Shown piece after piece: positions 1 through 64,000 of a stretch of DNA of 64,000 bases. Each line of letters begins with the position of its first letter. Within the stretch, counting starts at the first letter, position 1. The DNA is from Candidatus Aminicenantes bacterium (lineage in GTDB: Bacteria > Acidobacteriota > Aminicenantia > Aminicenantales > Saccharicenantaceae): assembly GCA_014360015.1 (NCBI GenBank), contig JACIYJ010000003.1, forward strand, positions 6,197 through 70,196. Reading direction: 5' to 3'. Below the pieces are notes generated by a model, which made no database searches, had not been told where the DNA came from, and saw nothing but the letters and a program-made list of their open reading frames with translations. Made by a program: the position numbers and the translations under genes.

Positions 1-1226
1 TAGATATAAATGAACTTCCGCAGACGGTCCTGAGTGTAATAAAGCTCCCTGCCTTTTTCGTCCTGAATCTTCAGGATCTGCAAGTCGGGGTTAAAACGGA
101 GCTGCAAGCTATCCAGATTTTCAGTCCGGGAAACGAGGTCAATGGCCACTTTGGCTGCCATTAAATTATTTTCAGGTTTGTAGCTAACTTCGAGCTGGTA
201 GTTCTTTATTTCAAATTTCTCGCCGAAACGGACAAACATTCGCTTCTGGCCTGGCTCCCCTTCCACAGGAGAATAACTATTAAGCAGCCTGTTGTGAGTT
301 CGGTCGAAAAAGGAAATTTCTTCTTCGGCAAATGGAGAAAAAATATAGGTGAACTCTCCCTTTTTGGCTGTCTTCATCTCTATCACTGTTTCATCCGATT
401 GGGGCAGGAAAGTCAGCAATTCCTTAGTCAGAGAATTTTCAACGGTGAAGGAGCGCGGGTAGTTCTTAGAAAAGATAGAATAGACCAGATTATTCATTAC
501 TTCAGGGGAAGTGGTCGGTTGAGTTCTCTCCACCGGTTCATAGGTCAGGTTACTTTTGAAAAAATTTTGACCGGCTCTGATATAAACATATTCCAGGTTG
601 TCCTCAAAAAATGACTTTTTATACTTCCTGACCAACTGGTTTCTCTCAATTTCATCCGAAGGCTGAAAATGAACCTGTCCCCGGCCGACGATGATGAGGG
701 CAGTATCGAGGTCAGGCAGATTATCAAAAAAGATGTCACCTTCTGAAAAGGTTATGGTGATATCTTTCTGGGTCAGGCGGATATTTCTGGCTGAAACACT
801 GCTCTCGCCAGGAAAGCGCAAACGGTAGAGATTGGTCAGGCTGCTGCTGATAGTTCTGCTATGAATTATGATTCCTTCGGAAATCTGCTGGTAAGAAATC
901 TGCCAGATTTCGATAATGGCTGAATACTTATTCTGAAACAGCACCTGGAAAAAGGCCCGGTTGAGACCATTGCGGTCACGGCTTTCTCCAGCATAAAACA
1001 TAGACAGAGATTCCATTCTGGCAGTCTGGAAATAGGCTTGAAGAGCAGAATTTTCTTTTTCCCTGATTTCCGGAATGCACAAAGATAGATATGCTTCAAA
1101 ATCTCTGGCTTCCAGAGATTCCTTGAGCAATAAAAGATGTGAAGGAATTTCCGTCTGAGCCAACAGCGGGCTAAACACAAAACAAAAAATTAAAACCAAG
1201 AGACTCAGGAAAAAGCTTTTTTTTAC
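1..1226 (-). CDS. hypothetical secreted protein. The 3' end runs off the window and the start is uncertain
   Basis: Continuous minus-strand reading frame from the window edge to about 1226 encoding a protein with an N-terminal signal-peptide-like segment (KKSFFLSLLVLIFCFVFSPLLAQ). A GGAGG RBS lies at 1236-1241 (rc) but no canonical start codon follows at the right spacing; an in-frame TTG at 1197-1199 is possible. Absent from the ORF track because it is edge-truncated. Confidence 0.45.
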
Positions 1227-1447
1227 CCCAAAACTCCTCCTTTATCTCCTTTTATATTATACGCTGAACTTACATTTAGGTTTACCTTCGTGTATAAAGC
1301 AGCTTTGATGAGAGAACAGTTCAGGCTTTCGGTGAAGGAACAGGTAATGTTATTACCCGAGAAGAGTCAAATTAGATGATATTTTTTTGGCAGGCAGGCA
1401 AAAATCGATCAGAAACTTTACCTGGTCTGTGGAAATTATTTTTACAA

Positions 1448-1903
1448 TTAAGGTTGAGGCTTGGGCTCTTCTTTTTCTTTTTTCTCTTTTTTCAGGTATT
1501 CTTCCCAGGTGACAAAGCTGTGGTAGAAGATGGCATCGCCTTCGTCAATCCCCCTGGTAATCTCGGTGATGTGGGAAGTGGTCGCCCCAAAGGCTTCAAC
1601 CGCATAAATCACAGCTTTTTCCGGGTCGATGTTGTTGCCGCAGGTATAGATATCAAGAGCCCCATACCTCATCTCTGGCCAGGTGTGAGTGGAAATGTGA
1701 GACTCAGAGATAACCACCACACCGCTAACACCGTTGGGCGGGAATTTACTGAAAGAAATTGACCAGACCTGGGCTCCGGCAATCTCTGCTGCCTTGACCA
1801 GAATCTGCTGCACTTTTTCCACGCTGCCGATTATCTTCGGGTCGCACCCCGAAGCCTCAACGATGTAATGATGGCCGATAGTGGAATGAAACTCTTTGGT
1901 CAT
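1448..1903 (-). CDS. speH: S-adenosylmethionine decarboxylase proenzyme, small pyruvoyl-dependent class (SpeH/SpeD-type)
   Basis: 151 aa with the diagnostic self-cleavage motif VVVISESHISTHTWPE (Glu-Ser cleavage giving the pyruvoyl group); size and motif match bacterial/archaeal class 1 AdoMetDC. Confidence 0.85.
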   Translation of the reverse strand: MTKEFHSTIGHHYIVEASGCDPKIIGSVEKVQQILVKAAEIAGAQVWSISFSKFPPNGVSGVVVISESHISTHTWPEMRYGALDIYTCGNNIDPEKAVIYAVEAFGATTSHITEITRGIDEGDAIFYHSFVTWEEYLKKEKKEKEEPKPQP

Positions 1904-1979
1904 TCATTTCCTCCGCAGTAAATTATCAAGTTGATTATGGCATAAATGTGGTGCATGTCAATAATTTTCGAACGAAAAA

Positions 1980-2423
1980 TTAAAGCGGCAATCTTGGCTC
2001 GTTTTTGACCACATTCAGCACCAGATGGGTAACGGTGCGGTCGATATACTTAAGCGAAAGCACTCTCTTAATGAACTGGTTTAAATCTTCGCGGTCGATA
2101 AAATATCCGATAAGAATAGAATCCCAGTCGCCGGTCACATCATACACGGCCATTACCCGTTTGTCTTCGGCAATTTTTTTCTGAGTTTCCAACAACTTGC
2201 CCTGCGATATTCTGAGGGCAATAATGGCTATGAGGCCAAAGCCAAAATATTCTGGGTTGAGGACCGGTACATAGCCTCTGATGGCTCCGATTTCTTCTAA
2301 TTTTTTTATGGTCTGGATGACTGCCGGTACAGAAACTCCTGTCTCTCTTGAGATTTCTCGATAGCTTTTCCGAGCATCTTTGTTCAGACAATTGACAATC
2401 TTTCTTTCTGTTTCTGTAGCCAT
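1980..2423 (-). CDS. Lrp/AsnC-family transcriptional regulator
   Basis: N-terminal HTH (SYREISRETGVSVPAVIQTIKKLEE) plus a C-terminal RAM domain. ATG at 2423 is preceded by GGGAGGG with 4-nt spacing; the track ORF extends to a TTG at 2480 but the ATG+RBS start is better supported. Confidence 0.8.
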   Translation of the reverse strand: MATETERKIVNCLNKDARKSYREISRETGVSVPAVIQTIKKLEEIGAIRGYVPVLNPEYFGFGLIAIIALRISQGKLLETQKKIAEDKRVMAVYDVTGDWDSILIGYFIDREDLNQFIKRVLSLKYIDRTVTHLVLNVVKNEPRLPL

Positions 2424-2463
2424 TTTTCCCTCCCTAAAACAATTATAAATTAAATTGTCTAAG

Positions 2464-2495
2464 ATATTGACAATTGTCAATATTATATTAAAATT
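2464..2495. promoter_or_regulatory. 20-bp perfect palindrome ATATTGACAATTGTCAATAT (2464-2483) in the divergent lrp/glnA intergenic region, containing TTGACA -35-like hexamers on both strands; candidate operator plus glnA promoter (TAAAAT at 2489-2494)
   Basis: Read directly: 2464-2483 is its own reverse complement. It lies 40 bp upstream of the lrp ATG and 96 bp upstream of the glnA ATG. -10 assignment is weak. Confidence 0.4.
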
Positions 2496-2578
2496 AGTTT
2501 AAATTTATTTTAGGTTAGACTCATAGGGTTAACATATGTTTATTGCCAAATTTAATTTTACTTTGAAAGGAGAAAAGA

Positions 2579-3976
2579 ATGCAAGAAGAAATTAAAGGCC
2601 TTTTCGGGTTCTCTTCGGAAAAAGAAGTTCTTCAGATAGTCAACAATTCCGAGCTGAAAATAGAATTTGTCAGGATTATGTTCCCCGATATTCTGGGAAG
2701 GCCCATGGATTTCTCCATTCCCAGCGCTGAACTGGAAAAAGCTTTTTCTGAAGGTAAAGGGTTTGATGGCTCCTCAATTGAAGGCTTTGTCCGCATCGAA
2801 GAAAGCGACCTGATAATCGTCCCTGACCCCAGAACTTTCAGAGTTTTCCCCTGGACTTATCGTGGGTTTGATGAGAGCATTTCCTGGCGCGAGGCCATAA
2901 TGTTCGGCGATATTTACACCCCTGACGGCAAGCATTACGCTGGCGACAGTCGCTGGGTGCTCAAGAGAACGCTGGAAAAAGCCAGAGAAAGCTTCGGCTT
3001 CGAAGATTTCAAATGCGGACCGGAAATGGAATTCTTCATCTTCTCGGATGACCAGACACCCATCCCGACTGACATGGGCGGCTACTTCTTTGCTGGAAAA
3101 CATGGAGAAATCCGCAAAGAGATTCAGCTTCTCCTGAAAAAAATGGGTATCGAATCAGAATACGACCACCACGAAGTGGCTCATGGCCAGCACGAGATTG
3201 ACCTCAGGTATCAGAGCGCCTTAGACATGGCTGATATCGTTATGATTTTCAGATATATGGCCAAGAAAGTGGCCAGGATGCACAATCTTTACGCCACTTT
3301 TATGCCCAAGCCAATCAATGGTCAGAACGGGAGCGGCATGCATGTTCATCAGTCACTCTGGAAGAATGGCCACAATGCTTTCTTTGAGAAAGATGCTCCC
3401 TATCATCTCTCGGCCGAAGCCCGCCACTACATGGCTGGAATCATCCATCACGCCCGGGAAATCTGCTCGATATTCAGCCAGTGGGTGAACTCTTACAAAA
3501 GGTTAATCGAAGGCTATGAAGCGCCAGTTTACATTGCCTGGGGACAGAAAAACCGCTCAGCCTACATTCGTGTTCCAGAATATCAGCCTGGAAAAGAGAA
3601 GGCTACCCGCATCGAACTCCGTTCGCCCGACCCCGGCTGCAACATCTACTTAGCCTTAGCCACCATGCTCTCAGCCGGGCTGGATGGAATTAAAAATAAG
3701 TTGGAACTCCCGGAGCCGGTTGAAGAAAATATTTACCATATGAGCCCAACCAGACAGAAAAAGCAAGGCATCCAGGTGCTTCCCAGAAACTTAGAAGAAG
3801 CCATCAAGCTCACAGAAAAAAGCCCGTTGGTCAGAGAAACCCTCGGCGAGCATATTTTCCAGAAGTTCCTGACCAACAAACAAAAAGAAATAGATGACTA
3901 CAAGAAAAACGTGCCTGATGAATACGACAAACAAGTCAGCCCCTATGAGATAAAAAGATACTTACCTATTTTATGA
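2579..3976 (+). CDS. glnA: glutamine synthetase, type I
   Basis: 465 aa; conserved GS catalytic-domain motifs (KPINGQNGSGMHVHQSLW; HHEVAHGQHEIDLRY) and N-terminal beta-grasp domain; AAAGGAG RBS at 2565-2572. Confidence 0.9.
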   Translation: MQEEIKGLFGFSSEKEVLQIVNNSELKIEFVRIMFPDILGRPMDFSIPSAELEKAFSEGKGFDGSSIEGFVRIEESDLIIVPDPRTFRVFPWTYRGFDESISWREAIMFGDIYTPDGKHYAGDSRWVLKRTLEKARESFGFEDFKCGPEMEFFIFSDDQTPIPTDMGGYFFAGKHGEIRKEIQLLLKKMGIESEYDHHEVAHGQHEIDLRYQSALDMADIVMIFRYMAKKVARMHNLYATFMPKPINGQNGSGMHVHQSLWKNGHNAFFEKDAPYHLSAEARHYMAGIIHHAREICSIFSQWVNSYKRLIEGYEAPVYIAWGQKNRSAYIRVPEYQPGKEKATRIELRSPDPGCNIYLALATMLSAGLDGIKNKLELPEPVEENIYHMSPTRQKKQGIQVLPRNLEEAIKLTEKSPLVRETLGEHIFQKFLTNKQKEIDDYKKNVPDEYDKQVSPYEIKRYLPIL

Positions 3977-4229
3977 GAATTATGAAACCCAAAACCTGAT
4001 CGATTGAAGTCTTTCAGGAGCTGAATTTTAACCAGAGTTTTTTGCCAGATCAAAAAATTTGCTCATGCTTTATTGGGAAAAAGCTCGTTGGTTTAGATCT
4101 CAAAAATCCAGATGTTTTTCACTCAACTAAAGTCTTAGTTCAACTTCAGCTGCTTTTGCCTGCAATTACCGGCCGTTTCTTGTTTCTACTGTTTATAATA
4201 TCGAGTCCTGAGTAGAAAGAAAATTTTTC

Positions 4230-4259
4230 TTGACAAGCAATTTTTAATTTTTATATAAG
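4230..4259 (+). promoter_or_regulatory. candidate sigma-70 promoter (TTGACA-N16/17-TATATA/ATATAA) about 200 bp upstream of the nuoE-like operon
   Basis: TTGACA at 4230-4235, TATATA at 4252-4257; positional inference only. Confidence 0.3.
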
Positions 4260-4459
4260 AAAATTGTATTTATAGGGTTTTAGGTTAAGAAGGAGTTATA
4301 CATTTTTAGCAATTCATTCCTTCTTGGTCTTCCTTCCTTTAAAAAGATTGTGGTGTATCTTTTTATCTCCGGGGGAAAACTTTTCAGCCAAAAGCCTGCG
4401 CTTACCATCGTTATTAAGAAGGGCTTTAATTATTTATTCCATAAAACGGGAGGCTTGCT

Positions 4460-4933
4460 TTGAGTGTCAATCAAACGGTCAACCTGGATAAAGTCCAGGA
4501 AATAATCGAAAGGCATGGCGGTAATAAAAGTAAGCTGATTTCCATCCTTCAGGATATTCAAGCAGTCTACCATTACCTGCCAGCAGAGGCTCTAAAGACA
4601 ATCTCGAGGTTGTTAAAAATTCCTCTGATAGACATCGTCTCCGTGGCCACCTTTTACCGGGCCTTCAGCCTAAAACCCCGAGGCAAGCATGTGGCCACTG
4701 TCTGCATGGGTACAGCTTGTCATGTGCGGGGCGCACCCAAGATTCTGGAAGAGTTCGAACGCCAGCTCCAAATCAAGAAGGGAGAAACTTCAAAGGACGG
4801 CGAATGGTCCTTAGAAAGTGTGGCCTGTCTTGGTTGCTGCGCCATCGGCCCGGTGGTGGTGGTTGACGGAGATTACCATGCTCATACCAGTATCAGAAAG
4901 GTTCCGAATATTCTTAAAAAATACCGGAAGTGA
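4460..4933 (+). CDS. NuoE/HoxE/HndA-like thioredoxin-fold [2Fe-2S] ferredoxin subunit (24 kDa subunit family)
   Basis: 157 aa; Cys pattern CMGTACHVRG...CLGCCAIGP typical of the NuoE 24-kDa family. TTG start with RBS ACGGGAGG; 4-nt overlap with the next gene. Confidence 0.85.
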   Translation: MSVNQTVNLDKVQEIIERHGGNKSKLISILQDIQAVYHYLPAEALKTISRLLKIPLIDIVSVATFYRAFSLKPRGKHVATVCMGTACHVRGAPKILEEFERQLQIKKGETSKDGEWSLESVACLGCCAIGPVVVVDGDYHAHTSIRKVPNILKKYRK

Positions 4934-6846
4934 GAACAGCCATGAAAAGAATAAAGAAAATAAAGACAATCGACGAGTTAAAAAAATTAATAGAGGAACA
5001 GGAGCTCAGCCGGAAACAGGAACCAAAGAAGGTCATAACCGTTTCTTCCGGAACCTGCGGCCAGGCTCGTGGCTCTTTAAAAGTCATCGAGGCCTTGAAA
5101 AAAGCCATCAAGGCTGAAGGCCTGGAAGAAAAGGTTAAACTGCGCATCACCGGCTGTCATGGCTTCTGCGAAGCTGAGCCCAATATTATTATTTATCCCG
5201 ATGGAATTTTTTATCAGAAGCTGACGCCTGCCGATGTCCGGACTATCATCAAGGAGACAGTTGCTGAAGGAAAAATAGTTGAAAAACTGCTTTACAAAGA
5301 TCCGCAGACCGGCACAAGAGCGGTTAAAGAAAGTGATATTCCGTTTTATCAAAAGCAAAAGAGAATCGTTCTGGGTGATAATGTTTTTGTCGACCCGACC
5401 AGCCTGCTCGATTATTTCTCCATTGGCGGTTTTCGTTCCTTTCTTAAAGCTCTGACCGAGCTCAAACCGGATGACATCATCCAAACGGTAAAAAAATCAG
5501 GTCTGCGCGGCCGCGGTGGAGCAGGCTTTCCCACCGGAGTCAAATGGGAAGCCACCAGACATTCTCCCGGCGATATCAAATATGTAATCTGCAACGGCGA
5601 TGAAGGCGACCCCGGTGCTTATATGGACAGAAGTGTTCTTGAAGGCAATCCATACCGGGTGATAGAGGGGATGATGATCGGAGCCTTAGCCATCGGGGCA
5701 AAGGACGGGTATATATATGTCAGAGACGAATACCCCTTAGCTGTTCGTCACGTGACCTTAGCCATTGACCAGCTCTACAAGGTCGGGCTTCTGGGCAAAG
5801 ACATCCTGGGAACCGGAGTAACTTTTGATCTGCACATCGCTAAGGGTGCCGGAGCTTTTGTCTGCGGTGAAGAAACAGCGCTGATTGCTTCGATCGAAGG
5901 CCGGGTGGGTGAGCCCAGACAGAGACCGCCTTTTCCAAGTGTTAAGGGACTCTGGGGAAAGCCCACCTGCATCAACAACGTCGAAACCTGGGCTAATATT
6001 CCTTTAATAATTAAAAACGGCGCCGACTGGTTTGCCAGCATCGGAACTGACAGAAGCAAAGGAACAAAAATATTTTCCCTCGTTGGCAAGATTAACAACA
6101 CCGGCCTGGTCGAAGTTCCCATGGGCATCACTCTCAGGGAAATCATTTACGACATCGGCGGCGGAATTCCTGATGGAAAAGCTTTCAAGGCTGTTCAGAC
6201 CGGTGGTCCATCCGGCGGCTGTCTGCCGGCCTCGCTCCTCGACCTGCCGATTGATTATGAATCATTGACCGGAGCCGGGTCCATTATGGGTTCAGGCGGA
6301 ATGATTGTTATGGATGAGAAGACCTGCATGGTGGATGTGGCTATGTACTTTTTAAACTTCCTGCGCGACGAGTCCTGCGGCAAATGCCTCTCCTGCCGGG
6401 AAGGCACCCAGCGGATGTGGGAAATTGTTAAGGACATCTCTGAAGGAAAAGGCAAGCCCGGGGACCTGGAGCTTCTGGAAGAACTGGCTTTAGCCACCAA
6501 GGATGCCTCGATGTGCGGGCTGGGACAGACTGCAGCCAACCCGGTTCTCTCTGCCCTGCGTTATTTCCGCGATGAATTTGAAGCCCACATTTACGAAAAA
6601 AGATGCCCGGCCGGCGTCTGCAAGAGCTTGATTCGCTATGTGGTCATACCCGGGAAGTGCACTGGCTGCGAGGCCTGCAAACGTGCCTGCCCGACTCAGG
6701 CTATCCAGGGAACCAGAAGTCAGCCTCATCTTATCCTCTATGACAAGTGCATAAAATGTGGAGCCTGCCTGGAAGCCTGTCATTTTGAGGCCATCGAAGC
6801 CCAGCGTGAAGAGGCCATCATCATCGAAAAAGAGGTCATGCCATGA
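4930..6846 (+). CDS. NuoF/HndC/HydB-like NAD(P)H-binding FMN flavoprotein with N-terminal [2Fe-2S] domain and C-terminal 2x[4Fe-4S] ferredoxin domain
   Basis: 638 aa; GRGGAGFPTG FMN/NADH site, NuoF [4Fe-4S] motif ESCGKCLSCREG, C-terminal CTGCEACKRACP...CIKCGACLEACH ferredoxin motifs. Confidence 0.85.
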   Translation: MRTAMKRIKKIKTIDELKKLIEEQELSRKQEPKKVITVSSGTCGQARGSLKVIEALKKAIKAEGLEEKVKLRITGCHGFCEAEPNIIIYPDGIFYQKLTPADVRTIIKETVAEGKIVEKLLYKDPQTGTRAVKESDIPFYQKQKRIVLGDNVFVDPTSLLDYFSIGGFRSFLKALTELKPDDIIQTVKKSGLRGRGGAGFPTGVKWEATRHSPGDIKYVICNGDEGDPGAYMDRSVLEGNPYRVIEGMMIGALAIGAKDGYIYVRDEYPLAVRHVTLAIDQLYKVGLLGKDILGTGVTFDLHIAKGAGAFVCGEETALIASIEGRVGEPRQRPPFPSVKGLWGKPTCINNVETWANIPLIIKNGADWFASIGTDRSKGTKIFSLVGKINNTGLVEVPMGITLREIIYDIGGGIPDGKAFKAVQTGGPSGGCLPASLLDLPIDYESLTGAGSIMGSGGMIVMDEKTCMVDVAMYFLNFLRDESCGKCLSCREGTQRMWEIVKDISEGKGKPGDLELLEELALATKDASMCGLGQTAANPVLSALRYFRDEFEAHIYEKRCPAGVCKSLIRYVVIPGKCTGCEACKRACPTQAIQGTRSQPHLILYDKCIKCGACLEACHFEAIEAQREEAIIIEKEVMP

Positions 6847-7523
6847 TTACTATGAAAATGAATGGTTTAGAAGTCAGGGCAGAAGAAGGCTGGACCATAC
6901 TGGATACGGCCAAATTTTACGGGCTGGAGATTCCCACTCTCTGCCATCATGAAGGCCTGACTCCGTATGGTGCCTGCCGGCTCTGCCTGGTGGAGATCGG
7001 AGAAGGTCCAAAAGCCAAGCTGGTTTCTTCTTGTACCTACCCAGCTGAAGAAGGCCTGGTCGTCCACACTGACACTAAACGAGTTATCCAGGCTCGTCGG
7101 ATGATGATTGAACTGATGCTCTCAGTTGCCCCTTTTTCTAAGACTATCCAGGATCTGGCATCCAAATACGGTGTTACCAGCATGCGGTTTAAAATCCGCA
7201 ATGAAGAATGCATCCTCTGTGGTCTGTGTGTCCGGATGTGTGCTGAACAGATGGACGGCAAAGCCATTGGTTTTCAGAATCGCGGCTATCAGAGAAAAAT
7301 CTCGACACCGTTTGACATCCGCTCTGAAGAATGCCGGCTGTGCGGTGGATGTATCTACATCTGTCCAGCCTGTCAGCTCAGATGTCAGGGACCACAGGCT
7401 GAAACCGCAGTCTGTAATGCCTGCCTGACCATGGATCCGACCTGCCTGGATTACTACGATGAACTCCAGTGCTGGATGTACGACGCCGGTCGCTGCGGCA
7501 CCTGCGTCAGGGAGAAAAAATAA
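6843..7523 (+). CDS. [2Fe-2S]/[4Fe-4S] iron-sulfur protein resembling the N-terminal segment of NuoG/HydA/HndD, with no catalytic domain
   Basis: 226 aa; plant-type 2Fe-2S ferredoxin fold (CHHEGLTPYGACRLC), His-ligated cluster region, then two CxxCxxCxxxCP motifs; translationally coupled (ATGA overlap) to the NuoF-like gene. Confidence 0.7.
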   Translation: MITMKMNGLEVRAEEGWTILDTAKFYGLEIPTLCHHEGLTPYGACRLCLVEIGEGPKAKLVSSCTYPAEEGLVVHTDTKRVIQARRMMIELMLSVAPFSKTIQDLASKYGVTSMRFKIRNEECILCGLCVRMCAEQMDGKAIGFQNRGYQRKISTPFDIRSEECRLCGGCIYICPACQLRCQGPQAETAVCNACLTMDPTCLDYYDELQCWMYDAGRCGTCVREKK

Positions 7524-7581
7524 ATGTTTATCTTAATAAACTCTAATTCAACAACAATAAAGGGAAAAAGGAGGTAAAACT

Positions 7582-9159
7582 ATGACCTTTACAAAAATTA
7601 ACAGGAGTGCAGCCACTTTAACCAAGAATAGAACTGAGGGTTCTATCAGCCCGTTCAGCGGGATGTGTGTCACCTGTGTTGATGGCTGTATTGGAATGTG
7701 CGAAATTGGAAAATCGGCTTATCGGGGAACAGAAGTCCTCTACCCGCAGCCCTTCGGCTTAATAACCGCCGCCTGCGAGAAGGATTATCCGGTCGATCTC
7801 TCCCATTTCAACATTATGGGCACAGTAACCGGAGCCTGGGGAGTAGAAGCTGATAGTGATAAAGCCACCTTTGAAAAAGTTTCCATAGAGACGGCTGTTG
7901 GCCACGATAAAGGCATTAAGCTCCGGGTGCCATTCATCATCTCGGGAATGGGCTCAACCAACGTGGCCAAGCAGAACTGGGCTGGACTGGCGGTTGGAGC
8001 TGCGATTTCCGGGACAATTCTGACCGTCGGGGAGAATGTCTGTGGTATGGATGAAGAAGCTGAAATCAGAAATGGCCGGGTGGTTCGTTCGCCCGACATG
8101 GAAATGAGAGTCAGAACATTCCAGGAATGGTACGATGGTTACGGCACAGTCGTGGTCCAGGCTAACGTCGAAGATACTCGTCTTGGTGTTCAGGAATACG
8201 CCATCGAAAAGCTCGGCGTTGAGGCCGTGGAACTGAAGTGGGGTCAGGGTGCCAAGGATATCGGCGGTGAAGTCAAGATTAAGTCCCTCAAAAAAGCTCA
8301 GGAGCTCAAAAGAAGAGGATATATAGTTTTGCCCGACCCTGAAGATCCAGCCGTTATCCAGGCCTTTGAAAAAGGCAGCTTCAAAGAATTCGAACGCCAT
8401 TCCCGTCTGGGCATGGTGGAAGAAGAAAGTTTCATGAAAAGAGTGGAAGAACTGAGGAAAGCTGGAGCCAAGTATATTTTTCTGAAAACCGGAGCTTACC
8501 GGCCGGCAGACCTGGCCAGGGCCGTCAAGTATGCTTCTAAGGCGAAAATCGATGTCCTGACTGTGGATGGAGCTGGCGGCGGCACCGGGATGAGTCCCTG
8601 GAGAATGATGAATGAATGGGGTATCCCTGGCGTAGAAATCTGGTCGCTGACTTATAAATATGTCGACCAGCTGGCTAAAAAAGGCGAATACGTCCCCGAT
8701 ATAGTCTTTGCCGGCGGTATAACTTTTGAAGATCAGATTTTCAAAGCCCTGGCCCTGGGCGCTCCCTATGTCAAAGCCGTCGGGATGGCCAGAGCCCCGC
8801 TGGCTTCAGTCATGGTAGGAAAGACCATCGGCAGCCGGATTAAAGATGGTCAAATTCCAGTCTATGTCGAAAGATTCGGCAACACCATCGAAGAAATCTT
8901 CATCACCGCTCCTGAACTTAAGAAGAGGTTCGGCGAAAGGTTCAACGAACTGCCTCCTGGAGCCATAGGCCTTTACACTTATTTCAAACGACTCAACCAG
9001 GGCTTGCGGCAGCTGATGGCCGGCGCCAGAAAATTCTCCCTCATTTACATTACCCGCGATGATATAGCCGCTTTAACTCAGGATGCAGCCAGAGTGAGCG
9101 GAATCAAATACATCCAGGATATCGATAAAGAAGAAGTGGAAAAAATTCTTAACAGCTGA
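7582..9159 (+). CDS. glutamate synthase FMN-binding (central GltB) domain protein, stand-alone archaeal-type, with N-terminal Cys cluster
   Basis: 525 aa; GltS_FMN signatures PFIISGMGSTNVA...GENVCG and VDGAGGGTGMSP; N-terminal CVTCVDGCIGMCE. AAGGAGG RBS at 7567-7573. No amidotransferase domain and no GXGXG domain in the cluster. Confidence 0.8.
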   Translation: MTFTKINRSAATLTKNRTEGSISPFSGMCVTCVDGCIGMCEIGKSAYRGTEVLYPQPFGLITAACEKDYPVDLSHFNIMGTVTGAWGVEADSDKATFEKVSIETAVGHDKGIKLRVPFIISGMGSTNVAKQNWAGLAVGAAISGTILTVGENVCGMDEEAEIRNGRVVRSPDMEMRVRTFQEWYDGYGTVVVQANVEDTRLGVQEYAIEKLGVEAVELKWGQGAKDIGGEVKIKSLKKAQELKRRGYIVLPDPEDPAVIQAFEKGSFKEFERHSRLGMVEEESFMKRVEELRKAGAKYIFLKTGAYRPADLARAVKYASKAKIDVLTVDGAGGGTGMSPWRMMNEWGIPGVEIWSLTYKYVDQLAKKGEYVPDIVFAGGITFEDQIFKALALGAPYVKAVGMARAPLASVMVGKTIGSRIKDGQIPVYVERFGNTIEEIFITAPELKKRFGERFNELPPGAIGLYTYFKRLNQGLRQLMAGARKFSLIYITRDDIAALTQDAARVSGIKYIQDIDKEEVEKILNS

Positions 9160-9205
9160 GTTTAGAACTAACTTTCTGAAAACTCCGTTTTCCAGTAACG
9201 GGGAA

Positions 9206-9244
9206 AAAGAGGCTGACCGGTGAGGGGTTAGCCTCTTTTTATTT
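9206..9244 (+). terminator. rho-independent terminator after the flavoprotein-GltS operon
   Basis: Stem AAAGAGGCT (9206-9214) pairs with AGCCTCTTT (9230-9238), followed by a T-run to 9244. Confidence 0.5.
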
Positions 9245-9344
9245 GACGAGCTTTTTAAAAAAATAAATCTCAGATCGTTTACCCACTTTCAGGCATAGAC
9301 TTACCCCCTTCTCTTATGGTATAAAAAAGAGACCAAGAGAAACG

Positions 9345-10019
9345 ATGATTACAACTGTTATAAGTTTATTTATCCTGCTTTTTTCTATTACCATTCATGA
9401 AGCTTCCCATGGCTGGGCCGCTTATAAGCTCGGCGATCCGACGGCCATGGCTGCTGGCCGGGTGACTCTCAACCCGATAGCGCATATAGACCCTTTTGGT
9501 ACAGTCATCCTGCCGCTGCTTCTGGCTCTGTTTGGAGCCCCGGTCTTTGGCTGGGCCAAACCGGTTCCGGTCAACCCGCATTTCCTGAGAAATCCCCGTC
9601 GGGATGGTTTCTGGATATCTCTGGCTGGTCCTGGAGCCAACATCATCGCGGCAGTGGCCTCTCTGCTCCTTATTCTTTTGCTCAAGCTCATCAGTCCGGT
9701 AACCACAGTAGCGCTTTACGACTTTCTTACTTCTCGTGGCAGCTTACCACCCGGACTTCAGCCGCTGCAGGGTTTGGTCATAATTCTTTTTTATATGGTT
9801 CTTATCAACACCTATCTTGTCGTCTTCAACCTGATCCCCATGTATCCCCTTGACGGTAGTGGAGTGCTGGAAGGAATTCTTCCAGACCGATTGGCCGAGC
9901 AATATTCTCGGCTGCGGCCGTTCGGTTTTCTGATTGTCATCATCCTGATTTCTGTAGGTTTTCTTGACCTGATCATTAAACCTTTACAATATTTAATTCT
10001 GGGATTAATCTTTTTCTGA
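9345..10019 (+). CDS. site-2 protease family (peptidase M50) membrane zinc metalloprotease
   Basis: 224 aa polytopic membrane protein with HEASH (HExxH) in TM1 and a LDGG-like motif (PLDGSG) near the C-terminus. Confidence 0.75.
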   Translation: MITTVISLFILLFSITIHEASHGWAAYKLGDPTAMAAGRVTLNPIAHIDPFGTVILPLLLALFGAPVFGWAKPVPVNPHFLRNPRRDGFWISLAGPGANIIAAVASLLLILLLKLISPVTTVALYDFLTSRGSLPPGLQPLQGLVIILFYMVLINTYLVVFNLIPMYPLDGSGVLEGILPDRLAEQYSRLRPFGFLIVIILISVGFLDLIIKPLQYLILGLIFF

Positions 10020-10021
10020 GC

Positions 10022-11059
10022 GTGACGAAAATGAGTCAGACAAGGAAAAAAGTCGTTTTGAGTGGAATGCGACCCACCGGCCCGCTTCATCTGGGAAATT
10101 ATGTGGGAGCCCTGAGAGGCTGGGTCAGGCTTCAGGAGACCCACAAATGTTTTTTCACCATCGTTCCCTGGCATGCTCTGAGCTCTGAATACCAGAACCC
10201 TAAGGTCATCAAAGAATACACTTTCGAAGTCGCCCTCGACTGGTTAGCTGCCGGACTTGACCCGGAAAAATCAGTGCTGTTCATTCAATCCGAAGTCAAG
10301 GAGCATGCCGAGCTTCATCTGCTTCTGTCAATGATAACTCCTCTCCCCTGGCTGGAGAGAGTGCCCACGTTCAAAGAGCAGCAGCAGGAGCTTCAGAATA
10401 AAGAACTGAACACCTATGGTTTTCTTGGTTATCCTCTCCTTCAGACAGCTGATATCATCATCTACAAGGCTGAAGTGGTGCCAGTGGGCGAAGACCAAGC
10501 TTTTCATATCGAACTGGCCAGAGAAATAGTGCGCCGGTTTAACCGGTTCTATGGAGACATTTTCCCTGAACCCCAGATCCTGCTGACTGAAGTGCCAAAG
10601 CTGGCCGGAACCGATGGCCGCAAGATGAGCAAATCTTATGGTAACGCTATTTATCTTAAAGACTCGCCCGAAATCATAAAGAAAAAGATTTCACCGATGG
10701 TTACTGACACCAGAAGAAAACGGCGTTCTGACCCGGGCGAGCCCAACGACTGTCCGGTGTTTACTCTTCATAAAGCTTTCGTTCCTGAGAGTAAGAGAGA
10801 AGAACTGGCTGCCGGCTGCAGGACGGCGGCCATCGGCTGTCTTGAATGCAAAAAGGTGGTCATTGATGCTTTGATTGAGGAATTCGCCAGTTTCCGGGAA
10901 AAAAGAAGCTATTTCGAAAAGCACCCGAACATAGTCTGGGAAATCTTTGAAGAAGGCAATAAAAAGGCCAGAGAAGTGACTCAAAAAACGATGGCAGAAG
11001 TCAGGCAGGCTCTGGGATTGGTTTTTCCCAGTAGCCATAAACCGACAGGGAAGGTCTGA
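10022..11059 (+). CDS. trpS: tryptophanyl-tRNA synthetase
   Basis: Class I aaRS motifs HLGN (HIGH) and KMSKS; size 345 aa. Alternative ATG at 10031. Confidence 0.9.
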   Translation: MTKMSQTRKKVVLSGMRPTGPLHLGNYVGALRGWVRLQETHKCFFTIVPWHALSSEYQNPKVIKEYTFEVALDWLAAGLDPEKSVLFIQSEVKEHAELHLLLSMITPLPWLERVPTFKEQQQELQNKELNTYGFLGYPLLQTADIIIYKAEVVPVGEDQAFHIELAREIVRRFNRFYGDIFPEPQILLTEVPKLAGTDGRKMSKSYGNAIYLKDSPEIIKKKISPMVTDTRRKRRSDPGEPNDCPVFTLHKAFVPESKREELAAGCRTAAIGCLECKKVVIDALIEEFASFREKRSYFEKHPNIVWEIFEEGNKKAREVTQKTMAEVRQALGLVFPSSHKPTGKV

Positions 11060-11859
11060 TGGAGCAGGAAATTCAGGATTACCAGATTCAGAACGAAGTC
11101 AGTCAGTCCTCAACCGACGAAGGCTATCAGGTTAAACTGGAAATTTTCGAAGGCCCTCTCGACCTTCTTCTTTTCTTAATCCGCAAGAAAAAAATCGACA
11201 TTCATGATATTCCGATTGCCGTCATCACCAGAGATTATCTGGAATATCTGGAGAAAAAGGAGCAGATTAACCTCGACCGGGAAGCCGAATTTCTGTTCAT
11301 CGCCGCTCTGCTGATTTACATCAAATCCCAGATGTTACTCCCGAGGGAACAGGAAGTTTCCCAGGAAGATGATCCGAGACAGATTCTGGTTGATCGATTG
11401 TTGGAATTCCAGAAAATCAAGGTAGCCTGCACCATCCTCAGAGAAAAGGAAGAAAATCAGCTTCTGCGCTGGAAAAGAACTTTTATGCCGCCGGTGGCCA
11501 AACCGGATGAACTTGACCTCCTGGATGTCAGCCTGTTCGACCTGGCTGAGACTTTCTTCCTGATTATGAAAAGGAAGGAAAGAGAAAACTTCCGCGTCAT
11601 CAAAGGCAAAGACGTCTCGGTCGAAGAGAAACTCAAAGAAATCGTTGATTATCTGGAAAAAAACGGGTCAATGGATTTTCTCGAATATTTTTCCAACCAG
11701 GAAACTCTGGAAGAAGCCCTGGTTGCTTTCTTCTGTTTACTGGAACTGGTCAAAAACCATACCGTCATCGCCATTCAGGAACAGCTCTTCCAGACAATCA
11801 GGGTCTGGTTGAGAAAAGACCGACCTCACCATCTACCTCACGGACAGAGCCATGAATGA
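11059..11859 (+). CDS. scpA: segregation and condensation protein A
   Basis: 266 aa; conserved ScpA N-terminus (FEGPLDLLLFLIRKKKIDIHDIPIA); start overlaps the trpS stop. Confidence 0.85.
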   Translation: MEQEIQDYQIQNEVSQSSTDEGYQVKLEIFEGPLDLLLFLIRKKKIDIHDIPIAVITRDYLEYLEKKEQINLDREAEFLFIAALLIYIKSQMLLPREQEVSQEDDPRQILVDRLLEFQKIKVACTILREKEENQLLRWKRTFMPPVAKPDELDLLDVSLFDLAETFFLIMKRKERENFRVIKGKDVSVEEKLKEIVDYLEKNGSMDFLEYFSNQETLEEALVAFFCLLELVKNHTVIAIQEQLFQTIRVWLRKDRPHHLPHGQSHE

Positions 11860-12400
11860 ACAACTCAAAGCTATACTGGAAGTTCTGATTTTCATTTCTC
11901 AAGAGCCTTTAACCTTAGAAAAAATCAAAGAAGTCCTGGGGGAAGTGCCAGATGAAGAATTGAAGGCTGCCCTCCAGGCTCTTCAGGAAGACTATGCTTC
12001 AGACAGCCGGGGTATTCAGGTTATTCAGACAGCTGGAGGTTATCTTTTCACCACCAAGCCCGAACACGACCAGTGGGTCCGGCGCCTGCTGCAGATTGAA
12101 AAGAAAACGAAACTATCATCAGCAGCCCTGGAAACTCTGAGCATCATCGCCTATCATCAGCCGATAACCCAGGCTGAAATCTCAGCCATCCGCGGGGTTG
12201 ATTCAACTTATTCTCTCAAGACCCTGCTCCAGAAAAAGCTGATCAAAATCGTCGGACGGAAAAAAGCCCCGGGAAATCCCTTAGTTTACCGGACTACAGA
12301 AAGATTTCTCCAGTATTTTGGCCTCAACAGTCTTGATGATTTGCCTAAGGAAGAGGAAATTGCTAAAATTCTGGAGGAAGAAAAACAGTCGATTTCATAA
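11852..12400 (+). CDS. scpB: segregation and condensation protein B
   Basis: 182 aa; winged-helix ScpB pattern; 8-nt overlap with scpA. Confidence 0.85.
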   Translation: MNEQLKAILEVLIFISQEPLTLEKIKEVLGEVPDEELKAALQALQEDYASDSRGIQVIQTAGGYLFTTKPEHDQWVRRLLQIEKKTKLSSAALETLSIIAYHQPITQAEISAIRGVDSTYSLKTLLQKKLIKIVGRKKAPGNPLVYRTTERFLQYFGLNSLDDLPKEEEIAKILEEEKQSIS

Positions 12401-12490
12401 CTCTAAGTAAAGAATTTTCCAATACTTAGAGTTGACAAAGACTTTTGACTTCTATAGTATAGAAAACTATTCTTTAAGCACAGATAATTA

Positions 12491-13366
12491 ATGAAAATCG
12501 TTATCGCTAAAAACAGCGGATTTTGTTATGGAGTGAAGAGAGCCTTGCGGCTGGCCCGGGAAACAGGAAAAAAGAATAACCATCGAGTTTTTACCTGGGG
12601 CGAGCTCATCCATAATCCCGAAGTCATCAGCGAACTGGAGCGACAGGGAATCAAAGTGGCTAACTCCCTCTCTCAACTAAAAGCTGGTGATATTGTCATC
12701 ATCAGAAGCCACGGCGTTTCGCCTGATATCTACCGAGCGCTTAAAAGAAAAAGAGTCAAGCTCATTGACGCCACCTGCCCCATTGTCAAAAAAATTCAGC
12801 AAGCTGTGGAGAAACTCAGCCGTAAGTCCGGTGAAATCATTATCGTCGGCAACCGGAATCATCCTGAAATTCAGGGACTTTTAGGCTACAGTCGGGGCAA
12901 GGCTCTGGTCATAGAGAATGAGGACCAGGCTAAAACCCTTCCCTACAAGAAAAAAAGAACGGTCCTGGCCCAATCCACCCAGGATGGACAGCTTTTCAGT
13001 AAAGTGGTAGCGGCTCTGGTGGAAAAAACTTCTGAGCTGACTGTTTACAACACCATCTGCGAATCAACCAGGGTAAGACAGGAATCAACGGCTGAGTTGG
13101 CCCGTCAGGTTGAGGCTTTAATCATCATCGGTGGCAGGAATAGCTCAAATACCAACAAGCTTTACCAGATATCTCGTCGGCTGCTGCCCAGAACCTATTT
13201 TATCGAATCACCGGAAGAAATTACTCCAGAGATGCTTCAGGGAGTAACCAGAATCGGACTTTCGGGTGGGGCTTCGACTCCGCCTGAAGTTATCAAAAAA
13301 ACTGTGACAGCTATCAACAATAGCTTCAAACAGAATTCACATCAGGAGAAGGTGACCCATGACTGA
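12491..13366 (+). CDS. ispH: 4-hydroxy-3-methylbut-2-enyl diphosphate reductase (IspH/LytB)
   Basis: 291 aa; N-terminal GFCYGVKRA motif and conserved Cys (C12, ATCPIV, ICEST) for the [4Fe-4S] cluster. Confidence 0.9.
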   Translation: MKIVIAKNSGFCYGVKRALRLARETGKKNNHRVFTWGELIHNPEVISELERQGIKVANSLSQLKAGDIVIIRSHGVSPDIYRALKRKRVKLIDATCPIVKKIQQAVEKLSRKSGEIIIVGNRNHPEIQGLLGYSRGKALVIENEDQAKTLPYKKKRTVLAQSTQDGQLFSKVVAALVEKTSELTVYNTICESTRVRQESTAELARQVEALIIIGGRNSSNTNKLYQISRRLLPRTYFIESPEEITPEMLQGVTRIGLSGGASTPPEVIKKTVTAINNSFKQNSHQEKVTHD

Positions 13367-15095
13367 TACCAAAAAGAACCCACAAAACGATGACCTGCTT
13401 ACCGCAGAAGACTATGAACGTCTTCTCGACCAGTATCATTTGTCTGACCAGGAACTGACTGCCGGAACCGTCATCAAGGGCCGGGTGGTCAAAAAGACTC
13501 CCAGTCATCTGCTGCTGGACATCGGCCACAAGACTGAAGGTGCTATCCCACTGGAAGATTTCCGTAATCCAAAAGAATTTGAAGCAATCAAGGTCGGTTC
13601 AGAAGTGGAAGCAGTGCTGGAAAAGTCCAGACCTCAGGATGGTTACTTTCTTTTATCCAAAAGAAAAGCTGACATCCTCCGAGCTCTTGACCATCTGGAG
13701 AAGGCCTACCATTCCAACAACTGGGTCACCGGAACGGTAGTAGCCAAGGTCAAGAATGGTTACACAGTTGATGTCGGGCTCGAGGCCTTCCTTCCCGAAG
13801 CCCACGCTGATCTGCGGCCCATAAAAGACCCGAATTCTCTGATCGGTCAGAGTTTGAAGTTTAAGGTGATGAGATTCAACCGCAAAGAAGAAGATGTGGT
13901 TCTTTCCCGCAAACTGCTTCTTCAGGATGAAAGAGAAAAAAGAAAACGCCGGGTCTTCAGCCGTCTGGTTAGGGGCGAAAAAGTCAAAGGCACAGTTAAA
14001 TCCTTGACCAGTTTCGGTGCTTTTATCGACCTCGGCGGAGTGGAAGGACTTTTGCATATTTCGGATATGAGCTGGGGCAAAATCAACCATCCTTCGGAGC
14101 TTTTCCAGGTCGGACAGGAAGTAGAAGTGCTGGTTCTGGATTTTAATGAGAACGAAGAAAAAATTTCCCTCGGTTATAAGCAACTGACACCTGACCCTTG
14201 GCTGAGTGTTGAACAGAAATATCAGCCGGGAACCAAAGTAACTGGCAAAGTGGTCAGCCTGACCGATTTTGGGGCTTTTGTTGAACTGGAAAAAGGCGTG
14301 GAAGGACTGATCCATATCTCGGACCTGACCTGGTCCAAGAAAATGGTCCACCCGAAAAAGGTGTTGTCAGTAGGCCAGGAGGTTACTGTTCAGGTGCTCG
14401 AAGTCAACGCTGAAAACCGTCGCATTTCTCTGGGGCTAAAGCAAACCACACCCCATCCTTTGGAGCTTTTTGCCCAAAAATACAACCCCGGAGCCAGGCT
14501 CAGAGGTAAGGTTACCAGTCTGACTGATTTCGGAGCATTTGTCCAGGTGGACAAAGACATCGAAGGTCTAGTTCACATTTCAGATATCAGCTGGGGAAAA
14601 ATCAAGCATCCATCAGAGAAACTTAAAGTCGGGCAGGAAATTGAGGTTGTTCTTCTGAACATCGACCTGGAAAAGCAGAAAGTTTCTCTCGGCATAAAAC
14701 AGCTGGAAGGCGACATCTGGGAAGATTTCTTTTCCCGACAAAAAGTCGGCGACATCCTCAAAGTTAAGATCGCCCGGATTGTTGACTTTGGAGTTTTTGT
14801 GGAAATCGTCCCTGGGATTGAAGGCGTGGTTTTCAACTCCGAGCTGGATGACAATCGGATCGAAAATCCGGCGGAAGTCTTTAAAGTTGGCGAAGAGAAG
14901 CTGGCCAAGATAATCAAGCTCAATCCTCAGGCCAGAAAAATCTCTCTGAGCTTCCGTCAGGCTCAGATGGAACTTCAGAAAAAGGAATTTCAGAAATATC
15001 TCGAAGGCCAGAGCGATAGATTGACTCTGGGAGATTTATTAAGGGAACAACTCAAGAATTTGTCGGCTAAAGACAACAGCAAAAAGGAGGGTTAA
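13359..15095 (+). CDS. rpsA: 30S ribosomal protein S1
   Basis: 578 aa with repeated S1 RNA-binding domains (GxV..LT.FGAFV motifs, 5-6 copies); 8-nt overlap with ispH. Confidence 0.9.
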   Translation: MTDTKKNPQNDDLLTAEDYERLLDQYHLSDQELTAGTVIKGRVVKKTPSHLLLDIGHKTEGAIPLEDFRNPKEFEAIKVGSEVEAVLEKSRPQDGYFLLSKRKADILRALDHLEKAYHSNNWVTGTVVAKVKNGYTVDVGLEAFLPEAHADLRPIKDPNSLIGQSLKFKVMRFNRKEEDVVLSRKLLLQDEREKRKRRVFSRLVRGEKVKGTVKSLTSFGAFIDLGGVEGLLHISDMSWGKINHPSELFQVGQEVEVLVLDFNENEEKISLGYKQLTPDPWLSVEQKYQPGTKVTGKVVSLTDFGAFVELEKGVEGLIHISDLTWSKKMVHPKKVLSVGQEVTVQVLEVNAENRRISLGLKQTTPHPLELFAQKYNPGARLRGKVTSLTDFGAFVQVDKDIEGLVHISDISWGKIKHPSEKLKVGQEIEVVLLNIDLEKQKVSLGIKQLEGDIWEDFFSRQKVGDILKVKIARIVDFGVFVEIVPGIEGVVFNSELDDNRIENPAEVFKVGEEKLAKIIKLNPQARKISLSFRQAQMELQKKEFQKYLEGQSDRLTLGDLLREQLKNLSAKDNSKKEG

Positions 15096-15097
15096 TC

Positions 15098-15379
15098 ATG
15101 ATCAAAGCTGACCTGGTCAACATCGTTTCCAGGGAACTCAACATCTCCAAGCAGGAAGCTGAAGCCGGTGTCAACCTGTTCTTCGATGCCATCAAGGAAG
15201 CCATCCTCAAGGGAGAAGAGATTGAAATCCGCGGTTTTGGGAGCTTCCGGTTCCGGCAGCGGGCGCCCCGTTCTGGACGGAATCCCCGAACTGGAGAACT
15301 GGTTAAAGTGCCACCAAAAAAGGTTCTGTATTTCAAGCCGTCTAAACTTTTGAAGGAGATGCTTAACCAGCATAAATGA
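15098..15379 (+). CDS. HU/IHF-family DNA-binding protein (IHF-beta-like; rpsA-ihfB arrangement)
   Basis: 93 aa; HU-fold signature GFGSFRFRQRAPRSGRNPRTGE with arm residues. Confidence 0.8.
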   Translation: MIKADLVNIVSRELNISKQEAEAGVNLFFDAIKEAILKGEEIEIRGFGSFRFRQRAPRSGRNPRTGELVKVPPKKVLYFKPSKLLKEMLNQHK

Positions 15380-15879
15380 AGTACTGTACCGCTCCCTGGA
15401 GACAAACCTACGTGCAAAAAGCACTTAAGATGAAAAAGTGTGTTTTTTGTGAGGCTTTGAAAAAAAAGAATGACGAGGAAGCTCTGATTCTTTACCGGGG
15501 AAAACACAATTTTGTCATCATCAACCGTTTTCCCTACACCACCGGCCACCTCATGGTTGCTCCTTACCGGCATCTGGGAAATTTCGAGAAAGCACCAAGG
15601 GAGATCGTGATCGAAGCCATGGAAATGGTCCAATTAGTGTTACGAATTTTAAAAAAGTGCTACAAGCCTCACGGGTTCAACGTCGGGATGAACTTAGGTC
15701 ACAGTGCCGGGGCAGGAGTGGCTGACCATTTCCATCTGCACATCGTTCCCCGCTGGACCGGAGACGCCAACTTCATGCCGATCATCGGCGAAACCAAAGT
15801 CTTCTGCGAAGACCTGAAAACTACCTATAACCGGCTGAAACCATTCTTCGCCCGGGAAGAACAGAAACAGGAGAAATAA
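15376..15879 (+). CDS. HIT-family (histidine triad) nucleotide hydrolase/transferase
   Basis: HxHxHxx motif HFHLHIVPR; Zn-binding CVFCE near the N-terminus. The true start may be the ATG at 15430. Confidence 0.8.
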   Translation: MKYCTAPWRQTYVQKALKMKKCVFCEALKKKNDEEALILYRGKHNFVIINRFPYTTGHLMVAPYRHLGNFEKAPREIVIEAMEMVQLVLRILKKCYKPHGFNVGMNLGHSAGAGVADHFHLHIVPRWTGDANFMPIIGETKVFCEDLKTTYNRLKPFFAREEQKQEK

Positions 15880-15882
15880 GCC

Positions 15883-17805
15883 ATGCTTAAAACCATGCGT
15901 AAAAACGTCAAATCTCTGGCACCAGTCCTCTGGATCGTCATCGCCACCTTCGTCATCGCCATCTTTGCCGTCTGGGGCGGTGCCGGCCGTCTGGGAGAAA
16001 CCAATCGAACCAACACCATTGCCCAGATTGGCAGCAAGAGAATTACCGCTGACGAATACTTCCAGGTTCTGCGACAGAGAATAGAAGCTATGAGAAAACA
16101 GTATCCTGACCTAAACTCGACTCTTCTCCGGCAGCTGAATATGCCCCAGCAGATACTGGAACAGATGGTTCAGCAGAACCTCTTGCTGGAAATTGCCCGG
16201 GAGATAGGCTTAAAAGCCACAGATGAAGAACTGAGGCAGAAGATTATGTCCTTCCCGGTGTTTCAGAGAGAAGGGAAATTCGTCGGTTTTAACGAATACA
16301 AGCAGATTCTTGACTGGAACCATATTCCCATCCAGAAATTCGAAGATAGCCTGCGGGAAGAAATTCTCCTAACCAAAGTTACTCAACTTCTGACCGCAGG
16401 AATCGCTGTCACCCAAGACGAAGTCTGGGAAAATTATAAGAATCAGAACGAGACAGCCAAAATCGAGTATTTGGTAGCCTCTGTGGAAAAAGTTCAGCTG
16501 CCAGCCAACCCTGATGAAGCAGAAGCCAGAAACTATTTTGAAAAGAACAAGGCAAAGTATCGAATGCCCGAAAGACGCGAGGGCAAGTATGTCTTCCTCA
16601 AGACTGATGATTTAAAGAAAGAAATCACTGTTTCCGACTCAGAGATTGAAAAATACTACAAAGAAAACATCAATCAATTCAAGGAACCGGCCAAGACCAG
16701 AGTCAGCCGCATCTATCTGCCTTACACCGAAACTGATAAAAAACAGGTCCTGGACCAGGCCCAGAGTTTGAAAAATCGATTGAGCTCCGGAGAAGATTTT
16801 GGCAACCTGGCCAAAACCCACTCCAAAGATGACAAAGCTAAGAATGGCGGAGATTGGGGCTATTATGACTGGCAGAGCTTAGCTGCTGAAGAAGTCCAGG
16901 CTATTAACAAACTGGAACCCGGGCAGATTTCCGAGGTGGTAGACCTGGGCAACGCTGCAGTCATCCTGAAAGTCACAGAAAAGATGCCTGAAATCACCAG
17001 GTCTCTGGCCGAAGTGAAAGCAGTCATTCAGAATGCCCTGATAGAACAGAAAGCCAGGAATAAAGCTTCAGACAGAATGGAAAAACTGGCTAAAATCGCC
17101 AAAAAAGCCAGAAGTCTGGAGCAGGCGGCCAGAAGAGAAGGACTGAATGTCCAGGACAGCGGTCTGCTGAAGAACGGCGATCCGCTGGCTGGCGTCGATT
17201 CTTCGGGCGCTTTCAGCCAGACACTTTTCCAGCTTAAAGAAAAAGAGATTTCTTCACCCGTTTTCACCTATGAAGGCGTCGGTCTGATTCAGTTGATCAG
17301 AATTGATCCCGAACATCAGGCCACTTTTGAAGAAGTTAAAACTCAGGTAGTGGAAGATTTGATTAAAGAAAGGAAAAAAGAGCTGACTAAGGAAAAGCTG
17401 AGTTCTCTTAAATACGGCCAGGCCACCAACTGGGAAGACTTCGCCAAAAATAACAACCTGGAATATAAACGGGTCGAAGCTCATAAACGCGGGCAGTATC
17501 TGAGCCTGATTGACGATACCAAAGAAATCGACCGTCTGGCTTTCTCCTTACCCCTGAACCAGACCAGCGAGCCATTTGAAGTCAGCGATGGCTATGCGGT
17601 GGTCAGGGTTCTGGAAAGAAAAGAAGTCTCCAGAGAAGACTTCGAGAAAGTTAAAGCTGATGAAATGGCTAAAGCCCTCAACCAGGCGCAAGAGACGTTC
17701 CTGTTCAGCTACCTCCAGAAAGTCAGGCAGGATAAAAAGATTAAAGTTAATTACGACCTTTTTGTGAAAATCACAGACGACGTGCTCGGGCGGATAGCAG
17801 AATAA
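15883..17805 (+). CDS. PpiD/SurA-like periplasmic chaperone with parvulin PPIase domain, N-terminally membrane-anchored
   Basis: 640 aa; single N-terminal TM helix, SurA-N-like region, parvulin motif (HSKDDKAKNGGDWGYY...). Confidence 0.7.
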   Translation: MLKTMRKNVKSLAPVLWIVIATFVIAIFAVWGGAGRLGETNRTNTIAQIGSKRITADEYFQVLRQRIEAMRKQYPDLNSTLLRQLNMPQQILEQMVQQNLLLEIAREIGLKATDEELRQKIMSFPVFQREGKFVGFNEYKQILDWNHIPIQKFEDSLREEILLTKVTQLLTAGIAVTQDEVWENYKNQNETAKIEYLVASVEKVQLPANPDEAEARNYFEKNKAKYRMPERREGKYVFLKTDDLKKEITVSDSEIEKYYKENINQFKEPAKTRVSRIYLPYTETDKKQVLDQAQSLKNRLSSGEDFGNLAKTHSKDDKAKNGGDWGYYDWQSLAAEEVQAINKLEPGQISEVVDLGNAAVILKVTEKMPEITRSLAEVKAVIQNALIEQKARNKASDRMEKLAKIAKKARSLEQAARREGLNVQDSGLLKNGDPLAGVDSSGAFSQTLFQLKEKEISSPVFTYEGVGLIQLIRIDPEHQATFEEVKTQVVEDLIKERKKELTKEKLSSLKYGQATNWEDFAKNNNLEYKRVEAHKRGQYLSLIDDTKEIDRLAFSLPLNQTSEPFEVSDGYAVVRVLERKEVSREDFEKVKADEMAKALNQAQETFLFSYLQKVRQDKKIKVNYDLFVKITDDVLGRIAE

Positions 17806-17858
17806 TCGAAAAACCCTCTTTTATTATAAATTAAAAACTAATTTAGCAAGGAGGGCAA

Positions 17859-19865
17859 ATGGAGACTTCTAAAAAATCTCTTCCGCCTGAGGCTTACCGC
17901 GAACTGGCTCCAGGAGAAAAATATACTCCCCTCGTTCCGGCTGACAAAATCATCCCTGAAGTTACCACCCGCTCAGTTCTCTGGGGTCTGTTCATGGCTC
18001 TTTTCTTCACTTTTTCCATGGCTTATCTTGGGCTGAAGGTTGGTACTGTTCCTGAAGCTGCCATCCCCATCGCCATTTTGGCTGTGGGCATTGGTTATAC
18101 TTATTCGCGTAAAAATACCATCTTAGAAAACGTCATCATTCAGTCCATCGGTGCTGCTTCTGGAGCTCTGGTAGCTGGAGCAATCTTCACCATTCCAGCT
18201 CTTTTCATCATCGGTCTGCCGATCGATATTTTTAAGATTTTTCTGTCAACCTTTCTTGGTGGCTGTCTGGGAATTCTGTTCCTGATTCCGCTCCGACGCT
18301 ATTTCTGCGTTGAACAGCATGGAAAACTTCCCTTCCCTGAAGCCACAGCTACCACTGAAATCTTAGTTTCGGGCGAAGGTGGTGGAGCTCAGGCTAAACC
18401 GCTAATTCTCGGAGTTATTGTCTCTGGCCTCTATGAATTTCTGGCCATTGGTATCAGACTATGGAACGAAGTCATTACCTTTCGCTTCCTGCCCTTTATG
18501 GATAAGCTGGCGGAAAAAAGCCGGATGGTGCTGAAAATCGATGCTCTGTCAGCCTTTTTGGGGCTGGGCTATGTCATTGGTCTCCGCTATAACGCCATCA
18601 TCGTGGCTGGTGGTTTGCTCTCGCATTTTGGCTTTATCCCGATTATCTGGTTCCTGGGACAGCATTTCCCCGAAGCCATCTATCCAGGAAAAATCCCCAT
18701 TTCTCAGATGAGCGAGGTACAGATATTTTCCACCTATGTCCGGAACATAGGTATCGGGGCAATTTTTATGGCTGGAGTGATCGGGATAATCAAATCCATG
18801 CCGATCATGGTCAGGTCTTTTTCCCTGGGCTTTAGCGAAATCCTGAAAGGAAAACAGGCTGGTGGATCCAACGAAACGATTCGGACTGAGCGCGACCTGA
18901 AAATGTCAACCATCATTGCTGGCTTGATTTTGACTTCGATAGCTCTCTTTCTCTACTTCTTATGGATTTCCAATATTAAGTTTGCTTTGATCGGAGTCAT
19001 CATCTGCCTGCTTCTGTCTTTTCTATTCACCACTGTGGCTGCTAACGCCATTGCCATTGTCGGCACCAACCCGGTTTCCGGAATGACTCTCATCACCATT
19101 ATTCTCTCCAGCGTTATTCTCATCGGTGCCGGGCTGTCAGGCAAAGAGGGTATGGCTGTAGCCTTACTGATTGGAGCCGTGGTCTGCACTGCCCTTTCAG
19201 TTTCTGGAAGCTTTATCACCGACCTTAAAATCGGCTACTGGATAGGGGCCACACCCCGGAATCAGGAAAGGTTTAAATTCACCGGAATTTTGGTTTCTGC
19301 CCTGACCGTGGGAGTGGCTATCTTCATCTTAGATAAAGCTTTCTCCTTTCAGAGCGGAGCCTTAGCTGCACCCCAGGCAAACCTGATGGCCGCAGTTATT
19401 AAGTCGCTGATGTCCAGAGAGCCGGTGACCTGGTTATTGTATGGAATCGGAGCAGCTGTGGCCATTGTGGCTGAACTTTCCAAAATCCCGCCTCTGGCTT
19501 TTGCCTTGGGCATGTATCTGCCGCTCCATCTGACCACTCCCCTTCTGCTTGGCGGTTTCCTGTCATACCTGGTAAAGAATTCAACCAAAGACAAAGAATT
19601 GGCAGAAAAAAGGCACAATCGCGGCATGCTTATTTCGTCTGGTTTTATCGCCGGTGGCGCTCTGATGGGAATTGTTTTAGCCGTGCTGAAACTGGCTAAC
19701 CTTGACCATTATGTCAGTTTAGGTATACCCATGGTTATGGAAAATGGCAGGTGGGTTGATGGCCCACCTGCAGCCTGGTTCAGCCAGTATGGTGAAATCA
19801 TCAGCCTGGTCGCCTTTATTGTTTTAATTGGTTTTGTTTACTGGCAATCTAAAAAAGAAAAATAA
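17859..19865 (+). CDS. OPT-family oligopeptide transporter
   Basis: 668 aa, about 16 predicted TM segments, OPT-family N-terminal pattern (YRELAPGEKYTP...RSVLWG). Confidence 0.8.
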   Translation: METSKKSLPPEAYRELAPGEKYTPLVPADKIIPEVTTRSVLWGLFMALFFTFSMAYLGLKVGTVPEAAIPIAILAVGIGYTYSRKNTILENVIIQSIGAASGALVAGAIFTIPALFIIGLPIDIFKIFLSTFLGGCLGILFLIPLRRYFCVEQHGKLPFPEATATTEILVSGEGGGAQAKPLILGVIVSGLYEFLAIGIRLWNEVITFRFLPFMDKLAEKSRMVLKIDALSAFLGLGYVIGLRYNAIIVAGGLLSHFGFIPIIWFLGQHFPEAIYPGKIPISQMSEVQIFSTYVRNIGIGAIFMAGVIGIIKSMPIMVRSFSLGFSEILKGKQAGGSNETIRTERDLKMSTIIAGLILTSIALFLYFLWISNIKFALIGVIICLLLSFLFTTVAANAIAIVGTNPVSGMTLITIILSSVILIGAGLSGKEGMAVALLIGAVVCTALSVSGSFITDLKIGYWIGATPRNQERFKFTGILVSALTVGVAIFILDKAFSFQSGALAAPQANLMAAVIKSLMSREPVTWLLYGIGAAVAIVAELSKIPPLAFALGMYLPLHLTTPLLLGGFLSYLVKNSTKDKELAEKRHNRGMLISSGFIAGGALMGIVLAVLKLANLDHYVSLGIPMVMENGRWVDGPPAAWFSQYGEIISLVAFIVLIGFVYWQSKKEK

Positions 19866-19886
19866 TTTGATGAAAGGAAGGTAAAA

Positions 19887-20834
19887 ATGAAAGCCAATAA
19901 ACTATATCAGGCAGCTGAAAAAGCCATTTTTCAGTCCTTAAAACTTAAACCAAAAGAAAGCTTTCTCCTGGTCACTGACAAACAGAAGATGGAAATCGCT
20001 GAAGCTCTGGCTTACTATGCCAAAAAGGCTGGAGCGGAAACCACAACCTACCTAATGACTGAAACTCTGAGGCCTATTACTGAGCCGACCAAACTGTTCA
20101 AGCTGCTGACCGAAAAAGCTGACGTCATCGCTTATCTGCTGGATGCCAGAATAGAAGAGAAACCTTTCCGCGGTTTTATGGTCAGTCAGGGAATGAAGTT
20201 CAGCCGGATCTGCATGATGCCAGGAATTACCCGCGATATGATGGAAAGACTGGTCAACATCGATTTTGCCAAGATGAATGAGTTCACCAAAAAAGTTATC
20301 AGGGCTCTGAAAGATGCCGATAAGGTCATCATTGAAAATCCAGACGGGACAAACATCAGCTTCAGTGTGAAGGGCAGAGAATGGCATAACGACAATGGCG
20401 ATATCAGCAAAAAAGGCAAACACGGTAATCTGCCTGCTGGCGAGTGTTACACCTGCCCGGTGGAAGAAACCTTCACCGGCAAGCTGGTCATTAGCCTGAT
20501 TGATGATAAGCTGGGTTATGGCGAAATGGAGTTCAAGGAAGGCAAGCTGGTTCGCTACAAGGGCAAAGGAATCGAAGCCATTGTCAAAAATATTGGTTCG
20601 GATGAAACCGGATTTATGATTGGTGAGTTCGGTATCGGTACTAACCCCGGGGCTCGCATTTGCCCTAACATGCTGGAAGCAGAAAAAGCCTTCGGCACCG
20701 TGCATTTTGCCATCGGTGATTCTTACGGAATCGGCAAGAACAAAAGTAAGCACCATTATGACGCTCTGATAGATAAAGTAACTATTATCGCCAAAGGCAA
20801 ATACATCGCCAAGAGCGGCAAGTTTTTGATTTAA
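19887..20834 (+). CDS. putative aminopeptidase (M29/PepS-like), cytoplasmic
   Basis: 315 aa; N-terminal region resembles M29 aminopeptidase openings; immediately downstream of the OPT peptide importer. Family assignment is by weak recollection. Confidence 0.45.
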   Translation: MKANKLYQAAEKAIFQSLKLKPKESFLLVTDKQKMEIAEALAYYAKKAGAETTTYLMTETLRPITEPTKLFKLLTEKADVIAYLLDARIEEKPFRGFMVSQGMKFSRICMMPGITRDMMERLVNIDFAKMNEFTKKVIRALKDADKVIIENPDGTNISFSVKGREWHNDNGDISKKGKHGNLPAGECYTCPVEETFTGKLVISLIDDKLGYGEMEFKEGKLVRYKGKGIEAIVKNIGSDETGFMIGEFGIGTNPGARICPNMLEAEKAFGTVHFAIGDSYGIGKNKSKHHYDALIDKVTIIAKGKYIAKSGKFLI

Positions 20835-21321
20835 GTTTCCCCCAGGTTAATTTTCAGGCTTCAGATAAAGTTATCATCAGATAAAAATAAAAGGAATTTA
20901 TCTCAAATTTAAAAAAAGTTTTCTGAGTTTAAAGAGGGAACATTATCAGGATTAGAGTCCCGGGCTGCCTGGACTCCGGATAGCCACCATTCTTATCCTC
21001 CCAGCTATCATCCTGGATATAATCTCCAGAAGAGTGAAATTCTGGCCTTTAAGTAAACTTTAATTGTCTCCTGGCCTTTTTGTCGCAAACAGCTGCTGAC
21101 CAGAATTTTAATTAAGAGTTCTGGCCCGAACACAAGTTTATAATTTTTTAAGAGCGAAAATTAAATCTTTTTATTCTCTTCCCCGGCTGGTTTTTTATTA
21201 CTTCTATAATTTTTATTATTTCCTTTTCAGGTAGTGGGATATTTATTTATTAATTTCCGTCTATATTGTTGATGTTTGACTTCCTCTTTTGCCAGCAGCT
21301 TCAGCAACCATTAACTTTTTT

Positions 21322-21337
21322 TGGCACACTTCTTGCT
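21322..21337 (+). promoter_or_regulatory. sigma-54 (RpoN) -24/-12 promoter TGGCAC-N5-TTGC
   Basis: TGGCACacttcTTGCT at 21322-21337 matches the YTGGCACGrNNNTTGCW consensus in both GG and GC elements with exact spacing; 27 bp upstream of the ATG at 21364, followed by AAAGGAGG RBS at 21351-21358. Confidence 0.6.
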
Positions 21338-21363
21338 CAAATACAGGGTGAAAGGAGGTTAAC

Positions 21364-21585
21364 ATGAAAAAGGCCATTGCTTTAACACTGTCAGCGATTT
21401 TTATCATCTCGGTTTTTCTGCTTATTCCCAGAACTTCTCAGGCCGCTTTCAATGCAGATGCCTGCTGGGATAACTGGGAAAGATGCAGAACCCGGGCCCT
21501 CGAGTCTGACCTGGGCGTAATCAGAACTACTCTGGCCCTAACTGCTTGCGACATCGCTCTGGGCAAATGTTTACTGACTAATTAG
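21364..21585 (+). CDS. small Sec-secreted Cys-rich peptide (73-aa precursor; about 46-aa mature peptide with twin CX6C motifs)
   Basis: Strong RBS; signal peptide MKKAIALTLSAIFIISVFLLIPRTSQA with AxA cleavage site; mature AFNADACWDNWERCRTRALESDLGVIRTTLALTACDIALGKCLLTN with 4 Cys arranged as two C-x6-C pairs. Confidence 0.6.
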   Translation: MKKAIALTLSAIFIISVFLLIPRTSQAAFNADACWDNWERCRTRALESDLGVIRTTLALTACDIALGKCLLTN

Positions 21586-21647
21586 AACTGAAGGGAGTTC
21601 CGGTCGGAACTCCCGGTTCTCAAATTTTAGTGAGAAAGGAGTCTGAA

Positions 21648-22631
21648 ATGAGTAACTTAAAATTAGCGGCGGGAATTATGGTTATAATCCTTCTCACAGG
21701 CTTTATTAATTTACAAGCAGCTCAAATCCTTGTCCTTGGAGTAAAAGAGATTAGTTTAAAAAACCCTGAAGGCCGTCCTTTTTTCTACAAGCCCTCAACT
21801 ATACTATTTGACCATCAGGAGTTATACATTGCTGAATCTGGAGAAAGCAGGATACAGGTTTACAGTCCGGATGGACAGCTGAAACGCTCCATAGGCGGGA
21901 AGGGCAGAGGGCCAGCTGAATTTGATACGTTAATTGGCCTGGATCTTTTCGAAGACCAGATTTATGCTGCTGATTCTTTTAATAGTATGATAAAAATATT
22001 CGATAAAAATGGGAAATATCTTGGGGGTTTTAAGACTCCTTTTAATCCGGTTAATGTCGTTGTTTTGAATAAAGAGAAGATTTTGGTTACTAACAGGCCT
22101 TCGCCCCGGGTTGATTCTGAAAAGCTGGTTTACTGTTATAACTCAAAAGGTCAACTGCAGTGGAAAGCCATTGATTCTTCCCCCGCTCAGGACCGTATTT
22201 TTTACACGCTGATTAACGAGATTCTCTTGAAAAAAGATGATGCTGGGTATTTTTATCTTATCTGGAAATATCAAAATAAATACATTCTTAAAATTGATCG
22301 AAATGGTCAGATAATCGAAAAAATTATGCTTGATTCTCGATATCCCTTTAAGTGGGTTGACCTGCCCCTAAAAAACGGGAGACAACCAATTACCTCTGTT
22401 TGCTGGAACTGCGCCAGGGATGATAATAAATTTTATTTTATTGCCCCGGCCTATACTGAAGATGGAGATATCGGGCCAGGTAAAGAGGTTTTGGTAGTTA
22501 ATGAAAAAGGGCAGATTTCAGGGATTATTAAGTTTCCCCACGCTCTTAGACTTCTGACGATAAATGGGCAGTTCGTCTATGGAATCGACACCGAAGATGA
22601 ACTTCATCTTTATCAGCTGGAGGGCAGATGA
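21648..22631 (+). CDS. secreted NHL-repeat six-bladed beta-propeller protein
   Basis: Repeated NHL-like blades (IYAADSFNSMIKIFDKNGKYL; GKGRGPAEFD...). N-terminal hydrophobic signal/anchor. ATG at 21648 with AAAGGAG RBS; the track ORF starts at GTG 21630. Confidence 0.7.
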   Translation: MSNLKLAAGIMVIILLTGFINLQAAQILVLGVKEISLKNPEGRPFFYKPSTILFDHQELYIAESGESRIQVYSPDGQLKRSIGGKGRGPAEFDTLIGLDLFEDQIYAADSFNSMIKIFDKNGKYLGGFKTPFNPVNVVVLNKEKILVTNRPSPRVDSEKLVYCYNSKGQLQWKAIDSSPAQDRIFYTLINEILLKKDDAGYFYLIWKYQNKYILKIDRNGQIIEKIMLDSRYPFKWVDLPLKNGRQPITSVCWNCARDDNKFYFIAPAYTEDGDIGPGKEVLVVNEKGQISGIIKFPHALRLLTINGQFVYGIDTEDELHLYQLEGR

Positions 22632-23125
22632 AAAAATTAGTTTATCTGGCAGCTCAATTAATGATAGTTATGATTCTTTTTTCGCAGAGCAGTTCGCCAC
22701 CGGTTTTTGCCGCACCAGTTTTTGCCGGACAGCAGGTAACCGCTCCATCAAGCCAAAAAATGCCGGCCAGAATCTACTCCTCCATAGAGGAAATTGCGGA
22801 CAGCTCGACCCAGCCGATTCTTCTGGTATTTTTCTCACTGGTTTGCCATGTTTGCTGGGATGAACTGTTTGAAATGAAAGATTTTATTGAAAAATTCAGT
22901 TTGCCGGTGATATTAATTGGGATATCGGCTAATGAAACAGAAGAACTCCAAGCCTTTGCTTCCAGATATTCCTTTACCTATCCCCTCATTCAGGACAGAG
23001 ATAACAGTTTAAAGTTAAGCTGGAACCATATCGGGTCATACTTTATAACCATCAGCTGGTCTATGCTGATGATTATCTGCTTGACTATCAAACCAGGAGG
23101 GATAGAGCCAAACAATGTTTACTGA
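22628..23125 (+). CDS. TlpA/ResA-like periplasmic thioredoxin-fold thiol-disulfide oxidoreductase
   Basis: Signal peptide; Trx-fold pattern PILLVFFSLVCHVCWDE (CxxC = CHVC) followed by the FTYPLIQD region typical of TlpA-like redoxins; 4-nt overlap with the propeller gene. Confidence 0.65.
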   Translation: MKKLVYLAAQLMIVMILFSQSSSPPVFAAPVFAGQQVTAPSSQKMPARIYSSIEEIADSSTQPILLVFFSLVCHVCWDELFEMKDFIEKFSLPVILIGISANETEELQAFASRYSFTYPLIQDRDNSLKLSWNHIGSYFITISWSMLMIICLTIKPGGIEPNNVY

Positions 23126-23852
23126 ATCTCGTTTCAAAACTAACTTCTTTTTAATCCAGAAAAAGGTATTAAGGTCCAGGAGCTTATATTTCCTGAGCTT
23201 GGTGCCACTGCTTGCCGTTCTTTATGTTTTTCTTGCAGATTCCTTGACCACAGCCATCCAGTTTTTCCTGTTTCTTTTTCCCTACCTCTTTCTGTTTATT
23301 TCCAGCGATATGATGAAAGACGAAATTGAGAGTGGAGTTCTGGAAAATATTATTTTTCTCAGGGGCGAATACCGTCGTTATTTATTCCAGAAAAATCTGA
23401 TTCTGTTGATTTTCGCCCTTCTCCTTTCCACCTCAATTTTCTCTGCTCTGATCATAGCCGGATTGCTCAAGGGAATTTTCACCTGGCTTTATCTTTTACA
23501 ATTTCTGGCAGGAATTGTGGTCGGGGTTTATTATATTGCCCTTAGCGGCTGGCTGAGTTTTTATTTCCGGGGTGGCTCCAATGTAATGATTATCATCATT
23601 GCTCAGGTAATGGCCATATTATCGCTTTTCTTTTCCCTGCAGGAGAGGGCTGGCTTTTTAGATTATTTAGAGAAAGGCCGGTTCCCTGATCTGATGGCTC
23701 AACTCAAATTTCTTGTCTTCGCTCTGGCCTTTCCCAATGTTCTGACTTTTAAAAAATTCTTAACTTATTTCATTATAGTCGCGGTGGCCGCCAGCCTCTT
23801 TTTACTCTTGCAGTGGCTGCGAATAAAAAATCTGGAGTTGAAAAAACAATGA
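23115..23852 (+). CDS. polytopic membrane protein, probable ABC-2-type transporter permease
   Basis: 245 aa, about 6 TM helices; overlaps upstream and downstream genes and sits immediately before the ABC ATPase. Confidence 0.45.
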   Translation: MFTESRFKTNFFLIQKKVLRSRSLYFLSLVPLLAVLYVFLADSLTTAIQFFLFLFPYLFLFISSDMMKDEIESGVLENIIFLRGEYRRYLFQKNLILLIFALLLSTSIFSALIIAGLLKGIFTWLYLLQFLAGIVVGVYYIALSGWLSFYFRGGSNVMIIIIAQVMAILSLFFSLQERAGFLDYLEKGRFPDLMAQLKFLVFALAFPNVLTFKKFLTYFIIVAVAASLFLLLQWLRIKNLELKKQ

Positions 23853-24552
23853 GCGACATTCTGATCAGGTCAATCAACCTTAGCAAAAATTACGGGAAAA
23901 TAAAGGCTCTGAAAGAAGCCAGTTTTTCCATTAAAAGAGGGACCATTACTGCCTTTCTGGGGGAAAATGGAGCTGGTAAAACTACCACCATCAAGATTCT
24001 CCTTGGTTTTCTTAAGCCTGATTCCGGACGAGTTGAGATAAATTGTTTAAAACTCGGCTATGTTCCTGACCGCCCGCTTTTTTCCCCTGGGTTAAAGGAA
24101 AGGAGATTCTGGAAATTACAGCCAGACTTTTTGGAATTAATGGGCAGAGGCTCAACCACTTAATAGAAGAAAAAAGCATCAGAATCGGATTCGATCCGGC
24201 TCTATTAGAACGACGGGTCCAGACTTATTCTATGGGAAATCAGAAAAAAATGTCTTACCTGCAAAACTTAATTGTCTCACCGGAGCTCTTTATTGTAGAT
24301 GAACCATTCGCTGGCCTGGATCCGGTTTCCATTAAATTGGTCCGGGATCTTTTTCTTGACCTGAAAAAGGAAGGTAAAACTCTTTTCCTTAGTTCTCACC
24401 TTATTTCCGAGCTGGAAAAAATCTGCGATGAAGTGGTGATTATCAGAAAAGGGCAAATCCTTCTTGAAGACAACAGAGAAGACCTCAGAAGCAGAGGTCA
24501 CACTGACCTTGAAGCTTTGTTCCTGTCCATACAGAATCAACTGTTGGCTTAA
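23813..24552 (+). pseudogene. ABC transporter ATP-binding protein, disrupted by a frameshift (fragments 23813-24163 and 24232-24552)
   Basis: Fragment 1 has Walker A GENGAGKTT. Fragment 2 has the signature/Walker B MGNQKKMSYLQNLIVSPELFIVDEPFAGLDP. The second frame is open back to 24070, so the shift maps to the T6C4 homopolymer at 24078-24087. Confidence 0.6.
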
Positions 24553-24973
24553 TAAGAACCATCATAGAAAGGAAGTAAAGCAACTCCAAAACAGTTTGAC
24601 CGACTTCAGTTTGATTTTTAAATCAAATTTTTTATAAAGTCCCTCAATAAATAAAAATCTTTCGCCAGACCCAAATTTTCAACTAAGTTTTCCAGAGTTT
24701 CTCCATAGGTCTTATCTTTTAAAATTAATTTTTGGTATCGGGTCAATAGGCTAAAACTAGCCAGATAATAAACCCACTGATCGCCCCTTCACTCAGGCAA
24801 ACAATTTCGTATCGATTTTGAACAAAACTATTTGCCTATTGAAATTAAATTTTTTATTTAATAGAATCATTAGCTCTCCGAGTCCTGCGGGCTAAAGCCT
24901 AAGGCCAGGCCTCTGGACCGATAGGGTGAAGCTGGAAACGGCTTTGCCTCCCATTTTGGAAAGGAGGAATTAT

Positions 24974-26902
24974 ATGCCCTACCACAAAAAATTTTCCCAA
25001 ACTCTATTAATCAGCTTAATCCTTTTTCTGGCATTATTATTCGCCATGGATCCCACCTTTGCCCAGGTAAAGAAAAAAGAGGAAAAAGAGGAGAAATTAG
25101 CCAGAGCCAAAACTGAAGAAATCTTGGTCACAGCCACTGCTCCTCAGGAAAAACCCTTAGCCACAGTCTCAACCATTGAGCCTGTGACAGTTGCTCTTCT
25201 TCAAACCCGGAATATTTCTGAAGTGCTTTCTTTTGCTCCTGGAACCTATGTGACTGTCGGCAGTAAAGCCGAATCTCATGCCAAAATCAGAGGGCTAGAT
25301 AATGACAAATCTACCCTCTTACTTGACGGCATACCGATATATGAACCATATTTTAACCTTTATGATCTGAAAACAATTCCCAGCGTGGATGTAGAATCAA
25401 TTCAAATAACCAAAGGTTCCTCTTCCGTGCTTTATGGAGCCAATACTCTGGGAGGAATAATCGAGGTGCTGACTCGCCGTCCCCAAGAAAATTCTCTGGA
25501 ACTGAAATCCAGGCTAAGCCAGAATTCCAGTTTCAATTTCTCCGGTACAGGTTCCTACACTGCCCGCAGATTTTCTCTTAAGATTTCAGCTTCCCACGAT
25601 GAGTCTCAGGGCTATAAAGTCAAAGAATCAGGATCGACCCAGCTACTTAAAAATTCAGATTATAAAAATAACTTTTTCAACGGGAAATTTTATTTTTATC
25701 CTGGAGAAAAAAGTGAGCTTCTGCTCCAGACCTCATATTATAAATCATCTTATGGCATTCCAGCCCCTACGGCCTACTATTCCCCTCGCTATTGGCGTTT
25801 TAAAGATTGGGAAAGATGGGTTATTGGCCTGGGTGGGACTTTTCCCCTCTTTAAAAACGGGACCCTTAAAATTAGAACTTATTATGTGAAATTCTATAAT
25901 ATTCTCGATTCTTATACCGATCCTTCATTCAGCACTCTCAACTGGGAATCTACTTATGATAATTACGAAGCCGGTGCCTTCCTTCTCGGTGCTTTTAGCC
26001 TGAATTCAAACAATGAACTTCGGTTTAGTTTTAACGGCCGACTGGAACATGTCAAGCAACAGAGTTCAATTACTTCTCCCTGGGAATTATATGAGCACAA
26101 AATTTTTTCGGCCGGAGTCGAAGATGAATGGCAGCTGGCCTCAAAATGGCACCTAATCGGGGGCTTCAGTCTGGACCACCTGAAAAAACAAACAGGAAAT
26201 GAAAAAACATCAGTCAATCCTATAGCCGGCCTGAAATTCGGTCCTACCGAGTATTTAAATTTTCACCTTTCCTTCTCTCGAAAATCGCGATTCCCTTCGA
26301 TGCGATCTCTGTATAGTTCAACGAGCGGAAATCCTGACCTTAAAGATGAAAGCGGAACAACCTTAGAGTTTGGAACAGCTTATTCCGGTTGGGTAAAGGG
26401 CAACCTGGCCATCTTCAATTCAAACTTCAGAGATCTAATTTCTGTGGTTCGCCAGCCTGACGGAACAAAAAAATATATCAATATTGGCAAAGCGGTGATA
26501 AATGGTCTGGAAGTAGAAATCTCAAAAACCTTAGCTAATTTTAATTTTCAGATCAATTATACTTTCCTTAATGCCAGAAACTTAACTGACAATCGCAGGC
26601 TGGACCTGGTACCGAAATCTCAGGCGAGCTTCCTGGTCAATTACTTCAAAAAAGAAAACTTCAGTCTGGCTTTATGGGTCTTGACAGCTTCAGATGCTGA
26701 AATTTTAATCAATCAAACTATGGTTCAGGTTCCTGCCTATTTAGTCGCCAATATTTCGTTTGAAAAAAACCTCAAAACCGGTTCTCTCTTCTTTAAGATT
26801 GAAAACCTTTTCGATAAGGCATATTACACTGAACCGGGCTATCCTGCTGCCTGTCGCCGCGTCGAGGCTGGATTTAGTTTCAGATTCGGTTCTAGGCTCT
26901 GA
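24974..26902 (+). CDS. TonB-dependent outer-membrane receptor
   Basis: Signal peptide; plug-domain motifs (LDGIPIYEPYFN...ITKGSSSVLYGANTLGGIIEV); C-terminal beta-barrel ending in an aromatic residue. ATG at 24974 with AAGGAGG RBS; the track start at 24926 would put the RBS inside the coding sequence. Confidence 0.75.
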   Translation: MPYHKKFSQTLLISLILFLALLFAMDPTFAQVKKKEEKEEKLARAKTEEILVTATAPQEKPLATVSTIEPVTVALLQTRNISEVLSFAPGTYVTVGSKAESHAKIRGLDNDKSTLLLDGIPIYEPYFNLYDLKTIPSVDVESIQITKGSSSVLYGANTLGGIIEVLTRRPQENSLELKSRLSQNSSFNFSGTGSYTARRFSLKISASHDESQGYKVKESGSTQLLKNSDYKNNFFNGKFYFYPGEKSELLLQTSYYKSSYGIPAPTAYYSPRYWRFKDWERWVIGLGGTFPLFKNGTLKIRTYYVKFYNILDSYTDPSFSTLNWESTYDNYEAGAFLLGAFSLNSNNELRFSFNGRLEHVKQQSSITSPWELYEHKIFSAGVEDEWQLASKWHLIGGFSLDHLKKQTGNEKTSVNPIAGLKFGPTEYLNFHLSFSRKSRFPSMRSLYSSTSGNPDLKDESGTTLEFGTAYSGWVKGNLAIFNSNFRDLISVVRQPDGTKKYINIGKAVINGLEVEISKTLANFNFQINYTFLNARNLTDNRRLDLVPKSQASFLVNYFKKENFSLALWVLTASDAEILINQTMVQVPAYLVANISFEKNLKTGSLFFKIENLFDKAYYTEPGYPAACRRVEAGFSFRFGSRL

Positions 26903-26924
26903 TTACAAGTTGAGGAGGAGTCAC

Positions 26925-27968
26925 ATGAAAAGAAAGCGTTTAATCAGATATTTTTTCTGTAATCTTTTACTTACTGGCCTTCTTATCTGTCTGCCAATCA
27001 ACGGCCAAGAGACTTCACCACCGGAAAATAATGATTTCTATGATAATGAGCCTTTCCTAAAACTTCCCCTCCCGACAATTGAAATAAGCGGTGAAGTCCT
27101 CCGAACCGGTCCTGTAAATCTTAAGAGTCTTCCTTTACATCAGGTTCAGGTTCGTGAAGCCCGGATGGAAAATAATAAGGCTGTTTTTGTTGGAGCTTAC
27201 GTTTACCTGGGATATTCCTTGTTCGATATCCTCAGAGAACAACCCCTGTCCAAAAAAAATAAAGAACAATTTTCTTCACCCATTGACCTTCTGGTCATTA
27301 TTGAAAATAAGAAAGGCGAAAAAGCTATTTTCAGCTGGGGAGAGATATTCTATCCAACCGTACTTCATCGTATCATCATCGCCGTCAGAGTAGCACCTAT
27401 TGTACCTTCTTCAACCAGAGAATCCTGGCATCTACCAGAAACGAGTAAAGTTGTGGCAGCTAATGACCTTTACTCTGAACGTAATATAGAAGACCCGGTT
27501 CGAATTATAGTCCGTTCCTGTCCTCTTTCTCTGGACTTTAATAAAGGCAGAACTCCTTTATTTTCAGAAAAAATCAAATTTTTAAAACAGGGCGAGGAAA
27601 AAGGAGTAATAGATGATTTGCCTGAGGCCATAACTTCTCTGACCCTGCCAGCGGTCTTTTTCGGTCGGGGGCAAGGATTCCATGGAATAAAGTTTTTTAC
27701 TGGAGTCCCCCTGCGATTGGTTCTTAATAATTTTTTCCCTATCGGCAAAGATGATTTAAAGGCTGGATACCTGGTTCTGGTGGCCGCGGATGGTTATCGG
27801 GCTGTTTTTTCAATCTCTGAAGTCTTTAATAGAAACGACTGCCAGGAAATAATCCTCTGTGATCAGGGACACAGAGATGGCGGACGATTCTCTATCTTTC
27901 CGGCACCTGACTTTTTTTCAGATCGGGCTGTCAAGTCTCTAAAAGAGATTTATCTGTTTGATCGATAA
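26925..27968 (+). CDS. hypothetical secreted protein encoded directly downstream of the TonB-dependent receptor
   Basis: ATG at 26925 with GAGGAGG RBS; signal peptide; two internally similar halves. A distant resemblance to Mo-oxidoreductase-fold substrate-binding domains is speculative. Confidence 0.45.
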   Translation: MKRKRLIRYFFCNLLLTGLLICLPINGQETSPPENNDFYDNEPFLKLPLPTIEISGEVLRTGPVNLKSLPLHQVQVREARMENNKAVFVGAYVYLGYSLFDILREQPLSKKNKEQFSSPIDLLVIIENKKGEKAIFSWGEIFYPTVLHRIIIAVRVAPIVPSSTRESWHLPETSKVVAANDLYSERNIEDPVRIIVRSCPLSLDFNKGRTPLFSEKIKFLKQGEEKGVIDDLPEAITSLTLPAVFFGRGQGFHGIKFFTGVPLRLVLNNFFPIGKDDLKAGYLVLVAADGYRAVFSISEVFNRNDCQEIILCDQGHRDGGRFSIFPAPDFFSDRAVKSLKEIYLFDR

Positions 27969-28764
27969 TTAAATTTCGATTGCTCTGTTTACCGACAGTT
28001 TTGGTCTTCTTTTTAAAATAGCCCCAGGAAATTAAAATAGTGCGTTCGAAAAGCAATCTAAAACTTCGGGGTCTGTTTTGTTCAACTATCTTATTGCCAG
28101 GCCACCTGAGTTTTTAACTGCTGCTAAAAAGCTCGGGTTAAAATCGACATAAATTCAGGCGTTAGTACAAGGGAAATTCCCTTTACCACCAAGGATATCC
28201 TTCAGACAATTAAGATATTTTGCCAATAAATTCTGATTTTGTTTTAAAATTAAAAAGATTTTCCGCTCGTAATGCTCTGCAAGATATGAGGAGAGAATAT
28301 ATTCTTTACCTTGACCTTGTCCTGGCTGAATGTTTTATTGACCGTGACCCGTAGATAGCCAGGATATTAGCCTTTAAAGAGCTTGAATCTCTGATCAATA
28401 AACTTTATAAGGAGAGTTCGCCCCGGCATAAAATTTACCAGCCATCAATGCAGGATAAGCTTGAAGAGCTAACCGCGGCGAAAAGCTGCAGTTTATTGGG
28501 CTGCTCTTTAAGTTTTTCTCCGTGTTACAGCTGAAATTAGCCTAACTTCTTCCAAATTTTTATGAATTAACACCAGCCTTGAATCTAAAATCAACCCTGT
28601 TGAAAAGCAAAGTTTTCGGAAGATTAATTCAGGCCTATCTGTTGGCCATCAGTCGCTGAATTAAAGCAAAGTTACCTTCAGAAAAGACAGAGAAATTTTT
28701 TGTTGTAATTTTTCCTGTCATTAAATATAAATTTAAAGATTGAATTTAATTTGAGGAGCCAAGC

Positions 28765-31395
28765 ATGAAGCAAAGAGAGTTAAAAATTCTCTCAGCCATA
28801 ATTCTTTTGTTCATTTCAATTTTTTCTTTTAGCTTCACGTCTCTGTTGGCTGCTAACATACCCGCTCCGGAAAAAATTCTGGGGTTTCGGGTAGGACAGG
28901 ATTTCAAGCTGGCTAACTGGAAGCAAATTACTGGCTATTTCCAGCTGCTCGCTCAATCCTCAGACCGGGTCAAGGTGGTGGAGCTGGGTAAAACCACTTT
29001 AGGCCGACCGCTGATTATGGCCATCATCACTTCGGCCGATAATATGGCCAGACTGGAAGAATACAGGAAGATCCATCAGCGTCTGCATGACCCCAGGGGC
29101 CTCAAGCCAGAAGAAAAAGCTGAGCTTATCAAGAAAGGCAAAGCTGTGGTTTACATCAGCTGTTCAATCCATTCTACAGAAATTGCCGCTTCTCAAATGT
29201 CAATGGAATTAGCTTATCGGCTGGCCAGCGAAATCACTCCGGAAATAAAAAAGATTCTGGATGAAGTCATCCTGTTGCTTGTCCCATCGGCCAATCCGGA
29301 TGGCATCGATCTGGTCACAGACTGGTATTATAGAAATCTCGGCACACCTTACGAAGCCAGCAATATGCCCTGGCTCTATCATTATTACACCGGACATGAC
29401 AACAACCGCGACTGGTTCATGCTGACTCAGAAAGAAACCCAGCTGATGGCTAAGGTGCTTTACCAGGAATGGTTTCCGCTCCTGGTTTATGACATTCATC
29501 AGATGGGCCAGAATGGACCAAGGCTGTTTCTTCCGCCTTATCAGGACCCGATTAACCCCAACCTCGACCCCCTGCTTCTGAGAGAGCTTTATAACCTGAC
29601 CGGCGAAGCCGTGGTCAACCTGACAAGAGAAGGCAAGTGTGGTGTGGCCACCAACATCATCTTTGACGGCTGGTATAACACCGCCAACCGGGCGGCACCG
29701 CTGCGACATAATGCTCTGGGTATCCTCTCCGAAGCAGCCAGCTGCAATTTAGCCTCACCGGTTTTTCTGCGGTCAAGCGACCTAAGGGTTTCCGAGGGAG
29801 GCAATGAGATTCAATCTACTTACCTCGAGCCCTGGCCAGGAGGCTGGTGGCGTCTGCGCGATATCGTTGAGTACGAAGAAATTGTGGCCATGTCTTTCTT
29901 GAAGACTGTGGCTGAAAAGAGGGAAAGATTTCTGGAGAATTTCTGTTTGTTTGCCGAGCGTCAGATCAACAAAGGCCAGACCGAACCACCGTTTGCTTAC
30001 CTCATCCCGCAGGACCAGAAGGACCTGCCCACTGCCCTGAAGCTTATCGAGGTAATCCAGAAAAATGGCGCTGAAGTGTATCAGGCAAAAAAGTCATTTA
30101 CGGCCGACGGAATAGACTATCCAGCTGGAACCTATGTCATCCCCTTAGCTCAACCTTACCGGGCTTTCATCAAAGATTTGCTCGAAAGCAAAGCTTATCC
30201 GCTGCCACCGGGGAAAGACCCAGCTAAGTACCTGCCTTATGATGAAGCCAGCTGGACGCTTCCCTTGCAGATGGGAGTGAAAGTGGTCGAAGTCACCAAC
30301 AAATTTGAGACAGATCTGAACCTTCTGCCGCCGGTCAAAATCCCGGATAGCAACATCGCTGACGGGGGTGGAAAATATTTTATCATCGACAGCAGCTCCA
30401 ACAATTCGGTCATCCTGGCCAACCGGCTTTTCAAAAAAGGCTTGAGATTCAGCTACATAGACAGACAGATTGCTTCTAAGGGCAGGAGCTTTAAGTCAGG
30501 AAGTATAGTAATTGAAAAATCGGCCATCAGCCGACAAGAACTGATTTCGCTGGCCAAAGGCCTCGGACTGACCATAGAAAGTATTGATGAAGTAGATCCG
30601 GCTAAACTTCAGTCGTTTGTTCCCTATCGTTTAGCCATTTATCAGCCCTGGACAGCCAGCATGGACGAAGGCTGGACCCGCTGGGTATTAGAGCAGTTTG
30701 AATTTCCGTTTAAGGTTATCCACAACTCAGAAATCAGAGCCGGACAGCTGGAAAAAAATTATACCCATATAATTCTTCCCAGCATTTCGACCAGTGTCAT
30801 CCTTGAAGGCAGGAAAAAAGGCGAAGTGCCACCAGAATATGCCGGTGGAATCGGTCTGGAAGGCGTGGCTGCTCTGAATTCTTTTGTAAAAAATGGCGGC
30901 GTTTTAATCGCGGTGGAAAATGCGGCTGATTTTGCCATTGAGTACTTTGGTCTGCCCGTTAAAAACATTATCGAACCCAGAAGGCAGAGCCGGAATGAGA
31001 CCGAGCCCGCGGCCAGATCTCAGTTTGACCGGGTAAAAATCTATTCCCCGGGTTCTATTTTGCGAGTCCAGATGGATAATTCCTTGCCCGAAGTTTATGG
31101 CCTTGAAGACGAAGCGGCCATCTTCTCTTTCTTCAGCCCAGTTTTTGAACTGGAAAAAGTTCCGGACACTAAAATCTCAGGCGTGGAAAAGGTCTGGAAC
31201 CTGGCCTGGTATCCCGCCTACAATCCCTTGCTCAGTGGAATTCTGCTAAATGGCGATAAACTGAAATACAAATCGGCCGCTGTTGCCTGCCAGATTGGAA
31301 AAGGCAAAGTAGTGTTGCTCGGGTTTGATGTAATTCATCGGGCTCAGGCTCATGGCAGCTTCAAATTTCTTTTCAGTCCCATTATCTACCGCTGA
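28765..31395 (+). CDS. large secreted protein with N-terminal M14 zinc-carboxypeptidase domain
   Basis: 876 aa; signal peptide; M14 features (HSTEIAAS, LVPSANPDG, Zn-ligand context) in the first ~300 aa, followed by a long C-terminal extension. Confidence 0.65.
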   Translation: MKQRELKILSAIILLFISIFSFSFTSLLAANIPAPEKILGFRVGQDFKLANWKQITGYFQLLAQSSDRVKVVELGKTTLGRPLIMAIITSADNMARLEEYRKIHQRLHDPRGLKPEEKAELIKKGKAVVYISCSIHSTEIAASQMSMELAYRLASEITPEIKKILDEVILLLVPSANPDGIDLVTDWYYRNLGTPYEASNMPWLYHYYTGHDNNRDWFMLTQKETQLMAKVLYQEWFPLLVYDIHQMGQNGPRLFLPPYQDPINPNLDPLLLRELYNLTGEAVVNLTREGKCGVATNIIFDGWYNTANRAAPLRHNALGILSEAASCNLASPVFLRSSDLRVSEGGNEIQSTYLEPWPGGWWRLRDIVEYEEIVAMSFLKTVAEKRERFLENFCLFAERQINKGQTEPPFAYLIPQDQKDLPTALKLIEVIQKNGAEVYQAKKSFTADGIDYPAGTYVIPLAQPYRAFIKDLLESKAYPLPPGKDPAKYLPYDEASWTLPLQMGVKVVEVTNKFETDLNLLPPVKIPDSNIADGGGKYFIIDSSSNNSVILANRLFKKGLRFSYIDRQIASKGRSFKSGSIVIEKSAISRQELISLAKGLGLTIESIDEVDPAKLQSFVPYRLAIYQPWTASMDEGWTRWVLEQFEFPFKVIHNSEIRAGQLEKNYTHIILPSISTSVILEGRKKGEVPPEYAGGIGLEGVAALNSFVKNGGVLIAVENAADFAIEYFGLPVKNIIEPRRQSRNETEPAARSQFDRVKIYSPGSILRVQMDNSLPEVYGLEDEAAIFSFFSPVFELEKVPDTKISGVEKVWNLAWYPAYNPLLSGILLNGDKLKYKSAAVACQIGKGKVVLLGFDVIHRAQAHGSFKFLFSPIIYR

Positions 31396-31490
31396 ACTTA
31401 ACGGACAGACTTAATAAATTTAGGCTAAACTGAAAAAGGGGAAAAAAATAAGTGTATTTGCCAATTAAAAATTTATACCCGAGCTACTCT

Positions 31491-33947
31491 TTAATGTTTT
31501 ATTACCTGATAAATTGACATTGGCTGGATATCGAAAACAACCACCCCCGTTTTAAAATCAAAACTGACTTTATCAACAGCCTCAGGCTTCCCTCCAGTGA
31601 AATACTTATTGATTTGACCCAGACTTACCACATCGACTTCCTGCCAGTCTCCTGGTAAATGAACAACTGCCTTCAAGGACGAGCCCGTCGGGTTCACCAC
31701 TCTGATCTTGCCATCGCCATCCCAGATTTCCTGAAGGTCAAAATGCTCCACTCTGGCCCCCTTCTCAAAAATCTTCAGATAAGGTATTTCATAAAGGTTG
31801 GAAACAACGACCAGGCCATCGTCGTCTTCGTAGAACTCCTTTGTATAGGTGTTATAATGGCCACAGAATTCGAATTTCCCGCCTGTTGCTTCCTTCATCT
31901 TTTTATTAGCTTCAAGGCTATGCCACAGCAGCTGATGAGCATAATCAAGATACATTTTCTTTCCAGTATGCTTGTAACCAGCAACCAGGGCTTCCATAAT
32001 CCAGGGGATGTAAGTCGGCGCCGTTGCCACGGATGAATCTGTACCGGTGGTCGGCTCTCCAAATTGACCGGTCCAGTCTCCATCCTTTCGCGCTACCCCA
32101 CCTTTTAACCAGCTGAATTCGCCTTCATACTTATCCATATGAATGAATGACATCAGCAGGGCATCAAGAATCTTAGTGCCATGTTCCAGCCACTTTGCTT
32201 CCCTGGTGTAATCATAAAGCCGATATAGGACCTTGGCTGCAAAAGCGTAGACGTTGACCGATGGCTCTCCAGCGTGGTCTTCGAGCAACAGCCCGTAATT
32301 TTCAAGAACCTGGAGCTGGTTTTCCATGGCTTCGATCGCCCGCTCCAAGTATTTCCTCTCTCCGGTAAAGGAATAAGCGCTGAGCATAACATCCATACCA
32401 AACTCGCAGGCATCGAAGGTATTTAGGTCATCTTTCCAGATCAATTTCGGTGGCTTAACCTGCGGATCAACCACCGCCCGCCAGTACCATCTTTTCCCTT
32501 CTGGATTCCACATCAGGCCAGAATGAACTTTCTCAAAGTTAAGCAGCAGGGCTTCTTTCACCGCCTGACTCTGAGTCATCGGATACTCAGCCAGGAGCGA
32601 CTCCACATTGTACGGTTGCGACCAGAGGAAACACTGCCGTTGTTTTACGTCTACCGTCTGGTCCATGAAATAGCCATAGAAAGGATGGTCTGGTGAGTTC
32701 CAGCGCATTTTTTCCAGGTAGTATTTGTTGGCATTTATGGTGTAGTTCAACCAGGTTTTATCTCCGGTCACATAGAACATGGTCATAAACGCCTTGCCAG
32801 TCATTTCGTTGTGCCAGTCGTTGGTTGGCCATTCGTAAGCATGATAGACCCAGCCGTCCTTGGTAATAGTCCTTGGAACGTTTCTGACCAGATAGTCTTC
32901 AACTTCATCCAGGTTAACCCTTTCAAAAGTTATTCCATTTTCCCGTAGATAGCGGTCATAACGCCTATAAATGTTTTCATCAGAAAAAGTGGCTACCAGA
33001 TTAAAACTGGCTTCTTCAGTCGGCTTCAATCTGGTAGCTTTCCAGACAAAAAGTCCGTGCTGATGGAGTATCCACCACCCGCCGGTAAAATAATTGCTCT
33101 TCGTATCCCGCTTGATTTTCCAGGGCAGCATACCGGACCCGGCCAGTCCATCGCCGCTTACAGTGAAAGTGAAATTATCCGTAAATCCTAATGGTTCAAT
33201 CTTACGACAGGAAAGAAGCTCGGGGGGCCCAAAGTTGGTGTCAATGATTTTATTGGCCGGAAGGGTCAGTAGATTGATGTATTGAATTTCTTTGTCCTGC
33301 TTATTTCTGACCCTGAGGTCAAAAAAAAGCTGCGCGCCTTTGAGGCTTATTTCCAGGGTGTGACTCAAGCCCTGGCCCTTGTCAGCAATCAGAACCAGAA
33401 TCTGCCCTTTCTCTTTATCCTTCCTGACTTCATGCTTCTCAAAGTAAACATACCATTTATAAGATGGATTCTTCTCCGACTCCTTGGCATTCCACATCGA
33501 CAGAAACGGATTATCCGGATAATTTTCTGGCTGACCGACCAGTCCGATGACATCATTGGAACTTAAAGTTGGGTAAAGCTTGCGGGCTTTATCCCAGCCG
33601 AGATACCGGTAACAAATTTCATCCCGGTAGCGCAATTCCTGAAGGTAATAGCCATTCCAGCGCGGGTCAAGGTCCCGGATCTCTGGCGGGGTATCAAAAG
33701 GATTCAAAGCCTGATGCCCTTTCCAGACATCAACATAATCCAGCCTGAGATAAATCTGACCGTTGGATAACTCAATCACATCTCCTGGTGAATCCTGTCC
33801 GTTATGGTCATTGTCATGCCAGATGAGACTGATCTTTTCACCTTTACTAACTGGGGTTAAAAAAAGATAAAGGAGAAGTGATAGTACAATCAGCCCGAGA
33901 ATAAAGATAAAACTGAACCACAGTCCTCTCTCCTGCCTGATATTCAT
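31491..33947 (-). CDS. large hypothetical secreted/anchored protein, possibly a carbohydrate-active (alpha/alpha)-barrel-type enzyme
   Basis: 818 aa; N-terminal TM/signal; W/Y-rich composition typical of glycan-active enzymes. No family assignable by eye. Confidence 0.4.
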   Translation of the reverse strand: MNIRQERGLWFSFIFILGLIVLSLLLYLFLTPVSKGEKISLIWHDNDHNGQDSPGDVIELSNGQIYLRLDYVDVWKGHQALNPFDTPPEIRDLDPRWNGYYLQELRYRDEICYRYLGWDKARKLYPTLSSNDVIGLVGQPENYPDNPFLSMWNAKESEKNPSYKWYVYFEKHEVRKDKEKGQILVLIADKGQGLSHTLEISLKGAQLFFDLRVRNKQDKEIQYINLLTLPANKIIDTNFGPPELLSCRKIEPLGFTDNFTFTVSGDGLAGSGMLPWKIKRDTKSNYFTGGWWILHQHGLFVWKATRLKPTEEASFNLVATFSDENIYRRYDRYLRENGITFERVNLDEVEDYLVRNVPRTITKDGWVYHAYEWPTNDWHNEMTGKAFMTMFYVTGDKTWLNYTINANKYYLEKMRWNSPDHPFYGYFMDQTVDVKQRQCFLWSQPYNVESLLAEYPMTQSQAVKEALLLNFEKVHSGLMWNPEGKRWYWRAVVDPQVKPPKLIWKDDLNTFDACEFGMDVMLSAYSFTGERKYLERAIEAMENQLQVLENYGLLLEDHAGEPSVNVYAFAAKVLYRLYDYTREAKWLEHGTKILDALLMSFIHMDKYEGEFSWLKGGVARKDGDWTGQFGEPTTGTDSSVATAPTYIPWIMEALVAGYKHTGKKMYLDYAHQLLWHSLEANKKMKEATGGKFEFCGHYNTYTKEFYEDDDGLVVVSNLYEIPYLKIFEKGARVEHFDLQEIWDGDGKIRVVNPTGSSLKAVVHLPGDWQEVDVVSLGQINKYFTGGKPEAVDKVSFDFKTGVVVFDIQPMSIYQVIKH

Positions 33948-34326
33948 TCTAACCTCCTAAAAAGGGGGACAGTCTACATATTTCCTATTTTTTCCCTGCT
34001 CTCTTCTTTCCAGCTTGCCGGAGTCACAAGCTTTTCAGAACTACCACCCTTCTCTTTTCCTGAGCTTATTTTCACTCTCAGTCTAATAAATTGCTCGACA
34101 TTAAGTCAAGAAAAACAGGGGCTCCTCCTTAAAAAGTGTGGTAAATATTTAGTAGTGGGATGAGGGTGATTGGGATAAATGCAAGGAGGACTTTTTTGAT
34201 GTAGACCACCACATTTCTATAGCCGTAGCTCAGTCTTTTAATTAATTTCATTTTTGGTGTAAGCTCCCTCAGTGTGGGCATTAGTGGTTTTGTGGTTAAA
34301 GTAGTTCAGGATATATTCTTGGTATT

Positions 34327-34827
34327 TTGACACTCTTTCCTTTAACCGATCATCAGCTCTGTTTCCTGCATCTTCAGCGCAATGTCAGGAGGAATATGGG
34401 CAAAGAGGATGCTCGTCTGTTCAACCGGGAGCTGGAAAATATTCGTTTATCCCGGGACTATGAGCAAGCCCAGATGAGGTTCGAGCAGCTCTGCCAGCAC
34501 TACCAGAGTAAATACCCAACGTTCATTAAGAATATCCAGTCCAAGCTAACTCACTATGTCTGCTTCTTAAAGTATCCAGAAGAGATAAGAAGATACCTCT
34601 ACACTACTAATGCCGTGGAGAATTTCAACAGCCGGATAGAGCAAATCAGATTCAGACTTGGTGGATATTTTCAGTCAGTGGAGATTCTGGAGATAAATCT
34701 TTTGCTCCAGACTGAGCGCCTGAAGCAGGGAAAATGGAAAAATCCTCTACCTGTGCTGAAGTCCAGAGCCTACGAAATCCAACAACTTTTTAACCTCAAG
34801 TTCTATGAACAGACACAAAATTATTGA
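34327..34827 (+). mobile_element. IS256-family (mutator-type) transposase, C-terminal fragment only; IS remnant
   Basis: 166 aa containing the IS256 signature YTTNAVENFNSRIEQIR and upstream HLQRNVRRN. The N-terminal ~230 aa expected for a full transposase is missing, and no intact frame lies upstream. Confidence 0.75.
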
Positions 34828-34955
34828 CAACTGTCTCTGCCTTAAGAATGGCCCTCTTTGTCCTCATATCTAACCTCATGGCCTTGCCTCCCTGAAAAAT
34901 ACTTTCCATCCCTCATTATCTTACTTTCAGAGAGGCCAAAATCAGTCCTTTTTCG

Positions 34956-35012
34956 GGTAGATTTTCTCGTGAGGCAATGAATCATTTTCAGGTAGATTTT
35001 TAATGAGGCAAT
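34956..35012. repeat. two imperfect 22-23 bp direct repeats (GGTAGATTTTCTCGTGAGGCAAT / GGTAGATTTTTAATGAGGCAAT)
   Basis: Read directly at 34956-34978 and 34991-35012, in the spacer between the IS256 remnant and peptide locus 2. Confidence 0.5.
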
Positions 35013-35205
35013 TCGCCCTTGTAATGAAAAAAATTTCAGGATAAAATTTCTGATACTCATTGTGTTAGGTCAACTCCTTTCCTAAATTCTTTATCATCAA
35101 GGAGTTCCTACCACATCTGCACATTTTTTTCACCAAACTTTTGACGAATGAGCCTTTGACTACTTGACAAAGCTATCTTTTTTTTTACCCTAAAAAGGGT
35201 AAAAT

Positions 35206-35694
35206 ATGATGAAGCAGCAAAAACAGAAAAAGGCTCAGATATTAGCTGCCATCTCAACTCCAGAAAAAATGCTTATTGGATTGGGCATTCTCTTAACTAT
35301 TATTTCCGCTGGATTTTTCGCTTATCACTCCTTTATGGACACATGTATACGCTGCATTAATCAAATTATAAAAAATGACAGTGGCTATTATCGTTATTCT
35401 GCTATTTATTTGATAAGTTCTGTCAATTCCTTTTGCCGGCCGTGTGCTAAATATGATCAACTCAAAAACGATCCTGACAGAAGAATCATATTCTTATTAG
35501 AGCCAGATTATTCTGACGCAGACATAGAAAATTTTAGGAGAGCCTTTAACCTGACCAGCAAAGAAGATATAAGGCGGATGGATTCAGACTGGAAGAAAAT
35601 TTATTTAAAATGCAATAAAAATAAATGGAATTTATATTATAATTTTTTGATTGTAATCAACGAAGGGAAGGTAGATGAAATAAGGAGATTTTAA
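35206..35694 (+). CDS. membrane-anchored TlpA-like thioredoxin-fold protein (CxxC = CRPC)
   Basis: N-terminal TM helix; Trx-fold order AIYLISSVNSFCRPCAK...RIIFLL...NFLIVINEGKV. AT-rich gene; stop abuts the next start. Confidence 0.5.
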   Translation: MMKQQKQKKAQILAAISTPEKMLIGLGILLTIISAGFFAYHSFMDTCIRCINQIIKNDSGYYRYSAIYLISSVNSFCRPCAKYDQLKNDPDRRIIFLLEPDYSDADIENFRRAFNLTSKEDIRRMDSDWKKIYLKCNKNKWNLYYNFLIVINEGKVDEIRRF

Positions 35695-36750
35695 ATGAAA
35701 AAGATAGGCCTAATTATCTTGCTAATTCTTTTAGCCATTGGAGTTCAACCCGAGATATATGGTAGCGAAATTCCAAAAGAAAAGGTTGTCCTGGTTAAAA
35801 AATTCCCAGAAGACGGGCTCCAAACTAAAGCTGTTCCGTGGATAGATGTTGATTCTAATGGCAATATTTTTGCAGTTGGAAATAGAGAACATTCAATTTT
35901 TAAGTTCAGCCCAGAGGGCAAACTGCTGTTAACTTTTGGCGGCTGGGGCCAGGGGCCAGGAGAGCTACAATGGCCAGCTTGGATTTCTATAAATAATGAG
36001 TTTAATCAGATTTTTATCATAGATAATATAGGAATTTCTATTTACGATTCTGAGGGGAAATTTATCCAAAAAATTAGAACTTTCATTCCTCCCTTAAGTT
36101 TATGTGCTACCCGTAACGGAGTTATTCTCTTACAACCAACTCCAGATAAAAAAGAGATGATAAACTATTATGACCGTCAAGGCCGGCTGATATTATCTTG
36201 TGGCGAAAAATATCAAATTGATTACTCATTAAGTAAAGAAATTCAGCCTGGTTACCTTGACCGGCTGGTTAATGATGGGAAAATATTATCAGATGGTAAA
36301 TACATTTATTATGTTTCGCATGTCTTTGGAGAAATTAAGGTTTTTGATTTTTCGGGAAAGTTAATCCTGAGGAAAAAGATAACGGGTATAAAAAACTTGG
36401 AGATGGTAAGGCGGGAATATGAAAAGCTATTTTTCAAGAATGGAATAAAAAAGAATAAAGACGGGACGATCACCACCCGATTAATTTTTGATGACTCATA
36501 TATATCCGGCCAAAACATATATTTGCTAATGCGTGGAGAAGTAGAAAAAGGGCCATCTGAAATATTATCCTTATCGAAAGATAATCTGGATATAAACGAA
36601 AGGTTATCCCTGCCCGAAGAAATTACACCCAAACATTTATGCATAATAAAACCAGCAGGCACAAATGGCGGTCTATTTCTCGTTGCTTTCTATGATAAGG
36701 TTAATGAAATTAATTTAATTGGAATTTTTAAAAAGGGGGTATCAAAATGA
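35695..36750 (+). CDS. secreted NHL-repeat six-bladed beta-propeller protein (paralog of 21648-22631)
   Basis: Signal peptide; NHL blades (GGWGQGPGELQWP...IFIIDNIGISIYDSEGKFI) alignable with the locus-1 propeller (GGKGRGPAEFD...IYAADSFNSMIKIFDKNGKYL). Confidence 0.65.
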   Translation: MKKIGLIILLILLAIGVQPEIYGSEIPKEKVVLVKKFPEDGLQTKAVPWIDVDSNGNIFAVGNREHSIFKFSPEGKLLLTFGGWGQGPGELQWPAWISINNEFNQIFIIDNIGISIYDSEGKFIQKIRTFIPPLSLCATRNGVILLQPTPDKKEMINYYDRQGRLILSCGEKYQIDYSLSKEIQPGYLDRLVNDGKILSDGKYIYYVSHVFGEIKVFDFSGKLILRKKITGIKNLEMVRREYEKLFFKNGIKKNKDGTITTRLIFDDSYISGQNIYLLMRGEVEKGPSEILSLSKDNLDINERLSLPEEITPKHLCIIKPAGTNGGLFLVAFYDKVNEINLIGIFKKGVSK

Positions 36751-36992
36751 AAAAGCTGAGATTCGCTTGTATCTTAGTTTTCGTTTGTGTGTCCATTTGT
36801 TTATTTTTGTTATCACTTGGAATAGCCTCTGTTCCAGGAGGGGGTGGCGGAGGAAATATATATTGCAAGGATGTTTTCCCAGGAAATTGCACCCAGGGTG
36901 GCTGTGGCGCAGGAGCAGGCTGGTGGGCAGTTGCCTGCGTAATCCATTGCTCAGATACTCTTCAGATAACCTGTCAAACTTCAAATCAATGA
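36747..36992 (+). CDS. small secreted Gly/Cys-rich peptide (81-aa precursor: signal peptide, Gly6 linker, ~45-aa core with 6 Cys)
   Basis: ATGA start/stop overlap with the propeller gene (translational coupling); MKKLRFACILVFVCVSICLFLLSLGIASV signal; GGGGGG; core NIYCKDVFPGNCTQGGCGAGAGWWAVACVIHCSDTLQITCQTSNQ. Confidence 0.55.
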   Translation: MKKLRFACILVFVCVSICLFLLSLGIASVPGGGGGGNIYCKDVFPGNCTQGGCGAGAGWWAVACVIHCSDTLQITCQTSNQ

Positions 36993-37007
36993 AATTATGA
37001 GCTTGTT

Positions 37008-38222
37008 TCACTTATTCAAACGGCGCTTCAGGGCCCTGGTCAGAGCCGGCACCACGGTGAAGAGGTCTCCGACAATTCCATAATCAGCAATCTGAAAAAT
37101 CGGCGCCTCCGGGTCTTTGTTTATGGCTACGATAATCTTGCTGGTGCGCATTCCGGCCTGGTGCTGAATAGCCCCGCTTATTCCACAGGCGATGTATAAG
37201 TCTGGTCTGACTGTTCTCCCGGTCTGGCCGACCTGATGGGCATAAGAAATCCAACCGGCATCAACTGCTGCTCTTGAAGCTCCAACCGCTCCCCCCAGGA
37301 CATCAGCCAGCTCCCGCAATATGGTAAAACCTTCAGGCCCTTTTACTCCGCGGCCACCCGAAACAATGATTTTAGCATCAGCCAGATTGACTTCATTTTT
37401 CTCCACGATGAGGTCCAGGACCTTAGTGGCAATCTGCTCTTCCAGTAGAACAGCCTTTTCGCGGATAATCTGACCTTGTCTTGATTCGTCCGGTGCCGGC
37501 ATCTCAAACACATGGTGTCTGACCGTAGCCATCTGCGGCCGATGATTCGGACATTTGATGGTGGCCATAATATTTCCACCAAAAGCCGGACGTATCTGCA
37601 GCAACAGATTCGACCCTTCCTCAATTTCCAGTCCGGTGCAATCAGCAGTCAGTCCAGTATAAAGATAAGTGGCTACCGCGCCCGCCAGGTCCCGGCCCCG
37701 GGTACTGGCCCCAAGTAGGAAAATTTCCGGTTTGTATTTCTTTACCAGCTCCACCAGGCACCTGGCATAGGGGTCGGTGCGATAGACTTTCAAGGTCGGG
37801 TCATCGATTAAAAAAACTCTATCTGCACCGTAGGCAATTGCCTGTTTAGCAATGGGTTCTGCTTCATAACCAAGGACACAGGCAGTAAGAATTGTTCCTC
37901 TTTTATCAGCCAGCTTCCGCCCTTCTCCCATCATTTCCCACGAAATTGATGCGGCCCGACCATCAAACTGTTCCACCCAGACCCAGACTCCGCTGTACTC
38001 ATCTGTCGACACTGTTTCTTTCTTTTCAACTTCAGGCAAACTGAGGGCACTCACCGGACATTCAGGCACACAAGCGCCGCAGCCTGTGCAGGCCTCATTG
38101 ACCACAATAATGTTTTCACTATCTAAGCTCAAAGCTCCAAATGGACAAACTTGGATACACAACCCACAACCCGTGCAAACATCTCTTTTTATCTGAAGCA
38201 AAGCCATTTTCATTCTCCTCAA
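37008..38222 (-). CDS. etfA: electron transfer flavoprotein alpha subunit with N-terminal 2x[4Fe-4S] ferredoxin domain (FixB-like)
   Basis: 404 aa; N-terminal CTGCGLCIQVCP and CTGCGACVPECP motifs; EtfA FAD-binding C-terminal domain (IACGISGAIQHQAGM). Confidence 0.85.
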   Translation of the reverse strand: MRRMKMALLQIKRDVCTGCGLCIQVCPFGALSLDSENIIVVNEACTGCGACVPECPVSALSLPEVEKKETVSTDEYSGVWVWVEQFDGRAASISWEMMGEGRKLADKRGTILTACVLGYEAEPIAKQAIAYGADRVFLIDDPTLKVYRTDPYARCLVELVKKYKPEIFLLGASTRGRDLAGAVATYLYTGLTADCTGLEIEEGSNLLLQIRPAFGGNIMATIKCPNHRPQMATVRHHVFEMPAPDESRQGQIIREKAVLLEEQIATKVLDLIVEKNEVNLADAKIIVSGGRGVKGPEGFTILRELADVLGGAVGASRAAVDAGWISYAHQVGQTGRTVRPDLYIACGISGAIQHQAGMRTSKIIVAINKDPEAPIFQIADYGIVGDLFTVVPALTRALKRRLNK

Positions 38223-39019
38223 ATGATAATCTTTTCGGCGATAAGCTTTTCGGCCAGAAGGTCAGCCTGTTCCTCGACTGACTCTCCCTGGATGATTTCA
38301 CACTTACCGGCACGCGGCGGTGGGGTAGCAATTTTGACCACCCGCGTCGGCGAGCCATCCAAGCCTATAAGCTTGGGGTCTACATCTAAATCCTTGGCAG
38401 TCCAGGTAGGAATCTGAGCTTTCTGTGCTCGCCTGATGCCCAGGATGGTCGGATATCTCGGCTGGTTAATATCTTTAACCACCGTAATTAAACAGGGCAG
38501 AGCTGATTGAACAACTTCCCGTCCTTCTTCTACCAATCTCTCCACCTCAATGCGCTTTTTCTCAAAATCAATGCTGGAGATTTTGCAGACGTAAGTCAGC
38601 TGGTTTATCTGAAGCTGGGTGGCAATCCCCGGTCCGGTCTGACCAGTATCCCCGTCAATAGCCTGCCGGCCACAAAAAATGACATCAAAGTCACCGATCT
38701 TTCTTATAGCCCTCGACAGTGTATAAGCTGTAGCCCAGGTATCGGCACCGGCAAAGGCCGGATCGCTCAAAAGAATGGCTTCATCAGCGCCCATGGCCAC
38801 AGCCTCTTTTAAAGCATTAATGGCCTGTGGCGGGCCCATGGTTATGACCGTGACTTTACCACCGAACTTCTCTCTCAACCTGAGAGCTTCTTCGATGGCA
38901 TAAGTATCAAAAGGATTGATAATGCTGGGCACCCCATCCCGGATGAGTGTTCCCCTTTCCGGGTCGATCTTGACCTCGGTCGTATCCGGGACTTGCTTGA
39001 TGCAAACGATAGCGTGCAC
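38219..39019 (-). CDS. etfB: electron transfer flavoprotein beta subunit (FixA-like)
   Basis: 266 aa; conserved EtfB N-terminus (IVCIKQVPDT...) and 4-nt overlap with etfA. Confidence 0.85.
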   Translation of the reverse strand: MHAIVCIKQVPDTTEVKIDPERGTLIRDGVPSIINPFDTYAIEEALRLREKFGGKVTVITMGPPQAINALKEAVAMGADEAILLSDPAFAGADTWATAYTLSRAIRKIGDFDVIFCGRQAIDGDTGQTGPGIATQLQINQLTYVCKISSIDFEKKRIEVERLVEEGREVVQSALPCLITVVKDINQPRYPTILGIRRAQKAQIPTWTAKDLDVDPKLIGLDGSPTRVVKIATPPPRAGKCEIIQGESVEEQADLLAEKLIAEKIII

Positions 39020-39236
39020 TTTCTTCCCTCCGAATTAAAATCATCTAAGAGCATTGCCTGACCGGCGTAAGCACATTATTCGTTACTCACACTATCTTTA
39101 GCTCAAAAACTCAAATCGAACACCCAAATAAAAATCATCTTAGCCCGATTATCAGGGCATTTCACAGCCAGAGGCCATAAACAGGCCTGCTTTGGCAAAT
39201 TTCCGAAAAATATAATTCAGATTAGGAAATAAGTCA

Positions 39237-39386
39237 AGAAGCCACCGCGGCAAATACCCTGACTCCCGCCTGGTTCGTCACCACCCTCACGGAATTTAGA
39301 TGGTCTGTAGTGTAATAATACAGCTGGTTGCTCTGCGGCTGATACTCAGCCAGAAGTTTATCCCCGAGATAAATATAATCCCTCGT
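39237..39386 (-). pseudogene. RHS repeat-associated core domain remnant (50-codon fragment bounded by stops)
   Basis: Minus-strand translation TRDYIYLGDKLLAEYQPQSNQLYYYTTDHLNSVRVVTNQAGVRVFAAVAS contains the RHS core hallmark YYYxxDHLxSxRxxTxxxG. An in-frame stop lies directly upstream (39387-39389) and the frame ends at 39234-39236; no intact RHS gene is present. Confidence 0.5.
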
Positions 39387-39439
39387 TCACTCCCCAAGCC
39401 CATTATATTCCGTCCAAAGAATAATTCTTTCTGGTTAAA

Positions 39440-40900
39440 CTTGCTATGTCAAGGGTGATCATATTTTATCTTCTGTTTCGCTAATTAATTCATTCTTAAT
39501 TCTTATTTTAGGCCCCTAATCTCATAATTAAAGATTCAGTCATGGCAATATAATGTTTTTCGTGGTTATAAGTTTTTCCTTCTTTCCATAATTTAAATAA
39601 AATCTTTATCCAAATGTTTCCAACGCAGCGGAGAGCATGATAGTGTTTTTTACCTTCTTTCCTTTTGCGGTCATAATAAAGGCGGGCCCAGGGTTGATAT
39701 AAGAGCGTTGAATAAGCCAATTGGGTAAACAGATCTCTAGCCCATTTGATACAACCCTTCCGGAAATGAACGAACCTGAATTTACCACTCTGATATGTAG
39801 CGGGGCTCATTCCGGCAGCTGCTTGAGCTTCTCGAAAATCCTTCCATTCGCGGTGATAAAAATAAATTAATATTCCGATACGACTCTTAAGGCCTAGGCC
39901 TTTAATCCCTTCCAGGGGCCTGAGTTCTTCTACCTCTTCACTGGCTTTCTCTAACCTCTTCTCATAATCTTTGATTAATCTTCCTATTTGCAGTAGCTGC
40001 TGGGTGATAGCTTGAGCCAGATGGCTTCGAACCTCTACCAGAATAGGACGGACTTGAAAAGAGGAGCGCAAGTTTTCGTATACCTTCAATGCATAAGAAT
40101 CTGAATAAACATGTAGGGTCTCAAAGAAAGCTGTAAGATCTGAGAGGGAAAGCTGTTGAGCCTCTCGTGAGGTAGGATACCTTTTTAGAAAAGCTAAAGC
40201 AGCAGGAGAAAAAGGATCCTCAAAACAATTAAGGAAAGCAGGATAGTACTCTTTAAGGACAGAGGAAAGTCTATTCTTTAGTCTGGTCTGCTCCTTCAAA
40301 AGAACTTCCAAGTCATTCCATAAAAGCTTCAAACGCTCCACCTTCTCTGGCAAAGGTTTAATCAACGGCAAAGAATTTTTATCACTCCGCAAAACTTGTG
40401 CTAACACATAGGCATCAAACCGGTCATCCTTGACTCTGCTGCTTTTATACCTGCCTCTGAAAGAAGAAACGCGGTTAGGATTAAGCCAATAGAGTCTGTA
40501 GCCCTGGCTTAATAAAAAATCAACCAGAGGAGAACGATAAGTCTCAATAGCCAACTCAATCTCGGGGTAACAGCGAGCTCGCTCAAGGAGTTCATAAAAC
40601 CCTTTGCTCGTTTTCTTAATGGAAAACTCTTCCAGCACCTTTGCCTCTTGGTCGACAAAACAGACCTGAAAACTTCTGTCTGACCAGTCAATCCCTCCGT
40701 AAACCATATTACCTCCCTTAATTTAGTGTGGTAGAATACGGATGGTTAGAAAATCGCTTTATATGGGTCTTCTTTTCCTGAAAGAGGAAAAGAGACATCT
40801 TGCTATGGATTTTCAAACCAGGGGTGAAGAGACAGTTTAACCCAGGCCTGAAGGCAAGACATGGTAGGTCTTCTTCACCCCTTATCATCCTAATAATCCT
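39440..40900 (-). mobile_element. IS110-family insertion sequence (approximate boundaries)
   Basis: Contains the intact transposase (39508-40707) plus an upstream structured region with two inverted-repeat hairpins (40768-40796; 40821-40833 with 40868-40881), as is common upstream of IS110-family transposase genes. IS110 elements lack obvious terminal IRs, so the ends cannot be set by eye. Confidence 0.5.
39508..40707 (-). CDS. IS110-family (DEDD) transposase
   Basis: 399 aa; N-terminal GIDWSDRSFQVCFVD (DEDD_Tnp_IS110) and C-terminal ELRPLEGIKGLGLKSRIGILIYF and MSPATYQSGKFR (Transposase_20) signatures. Confidence 0.85.
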   Translation of the reverse strand: MVYGGIDWSDRSFQVCFVDQEAKVLEEFSIKKTSKGFYELLERARCYPEIELAIETYRSPLVDFLLSQGYRLYWLNPNRVSSFRGRYKSSRVKDDRFDAYVLAQVLRSDKNSLPLIKPLPEKVERLKLLWNDLEVLLKEQTRLKNRLSSVLKEYYPAFLNCFEDPFSPAALAFLKRYPTSREAQQLSLSDLTAFFETLHVYSDSYALKVYENLRSSFQVRPILVEVRSHLAQAITQQLLQIGRLIKDYEKRLEKASEEVEELRPLEGIKGLGLKSRIGILIYFYHREWKDFREAQAAAGMSPATYQSGKFRFVHFRKGCIKWARDLFTQLAYSTLLYQPWARLYYDRKRKEGKKHYHALRCVGNIWIKILFKLWKEGKTYNHEKHYIAMTESLIMRLGA

Positions 40901-41516
40901 ACCCGGTTGCATATTATAATCATTAACCTAATCCATAACATTAACATATAAGGACAAGGTGTCCAGGATAGGGAATCAATAAGCTCTGGCCTCGGAGTTC
41001 TATACTTTGGGATGGAACATAGAGGCTTTCGGGAATTTTTTAATCTGGCATTCATATTGGTTTGATTTTATGTAAGCGAATTTATCCTGGTTTCATCCCA
41101 GAGTCAGAGGCCGTTCCCTAATTTCAATCATCCCGATGACCCAAAGCAAGGCAGAAATCTCTTCTGTACCTGGTGGATTTCCTGTCTGCCTTCCTCAACA
41201 GATAGGAATATATCCTCAAGACAAAAGCAACTACATCAAATCTCATATATCTATTTTTTTCTTTAAGCATCATATCTTCCGGCTCAATAAAAATTTTTCC
41301 AACTTTTACTTTTTTTACTTTATATTTTTCTATCGGGTTGCTATTCCTGCGGTTCTTAACTAAAATTTATCTCCACCCTGAGTCCAGGAAAGATCCGGAG
41401 TTTCAATTACTCCAGTTTTACCTGCAGATTAAGCAGTAAAATTATTTTTTAGACAGGAAATTTGAATATAAGAGGAAAAGGAATTAAAAAAATTAATAAT
41501 TTTCGAGGCCAGAAAA

Positions 41517-42704
41517 ATGAGCGAAAAAAAATATGATTTTGACAGTGGAATTGACCGGCGCAATACCTGTTCTCTTAAATGGGATTTTTGCGAGCACGTC
41601 CTCGGAGTGCCAGATGTCATCCCGATGTGGGTGGCTGATATGGATTTCCCAGCCCCACCCGAAGTGGTCGAAGCTATCAAGAAAAGAGCTGAACACGGAG
41701 CTTATGGCTATCCCTTTATTCCCAGGTCTTTCTGGACCTCTATTATCAACTGGATGAAGATGCGTCATAACTGGGAAATAAAACGCGAATGGTTGTCCAG
41801 GGCCCCAGGAGTCGTTCCGGCGCTCAATATTTGCGTTCAGACCTACACGGCGCCAGGGGATAAAATAATCGTCCAGAGCCCGGTTTATTACCCATTCTTT
41901 TCCGCAGTGGAAAACAACGGCCGCCGGGTAGTCAAAAATCCCCTGGTCTATAAAAACAACCGCTGGCAGATGGACTTTGATGACCTTAAAAGAAAAATTG
42001 ACCACCGGACCCGAATGCTCATTCTATGTAGCCCACACAATCCTGTGGGGCGAGTCTGGGAACGGCAGGAGCTTGAAGCTCTGGCCGAAATCTGCCTGAA
42101 GCATGACCTGCTCATCGTCTCCGATGAAATTCATGCCGAGCATGTTTATAAAGGGCACAAACATATTCCGATCGCCTCTCTTTCGCCTGAGGTAGCCGCC
42201 CGGACTATCACTCTGACGGCACCCAGCAAGGCCTTTAACATTGCCGGTCTGACCACTTCAGTGGTGATAATCCCTAACACAAAACTGCTCAACCTCTACA
42301 AGATTCAACTGGAAAACCTGGGCCTTACCGTAAACAACATTTTTGGCCTGGTGGCTTTGGAAGCAGCCTATACCCACGGTGCAGCCTGGCTCGACCAGCT
42401 GGTAGAGTATCTTGAAGGCAATATGGAATTCGCCCGCCGCTATTTTGAAGAACGTATCCCGGAAATAAAATTCCTCAAGCCTGAAGGCACTTATTTAGCT
42501 CTGCTGGACTGTCGGGCTTTGAGCCTGCCCCAGAAAGAACTGAATGAGTTCTTCCTTAAGAAAGCTCGCGTCTATTTTGATGAAGGTCCGATTTTTGGTG
42601 AGGAGCTGGTAGGCTTCGAGCGGATGAACTTAGCCTGTCCCCGGCAAACTCTGGAAGAAGCCCTGAGGCGCATAGAAAAAGCTCTGTCCGAGCTCAGGGT
42701 TTAA
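41517..42704 (+). CDS. PLP-dependent C-S lyase, MalY/PatB family (cystathionine beta-lyase-like aminotransferase class I/II)
   Basis: 395 aa; characteristic N-terminus YDFDSGIDRRNTCSLKWD and PLP lysine context SKAFNIAGL. Confidence 0.8.
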   Translation: MSEKKYDFDSGIDRRNTCSLKWDFCEHVLGVPDVIPMWVADMDFPAPPEVVEAIKKRAEHGAYGYPFIPRSFWTSIINWMKMRHNWEIKREWLSRAPGVVPALNICVQTYTAPGDKIIVQSPVYYPFFSAVENNGRRVVKNPLVYKNNRWQMDFDDLKRKIDHRTRMLILCSPHNPVGRVWERQELEALAEICLKHDLLIVSDEIHAEHVYKGHKHIPIASLSPEVAARTITLTAPSKAFNIAGLTTSVVIIPNTKLLNLYKIQLENLGLTVNNIFGLVALEAAYTHGAAWLDQLVEYLEGNMEFARRYFEERIPEIKFLKPEGTYLALLDCRALSLPQKELNEFFLKKARVYFDEGPIFGEELVGFERMNLACPRQTLEEALRRIEKALSELRV

Positions 42705-42855
42705 TACAAACGCAGTCTTTCAATTTTTATTTACAACCTTTTTCTCAAACGGTTCTGGCTTTTGTGAGATGAACTTTTTTGCTAAGGTTATTAATTAAAT
42801 AAGAATTTAAAATGGTAAATTTTCGAAAGATCGCCTGATAAGTTATAATTTTTGT

Positions 42856-43590
42856 ATGAAGTTGCCCTACGTTCCCTCTCCCGACCTACTTAACCGTTCT
42901 CGTTTTTGCATCATCCTGGTCAATCCGGAGAATCAGGAAAATATTGGCCTGGTCGCCCGGGCAATGAAGAACACCGGGTTTTCATCACTGAGGCTTGTCG
43001 GGCTAAAAGAACTTCAGCCCGAGGCCTTCAGAACAGCCGTCCATTCTGAAGACCTGCTGAGAAAAGCCAGTTTTTTCTCGACCCTCAGCCAAGCGGTGGC
43101 TGACCTCAACTTAGTCCTGGCTTCAACCGTTCGCCAGAGAAAAGCCTTCAAAGTTCTAACCATCGATGAAGCTGTGGAAAAAATAAAGGCTTTTCCCGCA
43201 GAAACAAAAATTGGGCTGGTCTTCGGCAATGAACGAACCGGTCTCAGCGATATTGAACTCAGGCAGGCTAATTTTGTTTATTTTATCCCGCAGGTCAGCC
43301 GGCAGCCGTCATACAACTTAGCCGCCGCCGTCCTCATCACCCTTTACACTCTGTTCCGCCAATCAACCTCTGAACTTATTCCGCAGTCAGCTCCACCCAT
43401 TTCCAGAAAAGAGCAGGATGATTGTATTAAGATTATCCTGAAAAAGCTGGAGAAGAAAGGTTTCATGCAGGAAACCAACCGCGAGCATGTGACCAATCTG
43501 CTCTATGATCTTTTTGGCCGGTTGGCTCTATCCGAGCGCGATCGACGATTCCTCCTGGCTGTCTTCAACAAGGGCCTTGACCGGGAATAG
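42856..43590 (+). CDS. SpoU/TrmH-family RNA 2'-O-methyltransferase (TrmJ-like)
   Basis: 244 aa; SPOUT motifs ILVNPENQENIGLVARAMKNTG, VFGNERTGLS, NLAAAV. Confidence 0.75.
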   Translation: MKLPYVPSPDLLNRSRFCIILVNPENQENIGLVARAMKNTGFSSLRLVGLKELQPEAFRTAVHSEDLLRKASFFSTLSQAVADLNLVLASTVRQRKAFKVLTIDEAVEKIKAFPAETKIGLVFGNERTGLSDIELRQANFVYFIPQVSRQPSYNLAAAVLITLYTLFRQSTSELIPQSAPPISRKEQDDCIKIILKKLEKKGFMQETNREHVTNLLYDLFGRLALSERDRRFLLAVFNKGLDRE

Positions 43591-43982
43591 ATTCACCCTC
43601 AGGAAAATCCTCTGCTAATTCTTTTGCAGTGAAGTCCTGTAAACTATATCCTTGTTTTATAACAAAAGAAGATATAAATTCTAACTTTGCCTTTTTCCAA
43701 TTAGTTAACTCTTGTAGATTATTTTTACACCCACCTGAAGCCAGTCTTTTTGAGCGGCTTAAGAAAAGCGACCCAAAATAATATCTGCTGCTCTCCGAAA
43801 AATTCCAATCCAGCGAACTCAGTAATTTTTTAGGTTTCTATCCCCTGGATAAATAGTTAGGTTAGGCGGATTGTCAAGAATTCTTAACCGAGTTTACAAA
43901 TAAAATATCAAAGGGATTAATATAAAAAATTGTCTAATTAGTAGAAAGGAAATTTAACCCTCCATCTCACCTCCATCAGCCC

Positions 43983-44012
43983 GCCTGATGCCGGCTGGCA
44001 TCAGGCTTTTTT
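43983..44012 (+). terminator. strong rho-independent terminator not attached to any annotated CDS
   Basis: Perfect 10-bp stem GCCTGATGCC / GGCATCAGGC with GGCT loop, then TTTTTT (44007-44012); lies 390 bp downstream of the trmJ-like stop. Confidence 0.55.
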
Positions 44013-44147
44013 ATGCAAGATTATATTTTTTTGAAATTTCTGGCTATTTTTGAATAAAGTTAGCCAGTAAAAGGACTCCTGGCGGTTTATTGATTCAGCA
44101 ACTTGTTGTATTCTATTATAAGTTGTATTCTATAAATTGAGTTAATT

Positions 44148-44546
44148 ATGGATAAAGAAAAAAGGTTTGTTCTCGGGTTGGTAATCATTGCTGTCATCAA
44201 CCTTTTCATTGCCTTGATGACCATCTTCTTCTGGGTTGGTCATCTCCTGGCTCATCGCTTTCCCAAAACCCTGCCTGTCCCGGATAACCTCTACAATTCT
44301 TTTGCCATTCCAGACTTCGTCCTGGCTGTTTTTCTGATTATCGGCTCCTATGGACTGCTCCGCTTCAGCAAAACAGGTTATGTTTTCACTCTGATTGGAA
44401 TCGGTATGTGGCTGTTCGATGTGCTCCTGGTAGCCGGTTTGACCGGATTTTTTAAAATGAGCATCGTCATCCCCAGTCTCCTTTTCTGTCTTTGGGCTAT
44501 ATTCTACCTTTGGAAAAAGCGCCAGATCTTCCAGCTATTCTCCTGA
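44148..44546 (+). CDS. hypothetical small membrane protein (4 TM helices)
   Basis: 132-aa ORF with four hydrophobic helices; overlaps the 5' end of the permease fragment in another frame. Could instead be a shadow of the decayed permease 5' region. Confidence 0.3.
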   Translation: MDKEKRFVLGLVIIAVINLFIALMTIFFWVGHLLAHRFPKTLPVPDNLYNSFAIPDFVLAVFLIIGSYGLLRFSKTGYVFTLIGIGMWLFDVLLVAGLTGFFKMSIVIPSLLFCLWAIFYLWKKRQIFQLFS

Positions 44547-45823
44547 AAATCGGTTTTTTTCGCACACCGGCCATGGTGGCTTTAGCCACCAGAACTCCTC
44601 TTCTTTTTTTCATCGCTTGGGTGGCCGGAGGACTCATAACTCTAATCGGAGCCCTGACCTTCGCTGAAATCGGCGCTCGTTTTCCTGAGCCCGGTTCATA
44701 CTACCAGGTTGTAGCCAGCACCTACGGGTCACTCCTGGCCTTCATGCTCAACTGAGCTAATGTTTTTATCATCAACACAGCGAGTGGTGCGGGCGTGGCT
44801 CTGATAGGTGCTGAGTACATCACGCCTATCTTGCTTCCGGACAGAGCCCAAACTACTAAAAACACCCTGTTGATTGCGGCCCTGATGGTTACCCTGCTGG
44901 TTATCCTGAATTACGTGGGCATTAAATCTGGAGCCTGGGTACAGAATATTCTAAGCCTGTCAAAAATAGTACTCTTAGTCATTCTGGCAGTGGCCGGGAT
45001 TATTAGCAACCAGAGCAGTCCAGCGGTTCGAGCCTCCTCGCTCCCACTTTCAAACCACTGGTGGGTAGCTCTTGGTCTGGGATTTATTTCAGTTTTCTTT
45101 AGTTATGGCGGCTATCAACAGACCATTAATCTTGGCGCTGACCTGAAAGATTCACGTCGCAACTTTCCTCGGGCTGTAATCATCGGTATGCTCATAGTGA
45201 TTTTTTGTTACCTGAGCATTAATGTAGCTTACTGGAGGGTTCTGGGAATTCCAGACATGGCTTCAACCAAACTCGTGGCAGCCGAAACGGCCAGAAAAGT
45301 TTTCGGCCAGGCCGGAGCTAACCTGGTCTCGGTGGCTATTTTCCTGTCGGCGCTCGGCTTTCTCAACGCCATTCTGATGCAGCTTCCCCGCACTTATTTA
45401 GCTATGGCCGAAGACCGAACCCTGCCGGCTGTTTTCAAAAAAGTCAACCCCAGGACTCAAGTTCAGGAGTTTGGTCTGCTGTTTCTTGGTGGCTTTATGC
45501 TCCTGAGTTTAATTTTCCTGCGCACTTTTGAAAACATCGTCAACTATGTGATGTTTCTGGACAGCATAGGAATCGCTGTGGTAGCCTCCACCATTTTTAT
45601 CCTGCGTAAACGTCCCAGAGAAAGTGGCCAGGAATATAAAGGATTCAGAATTCCGCTTTATCCTATGCTACCGGCCGTGTTCATTTTTTTCCTGTTGAGC
45701 ATTACAGTCAATGTGCTTTTCTCTCAATCCCGACAGGCGCTTCTCGGCTCGATTTTTCTTCTGCTCGGTTTTCCCCTTTACTTAGTGATGCGTCACCTGT
45801 CAAATCACAACCAAAAGAAATGA
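44492..45823 (+). pseudogene. APC-family amino-acid permease, disrupted by an in-frame TGA at 44753-44755 and lacking the first TM segment
   Basis: Track ORFs 44492-44755 and 44795-45823 are in the same frame, separated only by TGA: ...LAFMLN*ANVFIINTASGAG.... Both parts carry APC-permease TM patterns. No plausible N-terminal TM1 precedes 44492. Confidence 0.55.
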
Positions 45824-45962
45824 ATTAATGAAGTAAACTAAAAACTCCAGTTTCCTAACTATCTTCTCCCGGCTTACTGCCTTTCGCCACTATTATTTCT
45901 GACCGCTTTAACACCTTTTCCCTTTGCCCTTTCGTCTAATTTACCCGGCCCTAATTTGCAAT

Positions 45963-47057
45963 TTACAAATTAAAACCAAAAGTCAGGCCACAGTAAGGGT
46001 CAAAATATCGCTGACCTTTGAACTCTTTGGTCCTTAAGACCCAGTAAAAACTCAGAGTAGCTTCAGCACTGCGATAAACTAAGCCTGAAATCAGCTGGCC
46101 GTAGAAATGATTTAATTCAACACCATGGCCATCAGCAAAAGTACTTCCCTCAAGAAGGAGATTCCTGGCCACGACCTTACCTTCAAACCTCAAAAAGGCG
46201 TAAACTGAAGTTCTGGTCGCTTCTGCTAAGTCCAGTTGGCCAAATAAAGGTGCCCAAGAAAAAGAATCAGCTTCGGGATGAAGATTGAACCCAAATCTCA
46301 AATCTAAAACGGCCTCGACCGCAGTCATCAAATTGCCCAGCTCTCCTCCCACTCCGGCTTTAACCGCAGGCGACCAGCCAGAAGCTGCCTTTCGCCGGGC
46401 AACTAAGGTCCAGAAACGATTAAACCATATCTCCAGAATCGGCTCATCTTTGAGCTGATTTTCCCAGCCCTGAGGATAAGTCCAGCCATAAGTTTTGTGC
46501 AACCATCTCTGAAGAGCGCCGGCATAAGAATGCGGTCCGACCAATCCAGAAGCCAGTCCCAGGCTGTCCTGGCTTCGCCCAGTACTTTTGACCAGAGTCA
46601 GACCAGCATACAGAAGTCCGGCATAGGGACGGTCATAAGGTATGATTTCTTTTCTGGTCAGGTCAGCCGGAGTAAACATCCCCTGAGCCAGAGAAAAAAC
46701 ACCCCATCGCCGGCAGGCGGAGCCAGGCCCAGAGCCAACCTCTTCTCGCTCCTCGCTTCCGAGAAATCGGAGGTTGAGACAATATAGAAACCTGATGAAA
46801 GGCGATTTTGATTTTTTATCAAGTTCGGGTGAAATCCAGCTAAAACCGATTCCATTGGTATAGCCTTCATCCTGAGTGAACCAGACATCATTCTCAAGAT
46901 TAAAAACAAAACTTCCCTTGCCCTTTGCCCGTGAAGGGTATTCATCCAAATGGACTGCAATCAGCTGCCCGTTCAGGCCTAAGAGAAAAAGAAAGAAAAG
47001 AACTCCTAAAGTATGCTTCTTGACTCTGAACAGGAATAAAACAGCTTTATGTTTCAT
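45963..47057 (-). CDS. outer-membrane beta-barrel protein, possibly LpxR-family lipid A 3'-O-deacylase
   Basis: 364 aa; signal peptide; N-terminal NLENDVWFTQDEGYTNGIGFSW resembles the LpxR/DUF2219 N-terminal motif; C-terminal ...FGFNL ends in an aromatic-X-aliphatic barrel signature. Family call is by recollection only. Confidence 0.4.
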   Translation of the reverse strand: MKHKAVLFLFRVKKHTLGVLFFLFLLGLNGQLIAVHLDEYPSRAKGKGSFVFNLENDVWFTQDEGYTNGIGFSWISPELDKKSKSPFIRFLYCLNLRFLGSEEREEVGSGPGSACRRWGVFSLAQGMFTPADLTRKEIIPYDRPYAGLLYAGLTLVKSTGRSQDSLGLASGLVGPHSYAGALQRWLHKTYGWTYPQGWENQLKDEPILEIWFNRFWTLVARRKAASGWSPAVKAGVGGELGNLMTAVEAVLDLRFGFNLHPEADSFSWAPLFGQLDLAEATRTSVYAFLRFEGKVVARNLLLEGSTFADGHGVELNHFYGQLISGLVYRSAEATLSFYWVLRTKEFKGQRYFDPYCGLTFGFNL

Positions 47058-47118
47058 CTATCTTTCTATTTATTAGCTAATCGGCCCAGTTTCTATTATC
47101 GTTAAGATAATTTTCATA

Positions 47119-47140
47119 ATTACTACTAAATTACTACTAA
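47119..47140. repeat. tandem 11-bp direct repeat ATTACTACTAA x2
   Basis: Read directly in the intergenic region between the LpxR-like gene and the POT transporter. Confidence 0.5.
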
Positions 47141-47389
47141 TTCCTTGCCTTAATCCTTATTCCTTAATTTTCAAACTTATTCAGCTATCTCATTGAGTCT
47201 GCCTGCTAAAAGCCCTTAAATATAATCGGAAAGCCTGGATTAACGCCTGAATTTTAAAACCTCTGCCTTAAGCTATCCGCAAAGGGCATCCGCCTGCCTT
47301 TCATATTCACTCCATTTATTTTTAGCCACCAAATCTCTGATCGGTTCTTATTTTCTTAATTCTTCCAGAATAATCGTTCTGACTGAATC

Positions 47390-49072
47390 TCAACTGGCGG
47401 CCACTTTCTCCAGCTTCTTCATTATACCGAACATAAAGGTTGCCGAAAGTAAACAGGCCACCACCAGAATCGACCACAGAGCCCAAAGCGGCACCTTCAT
47501 CCACAGCCAGCCAACCACCCCGACCAAATAATTGCCGATAGCAGTGGCCGCAAACCAGCCTCCCTGCATCAAACCTTTATACTTGGGTGGTGCCACTCGA
47601 GAAACAAACGAGATACCCATGGGGCTGAGAAAAAGCTCGGCCACCGTCAGAAGAAAATAAGTACTGATCAGCCAATAAACTGAGACCTGATATTCGGGAG
47701 GAGCAACTTTGCCTCCCAGCTCAGCAGGGCTGGGCAATCTCAATGAACCGATCACCAGGATGGAAAAAGCGGCAGCCGTTAGCAGCATGCCATAGCCAAT
47801 TTTTCTTGGAGCCGAAGGCTCTTTTCCCTTCTTATTCAGATAAGCAAAAAAAGCAATAATCAGCGGAGTGAGAGCAACTATGAAGAATGGATTAAAGTGC
47901 TGGAAGCGCTGCGGCTGAAAAGGATTTATCTCCGGATAGGTTTCATAACGCAGATAGGTAAGCACACCAAAGATGACCATAGCCAATCCGCCACCCAGAC
48001 GTGATGTTCTGGAAGCCCCTTTCCTCAAAAGAAAGACCAGACCGACAATAGCCAGATACAGTGGAAGCAAACCGGTCAGGTCAAACCAGAGATTGGTCAG
48101 CTTATCGACCTGAGGCACAGTGTAATCGCGGGCAAAAAAAGTCATAGTCACAGCTGATTGCTGGAAAGCCATCCAGAAGAAAATGACTACGAAGAACACC
48201 AGCCCTAAAGCCACCAACCTTTCCTTAGTCTGCTCTGGTGTGAGCTCTACCACCTGAGACTTCAATTCTTCGGAGGCTGCTTTCTGTTTTTCGGTAATAT
48301 CAGCCTGCCTATAATATTTTTTAAAGCCCCAGAAAATCAGCATGGATATAATCAAACTGAGGCAGGCTACTCCAAAGCCAAAGTGATATGACTTGCTCAA
48401 AGAACCAAGATAGTTTTCAGCAAATTGCCTCAGATTATCAACCGTGATTGAGGGATTCTGCTTCTGAGCTACTTCCAGAAACTGGCTAACATCAGCCAGC
48501 TTGCCCTTAAGAAAATCATGGGCTAAGGCCGGAATTCGGGCATCATAGGTGAAATGGTCCTTGGCTAAAATCCAGCTGCAAACTTTTTCCGAAGCTGATG
48601 GAGCAAACATCGCTCCGACGTTAATTCCCATATAAAAAATATTAAAAGCCCGGTCGCGGAGGGCACTGTATTTAGGGTCATCGTACATATTCCCAACCAG
48701 AGCCTGCAAATTCCCTTTGAACAATCCAGTCCCCAAGGCAATGACCGCCAGAGCAGCAATCACCAAACCGAAGCCTGTCTGAAACTGGGTAGGCAAAGCC
48801 AGCAACAGGTAGCCTATAAACATCACCATAAGACCAAGGCTGATGGTTTTCCCGTAACCGAGCACCCGGTCAGCCAGATAGCCACCAAGAAGCGGGAAAA
48901 AATAGACACAGAACATGAAGATTCCGTAGATGTAACCTGAAGTGCCTGAACTCAATCCGTACTTGGCCTGCATAAAGAGAACGAAGATGCTGACCATCGT
49001 GTAGAAACCGAAGCGTTCACCCATGTTGGCGAAGAAAGCCACGATCAATCCTTTGGGATGTCCTTTGAACAT
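47390..49072 (-). CDS. POT/PTR2-family proton-dependent di/tripeptide transporter
   Basis: 560 aa; PTR2 signature GGYLADRVLGYGKTI and ExxERFxYY-like N-terminus (GERFGFYTM). Confidence 0.85.
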   Translation of the reverse strand: MFKGHPKGLIVAFFANMGERFGFYTMVSIFVLFMQAKYGLSSGTSGYIYGIFMFCVYFFPLLGGYLADRVLGYGKTISLGLMVMFIGYLLLALPTQFQTGFGLVIAALAVIALGTGLFKGNLQALVGNMYDDPKYSALRDRAFNIFYMGINVGAMFAPSASEKVCSWILAKDHFTYDARIPALAHDFLKGKLADVSQFLEVAQKQNPSITVDNLRQFAENYLGSLSKSYHFGFGVACLSLIISMLIFWGFKKYYRQADITEKQKAASEELKSQVVELTPEQTKERLVALGLVFFVVIFFWMAFQQSAVTMTFFARDYTVPQVDKLTNLWFDLTGLLPLYLAIVGLVFLLRKGASRTSRLGGGLAMVIFGVLTYLRYETYPEINPFQPQRFQHFNPFFIVALTPLIIAFFAYLNKKGKEPSAPRKIGYGMLLTAAAFSILVIGSLRLPSPAELGGKVAPPEYQVSVYWLISTYFLLTVAELFLSPMGISFVSRVAPPKYKGLMQGGWFAATAIGNYLVGVVGWLWMKVPLWALWSILVVACLLSATFMFGIMKKLEKVAAS

Positions 49073-49109
49073 ACTTTAATTCTCCTTTTCGTTAATAGAA
49101 TCTATGAAA

Positions 49110-49874
49110 CTACCGAGTCCGCAGCAATTCCATAAAAAGCTGATTGACGGTTTTCTCCAGAGCCTGCCGAAAACCTTCAATAGTCTTCTGGCTATCCTCT
49201 GACCAATAATGACTGATGAACATCGGTTTCCCGACATTGACCTGAACTGTTGCTGGCACGCCGAAGGGAATGTGGGTGCCGAAAATGGCTAAGGGTGTTA
49301 CTGGAACATCGAGTCGAATCTCTTTATAGAGGTTAAAAGCCATGACCGCCGCTCCATGACGGAACCTGGCGACATAGGGATTGGGATCAGCGTCATCAAA
49401 ATGGCCTCGACCCTGGAGGGTAATTATAGCTCGGCCTTTCTTAAGATATTCCTGACATTTTCTGACGGCTTCGGCCCGGCCTTTATAAAGGTCAACCGGT
49501 ATATATCCTACCCTGGAAATGTTAGAAGAAATATATCGGACGAACAAGGAAAAAAATGGATTCAACAGAAAATGAACCACCAGCCCGACATTTTTCATAC
49601 TGCGATAAAGATGCTTTTTGACCAGGAAACTGAATTCTTCCCGGCTGAAAATCATCTTATTGGCAGTAAAAAAAATCGGCCGGGGAACAATTTTGAAGAG
49701 AACAGCCACGTCCTTGTAGCTGCCGACATGATTGCCGACAATAATATTCGGCCCTTCCCGAACAAAATTCTCGGCTCCTTTGACCACCAGCTTTTTCGGG
49801 AAGAGAGCTAAGCTGCTTAATCTCTGAATGACTTTTTCAAAATTTTTTAATTCTTCTTCAAAAGTCCTCACCAT
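49110..49874 (-). CDS. 1-acyl-sn-glycerol-3-phosphate acyltransferase family (PlsC-like)
   Basis: 254 aa; acyltransferase HX4D motif NHVGSYKD and downstream motif III region. Confidence 0.65.
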   Translation of the reverse strand: MVRTFEEELKNFEKVIQRLSSLALFPKKLVVKGAENFVREGPNIIVGNHVGSYKDVAVLFKIVPRPIFFTANKMIFSREEFSFLVKKHLYRSMKNVGLVVHFLLNPFFSLFVRYISSNISRVGYIPVDLYKGRAEAVRKCQEYLKKGRAIITLQGRGHFDDADPNPYVARFRHGAAVMAFNLYKEIRLDVPVTPLAIFGTHIPFGVPATVQVNVGKPMFISHYWSEDSQKTIEGFRQALEKTVNQLFMELLRTR

Positions 49875-50102
49875 GGGTTTTTTATTTTAACTTAGAACTG
49901 GCCAAAATTCAAAAGAAAAAACCCAAAGCTTTTAGGCTAACTCTGGACTTGTTTCCTCTCAGCTTAAAGACGAGCCACGGATTTGAGTGATAATTTTGTG
50001 GAGAAACAAACACCAGGAAAATTTATGGAAGTAAAGCTTATTTTAAGACCAAAAGCTTCTGACAGTGCTCTATCTTGGCCTCTAATTCTTTTTTTCGCCT
50101 GG

Positions 50103-51107
50103 TCAGAAGCTCAGCTTTTTAATGCCTTCTTCTTCGTTTTTCAGCCGGAAAGAGACGGTTACGGTAAAAATAATGCCCTTAGGCTTACCATTGACAATCA
50201 CCGGTTCATAAACCCACTGTTTGACGGCCTCGATAGCTGCCTGGTCGAGTTCTGGCACCGACTTCAAGACTTTTATTCTGGCCACCCGTCCGAACTTGTC
50301 CGTCTGAACCTCCAGAATTACCACCCCTTCGATACCTTTTTTCCTGGCCTCTTCGGGATAGACCGGATCTACTCTTTTTATAAGACGAGGAGGTTTGATG
50401 TCTCCCATGGCTCTGATGACATCCTGACTTAAATCTTGCTCACCAGTCAATGAACTGACTCCGCCTGCCATCCCACCTGCCTGACCCGGGATATTGCTTT
50501 CCAGTCCCTCAAAAGGAACGACCATCCGACCTGAAGACGGGCTGATGGCCAGGATCTTCAAGGATAAAAAATAAGGTTTACCCGATTTATCCTCAAACCC
50601 GAAGGCAGTGATAGAATTTTTATCCAGCGCCAGCTCAGAATCCAGCAGACTGGCTTTTCTTTCGTTGTCCTGTTCCAGAACTTCAACCCGGCAGGTGGCT
50701 CTGTCCTGAGGACCGAGCCTAAGGAGTGTTGTTATGATTGCGTACTCTTTGCTGTCAAGGCGGAAAATATGAAAATCTTTGGTGCCGGTTTTTGTCCAGC
50801 TGAGATTAGCCTCGGCCAGAAGCTGCACTCCTTTCAGATTAAAAACCCGGCGCAGCTCGTTTTCTTCCTTTTCTGTAGTCTCCTCGGCTTTGATGCTGGC
50901 TGAAACTGTATACCTCCAGAAAGAAGAAGTAACTGTTTTTATCGGCTCAACTTTTCCCTCGCGATTGCCTTCAAACACCTTGAGCTTGATTAGCAAGAGC
51001 GGGGGCGGTACCCCTTTTTTTTCTTGAGCCAGGGAAGGTCCCAGCACTCCCAAAAAGAAGATTAAAACTAAGGTGATGAGCCAACTCACTTTTTTCTTTC
51101 TTTTCAT
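50103..51107 (-). CDS. secreted TonB C-terminal-domain protein
   Basis: 334 aa; signal peptide; C-terminal TonB_C fold pattern (YPEEARKKGIEGVVILEVQTDKFGRVARIKVLKSV...). Confidence 0.6.
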   Translation of the reverse strand: MKRKKKVSWLITLVLIFFLGVLGPSLAQEKKGVPPPLLLIKLKVFEGNREGKVEPIKTVTSSFWRYTVSASIKAEETTEKEENELRRVFNLKGVQLLAEANLSWTKTGTKDFHIFRLDSKEYAIITTLLRLGPQDRATCRVEVLEQDNERKASLLDSELALDKNSITAFGFEDKSGKPYFLSLKILAISPSSGRMVVPFEGLESNIPGQAGGMAGGVSSLTGEQDLSQDVIRAMGDIKPPRLIKRVDPVYPEEARKKGIEGVVILEVQTDKFGRVARIKVLKSVPELDQAAIEAVKQWVYEPVIVNGKPKGIIFTVTVSFRLKNEEEGIKKLSF

Positions 51108-51149
51108 CTTAATTCTCCTTCCTAAAATCTTAATTTCAAATAATTGTCA

Positions 51150-51668
51150 CTAATTCTCTACCTCAACCCAGATGATGACCATTTCCGGGTCACTGGTCTT
51201 GTAAATAAAGCTATCAGCTGGCCGGCCGCAACTGTAAACATAGTTTACTGATACTACTGATACGAAATTAGTATCTATAGTATCATTGGCGGCAAGGCTA
51301 CTGTCGCTTTGCCCTCCTCTTATCAAAAAAAAGCTGAACCCGACCAGAAGCACAATTATTAACATACCGGCAGTAACAGCATAGATTCTTAAGAAGAGGC
51401 CTCTCTTTCGACTACCTGGGGATTTCTGCAGGCCAAGAGAACTGATGTTAAAAATACTCTCAGCCATAACTAATTCTCGAAGAAAATTGTCCGGTAGAGA
51501 ATCCTCCTCTTCTTTTAAGAGTTGCAGGCAATCATTCCTGTCCGCTATTTGCTCCTGGCAGTCGCGGCATCCATCAATATGCACATCGAGAAGCCAGGAC
51601 CTGAGTCCGACAAGCGGTACTATCCGCCAGACCAGGTTAACCAGACGGCACATCTGCCTTCTTTTCAT
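51150..51668 (-). CDS. membrane-spanning anti-sigma factor (zf-HC2-type)
   Basis: 172 aa; N-terminal HxxxCxxC motif (HIDGCRDCQEQIAD), one central TM helix; overlaps the upstream ECF sigma gene by 32 nt. Confidence 0.55.
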   Translation of the reverse strand: MKRRQMCRLVNLVWRIVPLVGLRSWLLDVHIDGCRDCQEQIADRNDCLQLLKEEEDSLPDNFLRELVMAESIFNISSLGLQKSPGSRKRGLFLRIYAVTAGMLIIVLLVGFSFFLIRGGQSDSSLAANDTIDTNFVSVVSVNYVYSCGRPADSFIYKTSDPEMVIIWVEVEN

Positions 51669-52164
51669 TTCCCCTCTCCATCATAGCTTTAATTTTTTTT
51701 CGGGCCTGGTATAGATGGACCCGGACAGTGCCCGGACGGCAGCCCATTACCCTGGAAATTTCCTCAGAGCTAAAGCCCTCCTTTGCCCAGAGCAACAAGC
51801 AGGCTCTTTCCTTTGGTTTAAGCCGGCTTAGAATCGATTCAGACAAAGCTGTTTGAATCAGGCTTTCCGGTTCGGTCTTTTCCCGGACAGAATATTCTGA
51901 TTCTAAGGCCACTTTCTGAAAAAAATTCAGAAAGCGTCTTTTCTTCTTCAGCTGGTCCAGGCACTTCCGGTAGAGAATGGTAAAGGCCCAGCTTTTAAGG
52001 TTTTTATTTCCGTCAAAATCTTCCCAGTGCCTGATCATCTGCATCAGCATTTCCTGGCAGGCATCTTCAGCATCGGGCCGATTTTTGACCAGGCTCAAAG
52101 CAAAAGACATAAAGTCTCCTCCATACTTTTCCACGAATTCCAGAAGTAGCTTTTTATCTGACAT
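51637..52164 (-). CDS. ECF-subfamily RNA polymerase sigma-70 factor
   Basis: 175 aa; sigma-70 region 2 (DAEDACQEMLMQMIRHWEDF) and region 4 HTH (SSEEISRVMGCRPGTVRVHLYQARKKIK). Confidence 0.8.
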   Translation of the reverse strand: MSDKKLLLEFVEKYGGDFMSFALSLVKNRPDAEDACQEMLMQMIRHWEDFDGNKNLKSWAFTILYRKCLDQLKKKRRFLNFFQKVALESEYSVREKTEPESLIQTALSESILSRLKPKERACLLLWAKEGFSSEEISRVMGCRPGTVRVHLYQARKKIKAMMERGNEKKADVPSG

Positions 52165-52696
52165 TCAGGTCTTTATACCTGAGTAAAGCTTCTCGCCAAC
52201 TACATCTTTTTCACCTCGCTGATAATACGACGCTGGCCAACCAACTGTTTATTTCCCCTCTATCTTTTTATTAATTTTAATCGATTTTCTAACTTTTTGA
52301 TAATTTTTCTCTTTCTATATTTTTCCAGGAGGACTAAGATTGGATAATCCGTGGCTCACCCCTTTTCAAAGCTCCTCACCCCAATAATACCCTGCATTTA
52401 TGATACCCCCCCGAATTTATCAATTTAGTTTCTATTCAAAATCCCGAAAAACTTATTGCCTGAAAAATGCCAGAATCCTGAAAACCTGTGATTGGATGAT
52501 ATAAGAGCAGGGTATGAGGATAGTGGATAGAGGATAGTGGCTATATACTCACTGACTCCTGCAAGTTTGATTTGAGGCAAAAGCCGGGTTAGATTCACCA
52601 AATTTCTTGTCTAATCAGAAAAACAATGTTAATTTATTCGGGAAATGAAATTAAATTTTTATGCCTGGCAACTAAAATTACAGGGAGGGAAAAAAT

Positions 52697-53863
52697 ATGT
52701 TTAAATTGATTACCGATGTCAGAGTTTTTGCTCCGGAGACACTGGGCCCAAAGGACATACTTATAGTCGGAGAAAAAATAGCTGCTGTGGAAAAGCCAGG
52801 CACAATAAAAATAGAAGGGCTGGGGGTTGAGGTCATAGATGGTTCAAGCCTCCTGGCCACTCCTGGTTTTGTTGACCCTCACGTGCATATTCTCGGCGGT
52901 GGCGGTGAAGGCGGTCCAGCCACCCGAGCCCCAGAAATCAGGATAGAAGATTGTCTTAGCTGCGGGGTGACGACGGTCATCGGCTGCTTAGGCACTGACA
53001 GCGTCACCAGGCATTTATCTTCCCTTCTGGCCAAAGCTCGGGCTTTGGAAATTGAAGGCCTGAGCACCTGGATTTTTGTCGGTGCCTATAACCTGCCTAC
53101 ACCAACCATCACTGGCAGCGTTCGCTCGGACATTGCTCTGATCGACAAAGTTATTGGCGCCGGGGAAATTGCTCTTTCCGACCATCGCTCTTCCCAGCCT
53201 ACTTTTGAAGAATTCCTCCATCTGGTAGCCGAATGCCGGGTGGGCGGAATGCTGGGGGGAAAAGCCGGTGTGGCTCATTTTCATTTAGGAGATGGCCACC
53301 GCGGCCTGGACTATCTTTTCAGAATGCTAGAAGAAACCGAAATTCCAGCAACCCAGGTCATTCCCACCCATATCAATCGCAATCGGGTGCTTTTTGAGCA
53401 GGGATTGAAGTGGATAAAGTTGGGTGGTTACATCGACCTGACCTGCGGACCGGAACCTGTGGATGAAGATGAAGTCAGTGTCACAGAAGCTCTGAGCCAG
53501 ATTAAAGCAGCTGGCCTCCCCCTGACTCAGGTAACGGTAAGTTCTGATGCCAACGGCAGCCTGCCAGTTTTTGATAAAAAAGGTCAACTCCTTGGCTTAA
53601 CCGTGGCCAGCCAGAAAGATTTTCTTCAGGCTTTTCGGAAGGTTGTTCTGGATAAAATTCTAACACTGGAAGAAGCTATTAAGGTTTTTTCCTCCAATGC
53701 GGCCCGATTTTATAAACTTCAGGGAAAAGGAAAACTTTTGCCAGGTTTTGATGCTGACATCCTGCTTTTTGATGAATCTTTCACGCTTCAATATGTTTTT
53801 AGCCGGGGTAAGGTTATGGTGGAAAAAGCAGAGTTAAAAGTGAAGAGCACTTTTTCTTACTGA
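52697..53863 (+). CDS. iadA: isoaspartyl dipeptidase (amidohydrolase superfamily)
   Basis: 388 aa; diagnostic PGFVDPHVHILGGGGEGGPATRAPE metal-binding opening of IadA-type beta-aspartyl dipeptidases. Confidence 0.75.
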   Translation: MFKLITDVRVFAPETLGPKDILIVGEKIAAVEKPGTIKIEGLGVEVIDGSSLLATPGFVDPHVHILGGGGEGGPATRAPEIRIEDCLSCGVTTVIGCLGTDSVTRHLSSLLAKARALEIEGLSTWIFVGAYNLPTPTITGSVRSDIALIDKVIGAGEIALSDHRSSQPTFEEFLHLVAECRVGGMLGGKAGVAHFHLGDGHRGLDYLFRMLEETEIPATQVIPTHINRNRVLFEQGLKWIKLGGYIDLTCGPEPVDEDEVSVTEALSQIKAAGLPLTQVTVSSDANGSLPVFDKKGQLLGLTVASQKDFLQAFRKVVLDKILTLEEAIKVFSSNAARFYKLQGKGKLLPGFDADILLFDESFTLQYVFSRGKVMVEKAELKVKSTFSY

Positions 53864-53905
53864 TTCCCATAATATCTGATTTATGCCAGAAAGAAGGAGG
53901 GCACG

Positions 53906-55351
53906 ATGGATAAAAATAGCTCAGCCACAGGCAGCGAATATAAATCTTCATCAGGACCCAGAAAACCAAGTTTTGGCTTGGCGATTGTTCCTCTCATCGC
54001 CATGGCTCTTCTCCTAGGTGTGGGTTACGGCGTTTACCGGATAAAAGCTCAGGTTCTACTCATTGCCGCAGCTTTCATCACGGCCTGCCTCGGAACGCTG
54101 CTCAAATTTTCCTGGAAAGATATGGAAGCCGGGATAGTCGAAAGCATCCGCAAAGCTCTGCCCGCTATCCTGATTATGCTCTCGGTCGGCGTCTTAGTGG
54201 CTTCTTGGATCGCCAGCGGGACCATACCTATGATTATTTATTACGGACTTAAACTCATCTCGCCCAAATATTTTCTGGTGACTGCCTGTTTTGTCTGTTC
54301 CATCACTTCCTTAGCCTGCGGTACATCGTGGGGAACCATCGGCACTCTCGGTGTAGCTTTTATCGGAATAGCCATGGGCCTGGGAATCCCCCTTGGTCCG
54401 GCGGCAGGAGCCATTGTGGCCGGTGCTTATTTCGGTGATAAAATGTCTCCTCTTTCTGACATTCCAAACTTAGCTTCAGTGACTGCCGGTTCCAACCTCT
54501 TTGACCATATCAAACATATGCTGTGGTCGGGCGTTCCGGCCTGGCTGGCGGGTCTCATCATCTACTTTTTTATGGGCCTCAAATACGGAGGCCAAGAATT
54601 TGACCAGGAAAATATTCAGTTAATCACTTCAACCTTAGAAAGAAATTTTAATTTTAATCTGCTACTACTCCTGCCCATCCTGATTGTCTTTTATTATGCC
54701 TTCACCAAGAAACCGACTATCCCGGGAATGATTATCTCTTCGGTGGTGGCAGCTTTTCTGGCCGTCATTTTCCAGAAAACATCCTTAGTGACTGTGGCCC
54801 AGGCGATGAATTCTGGCTATTCTGCTCACACCGGGGTGGAGATGGTTGACCGTCTGATTTCCCGTGGCGGGTTGATGGGCATGATGGAAACTCAGTTAGT
54901 GGCTTTTACCGCTTTTAGCTTCGGGGGCATAATGCAGAAAATCGGAATGTTGGCCGTAATTTTGGATAAGATTATGAAATTTGCTGATAAAGTCTGGAGC
55001 TTGGTCCTGACTACCATTGGCACGGCCATCCTGTCTGCGCTGATTACCGGAAGCTCCTATCTTTCAATGATCATTCCGGCAGAACTTCTGGCTGATGCTT
55101 ACAAAAAGAAAGGCTTAGCAGCTAAGAATCTTTCCCGGATCATTGAAGAAAGCGGCGGAATAATCGTTCCATTAATTCCCTGGAGCATGGCCGGAGTTTA
55201 CATTACTGGGACGCTTGGAATCCCAACCTTTTCCTACCTTCCTTTTGCTTTTTCTAATTATCTGGCCGTAATCATTCTGGCCATCTTCGGTTTTACCGGC
55301 TTTACCATGGCTAAGAAAATCCGTGATGACGAAACCCAGCCCGGAAGCTAA
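53906..55351 (+). CDS. NhaC-family Na+/H+ antiporter-type transporter
   Basis: 481 aa, about 12 TM helices; NhaC-family pattern (ILIMLSVGVLVASWIASGTIPMIIYYGL...). Confidence 0.75.
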   Translation: MDKNSSATGSEYKSSSGPRKPSFGLAIVPLIAMALLLGVGYGVYRIKAQVLLIAAAFITACLGTLLKFSWKDMEAGIVESIRKALPAILIMLSVGVLVASWIASGTIPMIIYYGLKLISPKYFLVTACFVCSITSLACGTSWGTIGTLGVAFIGIAMGLGIPLGPAAGAIVAGAYFGDKMSPLSDIPNLASVTAGSNLFDHIKHMLWSGVPAWLAGLIIYFFMGLKYGGQEFDQENIQLITSTLERNFNFNLLLLLPILIVFYYAFTKKPTIPGMIISSVVAAFLAVIFQKTSLVTVAQAMNSGYSAHTGVEMVDRLISRGGLMGMMETQLVAFTAFSFGGIMQKIGMLAVILDKIMKFADKVWSLVLTTIGTAILSALITGSSYLSMIIPAELLADAYKKKGLAAKNLSRIIEESGGIIVPLIPWSMAGVYITGTLGIPTFSYLPFAFSNYLAVIILAIFGFTGFTMAKKIRDDETQPGS

Positions 55352-55585
55352 AAAGCTTATGCCGGAAGGTTTCTTATTATTGAAGCAGGGCAAAAACAGG
55401 CGTGGGACTACAGCCTGTTCTTGATCTTCAGGGCATAAGATTATCGGATTACTAAAAAGCCAGCTAAGCTAACCGCCCACATAGCCAAATCTTGATGCTG
55501 AAGACAATAGATTTCCGTTACATAAAGAAAAACGAAGCGAAAATAAGATCGAAAACATCCGTGGTTATATTGTTCTTCAGGTTTC

Positions 55586-55882
55586 CTACTCTTCCTTGCA
55601 ATTCTCGTCTTTTTCGACCTTTTCTAAAGCCTTCTCAAACTCTTCCTTCGCTTTTTCTAGCTTCTTCTTGTGCAACTCCACAGTTGACTCAAACTTTTGC
55701 TCCAGCTCCTCAGTTTTTTTCTTTTCTTTGAGCAGGAGTTCATCAAAAGAAGCTTTTTTCTTCTCCCCTTTCTCTGACTGAATAATTTCCTGAAGTTCTG
55801 AATCAACCCAGAGGCGCGCCCCGCAATGTGGGCAGACCAATTGAAAAACCTTATCCTTTCTTTCTTTATCTCTATCTCCCAT
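55586..55882 (-). CDS. small zinc-ribbon (CPHC) plus charged coiled-coil protein, hypothetical
   Basis: 98 aa; LVCPHCGARLW followed by a highly charged K/E helix; 39 bp downstream of the sigma-54 activator gene on the same strand. Confidence 0.4.
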   Translation of the reverse strand: MGDRDKERKDKVFQLVCPHCGARLWVDSELQEIIQSEKGEKKKASFDELLLKEKKKTEELEQKFESTVELHKKKLEKAKEEFEKALEKVEKDENCKEE

Positions 55883-55921
55883 AGCTTAGAAAATTTAACA
55901 GAAACCTCCGGCTTATTCAAC

Positions 55922-57283
55922 TTAATTTTTCATCCGGTCCAGACCGTATTTTTTAAGCAGCCGAAAAAGTCCCTGTCGAGTAAGACCGATAGCTGCCGCA
56001 GTCCTGGCTCGATGATAATTAAAATGTTTCAGCGCTTCGCCCAAAAATTTTTTCTCAAATTCGGCTTTAGCCTGGGAATAATCCCAGGAGTTGCGAAGCG
56101 GTTTCTCACGGGCATTCCTGATGGCCGGAGAGAGGACCTCTTCCTCAATAACCCGCTTGTCGCCAGCAAGAACTAAACAGCGCTGGATTTCATTCTGAAG
56201 CTCCCGGACATTACCTGGCCAATCATACTTGAGCAAAAGTTCCAGAGCTTCAGGGGAGAAAAAGGTTCGCTCGCGGTTCATTTCCTGACAATAGCAGTCG
56301 AGAAAGTGGTTGATGAGCACTAAAATATCTTCGGGCCGTTGGCGAAGCGGTGGAATCTCGATGGCAATGATTTTTAAGCGGAAGTAAAGATCTTGACGAA
56401 AACGGCCGGCAGCCACTTCCTGCTCTAAATTTTTGTTGGTGGCACTGATAAAACGGACATCAACCCGACGGCCGCGATTTTCACCAAGACGTCTTATTTC
56501 TTTTTCCTGAAGAACCCGAAGCAACTTGGCCTGGAGTGGCAAGGAGAGATCGCCAATTTCGTCCAGAAAAAATGTCCCGCGGTGGGCTTCTTCCACCAGG
56601 CCCGGTTTATCGCGAAGGGCACCAGTAAATGAGCCCCGGGCATAGCCAAAAAGTTCGCTTTCTAAAAGATTGTCCGGGATAGCACTGCAGTTTACAGCCA
56701 CAAATTGACCCTGGTGGCGCCGTCCCGAATGGTGAATGATTCTGGCAATCAGCTCCTTACCTGTCCCGCTTTCACCGGTAATGAGCACCGGTGAGTCAAC
56801 ATTTTTTACCTTCTCTATTAATTCCCGAATGAGTTTGAAGGATTGGCTTATTCCCAGAAACTCCAGGTCTTTTTTTTCACTCCTGAGGCCGATTTCTCCT
56901 GGCGGAGTGCTTTCCTGAGATAAAAGCTTGACCACAGGCAGGGCTGAAGACAGAATGTCAATTTCCTGTTCGGTAAAACGGGGCTCGCTTTTTCGCTTCT
57001 CAAGATAAGCATAGCCGTACAATTTTCCCTGAGAGATAAACGGATAGCAGACAACGAGCACATCCCGACCATGGTTAGCTCTGGCAATAACGGGCTCTTT
57101 CATAGAGAGAGCTTTATTGACCAGACCCGACCTTTCTCCTTCTTCCACCCCGGGCTTATTTCCTTTTAATTGCTGGAAAAAAGGACGCTGGCGATGGTCA
57201 AAGGCCACTATTTGAAAATAGTCAGCCCGGACGGCTTCGATGATGACATCGAACATTCTGGAAACCAGTTCTGACCTGGACAT
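55922..57283 (-). CDS. sigma-54-dependent transcriptional activator (GAF-AAA+-HTH, Fis family)
   Basis: 453 aa; Walker A GESGTGKELIARIIH, GAFTGA-type loop (ESELFGYARGSFTGA), C-terminal HTH_8; N-terminal GAF-like sensor. Confidence 0.85.
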   Translation of the reverse strand: MSRSELVSRMFDVIIEAVRADYFQIVAFDHRQRPFFQQLKGNKPGVEEGERSGLVNKALSMKEPVIARANHGRDVLVVCYPFISQGKLYGYAYLEKRKSEPRFTEQEIDILSSALPVVKLLSQESTPPGEIGLRSEKKDLEFLGISQSFKLIRELIEKVKNVDSPVLITGESGTGKELIARIIHHSGRRHQGQFVAVNCSAIPDNLLESELFGYARGSFTGALRDKPGLVEEAHRGTFFLDEIGDLSLPLQAKLLRVLQEKEIRRLGENRGRRVDVRFISATNKNLEQEVAAGRFRQDLYFRLKIIAIEIPPLRQRPEDILVLINHFLDCYCQEMNRERTFFSPEALELLLKYDWPGNVRELQNEIQRCLVLAGDKRVIEEEVLSPAIRNAREKPLRNSWDYSQAKAEFEKKFLGEALKHFNYHRARTAAAIGLTRQGLFRLLKKYGLDRMKN

Positions 57284-57467
57284 TTTTCTCTTCCTGAAAG
57301 AGATTCGAGTAATCAGCGTGTTTTAAGATTTTTTAAGGCGACGGCCTGTGTTATAGAGAAAAAACTATGTGATTTTTACCCGTGTTTTCTACTAACATTT
57401 AGACGAATGATTAACGACGGATTTTCTCACTCAAGAAAACAAAAATTCAATTCGGGAAGGATTAAAA

Positions 57468-59297
57468 ATGAAAAGGATTAAGAAGACTGAAAAAAGCAAA
57501 ATCAATACTCTATCAAAACAAAGAACAACCTCAAAAATTCTTTCCGGAAAAGTCTTATTACTGGTACTGACTCTGACCATTGTTTTCCTCCTTTCTATCC
57601 CAGGAAATTTATTCTCAGCTTTAAAAACTTCTTCTTCAGAAAAGACCGGCTCTCCTGACCGGCTGCAGTGGTTTCGGGAAGCCAAGTTTGGACTTTTCAT
57701 TCACTGGGGAGTTTATTCGATGATTGGCCGGGAAGAATGGGCCAGAGAATTGCTACAGATTCCGCTCTCTGAATACCAGAAATATGCTGATAACTTCAAT
57801 CCGGTTAATTATGATCCTAAGCAATGGGTCAGACTGGCCAAAGAAGCTGGAGCCAAATACATAGTAATTACTTCCAAACATCATGATGGGTTCTGTCTAT
57901 TTGATAGCCAGTACACAGATTATGACAGCATGCAGTCCCGGATTCACAAAGATTTGCTGGGCCTGCTGGTCAAAGCCTGCCGCGAAGAGAATATGCCGAT
58001 TGGCTTTTATTACTCAATCATGGACTGGCATCATCCCGACTATTTGCCGAGACGAAAATGGGAAAAGGACCGGCCGGCTAAGGACGCTGATTTCAAACGG
58101 TATGTTCAGTACATGAAAAACCAGCTGAGAGAGTTGGTGCAAAAATACCAGCCAGCCATTCTCTGGTTTGACGGCGAATGGGAACATAAGAACGAAGATT
58201 ACGATGCCTTAGGTGTGGGAGAGATGCTGCGTCAACTCAAGCCCGACCTAATCATCAATGATCGGTTGTTCAACCGGGCTCCTGGGTTAGGAGATTTTGG
58301 CACGCCGGAAAATTATGTGCCGGCTACAGGCTGGAGAAATGAAGACGGCAGTCTAAGGCTCTGGGAAGTCTGCATGACCATAAATTTTAACGGTTGGGGC
58401 TATAATCATTATGAAACTGAATTCAGGAATGCCACCCAGCTCATCCGCCAGCTCATAGAAATTGTCAGCAAGGGCGGAAATTTCCTGCTAAACATTGGCC
58501 CCCGGCCGGACGGCACCATCCAGCCTGAGTTTGTGGAAAGGCTGAAGCGGATCGGGGCCTGGCTCAAGGTCAACGGCGAAGCCATTTATGGCACGGAACC
58601 GAGTGTATTTGACAAGCTGCCTTTTTTTGGGCGTTGCACAGTAAAAGGCAATAAGGTGTTTATTCATGTCATGGGCTGGCCACAGGATAAAAAAATCGTG
58701 CTGCCTGGGCTTAAAAACAGGGTGCAAAAAGTCTATTTGCTGGCTACCAGAGAAAACCTGAAATACTCCCAGGAAAGAGGAGATACCATCATCACTCTTC
58801 CGGCTGAGCCACTCGATGAGGACGCTACGGTCATCACAGTGGAAGTTGAGGGTAAGCCACAGGCTGAGCCATATCAGATAAAGCCCGGGAGCGATGGACG
58901 ACTTGAGCTTCCAGTCTATCTGGCTGAAATTAAATCGCAGATGGGACAGCGGGCTTATCTAGATTATTTCTACCGCACCACCATGCTGACCAACTGGCAG
59001 AATGTGAATGACTATCCGGAATGGGAATTTTATCTGCCGGAAGGAGGAGTCTTTGAACTGCTGGCTTCCTATGCCTATCAGTGGGGCGGGAAGAGCACGT
59101 TTGTGGTGGAGATTGATGATGAAGTGAAAGTTGCCGGGGAATCGGCACCATCACCTTCAATATATTTCCCGGCCACTCATAGCCTGGGAAAAATTCAGCT
59201 CAACCCAGGTAAACATGTCCTGCGGTTTAAAATCACCTCCATCGCCAATAATAATGCCCTGAAGCTGGAAAGACTGACCCTAATACCAGCCAGATAG
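57468..59297 (+). CDS. alpha-L-fucosidase, glycoside hydrolase family 29, secreted
   Basis: 609 aa; signal peptide; GH29 N-terminal signature WFREAKFGLFIHWGVYS and catalytic-region motifs; C-terminal beta-sandwich domain. Confidence 0.85.
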   Translation: MKRIKKTEKSKINTLSKQRTTSKILSGKVLLLVLTLTIVFLLSIPGNLFSALKTSSSEKTGSPDRLQWFREAKFGLFIHWGVYSMIGREEWARELLQIPLSEYQKYADNFNPVNYDPKQWVRLAKEAGAKYIVITSKHHDGFCLFDSQYTDYDSMQSRIHKDLLGLLVKACREENMPIGFYYSIMDWHHPDYLPRRKWEKDRPAKDADFKRYVQYMKNQLRELVQKYQPAILWFDGEWEHKNEDYDALGVGEMLRQLKPDLIINDRLFNRAPGLGDFGTPENYVPATGWRNEDGSLRLWEVCMTINFNGWGYNHYETEFRNATQLIRQLIEIVSKGGNFLLNIGPRPDGTIQPEFVERLKRIGAWLKVNGEAIYGTEPSVFDKLPFFGRCTVKGNKVFIHVMGWPQDKKIVLPGLKNRVQKVYLLATRENLKYSQERGDTIITLPAEPLDEDATVITVEVEGKPQAEPYQIKPGSDGRLELPVYLAEIKSQMGQRAYLDYFYRTTMLTNWQNVNDYPEWEFYLPEGGVFELLASYAYQWGGKSTFVVEIDDEVKVAGESAPSPSIYFPATHSLGKIQLNPGKHVLRFKITSIANNNALKLERLTLIPAR

Positions 59298-59479
59298 AAA
59301 TGGAGCCCAGGTTATATTTGCTATATTGTTGAGCCAGAATTTATGAGTCAGTCTGAAATTGTATATCTCTAAATTATAAATTAACGTAACATATTGGCAG
59401 GTTGAATCGTATAATTAGTAAGAACGCTAACGAGGCAAAAACAGGACACAGAGATGTGTTCTTTTTTAAGGACTAGGTA

Positions 59480-60841
59480 ATGCCAGGATTTGAGTTAAAA
59501 AGAAAAGATCTTCATCGGTCGGAAAGCTTTTACCAGAGGATCATTCTTTTTGGTTTTATTCTATTCCTGACTTTGATGCAGGTGCCAGGACTGCTGGCTC
59601 AAGAAAGTGACCAGACAAGTAAACAATCAATCGAAGATTTGAAGAAGACCGCACCGAAGGTTTATATCGACTGCGGTTCCTGTGACCTGGATTACATCAA
59701 AACTGAAATTCCTTTTGTTAACTACGTGAGGGAACGGAAAGAAGCTGATGTTCACGTGCTGATAACCACCTTGAGGACGGGAAGCGGCGGTCGGGAATAC
59801 ACCTTGACCTTTCTCGGCCAGAACAAATTCCAGGGCCAGGACGATGTGCTTAAATATTTCTCTCACAAAACAGATTCGGAAGAAGAAATTCGGGCGGGGC
59901 TGACCCAAATCTTAAAAATCGGCCTTATGGCCTACGTGGCTAAAACTCCTATTAGGGAGAAAATTGCAGTTGATTATCAAAAAGAAGCCACGTCGTCGAC
60001 CCCATATGTTGACCGCTGGAAAAACTGGGTCTTCAGCTTGAGCTCCGGCGGTTACTTTAACGGAGAGCAATCTCGTGCTTACCAATCTGTGCGGGGGTCG
60101 TTTTCAGCCAATAAAGTAACCAAAGACATAAAATTCAACCTTAGCCTGAGTGCCTCCTACAGCCATAACCGATACACTTATGAAGACCTTACCCTTGAAT
60201 CGAACACCCGTAGCTACAGCGGAAGCGGACTGTTTGTTAAGAGTCTGGGAGAACACTGGTCAGCCGGAGCCTTCTACTCTATCTCCTCTTCAACTTACAG
60301 CAATTACCAGCTAAGGATTAATGTAGCTCCTGCCATCGAATTCGACCTTTTTCCCTATTCGCAATCAACCAGGCGACAACTGAGATTCCTTTATAAGATT
60401 GGCCCGACCTTCGCCCGTTACTTCGAAGAAACCCTTTATGACAAGACTAAAGAAACTCTGGTATCTGAATCACTGTCCATCACGCTTGACCTAAGGGAAA
60501 AATGGGGCAGCATCAGCACTTCTATCGAGGGCTCACACTACTTCCATGATTTCAGCAAACACAACCTGTCTGTTTTCAGCACTGTTTCTTTGAACCTGGT
60601 CAAAGGGCTAAATGCCTTCGTTTTCGGAGGAGCTTCTCTCATCCATGACCAGCTGTCATTGCCCAAGGGTGGAGCTACCTGGGAAGAAGTTCTCCTACGG
60701 AGGAAAATGTTGGCCACCAGTTATAGTTACTTCTTTGCTGTTGGCTTAAGCTACAACTTTGGTTCAATTTTCACCAACGTGGTCAACCCCCGCTTTGGTT
60801 CGGTGAGCAGCGGCGGGGTACAGATAATGATTGGTGATTAA
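59480..60841 (+). CDS. hypothetical secreted outer-membrane-like protein, paralog A (N-terminal alpha/beta domain plus C-terminal beta-rich domain)
   Basis: 453 aa; signal peptide; alternating-hydrophobic beta-strand pattern; C-terminal ...NVVNPRFGS motif shared with the next gene. Confidence 0.5.
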   Translation: MPGFELKRKDLHRSESFYQRIILFGFILFLTLMQVPGLLAQESDQTSKQSIEDLKKTAPKVYIDCGSCDLDYIKTEIPFVNYVRERKEADVHVLITTLRTGSGGREYTLTFLGQNKFQGQDDVLKYFSHKTDSEEEIRAGLTQILKIGLMAYVAKTPIREKIAVDYQKEATSSTPYVDRWKNWVFSLSSGGYFNGEQSRAYQSVRGSFSANKVTKDIKFNLSLSASYSHNRYTYEDLTLESNTRSYSGSGLFVKSLGEHWSAGAFYSISSSTYSNYQLRINVAPAIEFDLFPYSQSTRRQLRFLYKIGPTFARYFEETLYDKTKETLVSESLSITLDLREKWGSISTSIEGSHYFHDFSKHNLSVFSTVSLNLVKGLNAFVFGGASLIHDQLSLPKGGATWEEVLLRRKMLATSYSYFFAVGLSYNFGSIFTNVVNPRFGSVSSGGVQIMIGD

Positions 60842-60874
60842 AGAAAACAGTCCTGAAAGAGAGGAGAAATCAAG

Positions 60875-62296
60875 ATGAAGGCTGAAAAAATAATAAAAGA
60901 TAAACAATTAGAGAAGGTATCCCTCGTAGTAAAACCTGCCAACCTGGCTCGTCCATATCCAGACAATCAAGATTTTGATCAGAATGATTTCAGAGACTTT
61001 CTCTTGCTCAGGAATAACGTGTTTATCCTCATTCTTTTATTGGTCTTGATATCTACAGTCTTGATTATTAGGCCGGCTCTGGCTCAAGAAAATCAGGAAA
61101 AATACCTGGTTGAAAAATTGCTGGTTTATGTTGACCCGTCAATTGGTGCTTCTGAAATTTTTGAAAAAAACATCCCATTCGCCAAATTTGTGTCTGATCC
61201 GGCTGAAGCCAATGTCATAGTGGAAATCAGCAGAACGGTAAAAGAAGGGCAGGAATATTTTCAGATAAAATTCACAGGTAAAAATGAACTGAGTGGCAAA
61301 GATTATTTTTCAGAGCTAACTCTTCCACCTAACACTGAACCAGACCTGGTACAGAATGAACTGGCCCGAATGATAAAGCTGGGGTTGGTCCTTTATGCTG
61401 GAAGGACGCCCGAAGCCAGCAGGCTTAAAATCAGGCTCGAGCAGGAAGTTAAACCCACGGCGGTGGTGGACCCCTGGAATTTCTGGGTCTTCAGCCTGAG
61501 TGCCAACAGTTTTCTTAACGGAGAGAAAAGTTATTCTTATGATAATTTTTACGGAAATTTTTCGGCCAACAAGGTCACGCCCGAGTGGAAAATAAGGCTT
61601 TCGCTGAGCGGAAATTACTCCCGTGATGCCTTTGATTATGAAGGCACGAGTTATATAAGTTCTTCTACAGGCGGGAGCTTCCGGGCTCTGGTAGCTAAAA
61701 GCCTTGGAGAGCATTGGTCGGTAGGGGCTTTTATCAACATTACCAGCTCCACCTATCAGAACATAAAAATATCAGGTAAAATCTCTCCGGCTGTTGAGTA
61801 CAACTTCTTCCCCTACTCTGAATCTACCAAGCGCCAGCTGCGGCTAACCTACAGCTTAGACGTGGGGCCAGCCTATTATCGGGAAGAAACCATATTTGAT
61901 AAAACCAGGGAATTCCTGGTCAGAAACAATTTATCCATTACCCTGGAGCTTAAGAAAAAATGGGGCACCATCAGCTCCTCAGTTGAAGGCTCTCATTACT
62001 ATCATGATTTCAGCAAATACAGAATTGAGTTCAATAACGATATTTCGGTGAGATTGTTCCGCGGCTTTTCAGTCAACGTCTATGGCGGTTATGCCCGGAT
62101 ACATGATTTGATTTCCATTGCCAAGGCTGGGGCCTCCTGGGAAGATGTGCTGCTGATGAGAAAGCAGTTAGCCACTTCTTATAATTATTACTTCTCTGTT
62201 GGTATCAGCTATTCCTGGGGTTCTATTTACAGCAACGTGGTGAACCCCAGATTTGGCAGTGGCAGCTCCGGCTTCTCCATGAGCATCAGCTATTAA
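60875..62296 (+). CDS. hypothetical secreted outer-membrane-like protein, paralog B
   Basis: 473 aa; colinear similarity to paralog A (e.g. WKNWVFSLSSGGYFNGEQS vs WNFWVFSLSANSFLNGEKS; SLGEHWSAGAF vs SLGEHWSVGAF; NVVNPRFGS shared); GAGGAG RBS. Confidence 0.5.
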   Translation: MKAEKIIKDKQLEKVSLVVKPANLARPYPDNQDFDQNDFRDFLLLRNNVFILILLLVLISTVLIIRPALAQENQEKYLVEKLLVYVDPSIGASEIFEKNIPFAKFVSDPAEANVIVEISRTVKEGQEYFQIKFTGKNELSGKDYFSELTLPPNTEPDLVQNELARMIKLGLVLYAGRTPEASRLKIRLEQEVKPTAVVDPWNFWVFSLSANSFLNGEKSYSYDNFYGNFSANKVTPEWKIRLSLSGNYSRDAFDYEGTSYISSSTGGSFRALVAKSLGEHWSVGAFINITSSTYQNIKISGKISPAVEYNFFPYSESTKRQLRLTYSLDVGPAYYREETIFDKTREFLVRNNLSITLELKKKWGTISSSVEGSHYYHDFSKYRIEFNNDISVRLFRGFSVNVYGGYARIHDLISIAKAGASWEDVLLMRKQLATSYNYYFSVGISYSWGSIYSNVVNPRFGSGSSGFSMSISY

Positions 62297-62923
62297 AACT
62301 GGGGACATAATCTATATTTCCTATTTTTTGAAAAAGACGAGTTACCTTATACACGGGTTTTCTCTCTGCTGATTAATTATCCAAAAAACCTTATACCGGC
62401 TTGTGTCTATTTGTAGCCTTCTTCCTATCTTCAGCGTTTTTATTATTTCGATTTCTTTGCCTTTGGATAGACAAGTCTATAAGGCCATTCCGCTGCCGGT
62501 TATTATCAGGCAGAGTAAGCGCTCTTCAATAATCGGTTTGCCTTATCAGTTTGAAGGGCCGAAATTTTTTCGGCAGCTTAGCTCGAATCCAATTATCATA
62601 ATGCCAGTAAGTATCATTCTTGTATTCTTGATTATGGATAGACAACTATTAAAGGAAGAAAGTAAGCAAGATAAGAAATCCGGAAATTCCTGGCACGTTC
62701 CCGTTTTTGCAAGTGGTGCCTTTTTTGTCCATTTTTCAGTTTGACATTTTTTTCGCAATTACATTATATTCTGGTAAACAAAAAGAAAAGGTCAGGGTAT
62801 AGATATGTCAGAAGGCCTCATAGGGCTCTGCGGGAGCCAAAATCCTGAGGCTGACGCGGACCAGCATATCAATATTTGCCATCAACCACAATTCTATTTC
62901 TTGAGTTAATCAAGGAGGGTGTT

Positions 62924-64000
62924 ATGAAACATAGTTTCTTTTCTTACGGACTGTTAATATTCTTTTGCCTGAACCTTATAATCAATCCCCTTTTCTCTCA
63001 GGACAGACCACCAACAGCTAGGCCAGCCACCAGGGATATCACTGCTCAGCCTTCACAGATTGAACCCAGGCCTTTTTCCATAACCCGCCATCAAATCGTA
63101 ATTGACGGCCGCCCCATACCTTACACAGCCACGGCTGGTGAGATAACCATCCTGAAAACCGATGAGAAACCCGGAGCCTCCATGTTCTTTGTGGCTTATA
63201 CCCGCGATGATATCAAAGACGTTTCAAACCGCCCAATTATGTTTTGCTTCAACGGTGGGCCAGGCTCCTCCACCGTCTGGCTGCATCTCGGTGGTCTCGG
63301 TCCCAAAAAAGTGGCCCTCGATGATGAGGGCTATCCGTTGAGAACCCCTTCAACAGTCGTCGACAGCGAGTTTTCTATCCTTGACCTCACTGACCTGGTG
63401 TTCGTGGATGCCGTTTCCACTGGTTACAGCCGGCCCTTACCCGGTGAAGAAAAAAGCCAATTCCACGGCGTGGAAGAAGACGCCAATGCTTTTGCCGAAT
63501 TCATAAGAATATTCCTGACTAAGTTCGACCGCTGGAGCTCACCCAAATTCCTGCTGGGGGAAAGCTACGGGACAACCAGAGCGGCTGTGCTGTCTTCTGT
63601 CCTTCAAAATCGGACTTACGGAATCTACCTGAACGGAATAGTGTTGCTTTCCAGCGTTCTGGATTTTGCCACACTATCTTTTAACCCGGGCAACAATCTT
63701 TCTTATATGATCTTTCTGCCGCATTACACAGCTACTGCCTGGTATCACAAAAAATTGCCCGCCGAATATCAGAACAAACCCCTGGTTGCTGTTCTGGAGG
63801 AAGCCAGGAAATTCGCTGTATATGAATATATGCCTGCTCTAATTAACGGAAATATGCTGGAAGAGGAACAGGTTGACTCCATCGCCAGAAAAATGTCCGC
63901 ACTGACAGGGCTTTCGCCGAGTTACCTGAAGAATTCCAACCTGAGAGTCAGGCATGACCGTTTTGTTAAGGAACTACTTCGAGACAGGAGGCTGACAGTG
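62924..64000 (+). CDS. serine carboxypeptidase, peptidase family S10 (3' end beyond window)
   Basis: Signal peptide; S10 hallmarks FCFNGGPGSSTVW (oxyanion/NGGPGxSS motif) and catalytic-serine GESYG; open to the window end. Not in the ORF track because it is edge-truncated. Confidence 0.7.
   Translation, partial: MKHSFFSYGLLIFFCLNLIINPLFSQDRPPTARPATRDITAQPSQIEPRPFSITRHQIVIDGRPIPYTATAGEITILKTDEKPGASMFFVAYTRDDIKDVSNRPIMFCFNGGPGSSTVWLHLGGLGPKKVALDDEGYPLRTPSTVVDSEFSILDLTDLVFVDAVSTGYSRPLPGEEKSQFHGVEEDANAFAEFIRIFLTKFDRWSSPKFLLGESYGTTRAAVLSSVLQNRTYGIYLNGIVLLSSVLDFATLSFNPGNNLSYMIFLPHYTATAWYHKKLPAEYQNKPLVAVLEEARKFAVYEYMPALINGNMLEEEQVDSIARKMSALTGLSPSYLKNSNLRVRHDRFVKELLRDRRLTV

Follow-up and report, generated by a model that had tools for sequence, protein, structure and literature searches.

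A conserved four-gene unit joining a BfuABC-type electron-input core to a divergent GltS-like flavoprotein, a possible ammonia-dependent 2-oxoglutarate aminase

We analyzed a 64,000-nt stretch of DNA from a Candidatus Aminicenantes bacterium (contig JACIYJ010000003.1), referred to here as the window. Positions 4460–9159 carry four ORFs, all on the plus strand: bfuC (4460–4933, 157 aa), bfuB (4930–6846, 638 aa), bfuA (6843–7523, 226 aa), and gltSL (7582–9159, 525 aa). They are co-directional and partly overlapping, as a preliminary description of this DNA had stated, with 4-nt overlaps at the first two junctions and a 58-nt gap before the last gene. The overlapping junctions, a promoter-like site on the 5′ side, and a terminator-like hairpin on the 3′ side make the four genes look like one operon. 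bfuC starts with TTG and has the ribosome-binding site GGGAGG. A candidate σ70-type operon promoter (TTGACA, ∼17 nt, TATATA; 4231–4260, plus strand) was read by eye from the sequence; our consensus scan did not flag it, as its second hexamer fails the scan’s rule. No σ54 −24/−12 site was found between 3976 and 4460. On the plus strand, the hairpin GAGGGGTTAGCCTCTT (9222–9237), followed by TTTATTT and located 63 nt past the gltSL stop codon, is terminator-like by consensus match only. On the same strand, glnA (2579–3976) encodes a type I glutamine synthetase (TIGR00653 at 484.6 bits against a cutoff of 429; PF00120 and PF03951), and the consensus scan placed a σ70-like TTGACA-16-TAAAAT site near it at 2467–2494. 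The end of glnA lies 483 nt 5′ of the bfuC start, in agreement with the ∼500 bp given earlier; the gene is a neighbor of the operon and stands outside it. Among the window’s ORFs, no activator gene adjoins the operon, and no gdh lies nearby.

Judged by domains and motifs, the first three genes are a complete BfuC/BfuB/BfuA set. BfuC, described before as a 24-kDa-type [2Fe-2S] subunit, is indeed a thioredoxin-like [2Fe-2S] protein of the NuoE/HoxE/HydC type (PF01257 at 4e-49). It carries C82, C87, C123, and C127, and its best NCBIfam matches, HoxE and NuoE, each fall under their equivalog cutoffs. BfuB, an NADH/FMN subunit, is of the NuoF type, and its Pfam domain order (N-terminal thioredoxin-like, 51K FMN, SLBB, N3-type [4Fe-4S], and C-terminal 2×[4Fe-4S] ferredoxin) bears out the FMN/[4Fe-4S] subunit with extra ferredoxin domains. 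Residues 37–622 align end to end with Acetomicrobium mobile HydB of the electron-bifurcating NiFe-hydrogenase (PDB 7t2r_B; E 2e-242). Further matches include HydB (7q4v and 8a6t), NfnB (9n5u; E 3e-224), and WorB (9mqx_B; E 2e-215), and full-length matches to structurally characterized bifurcating B subunits span E 1e-205 to 2e-242. Schut et al. (2022, PMC9304861) describe the GA[Y/F]M motif, whose A. mobile residues are A202/M204, as specific to enzymes that bifurcate; it is present in every BfuB orthologue with sequence at that position, and the CPxxxC site is present too. Because BfuB is of the bifurcating type, a ferredoxin link is plausible.

BfuA is a short protein resembling the NuoG N terminus (PF13510 and Fer4_7), with a [2Fe-2S] site (C34/45/48/64), two CX2CX2CX3C [4Fe-4S] motifs, and no catalytic domain, all as previously noted. 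No His-ligated A3-type motif was found in it. Its top PDB match is 9mqx_A (E 3e-37), the 247-aa WorA “plug,” which recruits its partner through a Zn-finger and an adaptor helix (Feng et al. 2025, PMC12318220). The BfuA C-terminal tail (residues 177–218) holds seven further cysteines, C177 to C218, conserved at 84–98% across 63 orthologues. The three proteins fit the earlier view of a hydrogenase-type electron-input arm: they are HydABC/Bfu-type proteins, and their genes go together with the GltS-like one.

GltSL is a divergent (β/α)8 flavoprotein of the GltS-FMN type. PF01645 (Glu_synthase; 2e-19, 70 bits) is the only Pfam family above cutoff, the match being partial (residues 278–409 on profile positions 185–310 of 369), and no NCBIfam model matched. 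Foldseek matches of its AF2 model (pLDDT 83.8, pTM 0.86) are FMN TIM barrels, GltS (1ofd) among them. Alignment with E. coli GltB by hhalign paired the MSxGALS, QGAK..GG, and DGGTGxSP regions. Sequence similarity to GltS is nevertheless remote: the family profile reached PDB chains of GltS at no better than E ∼0.07. GltSL has no Cys in the stretch aligned to E. coli GltB C1102/C1108/C1113, where we looked for the [3Fe-4S] ligands. Its only conserved cysteines form an N-terminal CX2CX3CX3C motif (C29/C32/C36/C40; 100% conserved in 76 orthologues), a putative [4Fe-4S] site. The earlier label of a stand-alone GltS FMN/[3Fe-4S] central domain holds for the PF01645 match, weak and partial as it is; the [3Fe-4S] cysteines are missing, and the barrel corresponds to the FMN/synthase domain rather than the “central domain.” GltSL paralogues at 32–57% identity stand alone, so the barrel is able to work without Bfu.

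Hundreds of anaerobe genomes carry the four-gene unit next to genes of glutamate and nitrogen metabolism, and GltSL relatives occur in more than 597 genomes. Checking gene-order co-occurrence, as the preliminary description had suggested, we compared 80 related genomes. In 78 of them, bfuA immediately precedes gltSL, the two genes being separated by no more than tens of nucleotides, and bfuB and bfuC lie upstream of that pair wherever the contig was long enough. The 80 genomes, whose GltSL proteins are 68–93% identical, span Aminicenantes, Zixibacteria, Planctomycetota, Bacteroidota, Dehalococcoidia, Syntrophia, Actinomycetota, Thermoplasmata, and others; the unit occurs across many phyla of both Bacteria and Archaea. 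Fourteen loci, belonging to no fewer than nine lineages, have a gdh gene adjoining the operon, in varying positions and strands. Ten related loci in three phylum-level groups have glnA beside it (eight Aminicenantes-type, the archaeal L036, and the Dehalococcoidia L049), and four have NrpR. A histidine kinase and σ54 activator pair stands beside the operon in 19–24 loci, and a −24/−12 site was detected in 12 of the 18 loci with a σ54 activator vs. 2 of the 36 without. No genes of any other pathway recur beside the operon in related loci. The glnA, gdh, NrpR, and σ54-activator neighbors in several phyla support a tie between the operon and nitrogen and glutamate metabolism. Separately, a distant homologue, P0244, 37% identical to GltSL, is fused to Fer4 and FrhB and lies beside two gdh genes, an arrangement reminiscent of the F420-dependent glutamate synthases proposed for methanogens (PMC3448663).

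We also searched for the remaining parts of a glutamate synthase. GltD, GATase_2, and GXGXG genes, already reported missing from the cluster, were found neither there nor elsewhere in the 64-kb window by Pfam scans of ORFs of at least 120 aa combined with tblastn. The amidotransferase, central, and GXGXG segments of E. coli GltB likewise gave no tblastn match in the window or in 81 related loci (±10 kb). These absences point to ammonia rather than glutamine as the nitrogen donor; from its domain content, GltSL should also lack the segments that, with the central domain, build the ammonia tunnel. The enzyme is not a canonical GOGAT.

On present evidence, the best reading of the locus is a new Type-2 Bfu enzyme, its four subunits probably assembling into one soluble BfuABC-family complex, an Fe-S flavoenzyme. 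Our favored, still tentative, proposal for its activity is an ammonia-dependent, NADH- and ferredoxin-linked 2-oxoglutarate reductive aminase. BfuB and BfuC would be the conserved core, binding NAD(H) at the FMN and ferredoxin via the C-terminal 2×[4Fe-4S] domain of BfuB. BfuA would serve as a minimal Type-2 connector, bearing clusters A1, A2, and A4 but lacking A3, and its Cys-rich tail would dock GltSL, the proposed third-substrate catalytic subunit. GltSL would receive single electrons via its own N-terminal four-cysteine cluster, instead of the [3Fe-4S] cluster of GltS, and its FMN would hand a hydride to the substrate. In the direction that we infer, NADH and reduced ferredoxin would be co-oxidized to make glutamate from 2-oxoglutarate and free ammonia; substrate identity, electron path, and ferredoxin use belong to the same proposal. 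Such an enzyme would be an amidotransferase-less “glutamate synthase” and functionally a ferredoxin/NADH-linked glutamate dehydrogenase. The 2-oxoglutarate + NH4+/glutamate couple lies at about −0.18 V (estimated from the glutamate dehydrogenase equilibrium), above NAD, and is therefore not a mid-potential “third substrate” of the kind that makes bifurcation thermodynamically necessary. That potential counts against the proposal, as does the recurrence of gdh beside an enzyme with an identical product, which is not self-explanatory. So, too, do the stand-alone GltSL paralogues and, within the window, the lack of a σ54 site, of an activator adjoining the operon, and of a nearby gdh. If the proposal is correct, the four-gene unit probably ties glutamate formation to the ferredoxin pool and could assist nitrogen assimilation beside glutamine synthetase, dispose of electrons during fermentation, or do both.

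The strongest competitor, possible but less probable, keeps the same complex of BfuABC and an FMN/[4Fe-4S] reductase and gives it another substrate from amino acid metabolism (a 2-oxo, imino, or hydroxy acid or an enoate), the barrel sharing with GltS only its fold and FMN-binding motifs. The weak, partial PF01645 match and the poor reach of the family profile to PDB GltS are in line with this. So are the Foldseek results, in which lactate and glycolate oxidases and flavocytochrome b2 match as well as GltS, and α-hydroxy-acid oxidases and type-2 IPP isomerase rank level with it, all at a TM-score of ∼0.45; the same holds for faint PF01070 (FMN_dh) matches in two paralogues. E. coli GltB contains nothing equivalent to an invariant EFERHSR insertion of GltSL, and the broader family includes other chemistries, such as N-methylglutamate synthase. 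GltSL Glu230 stands opposite the GGQ glutamine of E. coli GltB QGAKPGEGGQ in the hhalign alignment, a residue that is presumably Q978 of Synechocystis GltS; this counts against 2-oxoglutarate amination. However, GltSL keeps the QGAK and DGGTGxSP motifs, the recurring fusion partner is GltD-like, and the recurring neighbors are specifically gdh, glnA, and NrpR, with those of no other pathway.

Doubtful, in our estimate, is a plain NADH-dependent reductase in which BfuABC is an NADH dehydrogenase arm like NuoEFG, working without ferredoxin and without confurcation or bifurcation. By our own estimate of the couple, ferredoxin would be thermodynamically dispensable. The B5 [2Fe-2S] site of the window BfuB has Ser39 in place of Cys at the first ligand position, an incomplete set that counts against our ferredoxin-linked proposal, and B5 ligands vary across the family. 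Moreover, in 45 of the 80 relatives, a GltD-like domain fused to the BfuB C terminus (GltD being the canonical partner of GltS) replaces the ferredoxin-type C-terminal domain. Nevertheless, BfuB retains the N-terminal domain, CPxxxC, the C-terminal 2×[4Fe-4S] domain, and GA[Y/F]M, and matches B subunits of proven bifurcating enzymes from end to end, whereas nonbifurcating homologues are without the B2–B5 cluster domains (Schut et al. 2022, PMC9304861).

Slightly less likely again is a true glutamine-dependent GOGAT of a GS–GOGAT cycle, with amidotransferase and GXGXG parts encoded elsewhere in the genome and assembling with GltSL. The adjacency of glnA in the window and 10 relatives fits it, as do the split GltS domains known in archaea (PMC8097209; PMC3087415). 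The searches above, by Pfam and tblastn, found no such parts, and the ammonia-tunnel regions appear to be absent from GltSL. Split archaeal glutamate synthases, moreover, normally keep their genes clustered. The GS–GOGAT unit put forward in the preliminary description is thus not borne out in its classical form, the [3Fe-4S] site being absent and the GltS match distant; a better fit is its alternative of an ammonia-dependent GltS-like oxidoreductase, with the substrate as our deduction. Its observation is partly confirmed, and its interpretation is partly supported. Finally, a chance association, with GltSL an independent enzyme and BfuABC the partner of a hydrogenase or formate dehydrogenase whose genes lie elsewhere, is very improbable. 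In its favor, stand-alone paralogues exist, one locus (L006) has bfuA-gltSL and no bfuBC nearby, and three loci have a HydS-like sensory [FeFe]-hydrogenase homologue upstream of the operon, together with kinase and phosphatase genes. Against it, the near-universal, tight bfuA–gltSL linkage spans dozens of phyla in both domains, and BfuA, having no catalytic domain of its own, requires a partner. Catalytic subunits of hydrogenases or formate dehydrogenases do not recur within 10 kb of the cluster in related loci; the relatives thus do not assign the NuoEF-like genes to such an enzyme just outside the cluster, the outcome that the preliminary description had named as telling against it.

Among known systems, the bacterial NADPH-glutamate synthase GltBD and ferredoxin-GltS (PDB 1ea0, 2vdc, 6s6x, and 1ofd) share with the window enzyme the PF01645 FMN (β/α)8 barrel with QGAK and DGGTGxSP, a glnA/gdh genomic context, and, in the proposed scheme, electron delivery via an Fe-S relay. 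They differ in having a PurF-type amidotransferase, a central domain, and a GXGXG β-helix, and in the [3Fe-4S] triad, in place of which GltSL has its N-terminal CX2CX3CX3C; their donor is GltD or free ferredoxin rather than BfuABC, and sequence similarity is very low. FGltS of methanogens, a putative enzyme described as glutamine-dependent and F420H2-driven, likewise sets a GltS-type subunit on an alternative electron-input module (Susanti and Mukhopadhyay 2012, PMC3448663; Kaster et al. 2011, PMC3087415), but the window enzyme has Bfu input and no FrhB. NfnABC and Stn (the Nfn-Bfu transhydrogenase, PDB 9n5u, and Sporomusa ovata Stn) also combine a Bfu core with a glutamate-synthase-derived module, and as in the 45 window-cluster relatives, their complex includes a GltD-like FAD/NAD(P)H domain. 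In Nfn-Bfu, that domain is fused to BfuA and is the third-substrate (NADPH) site, whereas it is absent from the window and sits on the BfuB C terminus in the relatives; the FMN-barrel subunit, lacking in Nfn, always accompanies the window-type cluster. WorABCSL, the tungsten aldehyde oxidoreductase–Bfu complex of A. mobile (PDB 9mqx), is a Type-2 BfuABC member (PMC9304861; Feng et al. 2025, PMC12318220) and, like the window enzyme, has a BfuC/BfuB core and a short BfuA, with no A3 and no catalytic domain, as the plug for a separate catalytic subunit. Its partners are the tungstopterin WorL and the polyferredoxin WorS, in contrast to an FMN TIM barrel with one N-terminal four-cysteine motif, and WorA ends in a single Zn-finger and helix where the window BfuA tail has seven conserved cysteines. 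The probable substrate couple of the window enzyme is also far more positive than the aldehyde/acid couple of WorABCSL.

The four genes are co-directional in the ORF listing, with bfuC at 4460-4933, bfuB at 4930-6846, bfuA at 6843-7523, and gltSL at 7582-9159. The first two junctions are 4-nt overlaps, and 58 nt separate bfuA from gltSL, bearing out the co-directional, partly overlapping genes of the preliminary description. By eye, a promoter-like TTGACA and TATATA pair spaced by ∼17 nt was found ∼220 nt before bfuC, and a hairpin with a T-run (9222-9237) follows 3′ of gltSL. Given the overlaps, the short gap, the promoter-like element, and the hairpin, the four genes look like one transcription unit, apart from glnA, which lies 5′ of the cluster (2579-3976; TIGR00653 at 484.6 bits with a cut-off of 429). 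Downstream are an M50 peptidase gene, trpS, scpAB, and ispH. The closest protein matches, at 95% identity, came from Candidatus Saccharicenans/Aminicenantes.

We compared the first three proteins with the HydABC-type electron-bifurcating family BfuABC and its cofactor sites (A1-A5, B1-B5, and C1). BfuC matched PF01257 across the entire protein (E 4e-49) as a NuoE/HoxE/HydC-type [2Fe-2S] subunit and has C82, C87, C123, and C127 for the single [2Fe-2S] cluster C1. BfuB (638 aa) consists of an N-terminal thioredoxin-like domain, a 51K FMN domain, an SLBB domain, an N3-type [4Fe-4S] domain, and a C-terminal double [4Fe-4S] ferredoxin domain. Its NAD(H)/FMN site and B1 were recognized by PF01512 (2e-46) and PF10589 (4e-32), and the B1 ligands C483, C486, C489, and C529 are kept in 64 of 65 orthologues. 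The protein also carries a CPAGVC motif at 559-564 (the B2/Zn site) and two C-terminal CX2CX2CX3C motifs at 577-587 and 607-617 (B3 and B4), extra domains (2x[4Fe-4S] and Zn site) that the non-bifurcating NuoF, HoxF, and FdsB lack (Schut et al. 2022, PMC9304861). The nearest solved relative of BfuB was the NiFe-HydB of A. mobile (7t2r_B, E 2e-242), aligned end to end over residues 37-622; further matches were HydB of 7q4v and 8a6t, NfnB (9n5u), and WorB (9mqx_B). NuoF and FdsB scored ∼1e-115, behind the bifurcating B subunits. By these scores, the closest solved relatives of BfuB are B subunits of proven electron-bifurcating enzymes and not complex I subunits.

Three residues near FMN/NADH in HydB, A202, M204, and F182, are conserved in bifurcating members only (Schut et al. 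2022, PMC9304861), and we scored this signature on the equivalents of A202 and M204. BfuB GAYM (229-232) aligns with GAFM of 7t2r_B, corresponding to A202/M204 of A. mobile HydB; every orthologue with sequence there (62-63 of 65) has the same G, A, and M, and position 231 is Y or F. The N-terminal thioredoxin-like domain for the [2Fe-2S] cluster B5 was found by PF01257 over residues 27-109; of the four Cys ligands expected, C43, C76, and C80 are in place, and Ser39 occupies the first ligand position. Because the B5 ligand pair switches among the 65 orthologues (C..GTGC, S/P..GTCG, or C..GTGG), the site may be of nonstandard ligation in this Bfu clade.

BfuA (226 aa) combines a [2Fe-2S] site with two CX2CX2CX3C motifs and lacks a catalytic domain. 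No His-ligated A3-type motif was found, nor any His/Cys motif between residues 65 and 122. The top solved match was WorA (247 aa; 9mqx_A, E 3e-37), from the complex of tungsten aldehyde oxidoreductase with Bfu. WorA has been described as an A3-less "plug" whose C-terminal Zn-finger and adaptor helix recruit the catalytic partner (PMC12318220). In its C-terminal tail, BfuA holds seven cysteines, each with 84-98% conservation among 63 orthologues. BfuA thus has the Type 2 inventory of A1, A2, and A4, with neither A3 nor A5 and with the catalytic site on an extra subunit, a part that synteny would assign to GltSL. By the scheme of Schut et al. 2022 (PMC9304861), bfuCBA together with gltSL has a Type-2 Bfu arrangement.

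GltSL (525 aa) is a divergent member of the glutamate-synthase-like FMN-barrel proteins. PF01645 (Glu_synthase) was the sole Pfam family above cut-off (70.4 vs. 20.4 bits), in a partial match to profile positions 185-310 of 369. No NCBIfam model matched, and phmmer found no solved relative among PDB sequences. The GltSL family profile retrieved designed TIM barrels from the PDB, with GltS chains only at E ∼0.07; sequence alone does not place GltSL within GltS. A search of 1.8 billion representatives returned just 1158 clusters at E 1e-3 or better; GltSL is a small family of its own and not an ordinary GltB. The AF2 model (pLDDT 83.8, pTM 0.86) has an FMN-type TIM barrel after 35 disordered N-terminal residues. 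Foldseek ranked α-hydroxy-acid oxidases, Fd-GltS (1ofd), and type-2 IPP isomerase about equal, at a TM-score of ∼0.45, and PF01070 (FMN_dh) gave no match to GltSL at E 1e-3 or better. GltSL therefore has no family-level match to α-hydroxy-acid oxidases/dehydrogenases, and its structural likeness to them is no better than that to GltS.

An hhalign comparison with the FMN domain of Escherichia coli GltB reached 70% probability in local mode, and we used it at the motif level only. It pairs GltB MSIGALS, QGAKPGEGG, and DGGTGASP with GltSL GMGSTNVA, QGAKDIGGE, and GAGGGTGMSP. At this 70% probability, Q222 and K225 of GltSL fall on GltB QGAK, E230 stands opposite the GGQ glutamine, and R244/R245 lie near the IAKLR arginine, all of which we take to be 2-oxoglutarate/2-iminoglutarate-binding residues in GltB. 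Opposite the [3Fe-4S] triad of GltB (C1102, C1108, and C1113), GltSL has no cysteine, and none is conserved anywhere in its barrel. The sole conserved cysteines form an N-terminal motif, C29-X2-C32-X3-C36-X3-C40, invariant in 76 orthologues. With the triad absent and only these cysteines conserved, GltSL is GltS-like in its barrel, with an Fe-S site that lies elsewhere and is probably of another type. The "[3Fe-4S]-type central domain" of the preliminary description is wrong about this site.

Pfam scans of window ORFs of at least 120 aa found no amidotransferase, GXGXG domain, or GltD, and tblastn with the amidotransferase, central, FMN, and GXGXG segments of E. coli GltB and with GltD found none of these three there either; the statement that they are missing from the cluster was borne out. 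The same tblastn detected no amidotransferase or GXGXG domain within 10 kb in 81 related loci. GltSL itself also lacks the PurF-type glutamine amidotransferase domain and, judging by its domain content, the ammonia tunnel. The central domain of GltB/Fd-GltS was absent as well, from the window by both methods and from the 81 loci by tblastn, and no GltD-type FAD/NAD(P)H subunit with 2x[4Fe-4S] occurs within the 64-kb window. We rejected a canonical GOGAT, as the amidotransferase and the GXGXG domain are lacking in the window and the 81 loci and the [3Fe-4S] site is lacking in GltSL.

Relatives of GltSL are encoded in at least 597 genomes in a scan of one genome per species. The best 80 of these are 68-93% identical to GltSL and come from Aminicenantes, Zixibacteria, Planctomycetota, Bacteroidota/Ignavibacteria, Dehalococcoidia, Syntrophia, Thermodesulfobacteriota, Actinomycetota, Clostridia, Latescibacterota, Eisenbacteria, Fibrobacterota, Thermoplasmata, and "Methanobacteriota" MAGs. 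By tblastn with the window proteins, bfuA lies directly upstream of gltSL on the same strand in 78 of the 80 loci, and bfuB and bfuC follow further upstream wherever the contig is long enough, bar one locus (L006) with BfuA only. The two other exceptions are a match 288 nt from a contig end (L024) and a stand-alone GltSL in Thermanaeromonas (L026). These counts rest on tblastn, since an ORF-based count misses genes in GC-rich loci, where long antisense ORFs win. The co-occurrence upholds the tie, proposed from the sequence, between the NuoEF-like genes and the GltS-like gene. The preliminary description named a hydrogenase or formate dehydrogenase just outside the cluster, served by BfuABC as its input arm, as grounds for refutation; this reading was rejected, because no catalytic subunit of either enzyme recurs near the cluster in 81 related loci.

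BfuB itself occurs in two forms. In 45 of the 80 loci, it is ∼1050-1090 aa long and carries a GltD-like FAD/NAD(P)H module (Fer4_20 + Pyr_redox_2) in place of the C-terminal ferredoxin domain (for example, L005:5969-9241, L016:6036-9218, L058:6054-9308, and L036:6116-9274). Among full-length orthologues, 26 are short, as in the window, and 36 are long. Given this fusion, the canonical electron-donor module of GltS appears to have been drawn into the same complex in over half of the lineages. Archaeal hybrid hydrogenases are also on record with HydB-GltD fusions (PMC11216029). The short BfuB and the BfuB-GltD form set up a natural experiment on BfuB's ferredoxin-binding end. Two small ORFs accompany the operon in relatives and are both missing from the window: a double-Zn-ribbon protein (∼135 aa), which in ∼28 loci is either encoded in the bfuC-bfuB interval or joined to the C terminus of BfuC (for example, L016:5592-5999, L022:5011-5901, and L058:5104-6057), and an unannotated ORF of ∼110 aa before bfuC in 12 loci.

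GltSL paralogues of 32-57% identity are stand-alone. One distant homologue, P0244 (37% identical, with a CX2CX2CX2C motif), is fused to Fer4 and FrhB and adjoins two gdh genes. Its metagenome contig (L083:4355-10403) encodes an 800-aa Fer4+FrhB (F420-binding)-GltSL-like barrel fusion directly after the two gdh genes and a small ferredoxin gene, with pylB/C/D-like genes upstream. By analogy, this fusion recalls the still-unproven F420-dependent glutamate synthases of methanogens (PMC3448663, PMC3087415). Since Bfu-linked, FrhB-fused, and stand-alone relatives all exist, the GltSL barrel with its cluster seems to behave as a portable terminal reductase served by differing electron-input modules. 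A Dethiobacter MAG encodes a second GltSL paralogue (62% identity) between two IclR regulators just upstream of its bfu-gltSL operon (L019:3099-6554) and a 700-aa GltD-like + Fer4 + FlpD/MvhD-like fusion ∼3.4 kb downstream of the operon (L019:15019-17121); two more loci (L028 and L042) also have a second GltSL paralogue.

For genomic context, we clustered 1096 neighboring ORFs and annotated the recurrent clusters. Glutamate dehydrogenase genes occur near the operon in 14 loci from at least nine named lineages, on either side and either strand. With one to two gdh genes among ∼3000 genes, we roughly estimate a ∼1% chance of finding one within 10 kb. Against this expectation, 14 of 80 loci with varied gene positions lead us to infer a functional coupling to the glutamate node, with the reservation that the loci are phylogenetically nonindependent. 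glnA adjoins the operon in 10 loci, of Aminicenantes type, in an archaeon (L036), and in Dehalococcoidia (L049); the archaeal order is gdh, bfuC-bfuB::gltD-bfuA-gltSL-glnA. The nitrogen repressor NrpR was found in four loci and a class I/II aminotransferase in three.

Regulatory genes recur too: a response-regulator/sigma54 activator adjoins the operon in 24 loci and a GAF histidine kinase in 19, and three loci have a HydS-like sensory [FeFe]-hydrogenase accompanied by DRTGG, kinase, and PHP genes. An 82%-identical relative has such a regulatory cluster between glnA and the bfu operon (L001:2105-5786; also L017:1548-2822), with HydS-like (Fer4 + Fe_hyd_lg_C + FeS), DRTGG, HATPase, and PHP genes. 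This set resembles that upstream of bifurcating hydrogenase operons. The same relative has two gdh genes after the operon; neither these nor the regulatory cluster is present in the window. Of 18 loci with the activator, 12 have a sigma54 −24/−12 element 200-640 nt upstream of bfuC, as do 2 of the 36 loci without it; the background density is 0.05 per kb. In the window, none of the recurrent regulators adjoins the operon, no sigma54 site lies between glnA and bfuC, and window-wide counts are below chance.

Elsewhere in the window, the sole perfect sigma54 −24/−12 consensus, TGGCACACTTCTTGC (21322-21336, plus strand), lies ∼300 nt upstream of a cluster encoding a DUF5128 β-propeller and an AhpC/TSA protein (21630-23852), and a sigma54 activator lacking a recognizable N-terminal sensor domain is encoded at 55922-57283 (minus strand). 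An EtfB/EtfA pair (37008-39019, minus strand), with a 2x[4Fe-4S] ferredoxin domain at the N terminus of EtfA, could constitute a second flavoprotein system linked to ferredoxin; next to the pair is a gene for an IS110-family transposase (39508-40707, minus strand). Genes for peptide and amino-acid uptake and breakdown are dense (17859-20834, 28765-31395, 41517-42704, 44795-45823, and 47390-49072), encoding OPT and POT transporters, M29 and M14 peptidases, a class I/II aminotransferase, and an amino-acid permease. They would fit a peptide-fermenting way of life with glutamate/2-oxoglutarate cycling at its center. At E 1e-5 or better, no Pfam family matched three large ORFs of 818, 453, and 473 aa (31491-33947, minus strand, and 59480-62296, plus strand).

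From the cofactor motifs observed in the four proteins and their order, we infer an electron path in which NADH would reduce the FMN of BfuB and reduced ferredoxin would enter through the C-terminal clusters of BfuB. Electrons would exit from B1 through A1, A2, and A4 of BfuA to the four-cysteine cluster of GltSL and on to its FMN, which would reduce a 2-imino or 2-oxo acid. The barrel family, the recurrent GltD fusion, the gdh, glnA, and NrpR neighbors, and the lack of an amidotransferase point toward 2-oxoglutarate and free ammonia as the substrates, giving glutamate. That the proteins form one Bfu-type complex that includes GltSL is very probable; that its substrate couple is 2-oxoglutarate/glutamate stands at even chances. 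The complete proposal, a Bfu-type GltSL complex acting as an NADH/ferredoxin-linked, ammonia-dependent glutamate former, falls a little short of that. A tightly coupled reaction of three substrates (NAD, ferredoxin, and a third) is a trait of the BfuABC family and is predicted here.

By our own estimate from the GDH equilibrium, the 2-oxoglutarate/glutamate couple lies above NAD(H), so the reaction would run toward glutamate and Bfu chemistry would be thermodynamically dispensable; Rub-Bfu and Nuo-Bfu have been proposed as comparable cases that have no thermodynamic need for it (Schut et al., PMC9304861). The complex could serve assimilation beside GS and could also be an outlet for NADH and reduced ferredoxin, consumed at the 1:2 ratio of a confurcating hydrogenase; regulators that resemble H2 sensors, present in some loci, hint at this outlet role. 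It is unlikely that the complex is an energy-coupled glutamate-forming enzyme wiring central nitrogen metabolism directly to the ferredoxin pool in a large part of the uncultured anaerobes. Such coupling might take one of two forms. In true flavin/Fe-S-based bifurcation with NADH as donor, the reductive amination of 2-oxoglutarate, which is strongly exergonic, would be the high-potential branch and ferredoxin reduction the low-potential branch, conserving free energy normally wasted by GDH or GOGAT. Alternatively, obligatory confurcation of NADH and reduced ferredoxin would provide ATP-independent ammonia assimilation of high driving force or a hydrogen-independent electron sink.

The 68-93% identity of GltSL in the best 80 loci argues for a strongly constrained, important reaction. 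If 2-oxoglutarate and ammonia are the substrates, glutamate formation would draw directly on ferredoxin and NADH in Aminicenantes, Zixibacteria, Syntrophia, Dehalococcoidia, Thermoplasmata, and others. Models of nitrogen assimilation and redox balance in these uncultured anaerobes would then change, and bifurcation research would gain an easily assayed, nongas third substrate.

Bfu modules on record act on hydrogen (hydrogenase), formate (formate dehydrogenase), NADP(H), F420, aldehyde, CO, pyruvate, benzoyl-CoA, quinone, and peroxide (PMC9304861). Schut et al. 2022 (PMC9304861) make no mention of glutamate, and our limited search of the Bfu, FBEB, and Aminicenantes literature found no glutamate-synthase-like FMN subunit as a third-substrate module. 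The cluster appears to be an undescribed, widespread Bfu type with a putative module of this kind. GltSL shares its barrel family with GltBD and Fd-GltS but departs from three of their defining features, and its complex has a modular logic in common with the putative FGltS. NfnABC/Stn has a similar Bfu core, joined there to a GltD-derived module. WorABCSL is alike in both Bfu core and plug but differs in its catalytic partner.

Follow-up and report, generated by a model that had tools for sequence, protein, structure and literature searches.

An exact sigma-54 promoter motif precedes a 73-codon gene for a small exported peptide in the 64,000-nucleotide stretch of Aminicenantes DNA analysed here (the window). 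This observation, which was originally made from the window alone, is confirmed by the comparison of more than 45 loci, which keep just the GG and GC elements, the Shine-Dalgarno sequence and the spacing upstream of the peptide gene. The promoter holds its position throughout a bacterial class. We read the site at 21322-21337 as a working-type sigma-54 (RpoN) promoter, and consider its dependence on sigma-54 in vivo, taken jointly with the whole of the module proposed below, to be reasonably probable. Sigma-54 regulons outside the Proteobacteria are mostly predicted ones, and the pair formed by this promoter and its gene is conserved tightly enough to anchor a sigma-54 regulon, and the target of one activator, in an uncultured class.

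The sigma-54 promoter

21322-21337, + strand: sigma-54 promoter TGGCACacttcTTGCT, the unique exact match in the window, conserved in orthologues
21347-21349, + strand: predicted transcription start, placed by standard sigma-54 geometry about 12 nt 3' of the GC element
21352-21358, + strand: Shine-Dalgarno sequence AAGGAGG, separated from the ATG by 5 nt
21364-21585, + strand: peptide gene of 73 codons, identified from its ORF, homologues, invariant cysteines, dN/dS and AlphaFold model

The motif is made up of TGGCAC (21322-21327), the spacer acttc (21328-21332), TTGC (21333-21336) and a T (21337), with the GG of the -24 element at 21323-21324 and the GC of the -12 element at 21335-21336, and it is identical, with exact spacing, to the published sigma-54 consensus TGGCAC-N5-7-TTGCT (PMC12316311). 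It is the sole exact match to TGGCAC-N5-TTGCT on both strands of the window, as compared to a mean of 0.06 matches in dinucleotide shuffles; if one mismatch is tolerated, the window contains 3 matches against 3.56 expected, which is the chance level, and both one-mismatch sites lie, by their coordinates, inside long ORFs. A gap of 27 nt separates TTGC from the ATG at 21364, and the GGAGG of the ribosome binding site occupies 21354-21358, in agreement with the layout that the original prediction had given for the promoter and its strongly RBS-led gene. Sigma-54 promoter geometry would imply a 5' UTR of about 16 nt.

Among 27 distinct orthologous upstream regions, 24 carry an exact TGGCA[CT]-N5-TTGC at 26-28 nt from the ATG, for which the shuffle mean is 0.005, and the other 3 depart from it by one mismatch each. 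The motif is also kept in most metagenome loci, including GC-rich and distant ones, and across the 542,607 nt of the window and the related loci, 48 of the 49 exact sigma-54 sites precede twin-CX6C orthologues at the same position. Comparative footprinting over more than 45 loci finds the flanks of the promoter elements unconserved, while the Shine-Dalgarno columns -14 to -7 hold 1.6-2.0 bits across orthologues.

If the motif were non-functional, the peptide gene would have to rely on a housekeeping sigma factor or on transcripts that run in from the M29 peptidase gene upstream. Such a reading could appeal to the absence of rpoN within the window and to the occurrence of chance consensus matches, since 6 of 100 dinucleotide shuffles contain an exact match somewhere in the window. 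It is nevertheless very improbable, given that the conservation is position-specific, that it persists between unconserved flanks in genomes whose upstream sequence ranges from AT-rich to very GC-rich, that nearly all of the exact sites stand at the peptide gene, and that the motif is retained although the upstream neighbour changes by clade (OPT-M29 or hutU). In addition, a simple scan of the + strand of the intergenic region upstream of the peptide gene found no sigma-70-like site.

The upstream region and the activator

21052-21103, + strand: candidate upstream activator site, degenerate in the window, the counterpart of a block conserved in relatives

The intergenic region of about 520 bp that had been pointed out as room for activator sites measures 529 nt from the M29 gene to the peptide ATG. 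A search of 20500-22000 against Rfam gave matches at noise level only, and the long intergenic region is therefore without a known riboswitch or sRNA. In the alignment of the M29-to-peptide intergenic regions, the sole conserved island besides the promoter and the ribosome binding site is a block of TTGAC-type inverted repeats, GGTAAA-N7-TTGTCA-N16-GTYAAC-N4/5-(G)TTGAC, which lies 220-270 bp upstream of the promoter in relatives, is matched by a regular expression in 9 related loci, and has a related TTGGCA...TGAC...GTTGAC arrangement at the loci that adjoin hutU. The expected upstream activator sites have a candidate in this conserved block of the relatives, but the counterpart in the window is degenerate.

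The activator encoded at 55922-57283 is genuine (Sigma54_activat, 3.8e-68, with HTH_8 and a GSFTGA loop), and the organism can be taken to use sigma-54 because the window encodes it. Its description as a GAF-sensing protein stands less firmly, as the GAF_2 match is sub-threshold (E = 9e-5; its 23 bits fall short of the 28.6 required), and its proposal as a regulator candidate is not sustained: the gene is 34 kb from the peptide gene and nothing links the two. A tblastn search with the window activator found no sigma-54 activator within 6 kb of the peptide gene in 28 related genome loci. A REC-GAF-GGDEF gene that neighbours the cassette in one clade was considered as a regulator and rejected, being beyond hutU, on the opposite strand, not a sigma-54 activator, and connected by synteny only. 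A literature search found nothing on Aminicenantes together with sigma-54.

The combination of a -24/-12 promoter and a remote activator site in front of a short, highly expressed gene for an envelope protein is familiar from the pspA operon, zraP and pilA, and in the case of pilA a terminator stands 3' of the gene. The peptide gene resembles these in its -24/-12 promoter and its short envelope protein product, and resembles pilA in the terminator, whereas the peptide itself is unrelated in sequence and fold to PspA, ZraP and the pilins and has no prepilin motif, and the activator is not adjacent.

The peptide family

The precursor begins with a Sec-type signal (codons 21364-21444) that consists of MKK, a hydrophobic segment some 19 residues long and SQA, with the predicted cut before the following A. 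The mature core (21445-21582) has 46 aa, a mass of 5.09 kDa and a pI of 4.9, and contains Cys34, Cys41, Cys62 and Cys69 within CWDNWERC and CDIALGKC, which form two C-x6-C pairs. The family comprises about 60 sequences, all from Aminicenantes-type MAGs, with 24 close homologues and with 41 cluster representatives among 1.84 billion proteins; the query of the metagenome scan was a 10-sequence subset of the 41-sequence family alignment. All four cysteines are invariant in the alignment of 41 diverse members and the median dN/dS of the core is 0.12, and the 73-codon ORF is therefore a real gene under purifying selection, which supports the original prediction of a secreted twin-CX6C peptide with a Sec signal and a 46-aa core. 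The homologues are labelled in their sources just as "hypothetical protein"; neither Pfam-A nor NCBIfam contains a family that matches the peptide at E <= 0.01, and a profile search of PDB sequences gave no match.

AlphaFold models the peptide as a single unbroken helix over residues 2-47, a turn at 48-50 and a second helix at 51-72, with a core pLDDT of about 95, so the model agrees with the helical hairpin with which the peptide had been called compatible. The positions of the cysteines satisfy 34+69 = 41+62 = 103, an arithmetic relation expected of pairs that are nested in an antiparallel hairpin, and an outer C34-C69 and an inner C41-C62 disulfide could staple the modelled hairpin. The centre of this symmetry, at 51.5, is offset from the predicted turn.

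A Foldseek search of the PDB with the model returned no significant match and generic helical hairpins only, among them Luffin P1 and VBP-1 from plants, which we take to be alpha-hairpinins. A two-helix, two-disulfide fold is also described for the mitochondrial twin-CX9C/CX3C (CHCH) proteins (PMC12114033). Both groups combine antiparallel helices, paired CXnC motifs and a two-disulfide staple, as is predicted for the peptide, but their spacing is CX3C or CX9C rather than CX6C, they are eukaryotic and use other biogenesis machinery, and they show no homology to it.

The conserved cassette

21584-21620, + strand: GC-rich terminator-like or attenuator hairpin, directly 3' of the stop and followed by ucaaauuuua
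21648-22631, + strand: six-bladed NHL beta-propeller, exported or anchored, 327 aa, intact, from DUF5128, PDB and AlphaFold/Foldseek matches
22628-23153, + strand: TlpA/ResA/StoA-like thiol-disulfide oxidoreductase with CHVC-W, frameshifted, from AhpC-TSA (1.8e-10) and the orthologue profile
23115-23852, + strand: putative ABC exporter membrane subunit, 245 aa, intact, ABC-2-like by context
23849-24552, + strand: ABC ATPase of the DrrA/GldA/lantibiotic-protection type, split, with ABC_tran and NCBIfam matches on both halves

The peptide gene heads a cassette in which one or more peptide genes are followed by a terminator-like hairpin, the NHL propeller gene, the CxxC oxidoreductase gene and often an ABC-2 exporter. 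The order peptide-NHL-oxidoreductase is found at every sufficiently long locus; the family is one of unannotated exported hairpin proteins that always occur with an NHL propeller and a CxxC oxidoreductase. About half of the genome loci, and most metagenome loci among the longer ones, have the ABC genes; this is also the distribution of the orthologues of the membrane subunit 3' of the oxidoreductase gene, which matches no Pfam family. The junctions between the NHL and oxidoreductase genes and between the permease and ATPase genes are 4-nt start/stop overlaps.

The hairpin in the window has a free energy of -24.6 kcal/mol (z = -2.8). All loci without a second peptide gene have a strong hairpin at the same place, with a stem sequence that differs each time, and the loci with a second peptide gene have a stem-plus-U-run terminator after that gene. 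The peptide would be made in excess because a hairpin or terminator stands 3' of the peptide gene or genes in all loci.

The NHL protein matches Pfam DUF5128 (8.4e-11), on which the literature search found nothing, and the NHL domains of Thin, TRIM71 and Brat among PDB sequences (best 1.5e-22). Its AlphaFold model has a pLDDT of 83 and NHL domains as its top Foldseek matches (E ~5e-12), and a word-index search found 5 close homologues. The propeller has no conserved catalytic-type residues and no invariant or near-invariant Cys or His, and it resembles ligand-binding NHL domains. An enzyme of the peptidylglycine-lyase type was considered for it and rejected, given this absence of Cys and His and the C-termini of the peptides, which vary and do not end in Gly.

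The profile of the oxidoreductase orthologues has its best matches in StoA, ResA, MPT53 and YkuV (best E = 1.2e-5). C74-x-x-C77-W and E138-P139, the latter containing the cis-Pro, are invariant among the orthologues, in which CYAC, CFTC, CQVC and CPVC occur besides CHVC. In the orthologues, CxxC and cis-Pro follow an N-terminal signal or anchor, as is typical of the TlpA/ResA/StoA type, but in the window the cis-Pro is out of frame.

The conserved cassette, the hairpin and the two frameshifts described in the following section were not part of the original prediction.

Decay of the cassette in this lineage

The oxidoreductase gene is frameshifted near 23003-23010, so that the annotated ORF ends at 23125 while the true C-terminus, including the cis-Pro motif LEPY, continues in another frame to about 23153. 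The lesion is a multi-base deletion and not a homopolymer slip, and the identical 165-aa product is found in independent assemblies. The ABC ATPase gene is split because the T run at 24078-24083 has lost 1 nt, as judged by the frames of the intact genes at two related loci (L022 and L003), and the split is reproduced in Logan assemblies. Sequencing error was rejected as the source of both frameshifts, since the same products appear in at least 4 separately assembled runs and the oxidoreductase lesion spans several bases.

A sister strain (L034, 96% identical) has mutations in the -24 element, the -12 element and the Shine-Dalgarno sequence, and its NHL, oxidoreductase and permease genes are disrupted. 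Judging by the two frameshifts in the window together with the promoter, ribosome binding site and accessory gene mutations of the sister strain, the cassette is decaying in this lineage. As read from the frameshifted oxidoreductase and ABC ATPase genes, the cassette is probably impaired in the present genome, where it may be non-functional. Most species have an intact cassette, the window has two frameshifts and the sister strain has lost more, a natural experiment that ties the promoter, the peptide and the accessory genes together. The cassette can be regarded as a single functional unit because the sister strain lost the promoter elements, the Shine-Dalgarno sequence and the accessory genes together.

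A proposed envelope module and its alternatives

The reading that we favour, and hold to be reasonably probable, is that of an envelope module switched by sigma-54 and its activator, in which a split thioredoxin-NHL pair would have the hairpin peptide as its abundant client or effector. The sigma-54 form of RNA polymerase would remain closed on the GG and GC elements until an ATP-dependent enhancer-binding protein, encoded elsewhere and probably bound to the conserved upstream TTGAC-type repeats (predicted sites), opened the promoter, and transcription would begin near 21348. The short leader and consensus Shine-Dalgarno sequence would give strong translation of the 73-aa precursor, which Sec would export and which would probably be cut after SQA, and the 46-aa product would form the helix-turn-helix hairpin with its putative C34-C69 and C41-C62 staples. 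The terminator-like hairpin would pass a part of the transcripts to the accessory genes, which would be translationally coupled, leaving the peptide in excess. The periplasmic NHL propeller could then serve as a docking platform, the TlpA/ResA-like CxxC oxidoreductase would set the redox state of the peptide cysteines, and the ABC-2 exporter would join the module in many species. The whole would be a periplasmic thioredoxin-NHL module that is split over separate genes and has a small Cys client or effector of its own, vertically inherited within the Aminicenantes; the interaction of peptide, NHL protein and oxidoreductase and its biological role are what we infer from this arrangement. Several findings count against the proposal: the NHL protein is nearer to TRIM-type NHL domains (1.5e-22) than to NHLRC2 (5.9e-4), the CxxC is CHVC rather than CC(I/V)NC, the predicted turn lies off the symmetry centre of the cysteines, and the ABC-2 exporter has no role in the scheme. 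The degenerate upstream block in the window, the lack of an activator gene within 6 kb at the related loci searched and the decay of the cassette in this lineage weigh on the same side.

The signal segment bears on a different arrangement. Its hydrophobic stretch is long for a Gram-negative signal peptide and it may therefore be an uncleaved anchor, in which case the peptide would be a membrane-anchored small subunit, with its hairpin in the periplasm as a stoichiometric partner of the NHL protein, loosely like the small cross-linked subunits that rest on the propeller subunits of amine dehydrogenases. The continuous modelled helix over residues 2-47, the constant co-occurrence of the NHL gene and the conservation of D36, E39, R42 and R44 on the surface of helix 1 would all fit such a subunit. 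Many family members, though not all, have small residues at -3/-1 of the predicted cut (SQA before A, ASQA, SAA, SFA), however, and the terminator implies an excess of peptide over propeller instead of a 1:1 ratio; there is also no cofactor-forming enzyme, and the Trp residues are unconserved in the wider family. We therefore regard an anchored subunit as unlikely. The more specific candidate of an amine-dehydrogenase-like small subunit with a Trp/Cys cofactor was rejected on account of the unconserved Trp and the lack of a radical-SAM or other maturation gene.

The main rival to the proposed module, though itself not a likely one, is an unmodified glycocin-like bacteriocin, for which the oxidoreductase would make the disulfides and the ABC-2 exporter would provide self-immunity in the manner of the LanFEG/DrrAB pumps. 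Sublancin and glycocin F have the same two C-x6-C spacings, symmetric about a turn, in a helix-loop-helix. The order of a structural gene followed by a leaky terminator, the duplication of the peptide gene at some loci, and the matches of the ATPase halves to lantibiotic-protection, DrrA and PSM-export models would also suit a bacteriocin. The known glycocins (sublancin 168, glycocin F, thermoglycocin) are helix-loop-helix peptides with two nested disulfides, and their clusters contain genes for dedicated thioredoxin-like thiol-disulfide oxidoreductases and ABC transporters (PMC10125368, PMC12457901). The cassette likewise joins the gene of a small ribosomally made peptide to genes for an oxidoreductase and an ABC transporter, and the oxidoreductase gene is present in every sufficiently long cassette locus, although frameshifted in the window.

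The peptide and its cassette also differ from glycocins. The peptide has no detectable sequence homology to glycocins, and 20 residues separate its inner cysteines, as opposed to 8-14 in glycocins; a literature search under CX6C glycocin wording found nothing. Glycocins have a glycosyltransferase and a glycosylated residue, whereas no glycosyltransferase was found among the conserved neighbours of the cassette and the loop Ser48 is unconserved. The glycocin leader, of the double-Gly kind, is cut by a C39-peptidase ABC exporter, while the peptide has a Sec-type signal and the cassette a stand-alone DrrA/GldA-like ATPase without a peptidase domain. Bacteriocins evolve fast and are patchily distributed, but the peptide gene is a core gene that keeps its synteny, is inherited vertically, experiences strong purifying selection and is better conserved than its accessories (at locus L029, 44% identity for the peptide and 30-38% for the accessory proteins). 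With a net charge that averages -1, the mature peptides are mildly acidic; the ABC genes are missing from about half of the genome loci, and the NHL propeller, an obligatory partner, has no role in this explanation; the diderm anaerobic host and the sigma-54 control are further departures from glycocins. If the peptide were a bacteriocin all the same, a Gram-negative-type anaerobe would possess a relative of the glycocin scaffold that depends on Sec and does without glycosylation.

The oxidoreductase gives rise to a further alternative, a periplasmic thiolate chaperone whose cysteines would bind Cu(I), Zn or Hg or carry a persulfide, with the oxidoreductase reducing them and the ABC-2 exporter exporting the cargo. 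The hosts are anaerobic, and periplasmic disulfides are less expected in anaerobes; moreover, enzymes of the TlpA/ResA type usually act as reductants and ready Cys pairs for metal binding, as in TlpA-ScoI, and zraP provides a precedent for a sigma-54-controlled periplasmic metal-stress protein. A Foldseek match to 7vw1, a periplasmic dimer of helices that binds Cu(I), points in the same direction but is weak and not significant (probability 0.69, E = 3.6). The peptide has no His/Met ligands and matches none of the known metal motifs or families, its gene has no metal-resistance genes in the vicinity, and i, i+7 pairs on opposed helices are the classic geometry of a disulfide staple, all of which make a thiolate chaperone improbable.

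For the proposed envelope module, the closest enzymes are ResA, StoA, TlpA and DsbE/MPT53, each of which serves one or a few specific Cys-pair clients, and the cassette oxidoreductase resembles them in its N-terminal anchor or signal, CxxC and cis-Pro. It differs from them in being divergent in sequence, in having no CcdA/DsbD-type electron donor nearby, and in its proposed client, which would be a co-transcribed 46-aa hairpin.

The second point of reference is the group of fused Trx-NHL proteins. Mouse embryos cannot do without NHLRC2, and the protein is mutated in FINCA disease. The clients of Trx-NHL proteins, which include SOQ1 of plants, are poorly understood, and a bacterial operon that names a candidate client would bring the question within reach of work on just three small recombinant proteins. 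If the module exists as proposed, the Aminicenantes would have an undescribed redox or stress system of their own in the envelope, switched by sigma-54, and it could serve as a bacterial model for proteins of the NHLRC2/SOQ1 type. The narrower claim, that the hairpin serves a split thioredoxin-NHL as a dedicated client or effector transcribed along with it and hence that this is the first bacterial Trx-NHL pair with an identifiable partner, is a tentative one that we consider possible but doubtful.

NHLRC2 is a fused Trx-NHL protein with the motif CC(I/V)NC and with bacterial homologues that exist without a known partner (PMC6107167), and SOQ1 acts on a small client protein in the thylakoid lumen (10.1101/2024.11.01.621559). 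The cassette resembles both in placing a TlpA/DsbE-like thioredoxin fold beside a six-bladed NHL propeller, and the sequence similarity is marginal (5.9e-4 for NHLRC2 and 6.4e-3 for SOQ1). The single Trx-NHL chain of these proteins is represented in the cassette by two genes, NHL then Trx, with a 4-nt overlap, their CC(I/V)NC is replaced by CHVC-W, and their C-terminal beta domain has no counterpart in the cassette proteins; unlike NHLRC2 and SOQ1, the cassette has a candidate client encoded in the same operon.

Probable sigma-54 promoter of the peptide gene

The stretch leading from the promoter to the start of the peptide gene, tttTGGCACacttcTTGCTcaaatacagggtgaaaGGAGGttaacATG, was read from the window sequence, as were its component elements:

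21322-21327, + strand: TGGCAC
21333-21336, + strand: TTGC
21354-21358, + strand: GGAGG (Shine-Dalgarno sequence)
21364, + strand: ATG of the peptide gene

The site is identical to the published sigma-54 consensus TGGCAC-N5-7-TTGCT (PMC12316311), and exact TGGCAC-N5-TTGC occurs only here when both strands of the 64-kb window are scanned, compared to an expected count of 0.06 (the mean over dinucleotide-preserving shuffles of the window), which bears out the canonical sigma-54 promoter of the original prediction. One-mismatch sites in the window are no more numerous than expected by chance, and two extra ones lie inside long ORFs:

35859-35873, + strand: one-mismatch sigma-54-like site TGGCAAtatttTTGC, within ORF 35695-36750
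40389-40403, - strand: one-mismatch sigma-54-like site TAGCACaagttTTGC, within ORF 39508-40707

Over the 529 nt that separate the upstream M29 peptidase gene from the ATG, a simple scan detected no sigma-70 site on the + strand and Rfam returned nothing; rpoN is absent from the 64-kb window. Judged from its sequence, the peptide promoter is very likely to be sigma-54-dependent.

The promoter was compared across 28 genome loci and 32 metagenome loci (designated by L numbers). Exact TGGCA[CT]-N5-TTGC, ending 26-28 nt 5' of the ATG, is present in 24 of the 27 distinct genome upstream regions and the remaining three are one base off the motif, while shuffled upstream sequences yield a mean of 0.005 matches. 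High information content in these 27 regions is confined to the GG element, the GC element and the Shine-Dalgarno sequence. The motif is retained in very GC-rich relatives despite unrelated flanks, is found in most metagenome loci, and is missing from two divergent subgroups; it is constant although the upstream neighbour depends on the clade (OPT transporter and M29 peptidase versus urocanate hydratase, hutU). In 542,607 nt of scanned sequence, from loci that are partly redundant, all but one of the 49 exact sites (48) stand immediately 5' of a twin-CX6C gene. The sole exception, L012:11448 (+), lies downstream of a homologue of the window's 402-aa ORF and may be another sigma-54 promoter. 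Upstream of the cassette in the second clade (L020:1884-5792 and 13 other loci) are hutU and, in divergent orientation, the gene for a REC-GAF-GGDEF-type protein of ~660 aa, a neighbourhood treated here as conserved synteny and not as a functional link.

Candidate activator site, and the sigma-54 activator of the window

The intergenic alignment contains one more conserved island, the candidate activator site GGTAAA-N7-TTGTCA-N16-GTYAAC-N4/5-GTTGAC, the last part of which is a perfect 16-bp palindrome in several species; a related arrangement occurs ~100 nt upstream of the promoter in hutU-adjacent loci. In the upstream region, described in the original prediction as available for activator sites, relatives therefore have a conserved block, and its counterpart in the window (21052-21103) is degenerate. 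None of the 28 genome loci has an activator gene less than 6 kb from the cassette. The window encodes one elsewhere:

55922-57283, - strand: sigma-54 activator with Sigma54_activat, AAA lid and HTH_8 domains and a GSFTGA loop

The GAF sensor also attributed to this protein appears only below threshold, as a match of the N-terminal 113 residues to GAF_2 (E = 9e-5, 23 bits against 28.6), and no sequence link was found between the activator and the peptide promoter.

The peptide family and its predicted fold

ORF 21364-21585 encodes MKKAIALTLSAIFIISVFLLIPRTSQA followed, after the predicted cut, by AFNADACWDNWERCRTRALESDLGVIRTTLALTACDIALGKCLLTN, so that the Sec-type N-terminus and the 46-residue remainder with two C-x6-C pairs can be read directly from the ORF as claimed; an alternative is that the peptide is an uncleaved membrane anchor. 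A word-index search yielded 24 homologues of 71-76 aa; those with a named source are all from MAGs of Candidatus Aminicenantes or Saccharicenans and are annotated as hypothetical proteins. With just 41 members recovered by a profile search among 1.84 billion cluster representatives, the family is small and narrow, and it has no relatives in Pfam, NCBIfam or PDB sequences. The four cysteines are invariant in both the close set and the diverse 41-sequence set, with spacing kept in the latter, and the median dN/dS of the core is 0.12 (105 pairs), indicating strong purifying selection. A thiolate metal carrier is a further alternative for the peptide.

The AlphaFold model, built with the family alignment, shows two helices, the first reaching residue 47 and the second spanning 51-72, joined by a turn at 48-50; core pLDDT is ~95. 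The cysteine positions sum identically (34+69 = 41+62 = 103), which is the geometry that an antiparallel hairpin with two cross-links, one nested inside the other, would have, with the modelled turn ~2.5 residues away from the cysteine symmetry centre. Foldseek returned generic hairpins, none significant, including the plant hairpin peptides Luffin P1 and VBP-1.

The closest known scaffold to the peptide is that of the glycocins, in which a helix-loop-helix carries two nested disulfides and the gene cluster encodes oxidoreductases (PMC10125368; PMC12457901). The peptide does not qualify as a glycocin, since a glycosyltransferase, a leader/C39 exporter and homology are all absent. The peptide could still be a bacteriocin on a glycocin-like scaffold, but its core-gene behaviour argues otherwise, as does its acidic charge (mature peptide 5.09 kDa, pI 4.9; family mean net charge of mature peptides -1).

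The downstream cassette

The conserved 3' order is peptide gene, second paralogous peptide gene in some species, NHL propeller, and thioredoxin-fold CxxC protein; about half of the genome loci and most longer metagenome loci then continue with the permease and ATPase of an ABC exporter. Overlaps of 4 nt, which would couple the genes, occur between NHL and oxidoreductase and between permease and ATPase.

21584-21620, + strand: hairpin directly 3' of the peptide stop (-24.6 kcal/mol, z = -2.8)
21648-22631, + strand: NHL propeller (DUF5128 match; TRIM-type NHL domains; Foldseek matches to NHL structures)

A hairpin occurs at the matching position, with differing stem sequences, in every locus without a second peptide gene, while loci with one carry a stem-plus-U-run terminator 3' of the second copy; NHL start codons lie just ~25-60 nt beyond. 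This placement suggests, from sequence, that the accessory genes would be reached by read-through, leaving the peptide in excess.

The second twin-CX6C gene, between the first copy and the NHL gene, is found in L005:6240-6476, L009, L010, L011, L014, L019 and L021:216-449, likewise in L052:6315-6536 and L054, and not in the window. The Saccharicenans-group copies have a hydrophobic tail at the C-terminus (e.g. CYILMAIMI), and ABC genes are absent from those loci.

Only structural Gly, Pro and Asp are conserved among propeller orthologues; since no Cys or His is invariant or near-invariant, the propeller has the look of a binding platform and not of an enzyme. C-x-x-C-W and the cis-Pro are retained among oxidoreductase orthologues, which are closest to StoA, ResA, MPT53/DsbE and YkuV, with weak resemblance to SOQ1. 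By logic the cassette is closest to the fused Trx-NHL proteins NHLRC2, of which bacterial homologues exist and no operon partner was found (PMC6107167), and SOQ1, which has a small client in the thylakoid lumen (10.1101/2024.11.01.621559); the cassette proteins stand apart from both in architecture, motif and sequence distance.

The promoter, gene, fold class and cassette are identified with high confidence. The best-supported reading of these sequences is an envelope module, in which an activator-gated sigma-54 promoter would yield an abundant, exported, cysteine-stapled hairpin acting in the envelope alongside a propeller that serves for docking and a dedicated oxidoreductase.

Decay of the cassette in this lineage

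Two cassette genes in the window are disrupted:

22628-23153, + strand: oxidoreductase gene, frame-breaking deletion near 23003-23010
23849-24552, + strand: ABC ATPase in two ORFs, one T lost (T7 to T6) in the run 24078-24083

The first lesion appears to be a deletion of several bases between AGTTTA repeats, and the conserved C-terminus FKVKLEPYRV...AKQCLLNLVSK, with its cis-Pro motif LEPY, is legible in another frame. L022, L003 and the sister strain L034 have an unbroken ATPase gene. Because identical products recur in four or more runs that were assembled separately (the 165-aa oxidoreductase product in SRR11866713, -14, -17 and -25), the frameshifts are not assembly errors.

In the sister strain (L034/L035), which has 96% nucleotide identity to the window, decay of the cassette is more advanced (L034:7930-10630): truncation affects the NHL gene, an internal deletion the oxidoreductase gene and a frameshift the permease, and a 4-kb deletion corresponds to window 24603-28689 (TonB receptor and 402-aa ORF). 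Its promoter elements have changed from GG to AG and from GC to GT, its Shine-Dalgarno sequence from AGGAGG to ATGAGG, and its peptide ORF still retains 97% identity. This joint loss of promoter and cassette parts argues for one functional unit, and for promoter elements that are kept only while the unit works.

The window pair 3' of the cassette (24926-27968) comprises a TonB-dependent receptor (Plug and barrel) and the 402-aa ORF, which has no Pfam family; the pair lies directly 3' of the oxidoreductase gene in L007 and L012, and in the truncated L008 only the receptor can be seen. Two adjacent window ORFs of ~450-470 aa (59480-60841 and 60875-62296) match no Pfam family at E <= 0.01. The cassette and its synteny also occur in MAGs titled 'uncultured Eubacteriales' or 'Clostridiales bacterium' (L003, L013, L017, L020, L021, L023, L026, L027 and L029), labels which are probably wrong.

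Follow-up and report, generated by a model that had tools for sequence, protein, structure and literature searches.

Glycocins such as sublancin 168 and glycocin F carry the cysteine pattern C-x6-C...C-x6-C on two antiparallel helices. The sun and gcc clusters that specify them encode a thioredoxin-like thiol-disulfide oxidoreductase together with an ABC transporter, and the hairpins have been solved (PMC12457901). These clusters also comprise a glycosyltransferase (SunS/GccA type) and a C39 peptidase-exporter (SunT/GccB) that cuts the leader. A thioredoxin fold is also part of plant SOQ1 and of human NHLRC2, an essential protein whose gene is mutated in FINCA disease. In these proteins, a thioredoxin-like domain and a six-bladed NHL propeller are joined in one extracytoplasmic or lumenal polypeptide whose substrates are ill-defined. 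Their motif is CC(I/V)NC, a conserved cleft lies between the two domains, and the bacterial homologues of NHLRC2 have been reported to lack conserved neighbouring genes (PMC6107167).

Redoxins of the ResA/StoA/TlpA type combine an N-terminal anchor or signal, a CxxC motif and a cis-Pro, and appear to be dedicated to clients encoded nearby (apocytochrome c, ScoI/CoxB and spore proteins); the characterised members are reductases. Methylamine dehydrogenase and quinohemoprotein amine dehydrogenase have Cys- and Trp-rich small subunits, and the mau cluster contains a propeller and the MauD redoxin; these TTQ/CTQ enzymes depend on a cofactor-forming enzyme and have a seven-bladed heavy or beta subunit. 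Finally, propellers of the DUF5128/DUF4221 type are known in Bacteroides (PDB 4raa, BF0058; 3s9j, BVU_1028), where small NVEALA proteins are presumably their neighbours. Literature searches on DUF5128, NVEALA, twin Cx6C and Aminicenantes thioredoxin plus NHL returned nothing relevant.

Here, a cassette of Candidatus Aminicenantes is described that can be compared with these systems. It lies in a 64-kb stretch of DNA (hereafter the window, meaning the whole stretch analysed), and it is a real unit, conserved in Aminicenantes bacteria. The reading that we prefer, with a confidence falling a little short of even, is that of a lineage-restricted envelope operon of Aminicenantia, driven by sigma-54, in which a split Trx–NHL machine handles a hairpin peptide encoded next to it.

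Layout, expression signals and conservation of the cassette

The features are as follows (positions in the window, all on the + strand):

21322..21337, +, sigma-54 (-24/-12) promoter TGGCAC-N5-TTGCT, TGGCACacttcTTGCT, found by consensus match
21350..21359, +, ribosome-binding site GAAAGGAGGT, read directly from the sequence
21364..21585, +, peptide gene, precursor of 73 residues with four Cys (homologue search, AF2)
21593..21614, +, GC-rich stem-loop GGGAGTTCC-ggtc-GGAACTCCC between the peptide and propeller genes
21648..22631, +, exported six-bladed NHL-type beta-propeller (Pfam DUF5128), 327 residues (PF17170, AF2, Foldseek); alternative GTG start at 21630
22628..23154, +, ResA/TlpA-like thioredoxin-fold redoxin with CHVC motif (AhpC/TSA match, CxxC and cis-Pro)
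23115..23852, +, ABC-2-like membrane permease, 245 residues, about six transmembrane segments (hydropathy)
23849..24552, +, ABC ATPase, DrrA/GldA-like (ABC_tran match)

An earlier note on this DNA had described five consecutive genes; their coordinates and their common strand are borne out, but not their intactness, the redoxin and ATPase genes being broken in this copy. The propeller and redoxin genes overlap in an ATGA, as do the permease and ATPase genes, and redoxin and permease overlap by about 40 nt. The overlap of propeller stop and redoxin start is ATGA in 24 of 29 loci, and GTGA or TTGA in three more.

The note had also placed a sigma-54 promoter ahead of the genes, and this element was recovered: the consensus TGGCACacttcTTGCT has its sole strict match of the window here, and TGGCAY-N5-TTGCT stands 41–43 nt upstream of the peptide ATG in 27 of the 29 orthologous loci, in surroundings that diverge. 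The cassette has no linked gene for a sigma-54 activator: the window contains a single one, 34 kb off, and a truncated one is found at the distant locus L042. Nearly all orthologous loci retain the ribosome-binding site as GAAAGGAGG, and it stands, like the promoter, at a constant distance in 27 of 29. Of the 19 single-peptide loci that were folded, 17 have a GC-rich stem-loop of 9–14 bp after the last peptide gene, conserved in position and not in sequence; in the window its loop is 12 nt shorter than in the relative L039. An Rfam search found no RNA family inside the cassette, and scans for sigma-70 promoters and terminators gave counts at chance level.

That these genes form a conserved, co-transcribed-looking unit is supported by synteny, the lack of which in other genomes the note had named as grounds for refutation and which is clearly present. 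The peptide gene is followed by the propeller gene in every related locus with enough DNA (more than 30), which rules out chance adjacency, and the CxxC redoxin is present in all but one of them. The order peptide, propeller, redoxin is kept in 25 of 25 assessable GTDB species loci and in additional metagenome loci, including distant members of the family (L044). The exception is L042, with peptide, propeller and ABC pair and no redoxin, so the redoxin is not indispensable everywhere. Purifying selection acts on all genes of the cassette, which occupies a stable chromosomal position and is not a mobile island, and the flanking genes vary among loci, with at least three different contexts. Eight loci have a second, divergent peptide gene in tandem.

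The four-cysteine peptide

The precursor consists of a Sec-type signal peptide (approximately residues 1–27, with a hydrophobic core at 4–22 and an A/S-x-A site) and a mature part of about 46 residues with the twin-Cx6C helix-turn-helix; cleavage of the signal is predicted from these features, and the profile of the N-terminus matches secretion signals on Fab constructs. Among 1.8 billion representative proteins, the family amounts to 41 clusters, all of about 70–77 residues; 24 homologues are close. The four cysteines (C34, C41, C62, C69) and L59 are invariant among the homologues, the cysteines remain so over 35 clusters at 50% identity, and the C-x6-C...C-x6-C core pattern is likewise invariant. 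The AF2 model (pLDDT 88) is a helix-turn-helix in which C34/C69 and C41/C62 are in register, and these would be the two disulfides. Foldseek searches with this model gave nothing significant; the only hints were 7vw1, a helical protein of the periplasm that binds Cu(I) (E 3.6), and plant alpha-hairpinins (E 1.9 and 3.9).

The cysteine pattern is that of the glycocin (C-x6-C)2 scaffold, a likeness that the earlier note had missed; the same spacing is seen in 2MIJ and 2KUY, the solved nested-disulfide hairpins of sublancin and glycocin F. The peptide could thus be an unglycosylated, glycocin-like bacteriocin, for which the redoxin would make the disulfides; immunity of the producer would come from the ABC-2 pair, with the propeller as an accessory or second immunity protein. 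The helix-loop-helix scaffold shared with sublancin and glycocin F speaks for it, as do the thioredoxin-like oxidoreductases and transporters of glycocin clusters (PMC12457901), the resemblance of the ATPase to lantibiotic-protection and DrrA-type ATPases, the ABC2_membrane_4 matches of permease relatives, the stem-loop 3' of the structural gene and the divergent tandem peptides of the eight loci mentioned above. However, no glycosyltransferase domain occurs in any annotated neighbourhood of the loci, no GG leader or C39 exporter is found in any locus, the peptide having a Sec signal instead, and two genes, which not all loci possess, encode a transporter of ABC-2 type. The segment between the second and third cysteines has 20 residues, against 14 and 8 in these two glycocins. 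There is no sequence homology to glycocins either: the family profile matched nothing in the PDB, which includes sublancin, glycocin F and ASM1, at E values up to 10. Unlike in glycocins, the peptide is always accompanied by an NHL propeller, in a diderm host, and its mature sequence is highly conserved.

The mode of evolution also bears on this alternative. The dN/dS of the peptide is 0.07–0.19, and its mature part is the slowest-evolving part of the cassette (pN of 0.106 against 0.22–0.37 for the four partner proteins, L039 compared with L001), with a more variable signal; bacteriocins usually show the reverse, and the slow mature part argues against an arms-race toxin. Moreover, 11 of 24 assessable species-level loci lack the ABC pair proposed for immunity, the net charge of the mature peptide is about -1, and the host is a diderm, with no outer-membrane export component encoded. 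The slow mature peptide, the stable chromosomal site and the diderm host without an encoded outer-membrane exporter favour a conserved envelope function over a diversifying bacteriocin; we regard the bacteriocin as unlikely, if still the foremost of the alternatives. With this peptide, the predicted glycocin-type (C-x6-C)2 stapled hairpin reaches an uncultured diderm phylum, in a version that leaves by Sec and is not glycosylated.

Propeller, redoxin and the optional ABC-2 pair

The propeller matches Pfam PF17170 (DUF5128, "6-bladed beta-propeller") with 42.1 bits and an E value of 8e-11 (cutoff 22.9). The earlier note had called it an NHL propeller; the Pfam NHL model alone gives 16 bits, below its cutoff of 20, but the family profile strongly matches NHL domains in the PDB, including PAL, NHLRC2 and SOQ1, and the AF2 model (six blades, pLDDT 88) has NHL domains as its best Foldseek matches. 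The Bacteroides propellers belong to the same family or clan and share the fold, in another phylum. The invariant residues are mostly Gly and Pro, plus E34, E91 and D109. The protein resembles a binding scaffold because no conserved, catalytic-looking His/Cys cluster was found among the orthologues. A PAL-like or other metallo-enzyme was ruled out by the lack of a conserved His or metal-ligand cluster, and a redox-active CWNC motif by the fact that the propeller cysteines are not conserved. The gene context of the distant DUF5128 homologues P0073 and P0081 was uninformative.

The redoxin matches AhpC/TSA (2e-10), and its matches to ResA, StoA and SelL-related models stay below cutoff (20–32 bits for the ResA/StoA/TlpA NCBIfam models, against cutoffs of 120–210); by sequence, it is in the thioredoxin-fold superfamily and outside any named family. 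It has an N-terminal hydrophobic segment, and neither its CxxC nor its cis-Pro varies among 28 orthologues. The motif reads C-[HYPFQ]-[VATI]-C, in most cases CHVC, without a preceding Cys, and so differs from the CC(I/V)NC of NHLRC2 and SOQ1. The analogy with these proteins drawn in the earlier note holds at the level of architecture (a thioredoxin fold with its motif at the CxxC position, and a six-bladed NHL propeller), with the two parts encoded by separate genes that overlap by 4 nt. In contrast to the bacterial NHLRC2 homologues, a candidate client peptide is always encoded upstream. This putative client, a 46-residue hairpin, also sets the redoxin apart from ResA, StoA and TlpA. Oxidative folding of the peptide, as claimed in the earlier note, is only one of two possible directions, and the reductase activity of characterised proteins of this type weakens the claim. 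The cassette encodes no protein that could return the redoxin to its oxidised or reduced state. A 162-residue protein of a second locus of the window (Locus 2) was considered as a redoxin homologue and rejected, as hhalign gave nothing.

The reductase-like affinities of the redoxin allow a different reading, namely that the cassette is a periplasmic module for thiol buffering, stress or metals, in which the redoxin would keep an abundant four-Cys peptide reduced. The peptide would mop up oxidants or serve as ligand of a thiophilic metal, and sigma-54 would induce it under envelope stress. Envelope-stress proteins, Psp and ZraP among them, are typically under sigma-54 control, and the promoter is conserved among the loci; an excess of peptide is suggested by the stem-loop, conservation of the peptide is strong, and the hosts are anaerobes. 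The weak, non-significant fold match to the Cu(I)-binding 7vw1 points the same way. Yet the cysteines at i/i+7 on antiparallel helices have the geometry of a structural staple, as judged from glycocin structures, the propeller would be left without a role, and no electron donor (CcdA or DsbD) is encoded in the cassette. We consider this reading improbable, more so than the bacteriocin.

A further alternative makes the peptide a small, cofactor-bearing subunit of a periplasmic propeller enzyme, with the redoxin in a MauD-like assembly role. As in the mau cluster, a propeller stands together with a small subunit that is rich in Cys and contains Trp and with a redoxin resembling MauD; three redoxin orthologues weakly match MauD, and W38 of the peptide is invariant within the Aminicenantes set. 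Against it, W38 varies once the wider family is considered, none of the loci has MauG, the radical-SAM QhpD or another enzyme that forms the cofactor, the excess of peptide implied by the stem-loop does not fit a 1:1 stoichiometry, and the propeller is six-bladed and NHL-type, without a conserved catalytic cluster. An enzyme of this kind is very improbable.

The preferred reading, a split Trx–NHL machine with its hairpin client, treats the ABC-2 pair as optional. The ATPase matches ABC_tran (1.6e-19) and the drrA subfamily (2e-45, below the cutoff of that model); it has 234 residues without a peptidase domain, and its motifs are invariant in relatives. For the permease, which the earlier note had assigned to ABC-2 transporters, the hydropathy scan shows roughly six hydrophobic segments, but the copy in the window has no Pfam hit, and ABC2_membrane_4/_5/_2 are matched weakly and by some relatives only, one relative having a weak precomputed match. 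The pair is present in about 54% of the assessable species-level loci, and L018 lacks it in the same flanks as in the window. Since it is absent from so many loci and the peptide has its own Sec signal, the transporter cannot be the general route of export or immunity that the earlier note had proposed. Taken together, that interpretation is partly supported, in its synteny and Trx–NHL architecture, and is weakened as to ABC export or immunity and oxidative folding.

The copy in the window is damaged, as judged by comparison with L039, a 96%-identical relative in which redoxin and ATPase are intact. Between 23004 and 23005 the redoxin gene lacks 13 nt, so that its frame is shifted downstream of the CxxC and upstream of the cis-Pro loop. 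In the ATPase gene, the T-run at 24068–24073 is T6 where L039 has T7, the loss of 1 nt shifting the frame after Walker A; this is visible both in the three-frame translation and against L039. Sequencing noise is a less likely cause, because about 8 kb of flanking coding DNA shows zero frame-breaking indels relative to L039 and a 13-nt deletion is not a homopolymer error. With both genes frameshifted, the machine is probably non-functional in this window.

A proposed split Trx–NHL machine

Under the preferred reading, the peptide would be exported by Sec and freed of its signal, and the remaining 46 or so residues would form two antiparallel helices stapled by the nested disulfides C34–C69 and C41–C62. 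The stem-loop after its gene probably lets the peptide exceed the downstream proteins. The propeller and the signal-anchored CxxC redoxin, which appear translationally coupled, would constitute a two-subunit machine in which the propeller binds the hairpin and the redoxin sets its disulfide state, either by forming and reshuffling or by reducing the bonds; the recurrence of Trx-like and NHL parts as a functional pair in NHLRC2 and SOQ1 is a precedent. The ABC-2 pair would be an optional add-on and not the export route, and the peptide would most likely act in the envelope of its producer and not as a diffusible toxin. What the analysis establishes is gene content, synteny, promoter, coupling, conservation and predicted folds; removal of the signal, the disulfides, binding by the propeller, the direction of the redox step and the role in the cell are inferred.

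This arrangement is of significance because it offers a concrete, clonable candidate client for proteins of the NHLRC2/SOQ1 type. The propeller–redoxin pair is always directly 3' of one conserved four-Cys protein, which makes the idea of substrate presentation directly testable, and a first functional context is suggested for a subfamily of DUF5128 propellers. A wider generalisation, which we hold to be doubtful, is that Trx–NHL pairs are dedicated redox machines for small, stapled helical clients and that DUF5128 propellers partner unrelated Cys-rich mini-proteins. DUF5128 paralogues do adjoin other Cys-rich, secreted small open reading frames, in Locus 2 of the window and in L042, which also counts in favour of the preferred reading, and three families of Cys-rich peptides are now found beside DUF5128-type propellers: the twin-Cx6C peptides, those of Locus 2 and the second peptide of L042.

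The cassette and its frame lesions in the window

The earlier note described five consecutive genes behind a sigma-54 promoter, and this cassette is real, although the frameshifts in its redoxin and ATPase genes were overlooked. The operon ends at 24552 and contains the following features.

21322-21337, +, sigma-54-type promoter, TGGCACacttcTTGCT
between this promoter and the 73-aa ORF, +, strong RBS
21364-21585, +, peptide ORF, 73 aa; no family matched in Pfam and NCBIfam profile searches
21593-21614, +, GC-rich stem-loop
21648-22631, +, propeller ORF, 327 aa; Pfam PF17170 (DUF5128, '6-bladed beta-propeller')
start 22628, +, redoxin ORF; AhpC/TSA match, weak ResA and StoA matches
23115-23852, +, permease ORF, 245 aa, hydrophobic with about six hydrophobic segments; no family matched in the same searches
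start 23849, +, ABC ATPase ORF; ABC_tran match, DrrA/GldA-like

Some orthologues of the permease give weak matches to the profiles ABC2_membrane_4, ABC2_membrane_5 and ABC2_membrane_2. In a three-frame translation of the window, both redoxin and ATPase switch to another frame and continue there. Both are intact (179 and 234 aa, respectively) in the closest relative found, L038/L039 (~96% DNA identity; the L numbers designate the related loci compared with the window), and alignment to this relative reveals three deletions in the window. In the redoxin gene, 13 nt are missing between 23004 and 23005, past the CxxC motif and ahead of the invariant Leu-Glu-Pro cis-Pro loop; in the ATPase gene, 1 nt is missing past Walker A, the run at 24068-24073 being T6 instead of T7; and the hairpin following the peptide gene has lost 12 nt of its loop and kept its stem. 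The damage looks cassette-specific, since ~8 kb of flanking coding DNA aligned with L038/L039 (spanning SurA-like, OPT, M29 and M14 genes) contains zero frame-breaking indels; an assembly error is also possible. Another apparent example of redoxin-gene decay is found in L028 (Aminicenantes MAG ARK-02), where an internal deletion with a frameshift breaks the gene (8782-9266) around the cis-Pro region.

Distribution and regulation of the cassette

Both the peptide and the propeller have homologues in Candidatus Aminicenantes/Saccharicenans MAGs. Searched in full with the peptide profile in HMMER, 1.8 billion representative proteins yielded just 41 clusters (37 of them 68-77 aa long); when each GTDB species was represented by a single genome, 28 loci came up, and their labels are all Aminicenantes, Acidobacteriota or placeholder names. 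The order peptide, propeller, redoxin is kept in 25/25 species-level loci with enough downstream DNA, and likewise in the annotated metagenome loci and in the distant member L044 (E of 6e-7). Upstream lie OPT and M29 peptidase genes, a thioredoxin gene with a HemN-like radical-SAM gene, or urocanase; because the order is kept and the flanking genes vary, the cassette, judged by gene context, behaves as one unit. Of the 24 assessable loci, 13 carry the ABC pair and 11 do not; L018 is among those without it, although its flanks are those of the window. A second, divergent twin-Cx6C peptide gene (~37-41% identity), arranged in tandem with the first and 18 nt behind it (e.g., L012 8243-8476), occurs in eight loci, all of them ABC-less (L011, L012, L015, L016, L017, L020, L025, and L027). 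Since the very distant, AT-rich L042 encodes peptide, propeller, permease and ATPase with no redoxin, only peptide and propeller form the invariant core; the redoxin is kept almost everywhere, and the transporter is an optional part. The five-gene maturation and export system proposed from the window is supported in part.

The motif TGGCAY-N5-TTGCT is located 41-43 nt before the start codon in 27/29 loci, with variable adjacent bases. A single such sigma-54 match in the window is unremarkable by itself, as 24% of shuffles contain at least one; it is conservation across loci that validates this predicted site. A GC-rich stem-loop of 9-14 bp, conserved in place and not in sequence, follows the peptide gene in 17/19 single-peptide loci folded (the count is restricted to these because in two-peptide loci the fold window covered the second peptide gene), a layout that would suit higher transcription of the structural gene than of its accessory genes. 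The propeller stop codon and the redoxin start codon share the overlap ATGA in 24/29 loci, and three others have GTGA or TTGA. This points to translational coupling of the two genes, whose products would probably form a 1:1 pair. The sole sigma-54 enhancer-binding-protein-like gene of the window, recognized by its GESGTGKE Walker A (55922-57283, -), lies 34 kb away from the only strict sigma-54 promoter. In L042 (1-6434), TGGCAT-N5-TTGTA lies before the peptide gene together with repeats of the palindromes TTCCGAA/TTCGGAA, possibly a site for activator binding, and a truncated sigma-54 activator with the lid domain only is found at 4185-4832.

The peptide and its partners

By its features (MKK, then a hydrophobic core, with an A/S-x-A site), the N-terminus of the peptide is a Sec-type signal; the family profile even matches recombinant Fab chains at their bacterial secretion signals. 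The mature product has ~46 aa and a net charge of ~-1. Across 35 clusters at 50% identity, only four Cys and one Leu are invariant besides the initiator Met, with the spacing C-x6-C-x(19-21)-C-x6-C. The AF2 model is a helix-turn-helix (pLDDT at least 95 over residues 31-70) in which C34 with C69 and C41 with C62 share one antiparallel register, and it therefore predicts two nested staples, the disulfides being presumed. Because dN/dS is 0.06-0.3, as in all the genes, the peptide ORF is by this measure a real gene. As judged from its lower pN, the product is under tighter constraint than the machinery, and arms-race bacteriocins usually show the opposite.

Non-synonymous divergence (pN) of L039 (the relative ~96% identical to the window) versus L001
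mature peptide: 0.106
propeller: 0.366
redoxin: 0.339
permease: 0.304
ATPase: 0.219

The possibility that the peptide is an unglycosylated, glycocin-like bacteriocin arises from its Cys pattern, which is that of sublancin (C7, C14, C29, C36; checked against PDB 2MIJ) and glycocin F (C5, C12, C21, C28; checked against PDB 2KUY). Glycocins have two nested disulfides, and their clusters contain thioredoxin-like oxidoreductases (PMC12457901). However, the glycosyltransferase of glycocins is absent from every cassette locus, their leader peptide and C39 exporter are absent here, and a family-profile search of PDB sequences found no sequence homology to them. On these four grounds the family is not a glycocin proper. 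An unglycosylated glycocin-like bacteriocin is a rival less likely than the reading preferred below.

AF2 models the propeller (pLDDT 88) with six blades and a signal helix at the N-terminus. The structures that match it best are NHL domains (Brat, TRIM2/3/71, Thin), followed by streptogramin lyase and the Bacteroides structures 4raa and 3s9j, of unknown function; the family profile matches NHL domains, peptidyl-alpha-hydroxyglycine lyase, NHLRC2 and SOQ1. That the peptide is the cofactor-bearing small subunit of a propeller enzyme is an idea to which we give very little credit. Since the invariant residues are mainly Gly/Pro (plus E34, E91 and D109) and its cysteines are not conserved, we read the propeller as a probable binding scaffold. 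In the redoxin, CxxC (mostly CHVC) and cis-Pro are invariant, and the N-terminus contains a hydrophobic segment. Among named families it comes closest to ResA, StoA and SelL-related proteins, and three members match MauD; all these scores fall far under the curated cutoffs. Characterised members of these nearest families are reductases, so the redoxin may either form or reduce disulfides. A thiol, metal or stress peptide kept in the reduced state by the redoxin is an improbable rival.

Redoxin and propeller together reproduce the Trx-like plus NHL architecture of the fused proteins NHLRC2 and SOQ1, which have a conserved cleft between domains and the motif CC(I/V)NC, and whose bacterial homologues reportedly lack conserved neighbours (PMC6107167). 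The cassette is analogous, not orthologous, to them. Our preferred reading, adopted tentatively, is that the cassette forms a functional module: the stapled hairpin, exported in abundance, would be the client of the coupled propeller-redoxin pair, and the ABC-2 pair an optional accessory. Every component type is already known; what appears new is the combination itself, which has no description in Pfam, NCBIfam or the searchable literature and whose function we infer from sequence.

Other candidate propeller-peptide pairs and adjacent genes

The following features lie downstream of the cassette.

24864-24982, +, Moco/tungsten-cofactor riboswitch RF01055 (71 bits, E of 2e-16)
24926-26902, +, TonB-dependent receptor gene
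~26925-27968, +, gene for a 347-aa protein; no Pfam match
34327-34827, +, Mutator-family transposase fragment
35206-36992, +, Locus 2, a second module
37008-39019, ETF genes
39508-40707, -, IS110-family transposase

Pairing of propeller and peptide may be more general than the cassette, as suggested by DUF5128 paralogues that precede unrelated Cys-rich secreted ORFs in Locus 2 and L042. The first product of Locus 2 is a membrane-anchored protein of 162 aa that carries the motifs CIRC and CRPC and for which hhalign detects no homology to the redoxin of Locus 1. After it come a DUF5128 paralogue of 351 aa and, overlapping the latter, an 81-aa Gly/Cys-rich ORF with a signal peptide and 6 Cys. The three genes are also called in the independent assembly L036, and L025 has a decayed copy at a distance of ~2 kb from its Locus 1 cassette. 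In L042, the ORF after the second DUF5128 gene (5101-6174) likewise encodes a Cys-rich secreted product. The two transposase genes flank Locus 2 and the ETF genes, which suggests a putative rearranged region. The TonB-dependent receptor gene is the next after the operon and has its own riboswitch directly 5' of it; the riboswitch/receptor/347-aa block (~4 kb) is missing in L039 and is found after the three-gene cassette of L018.
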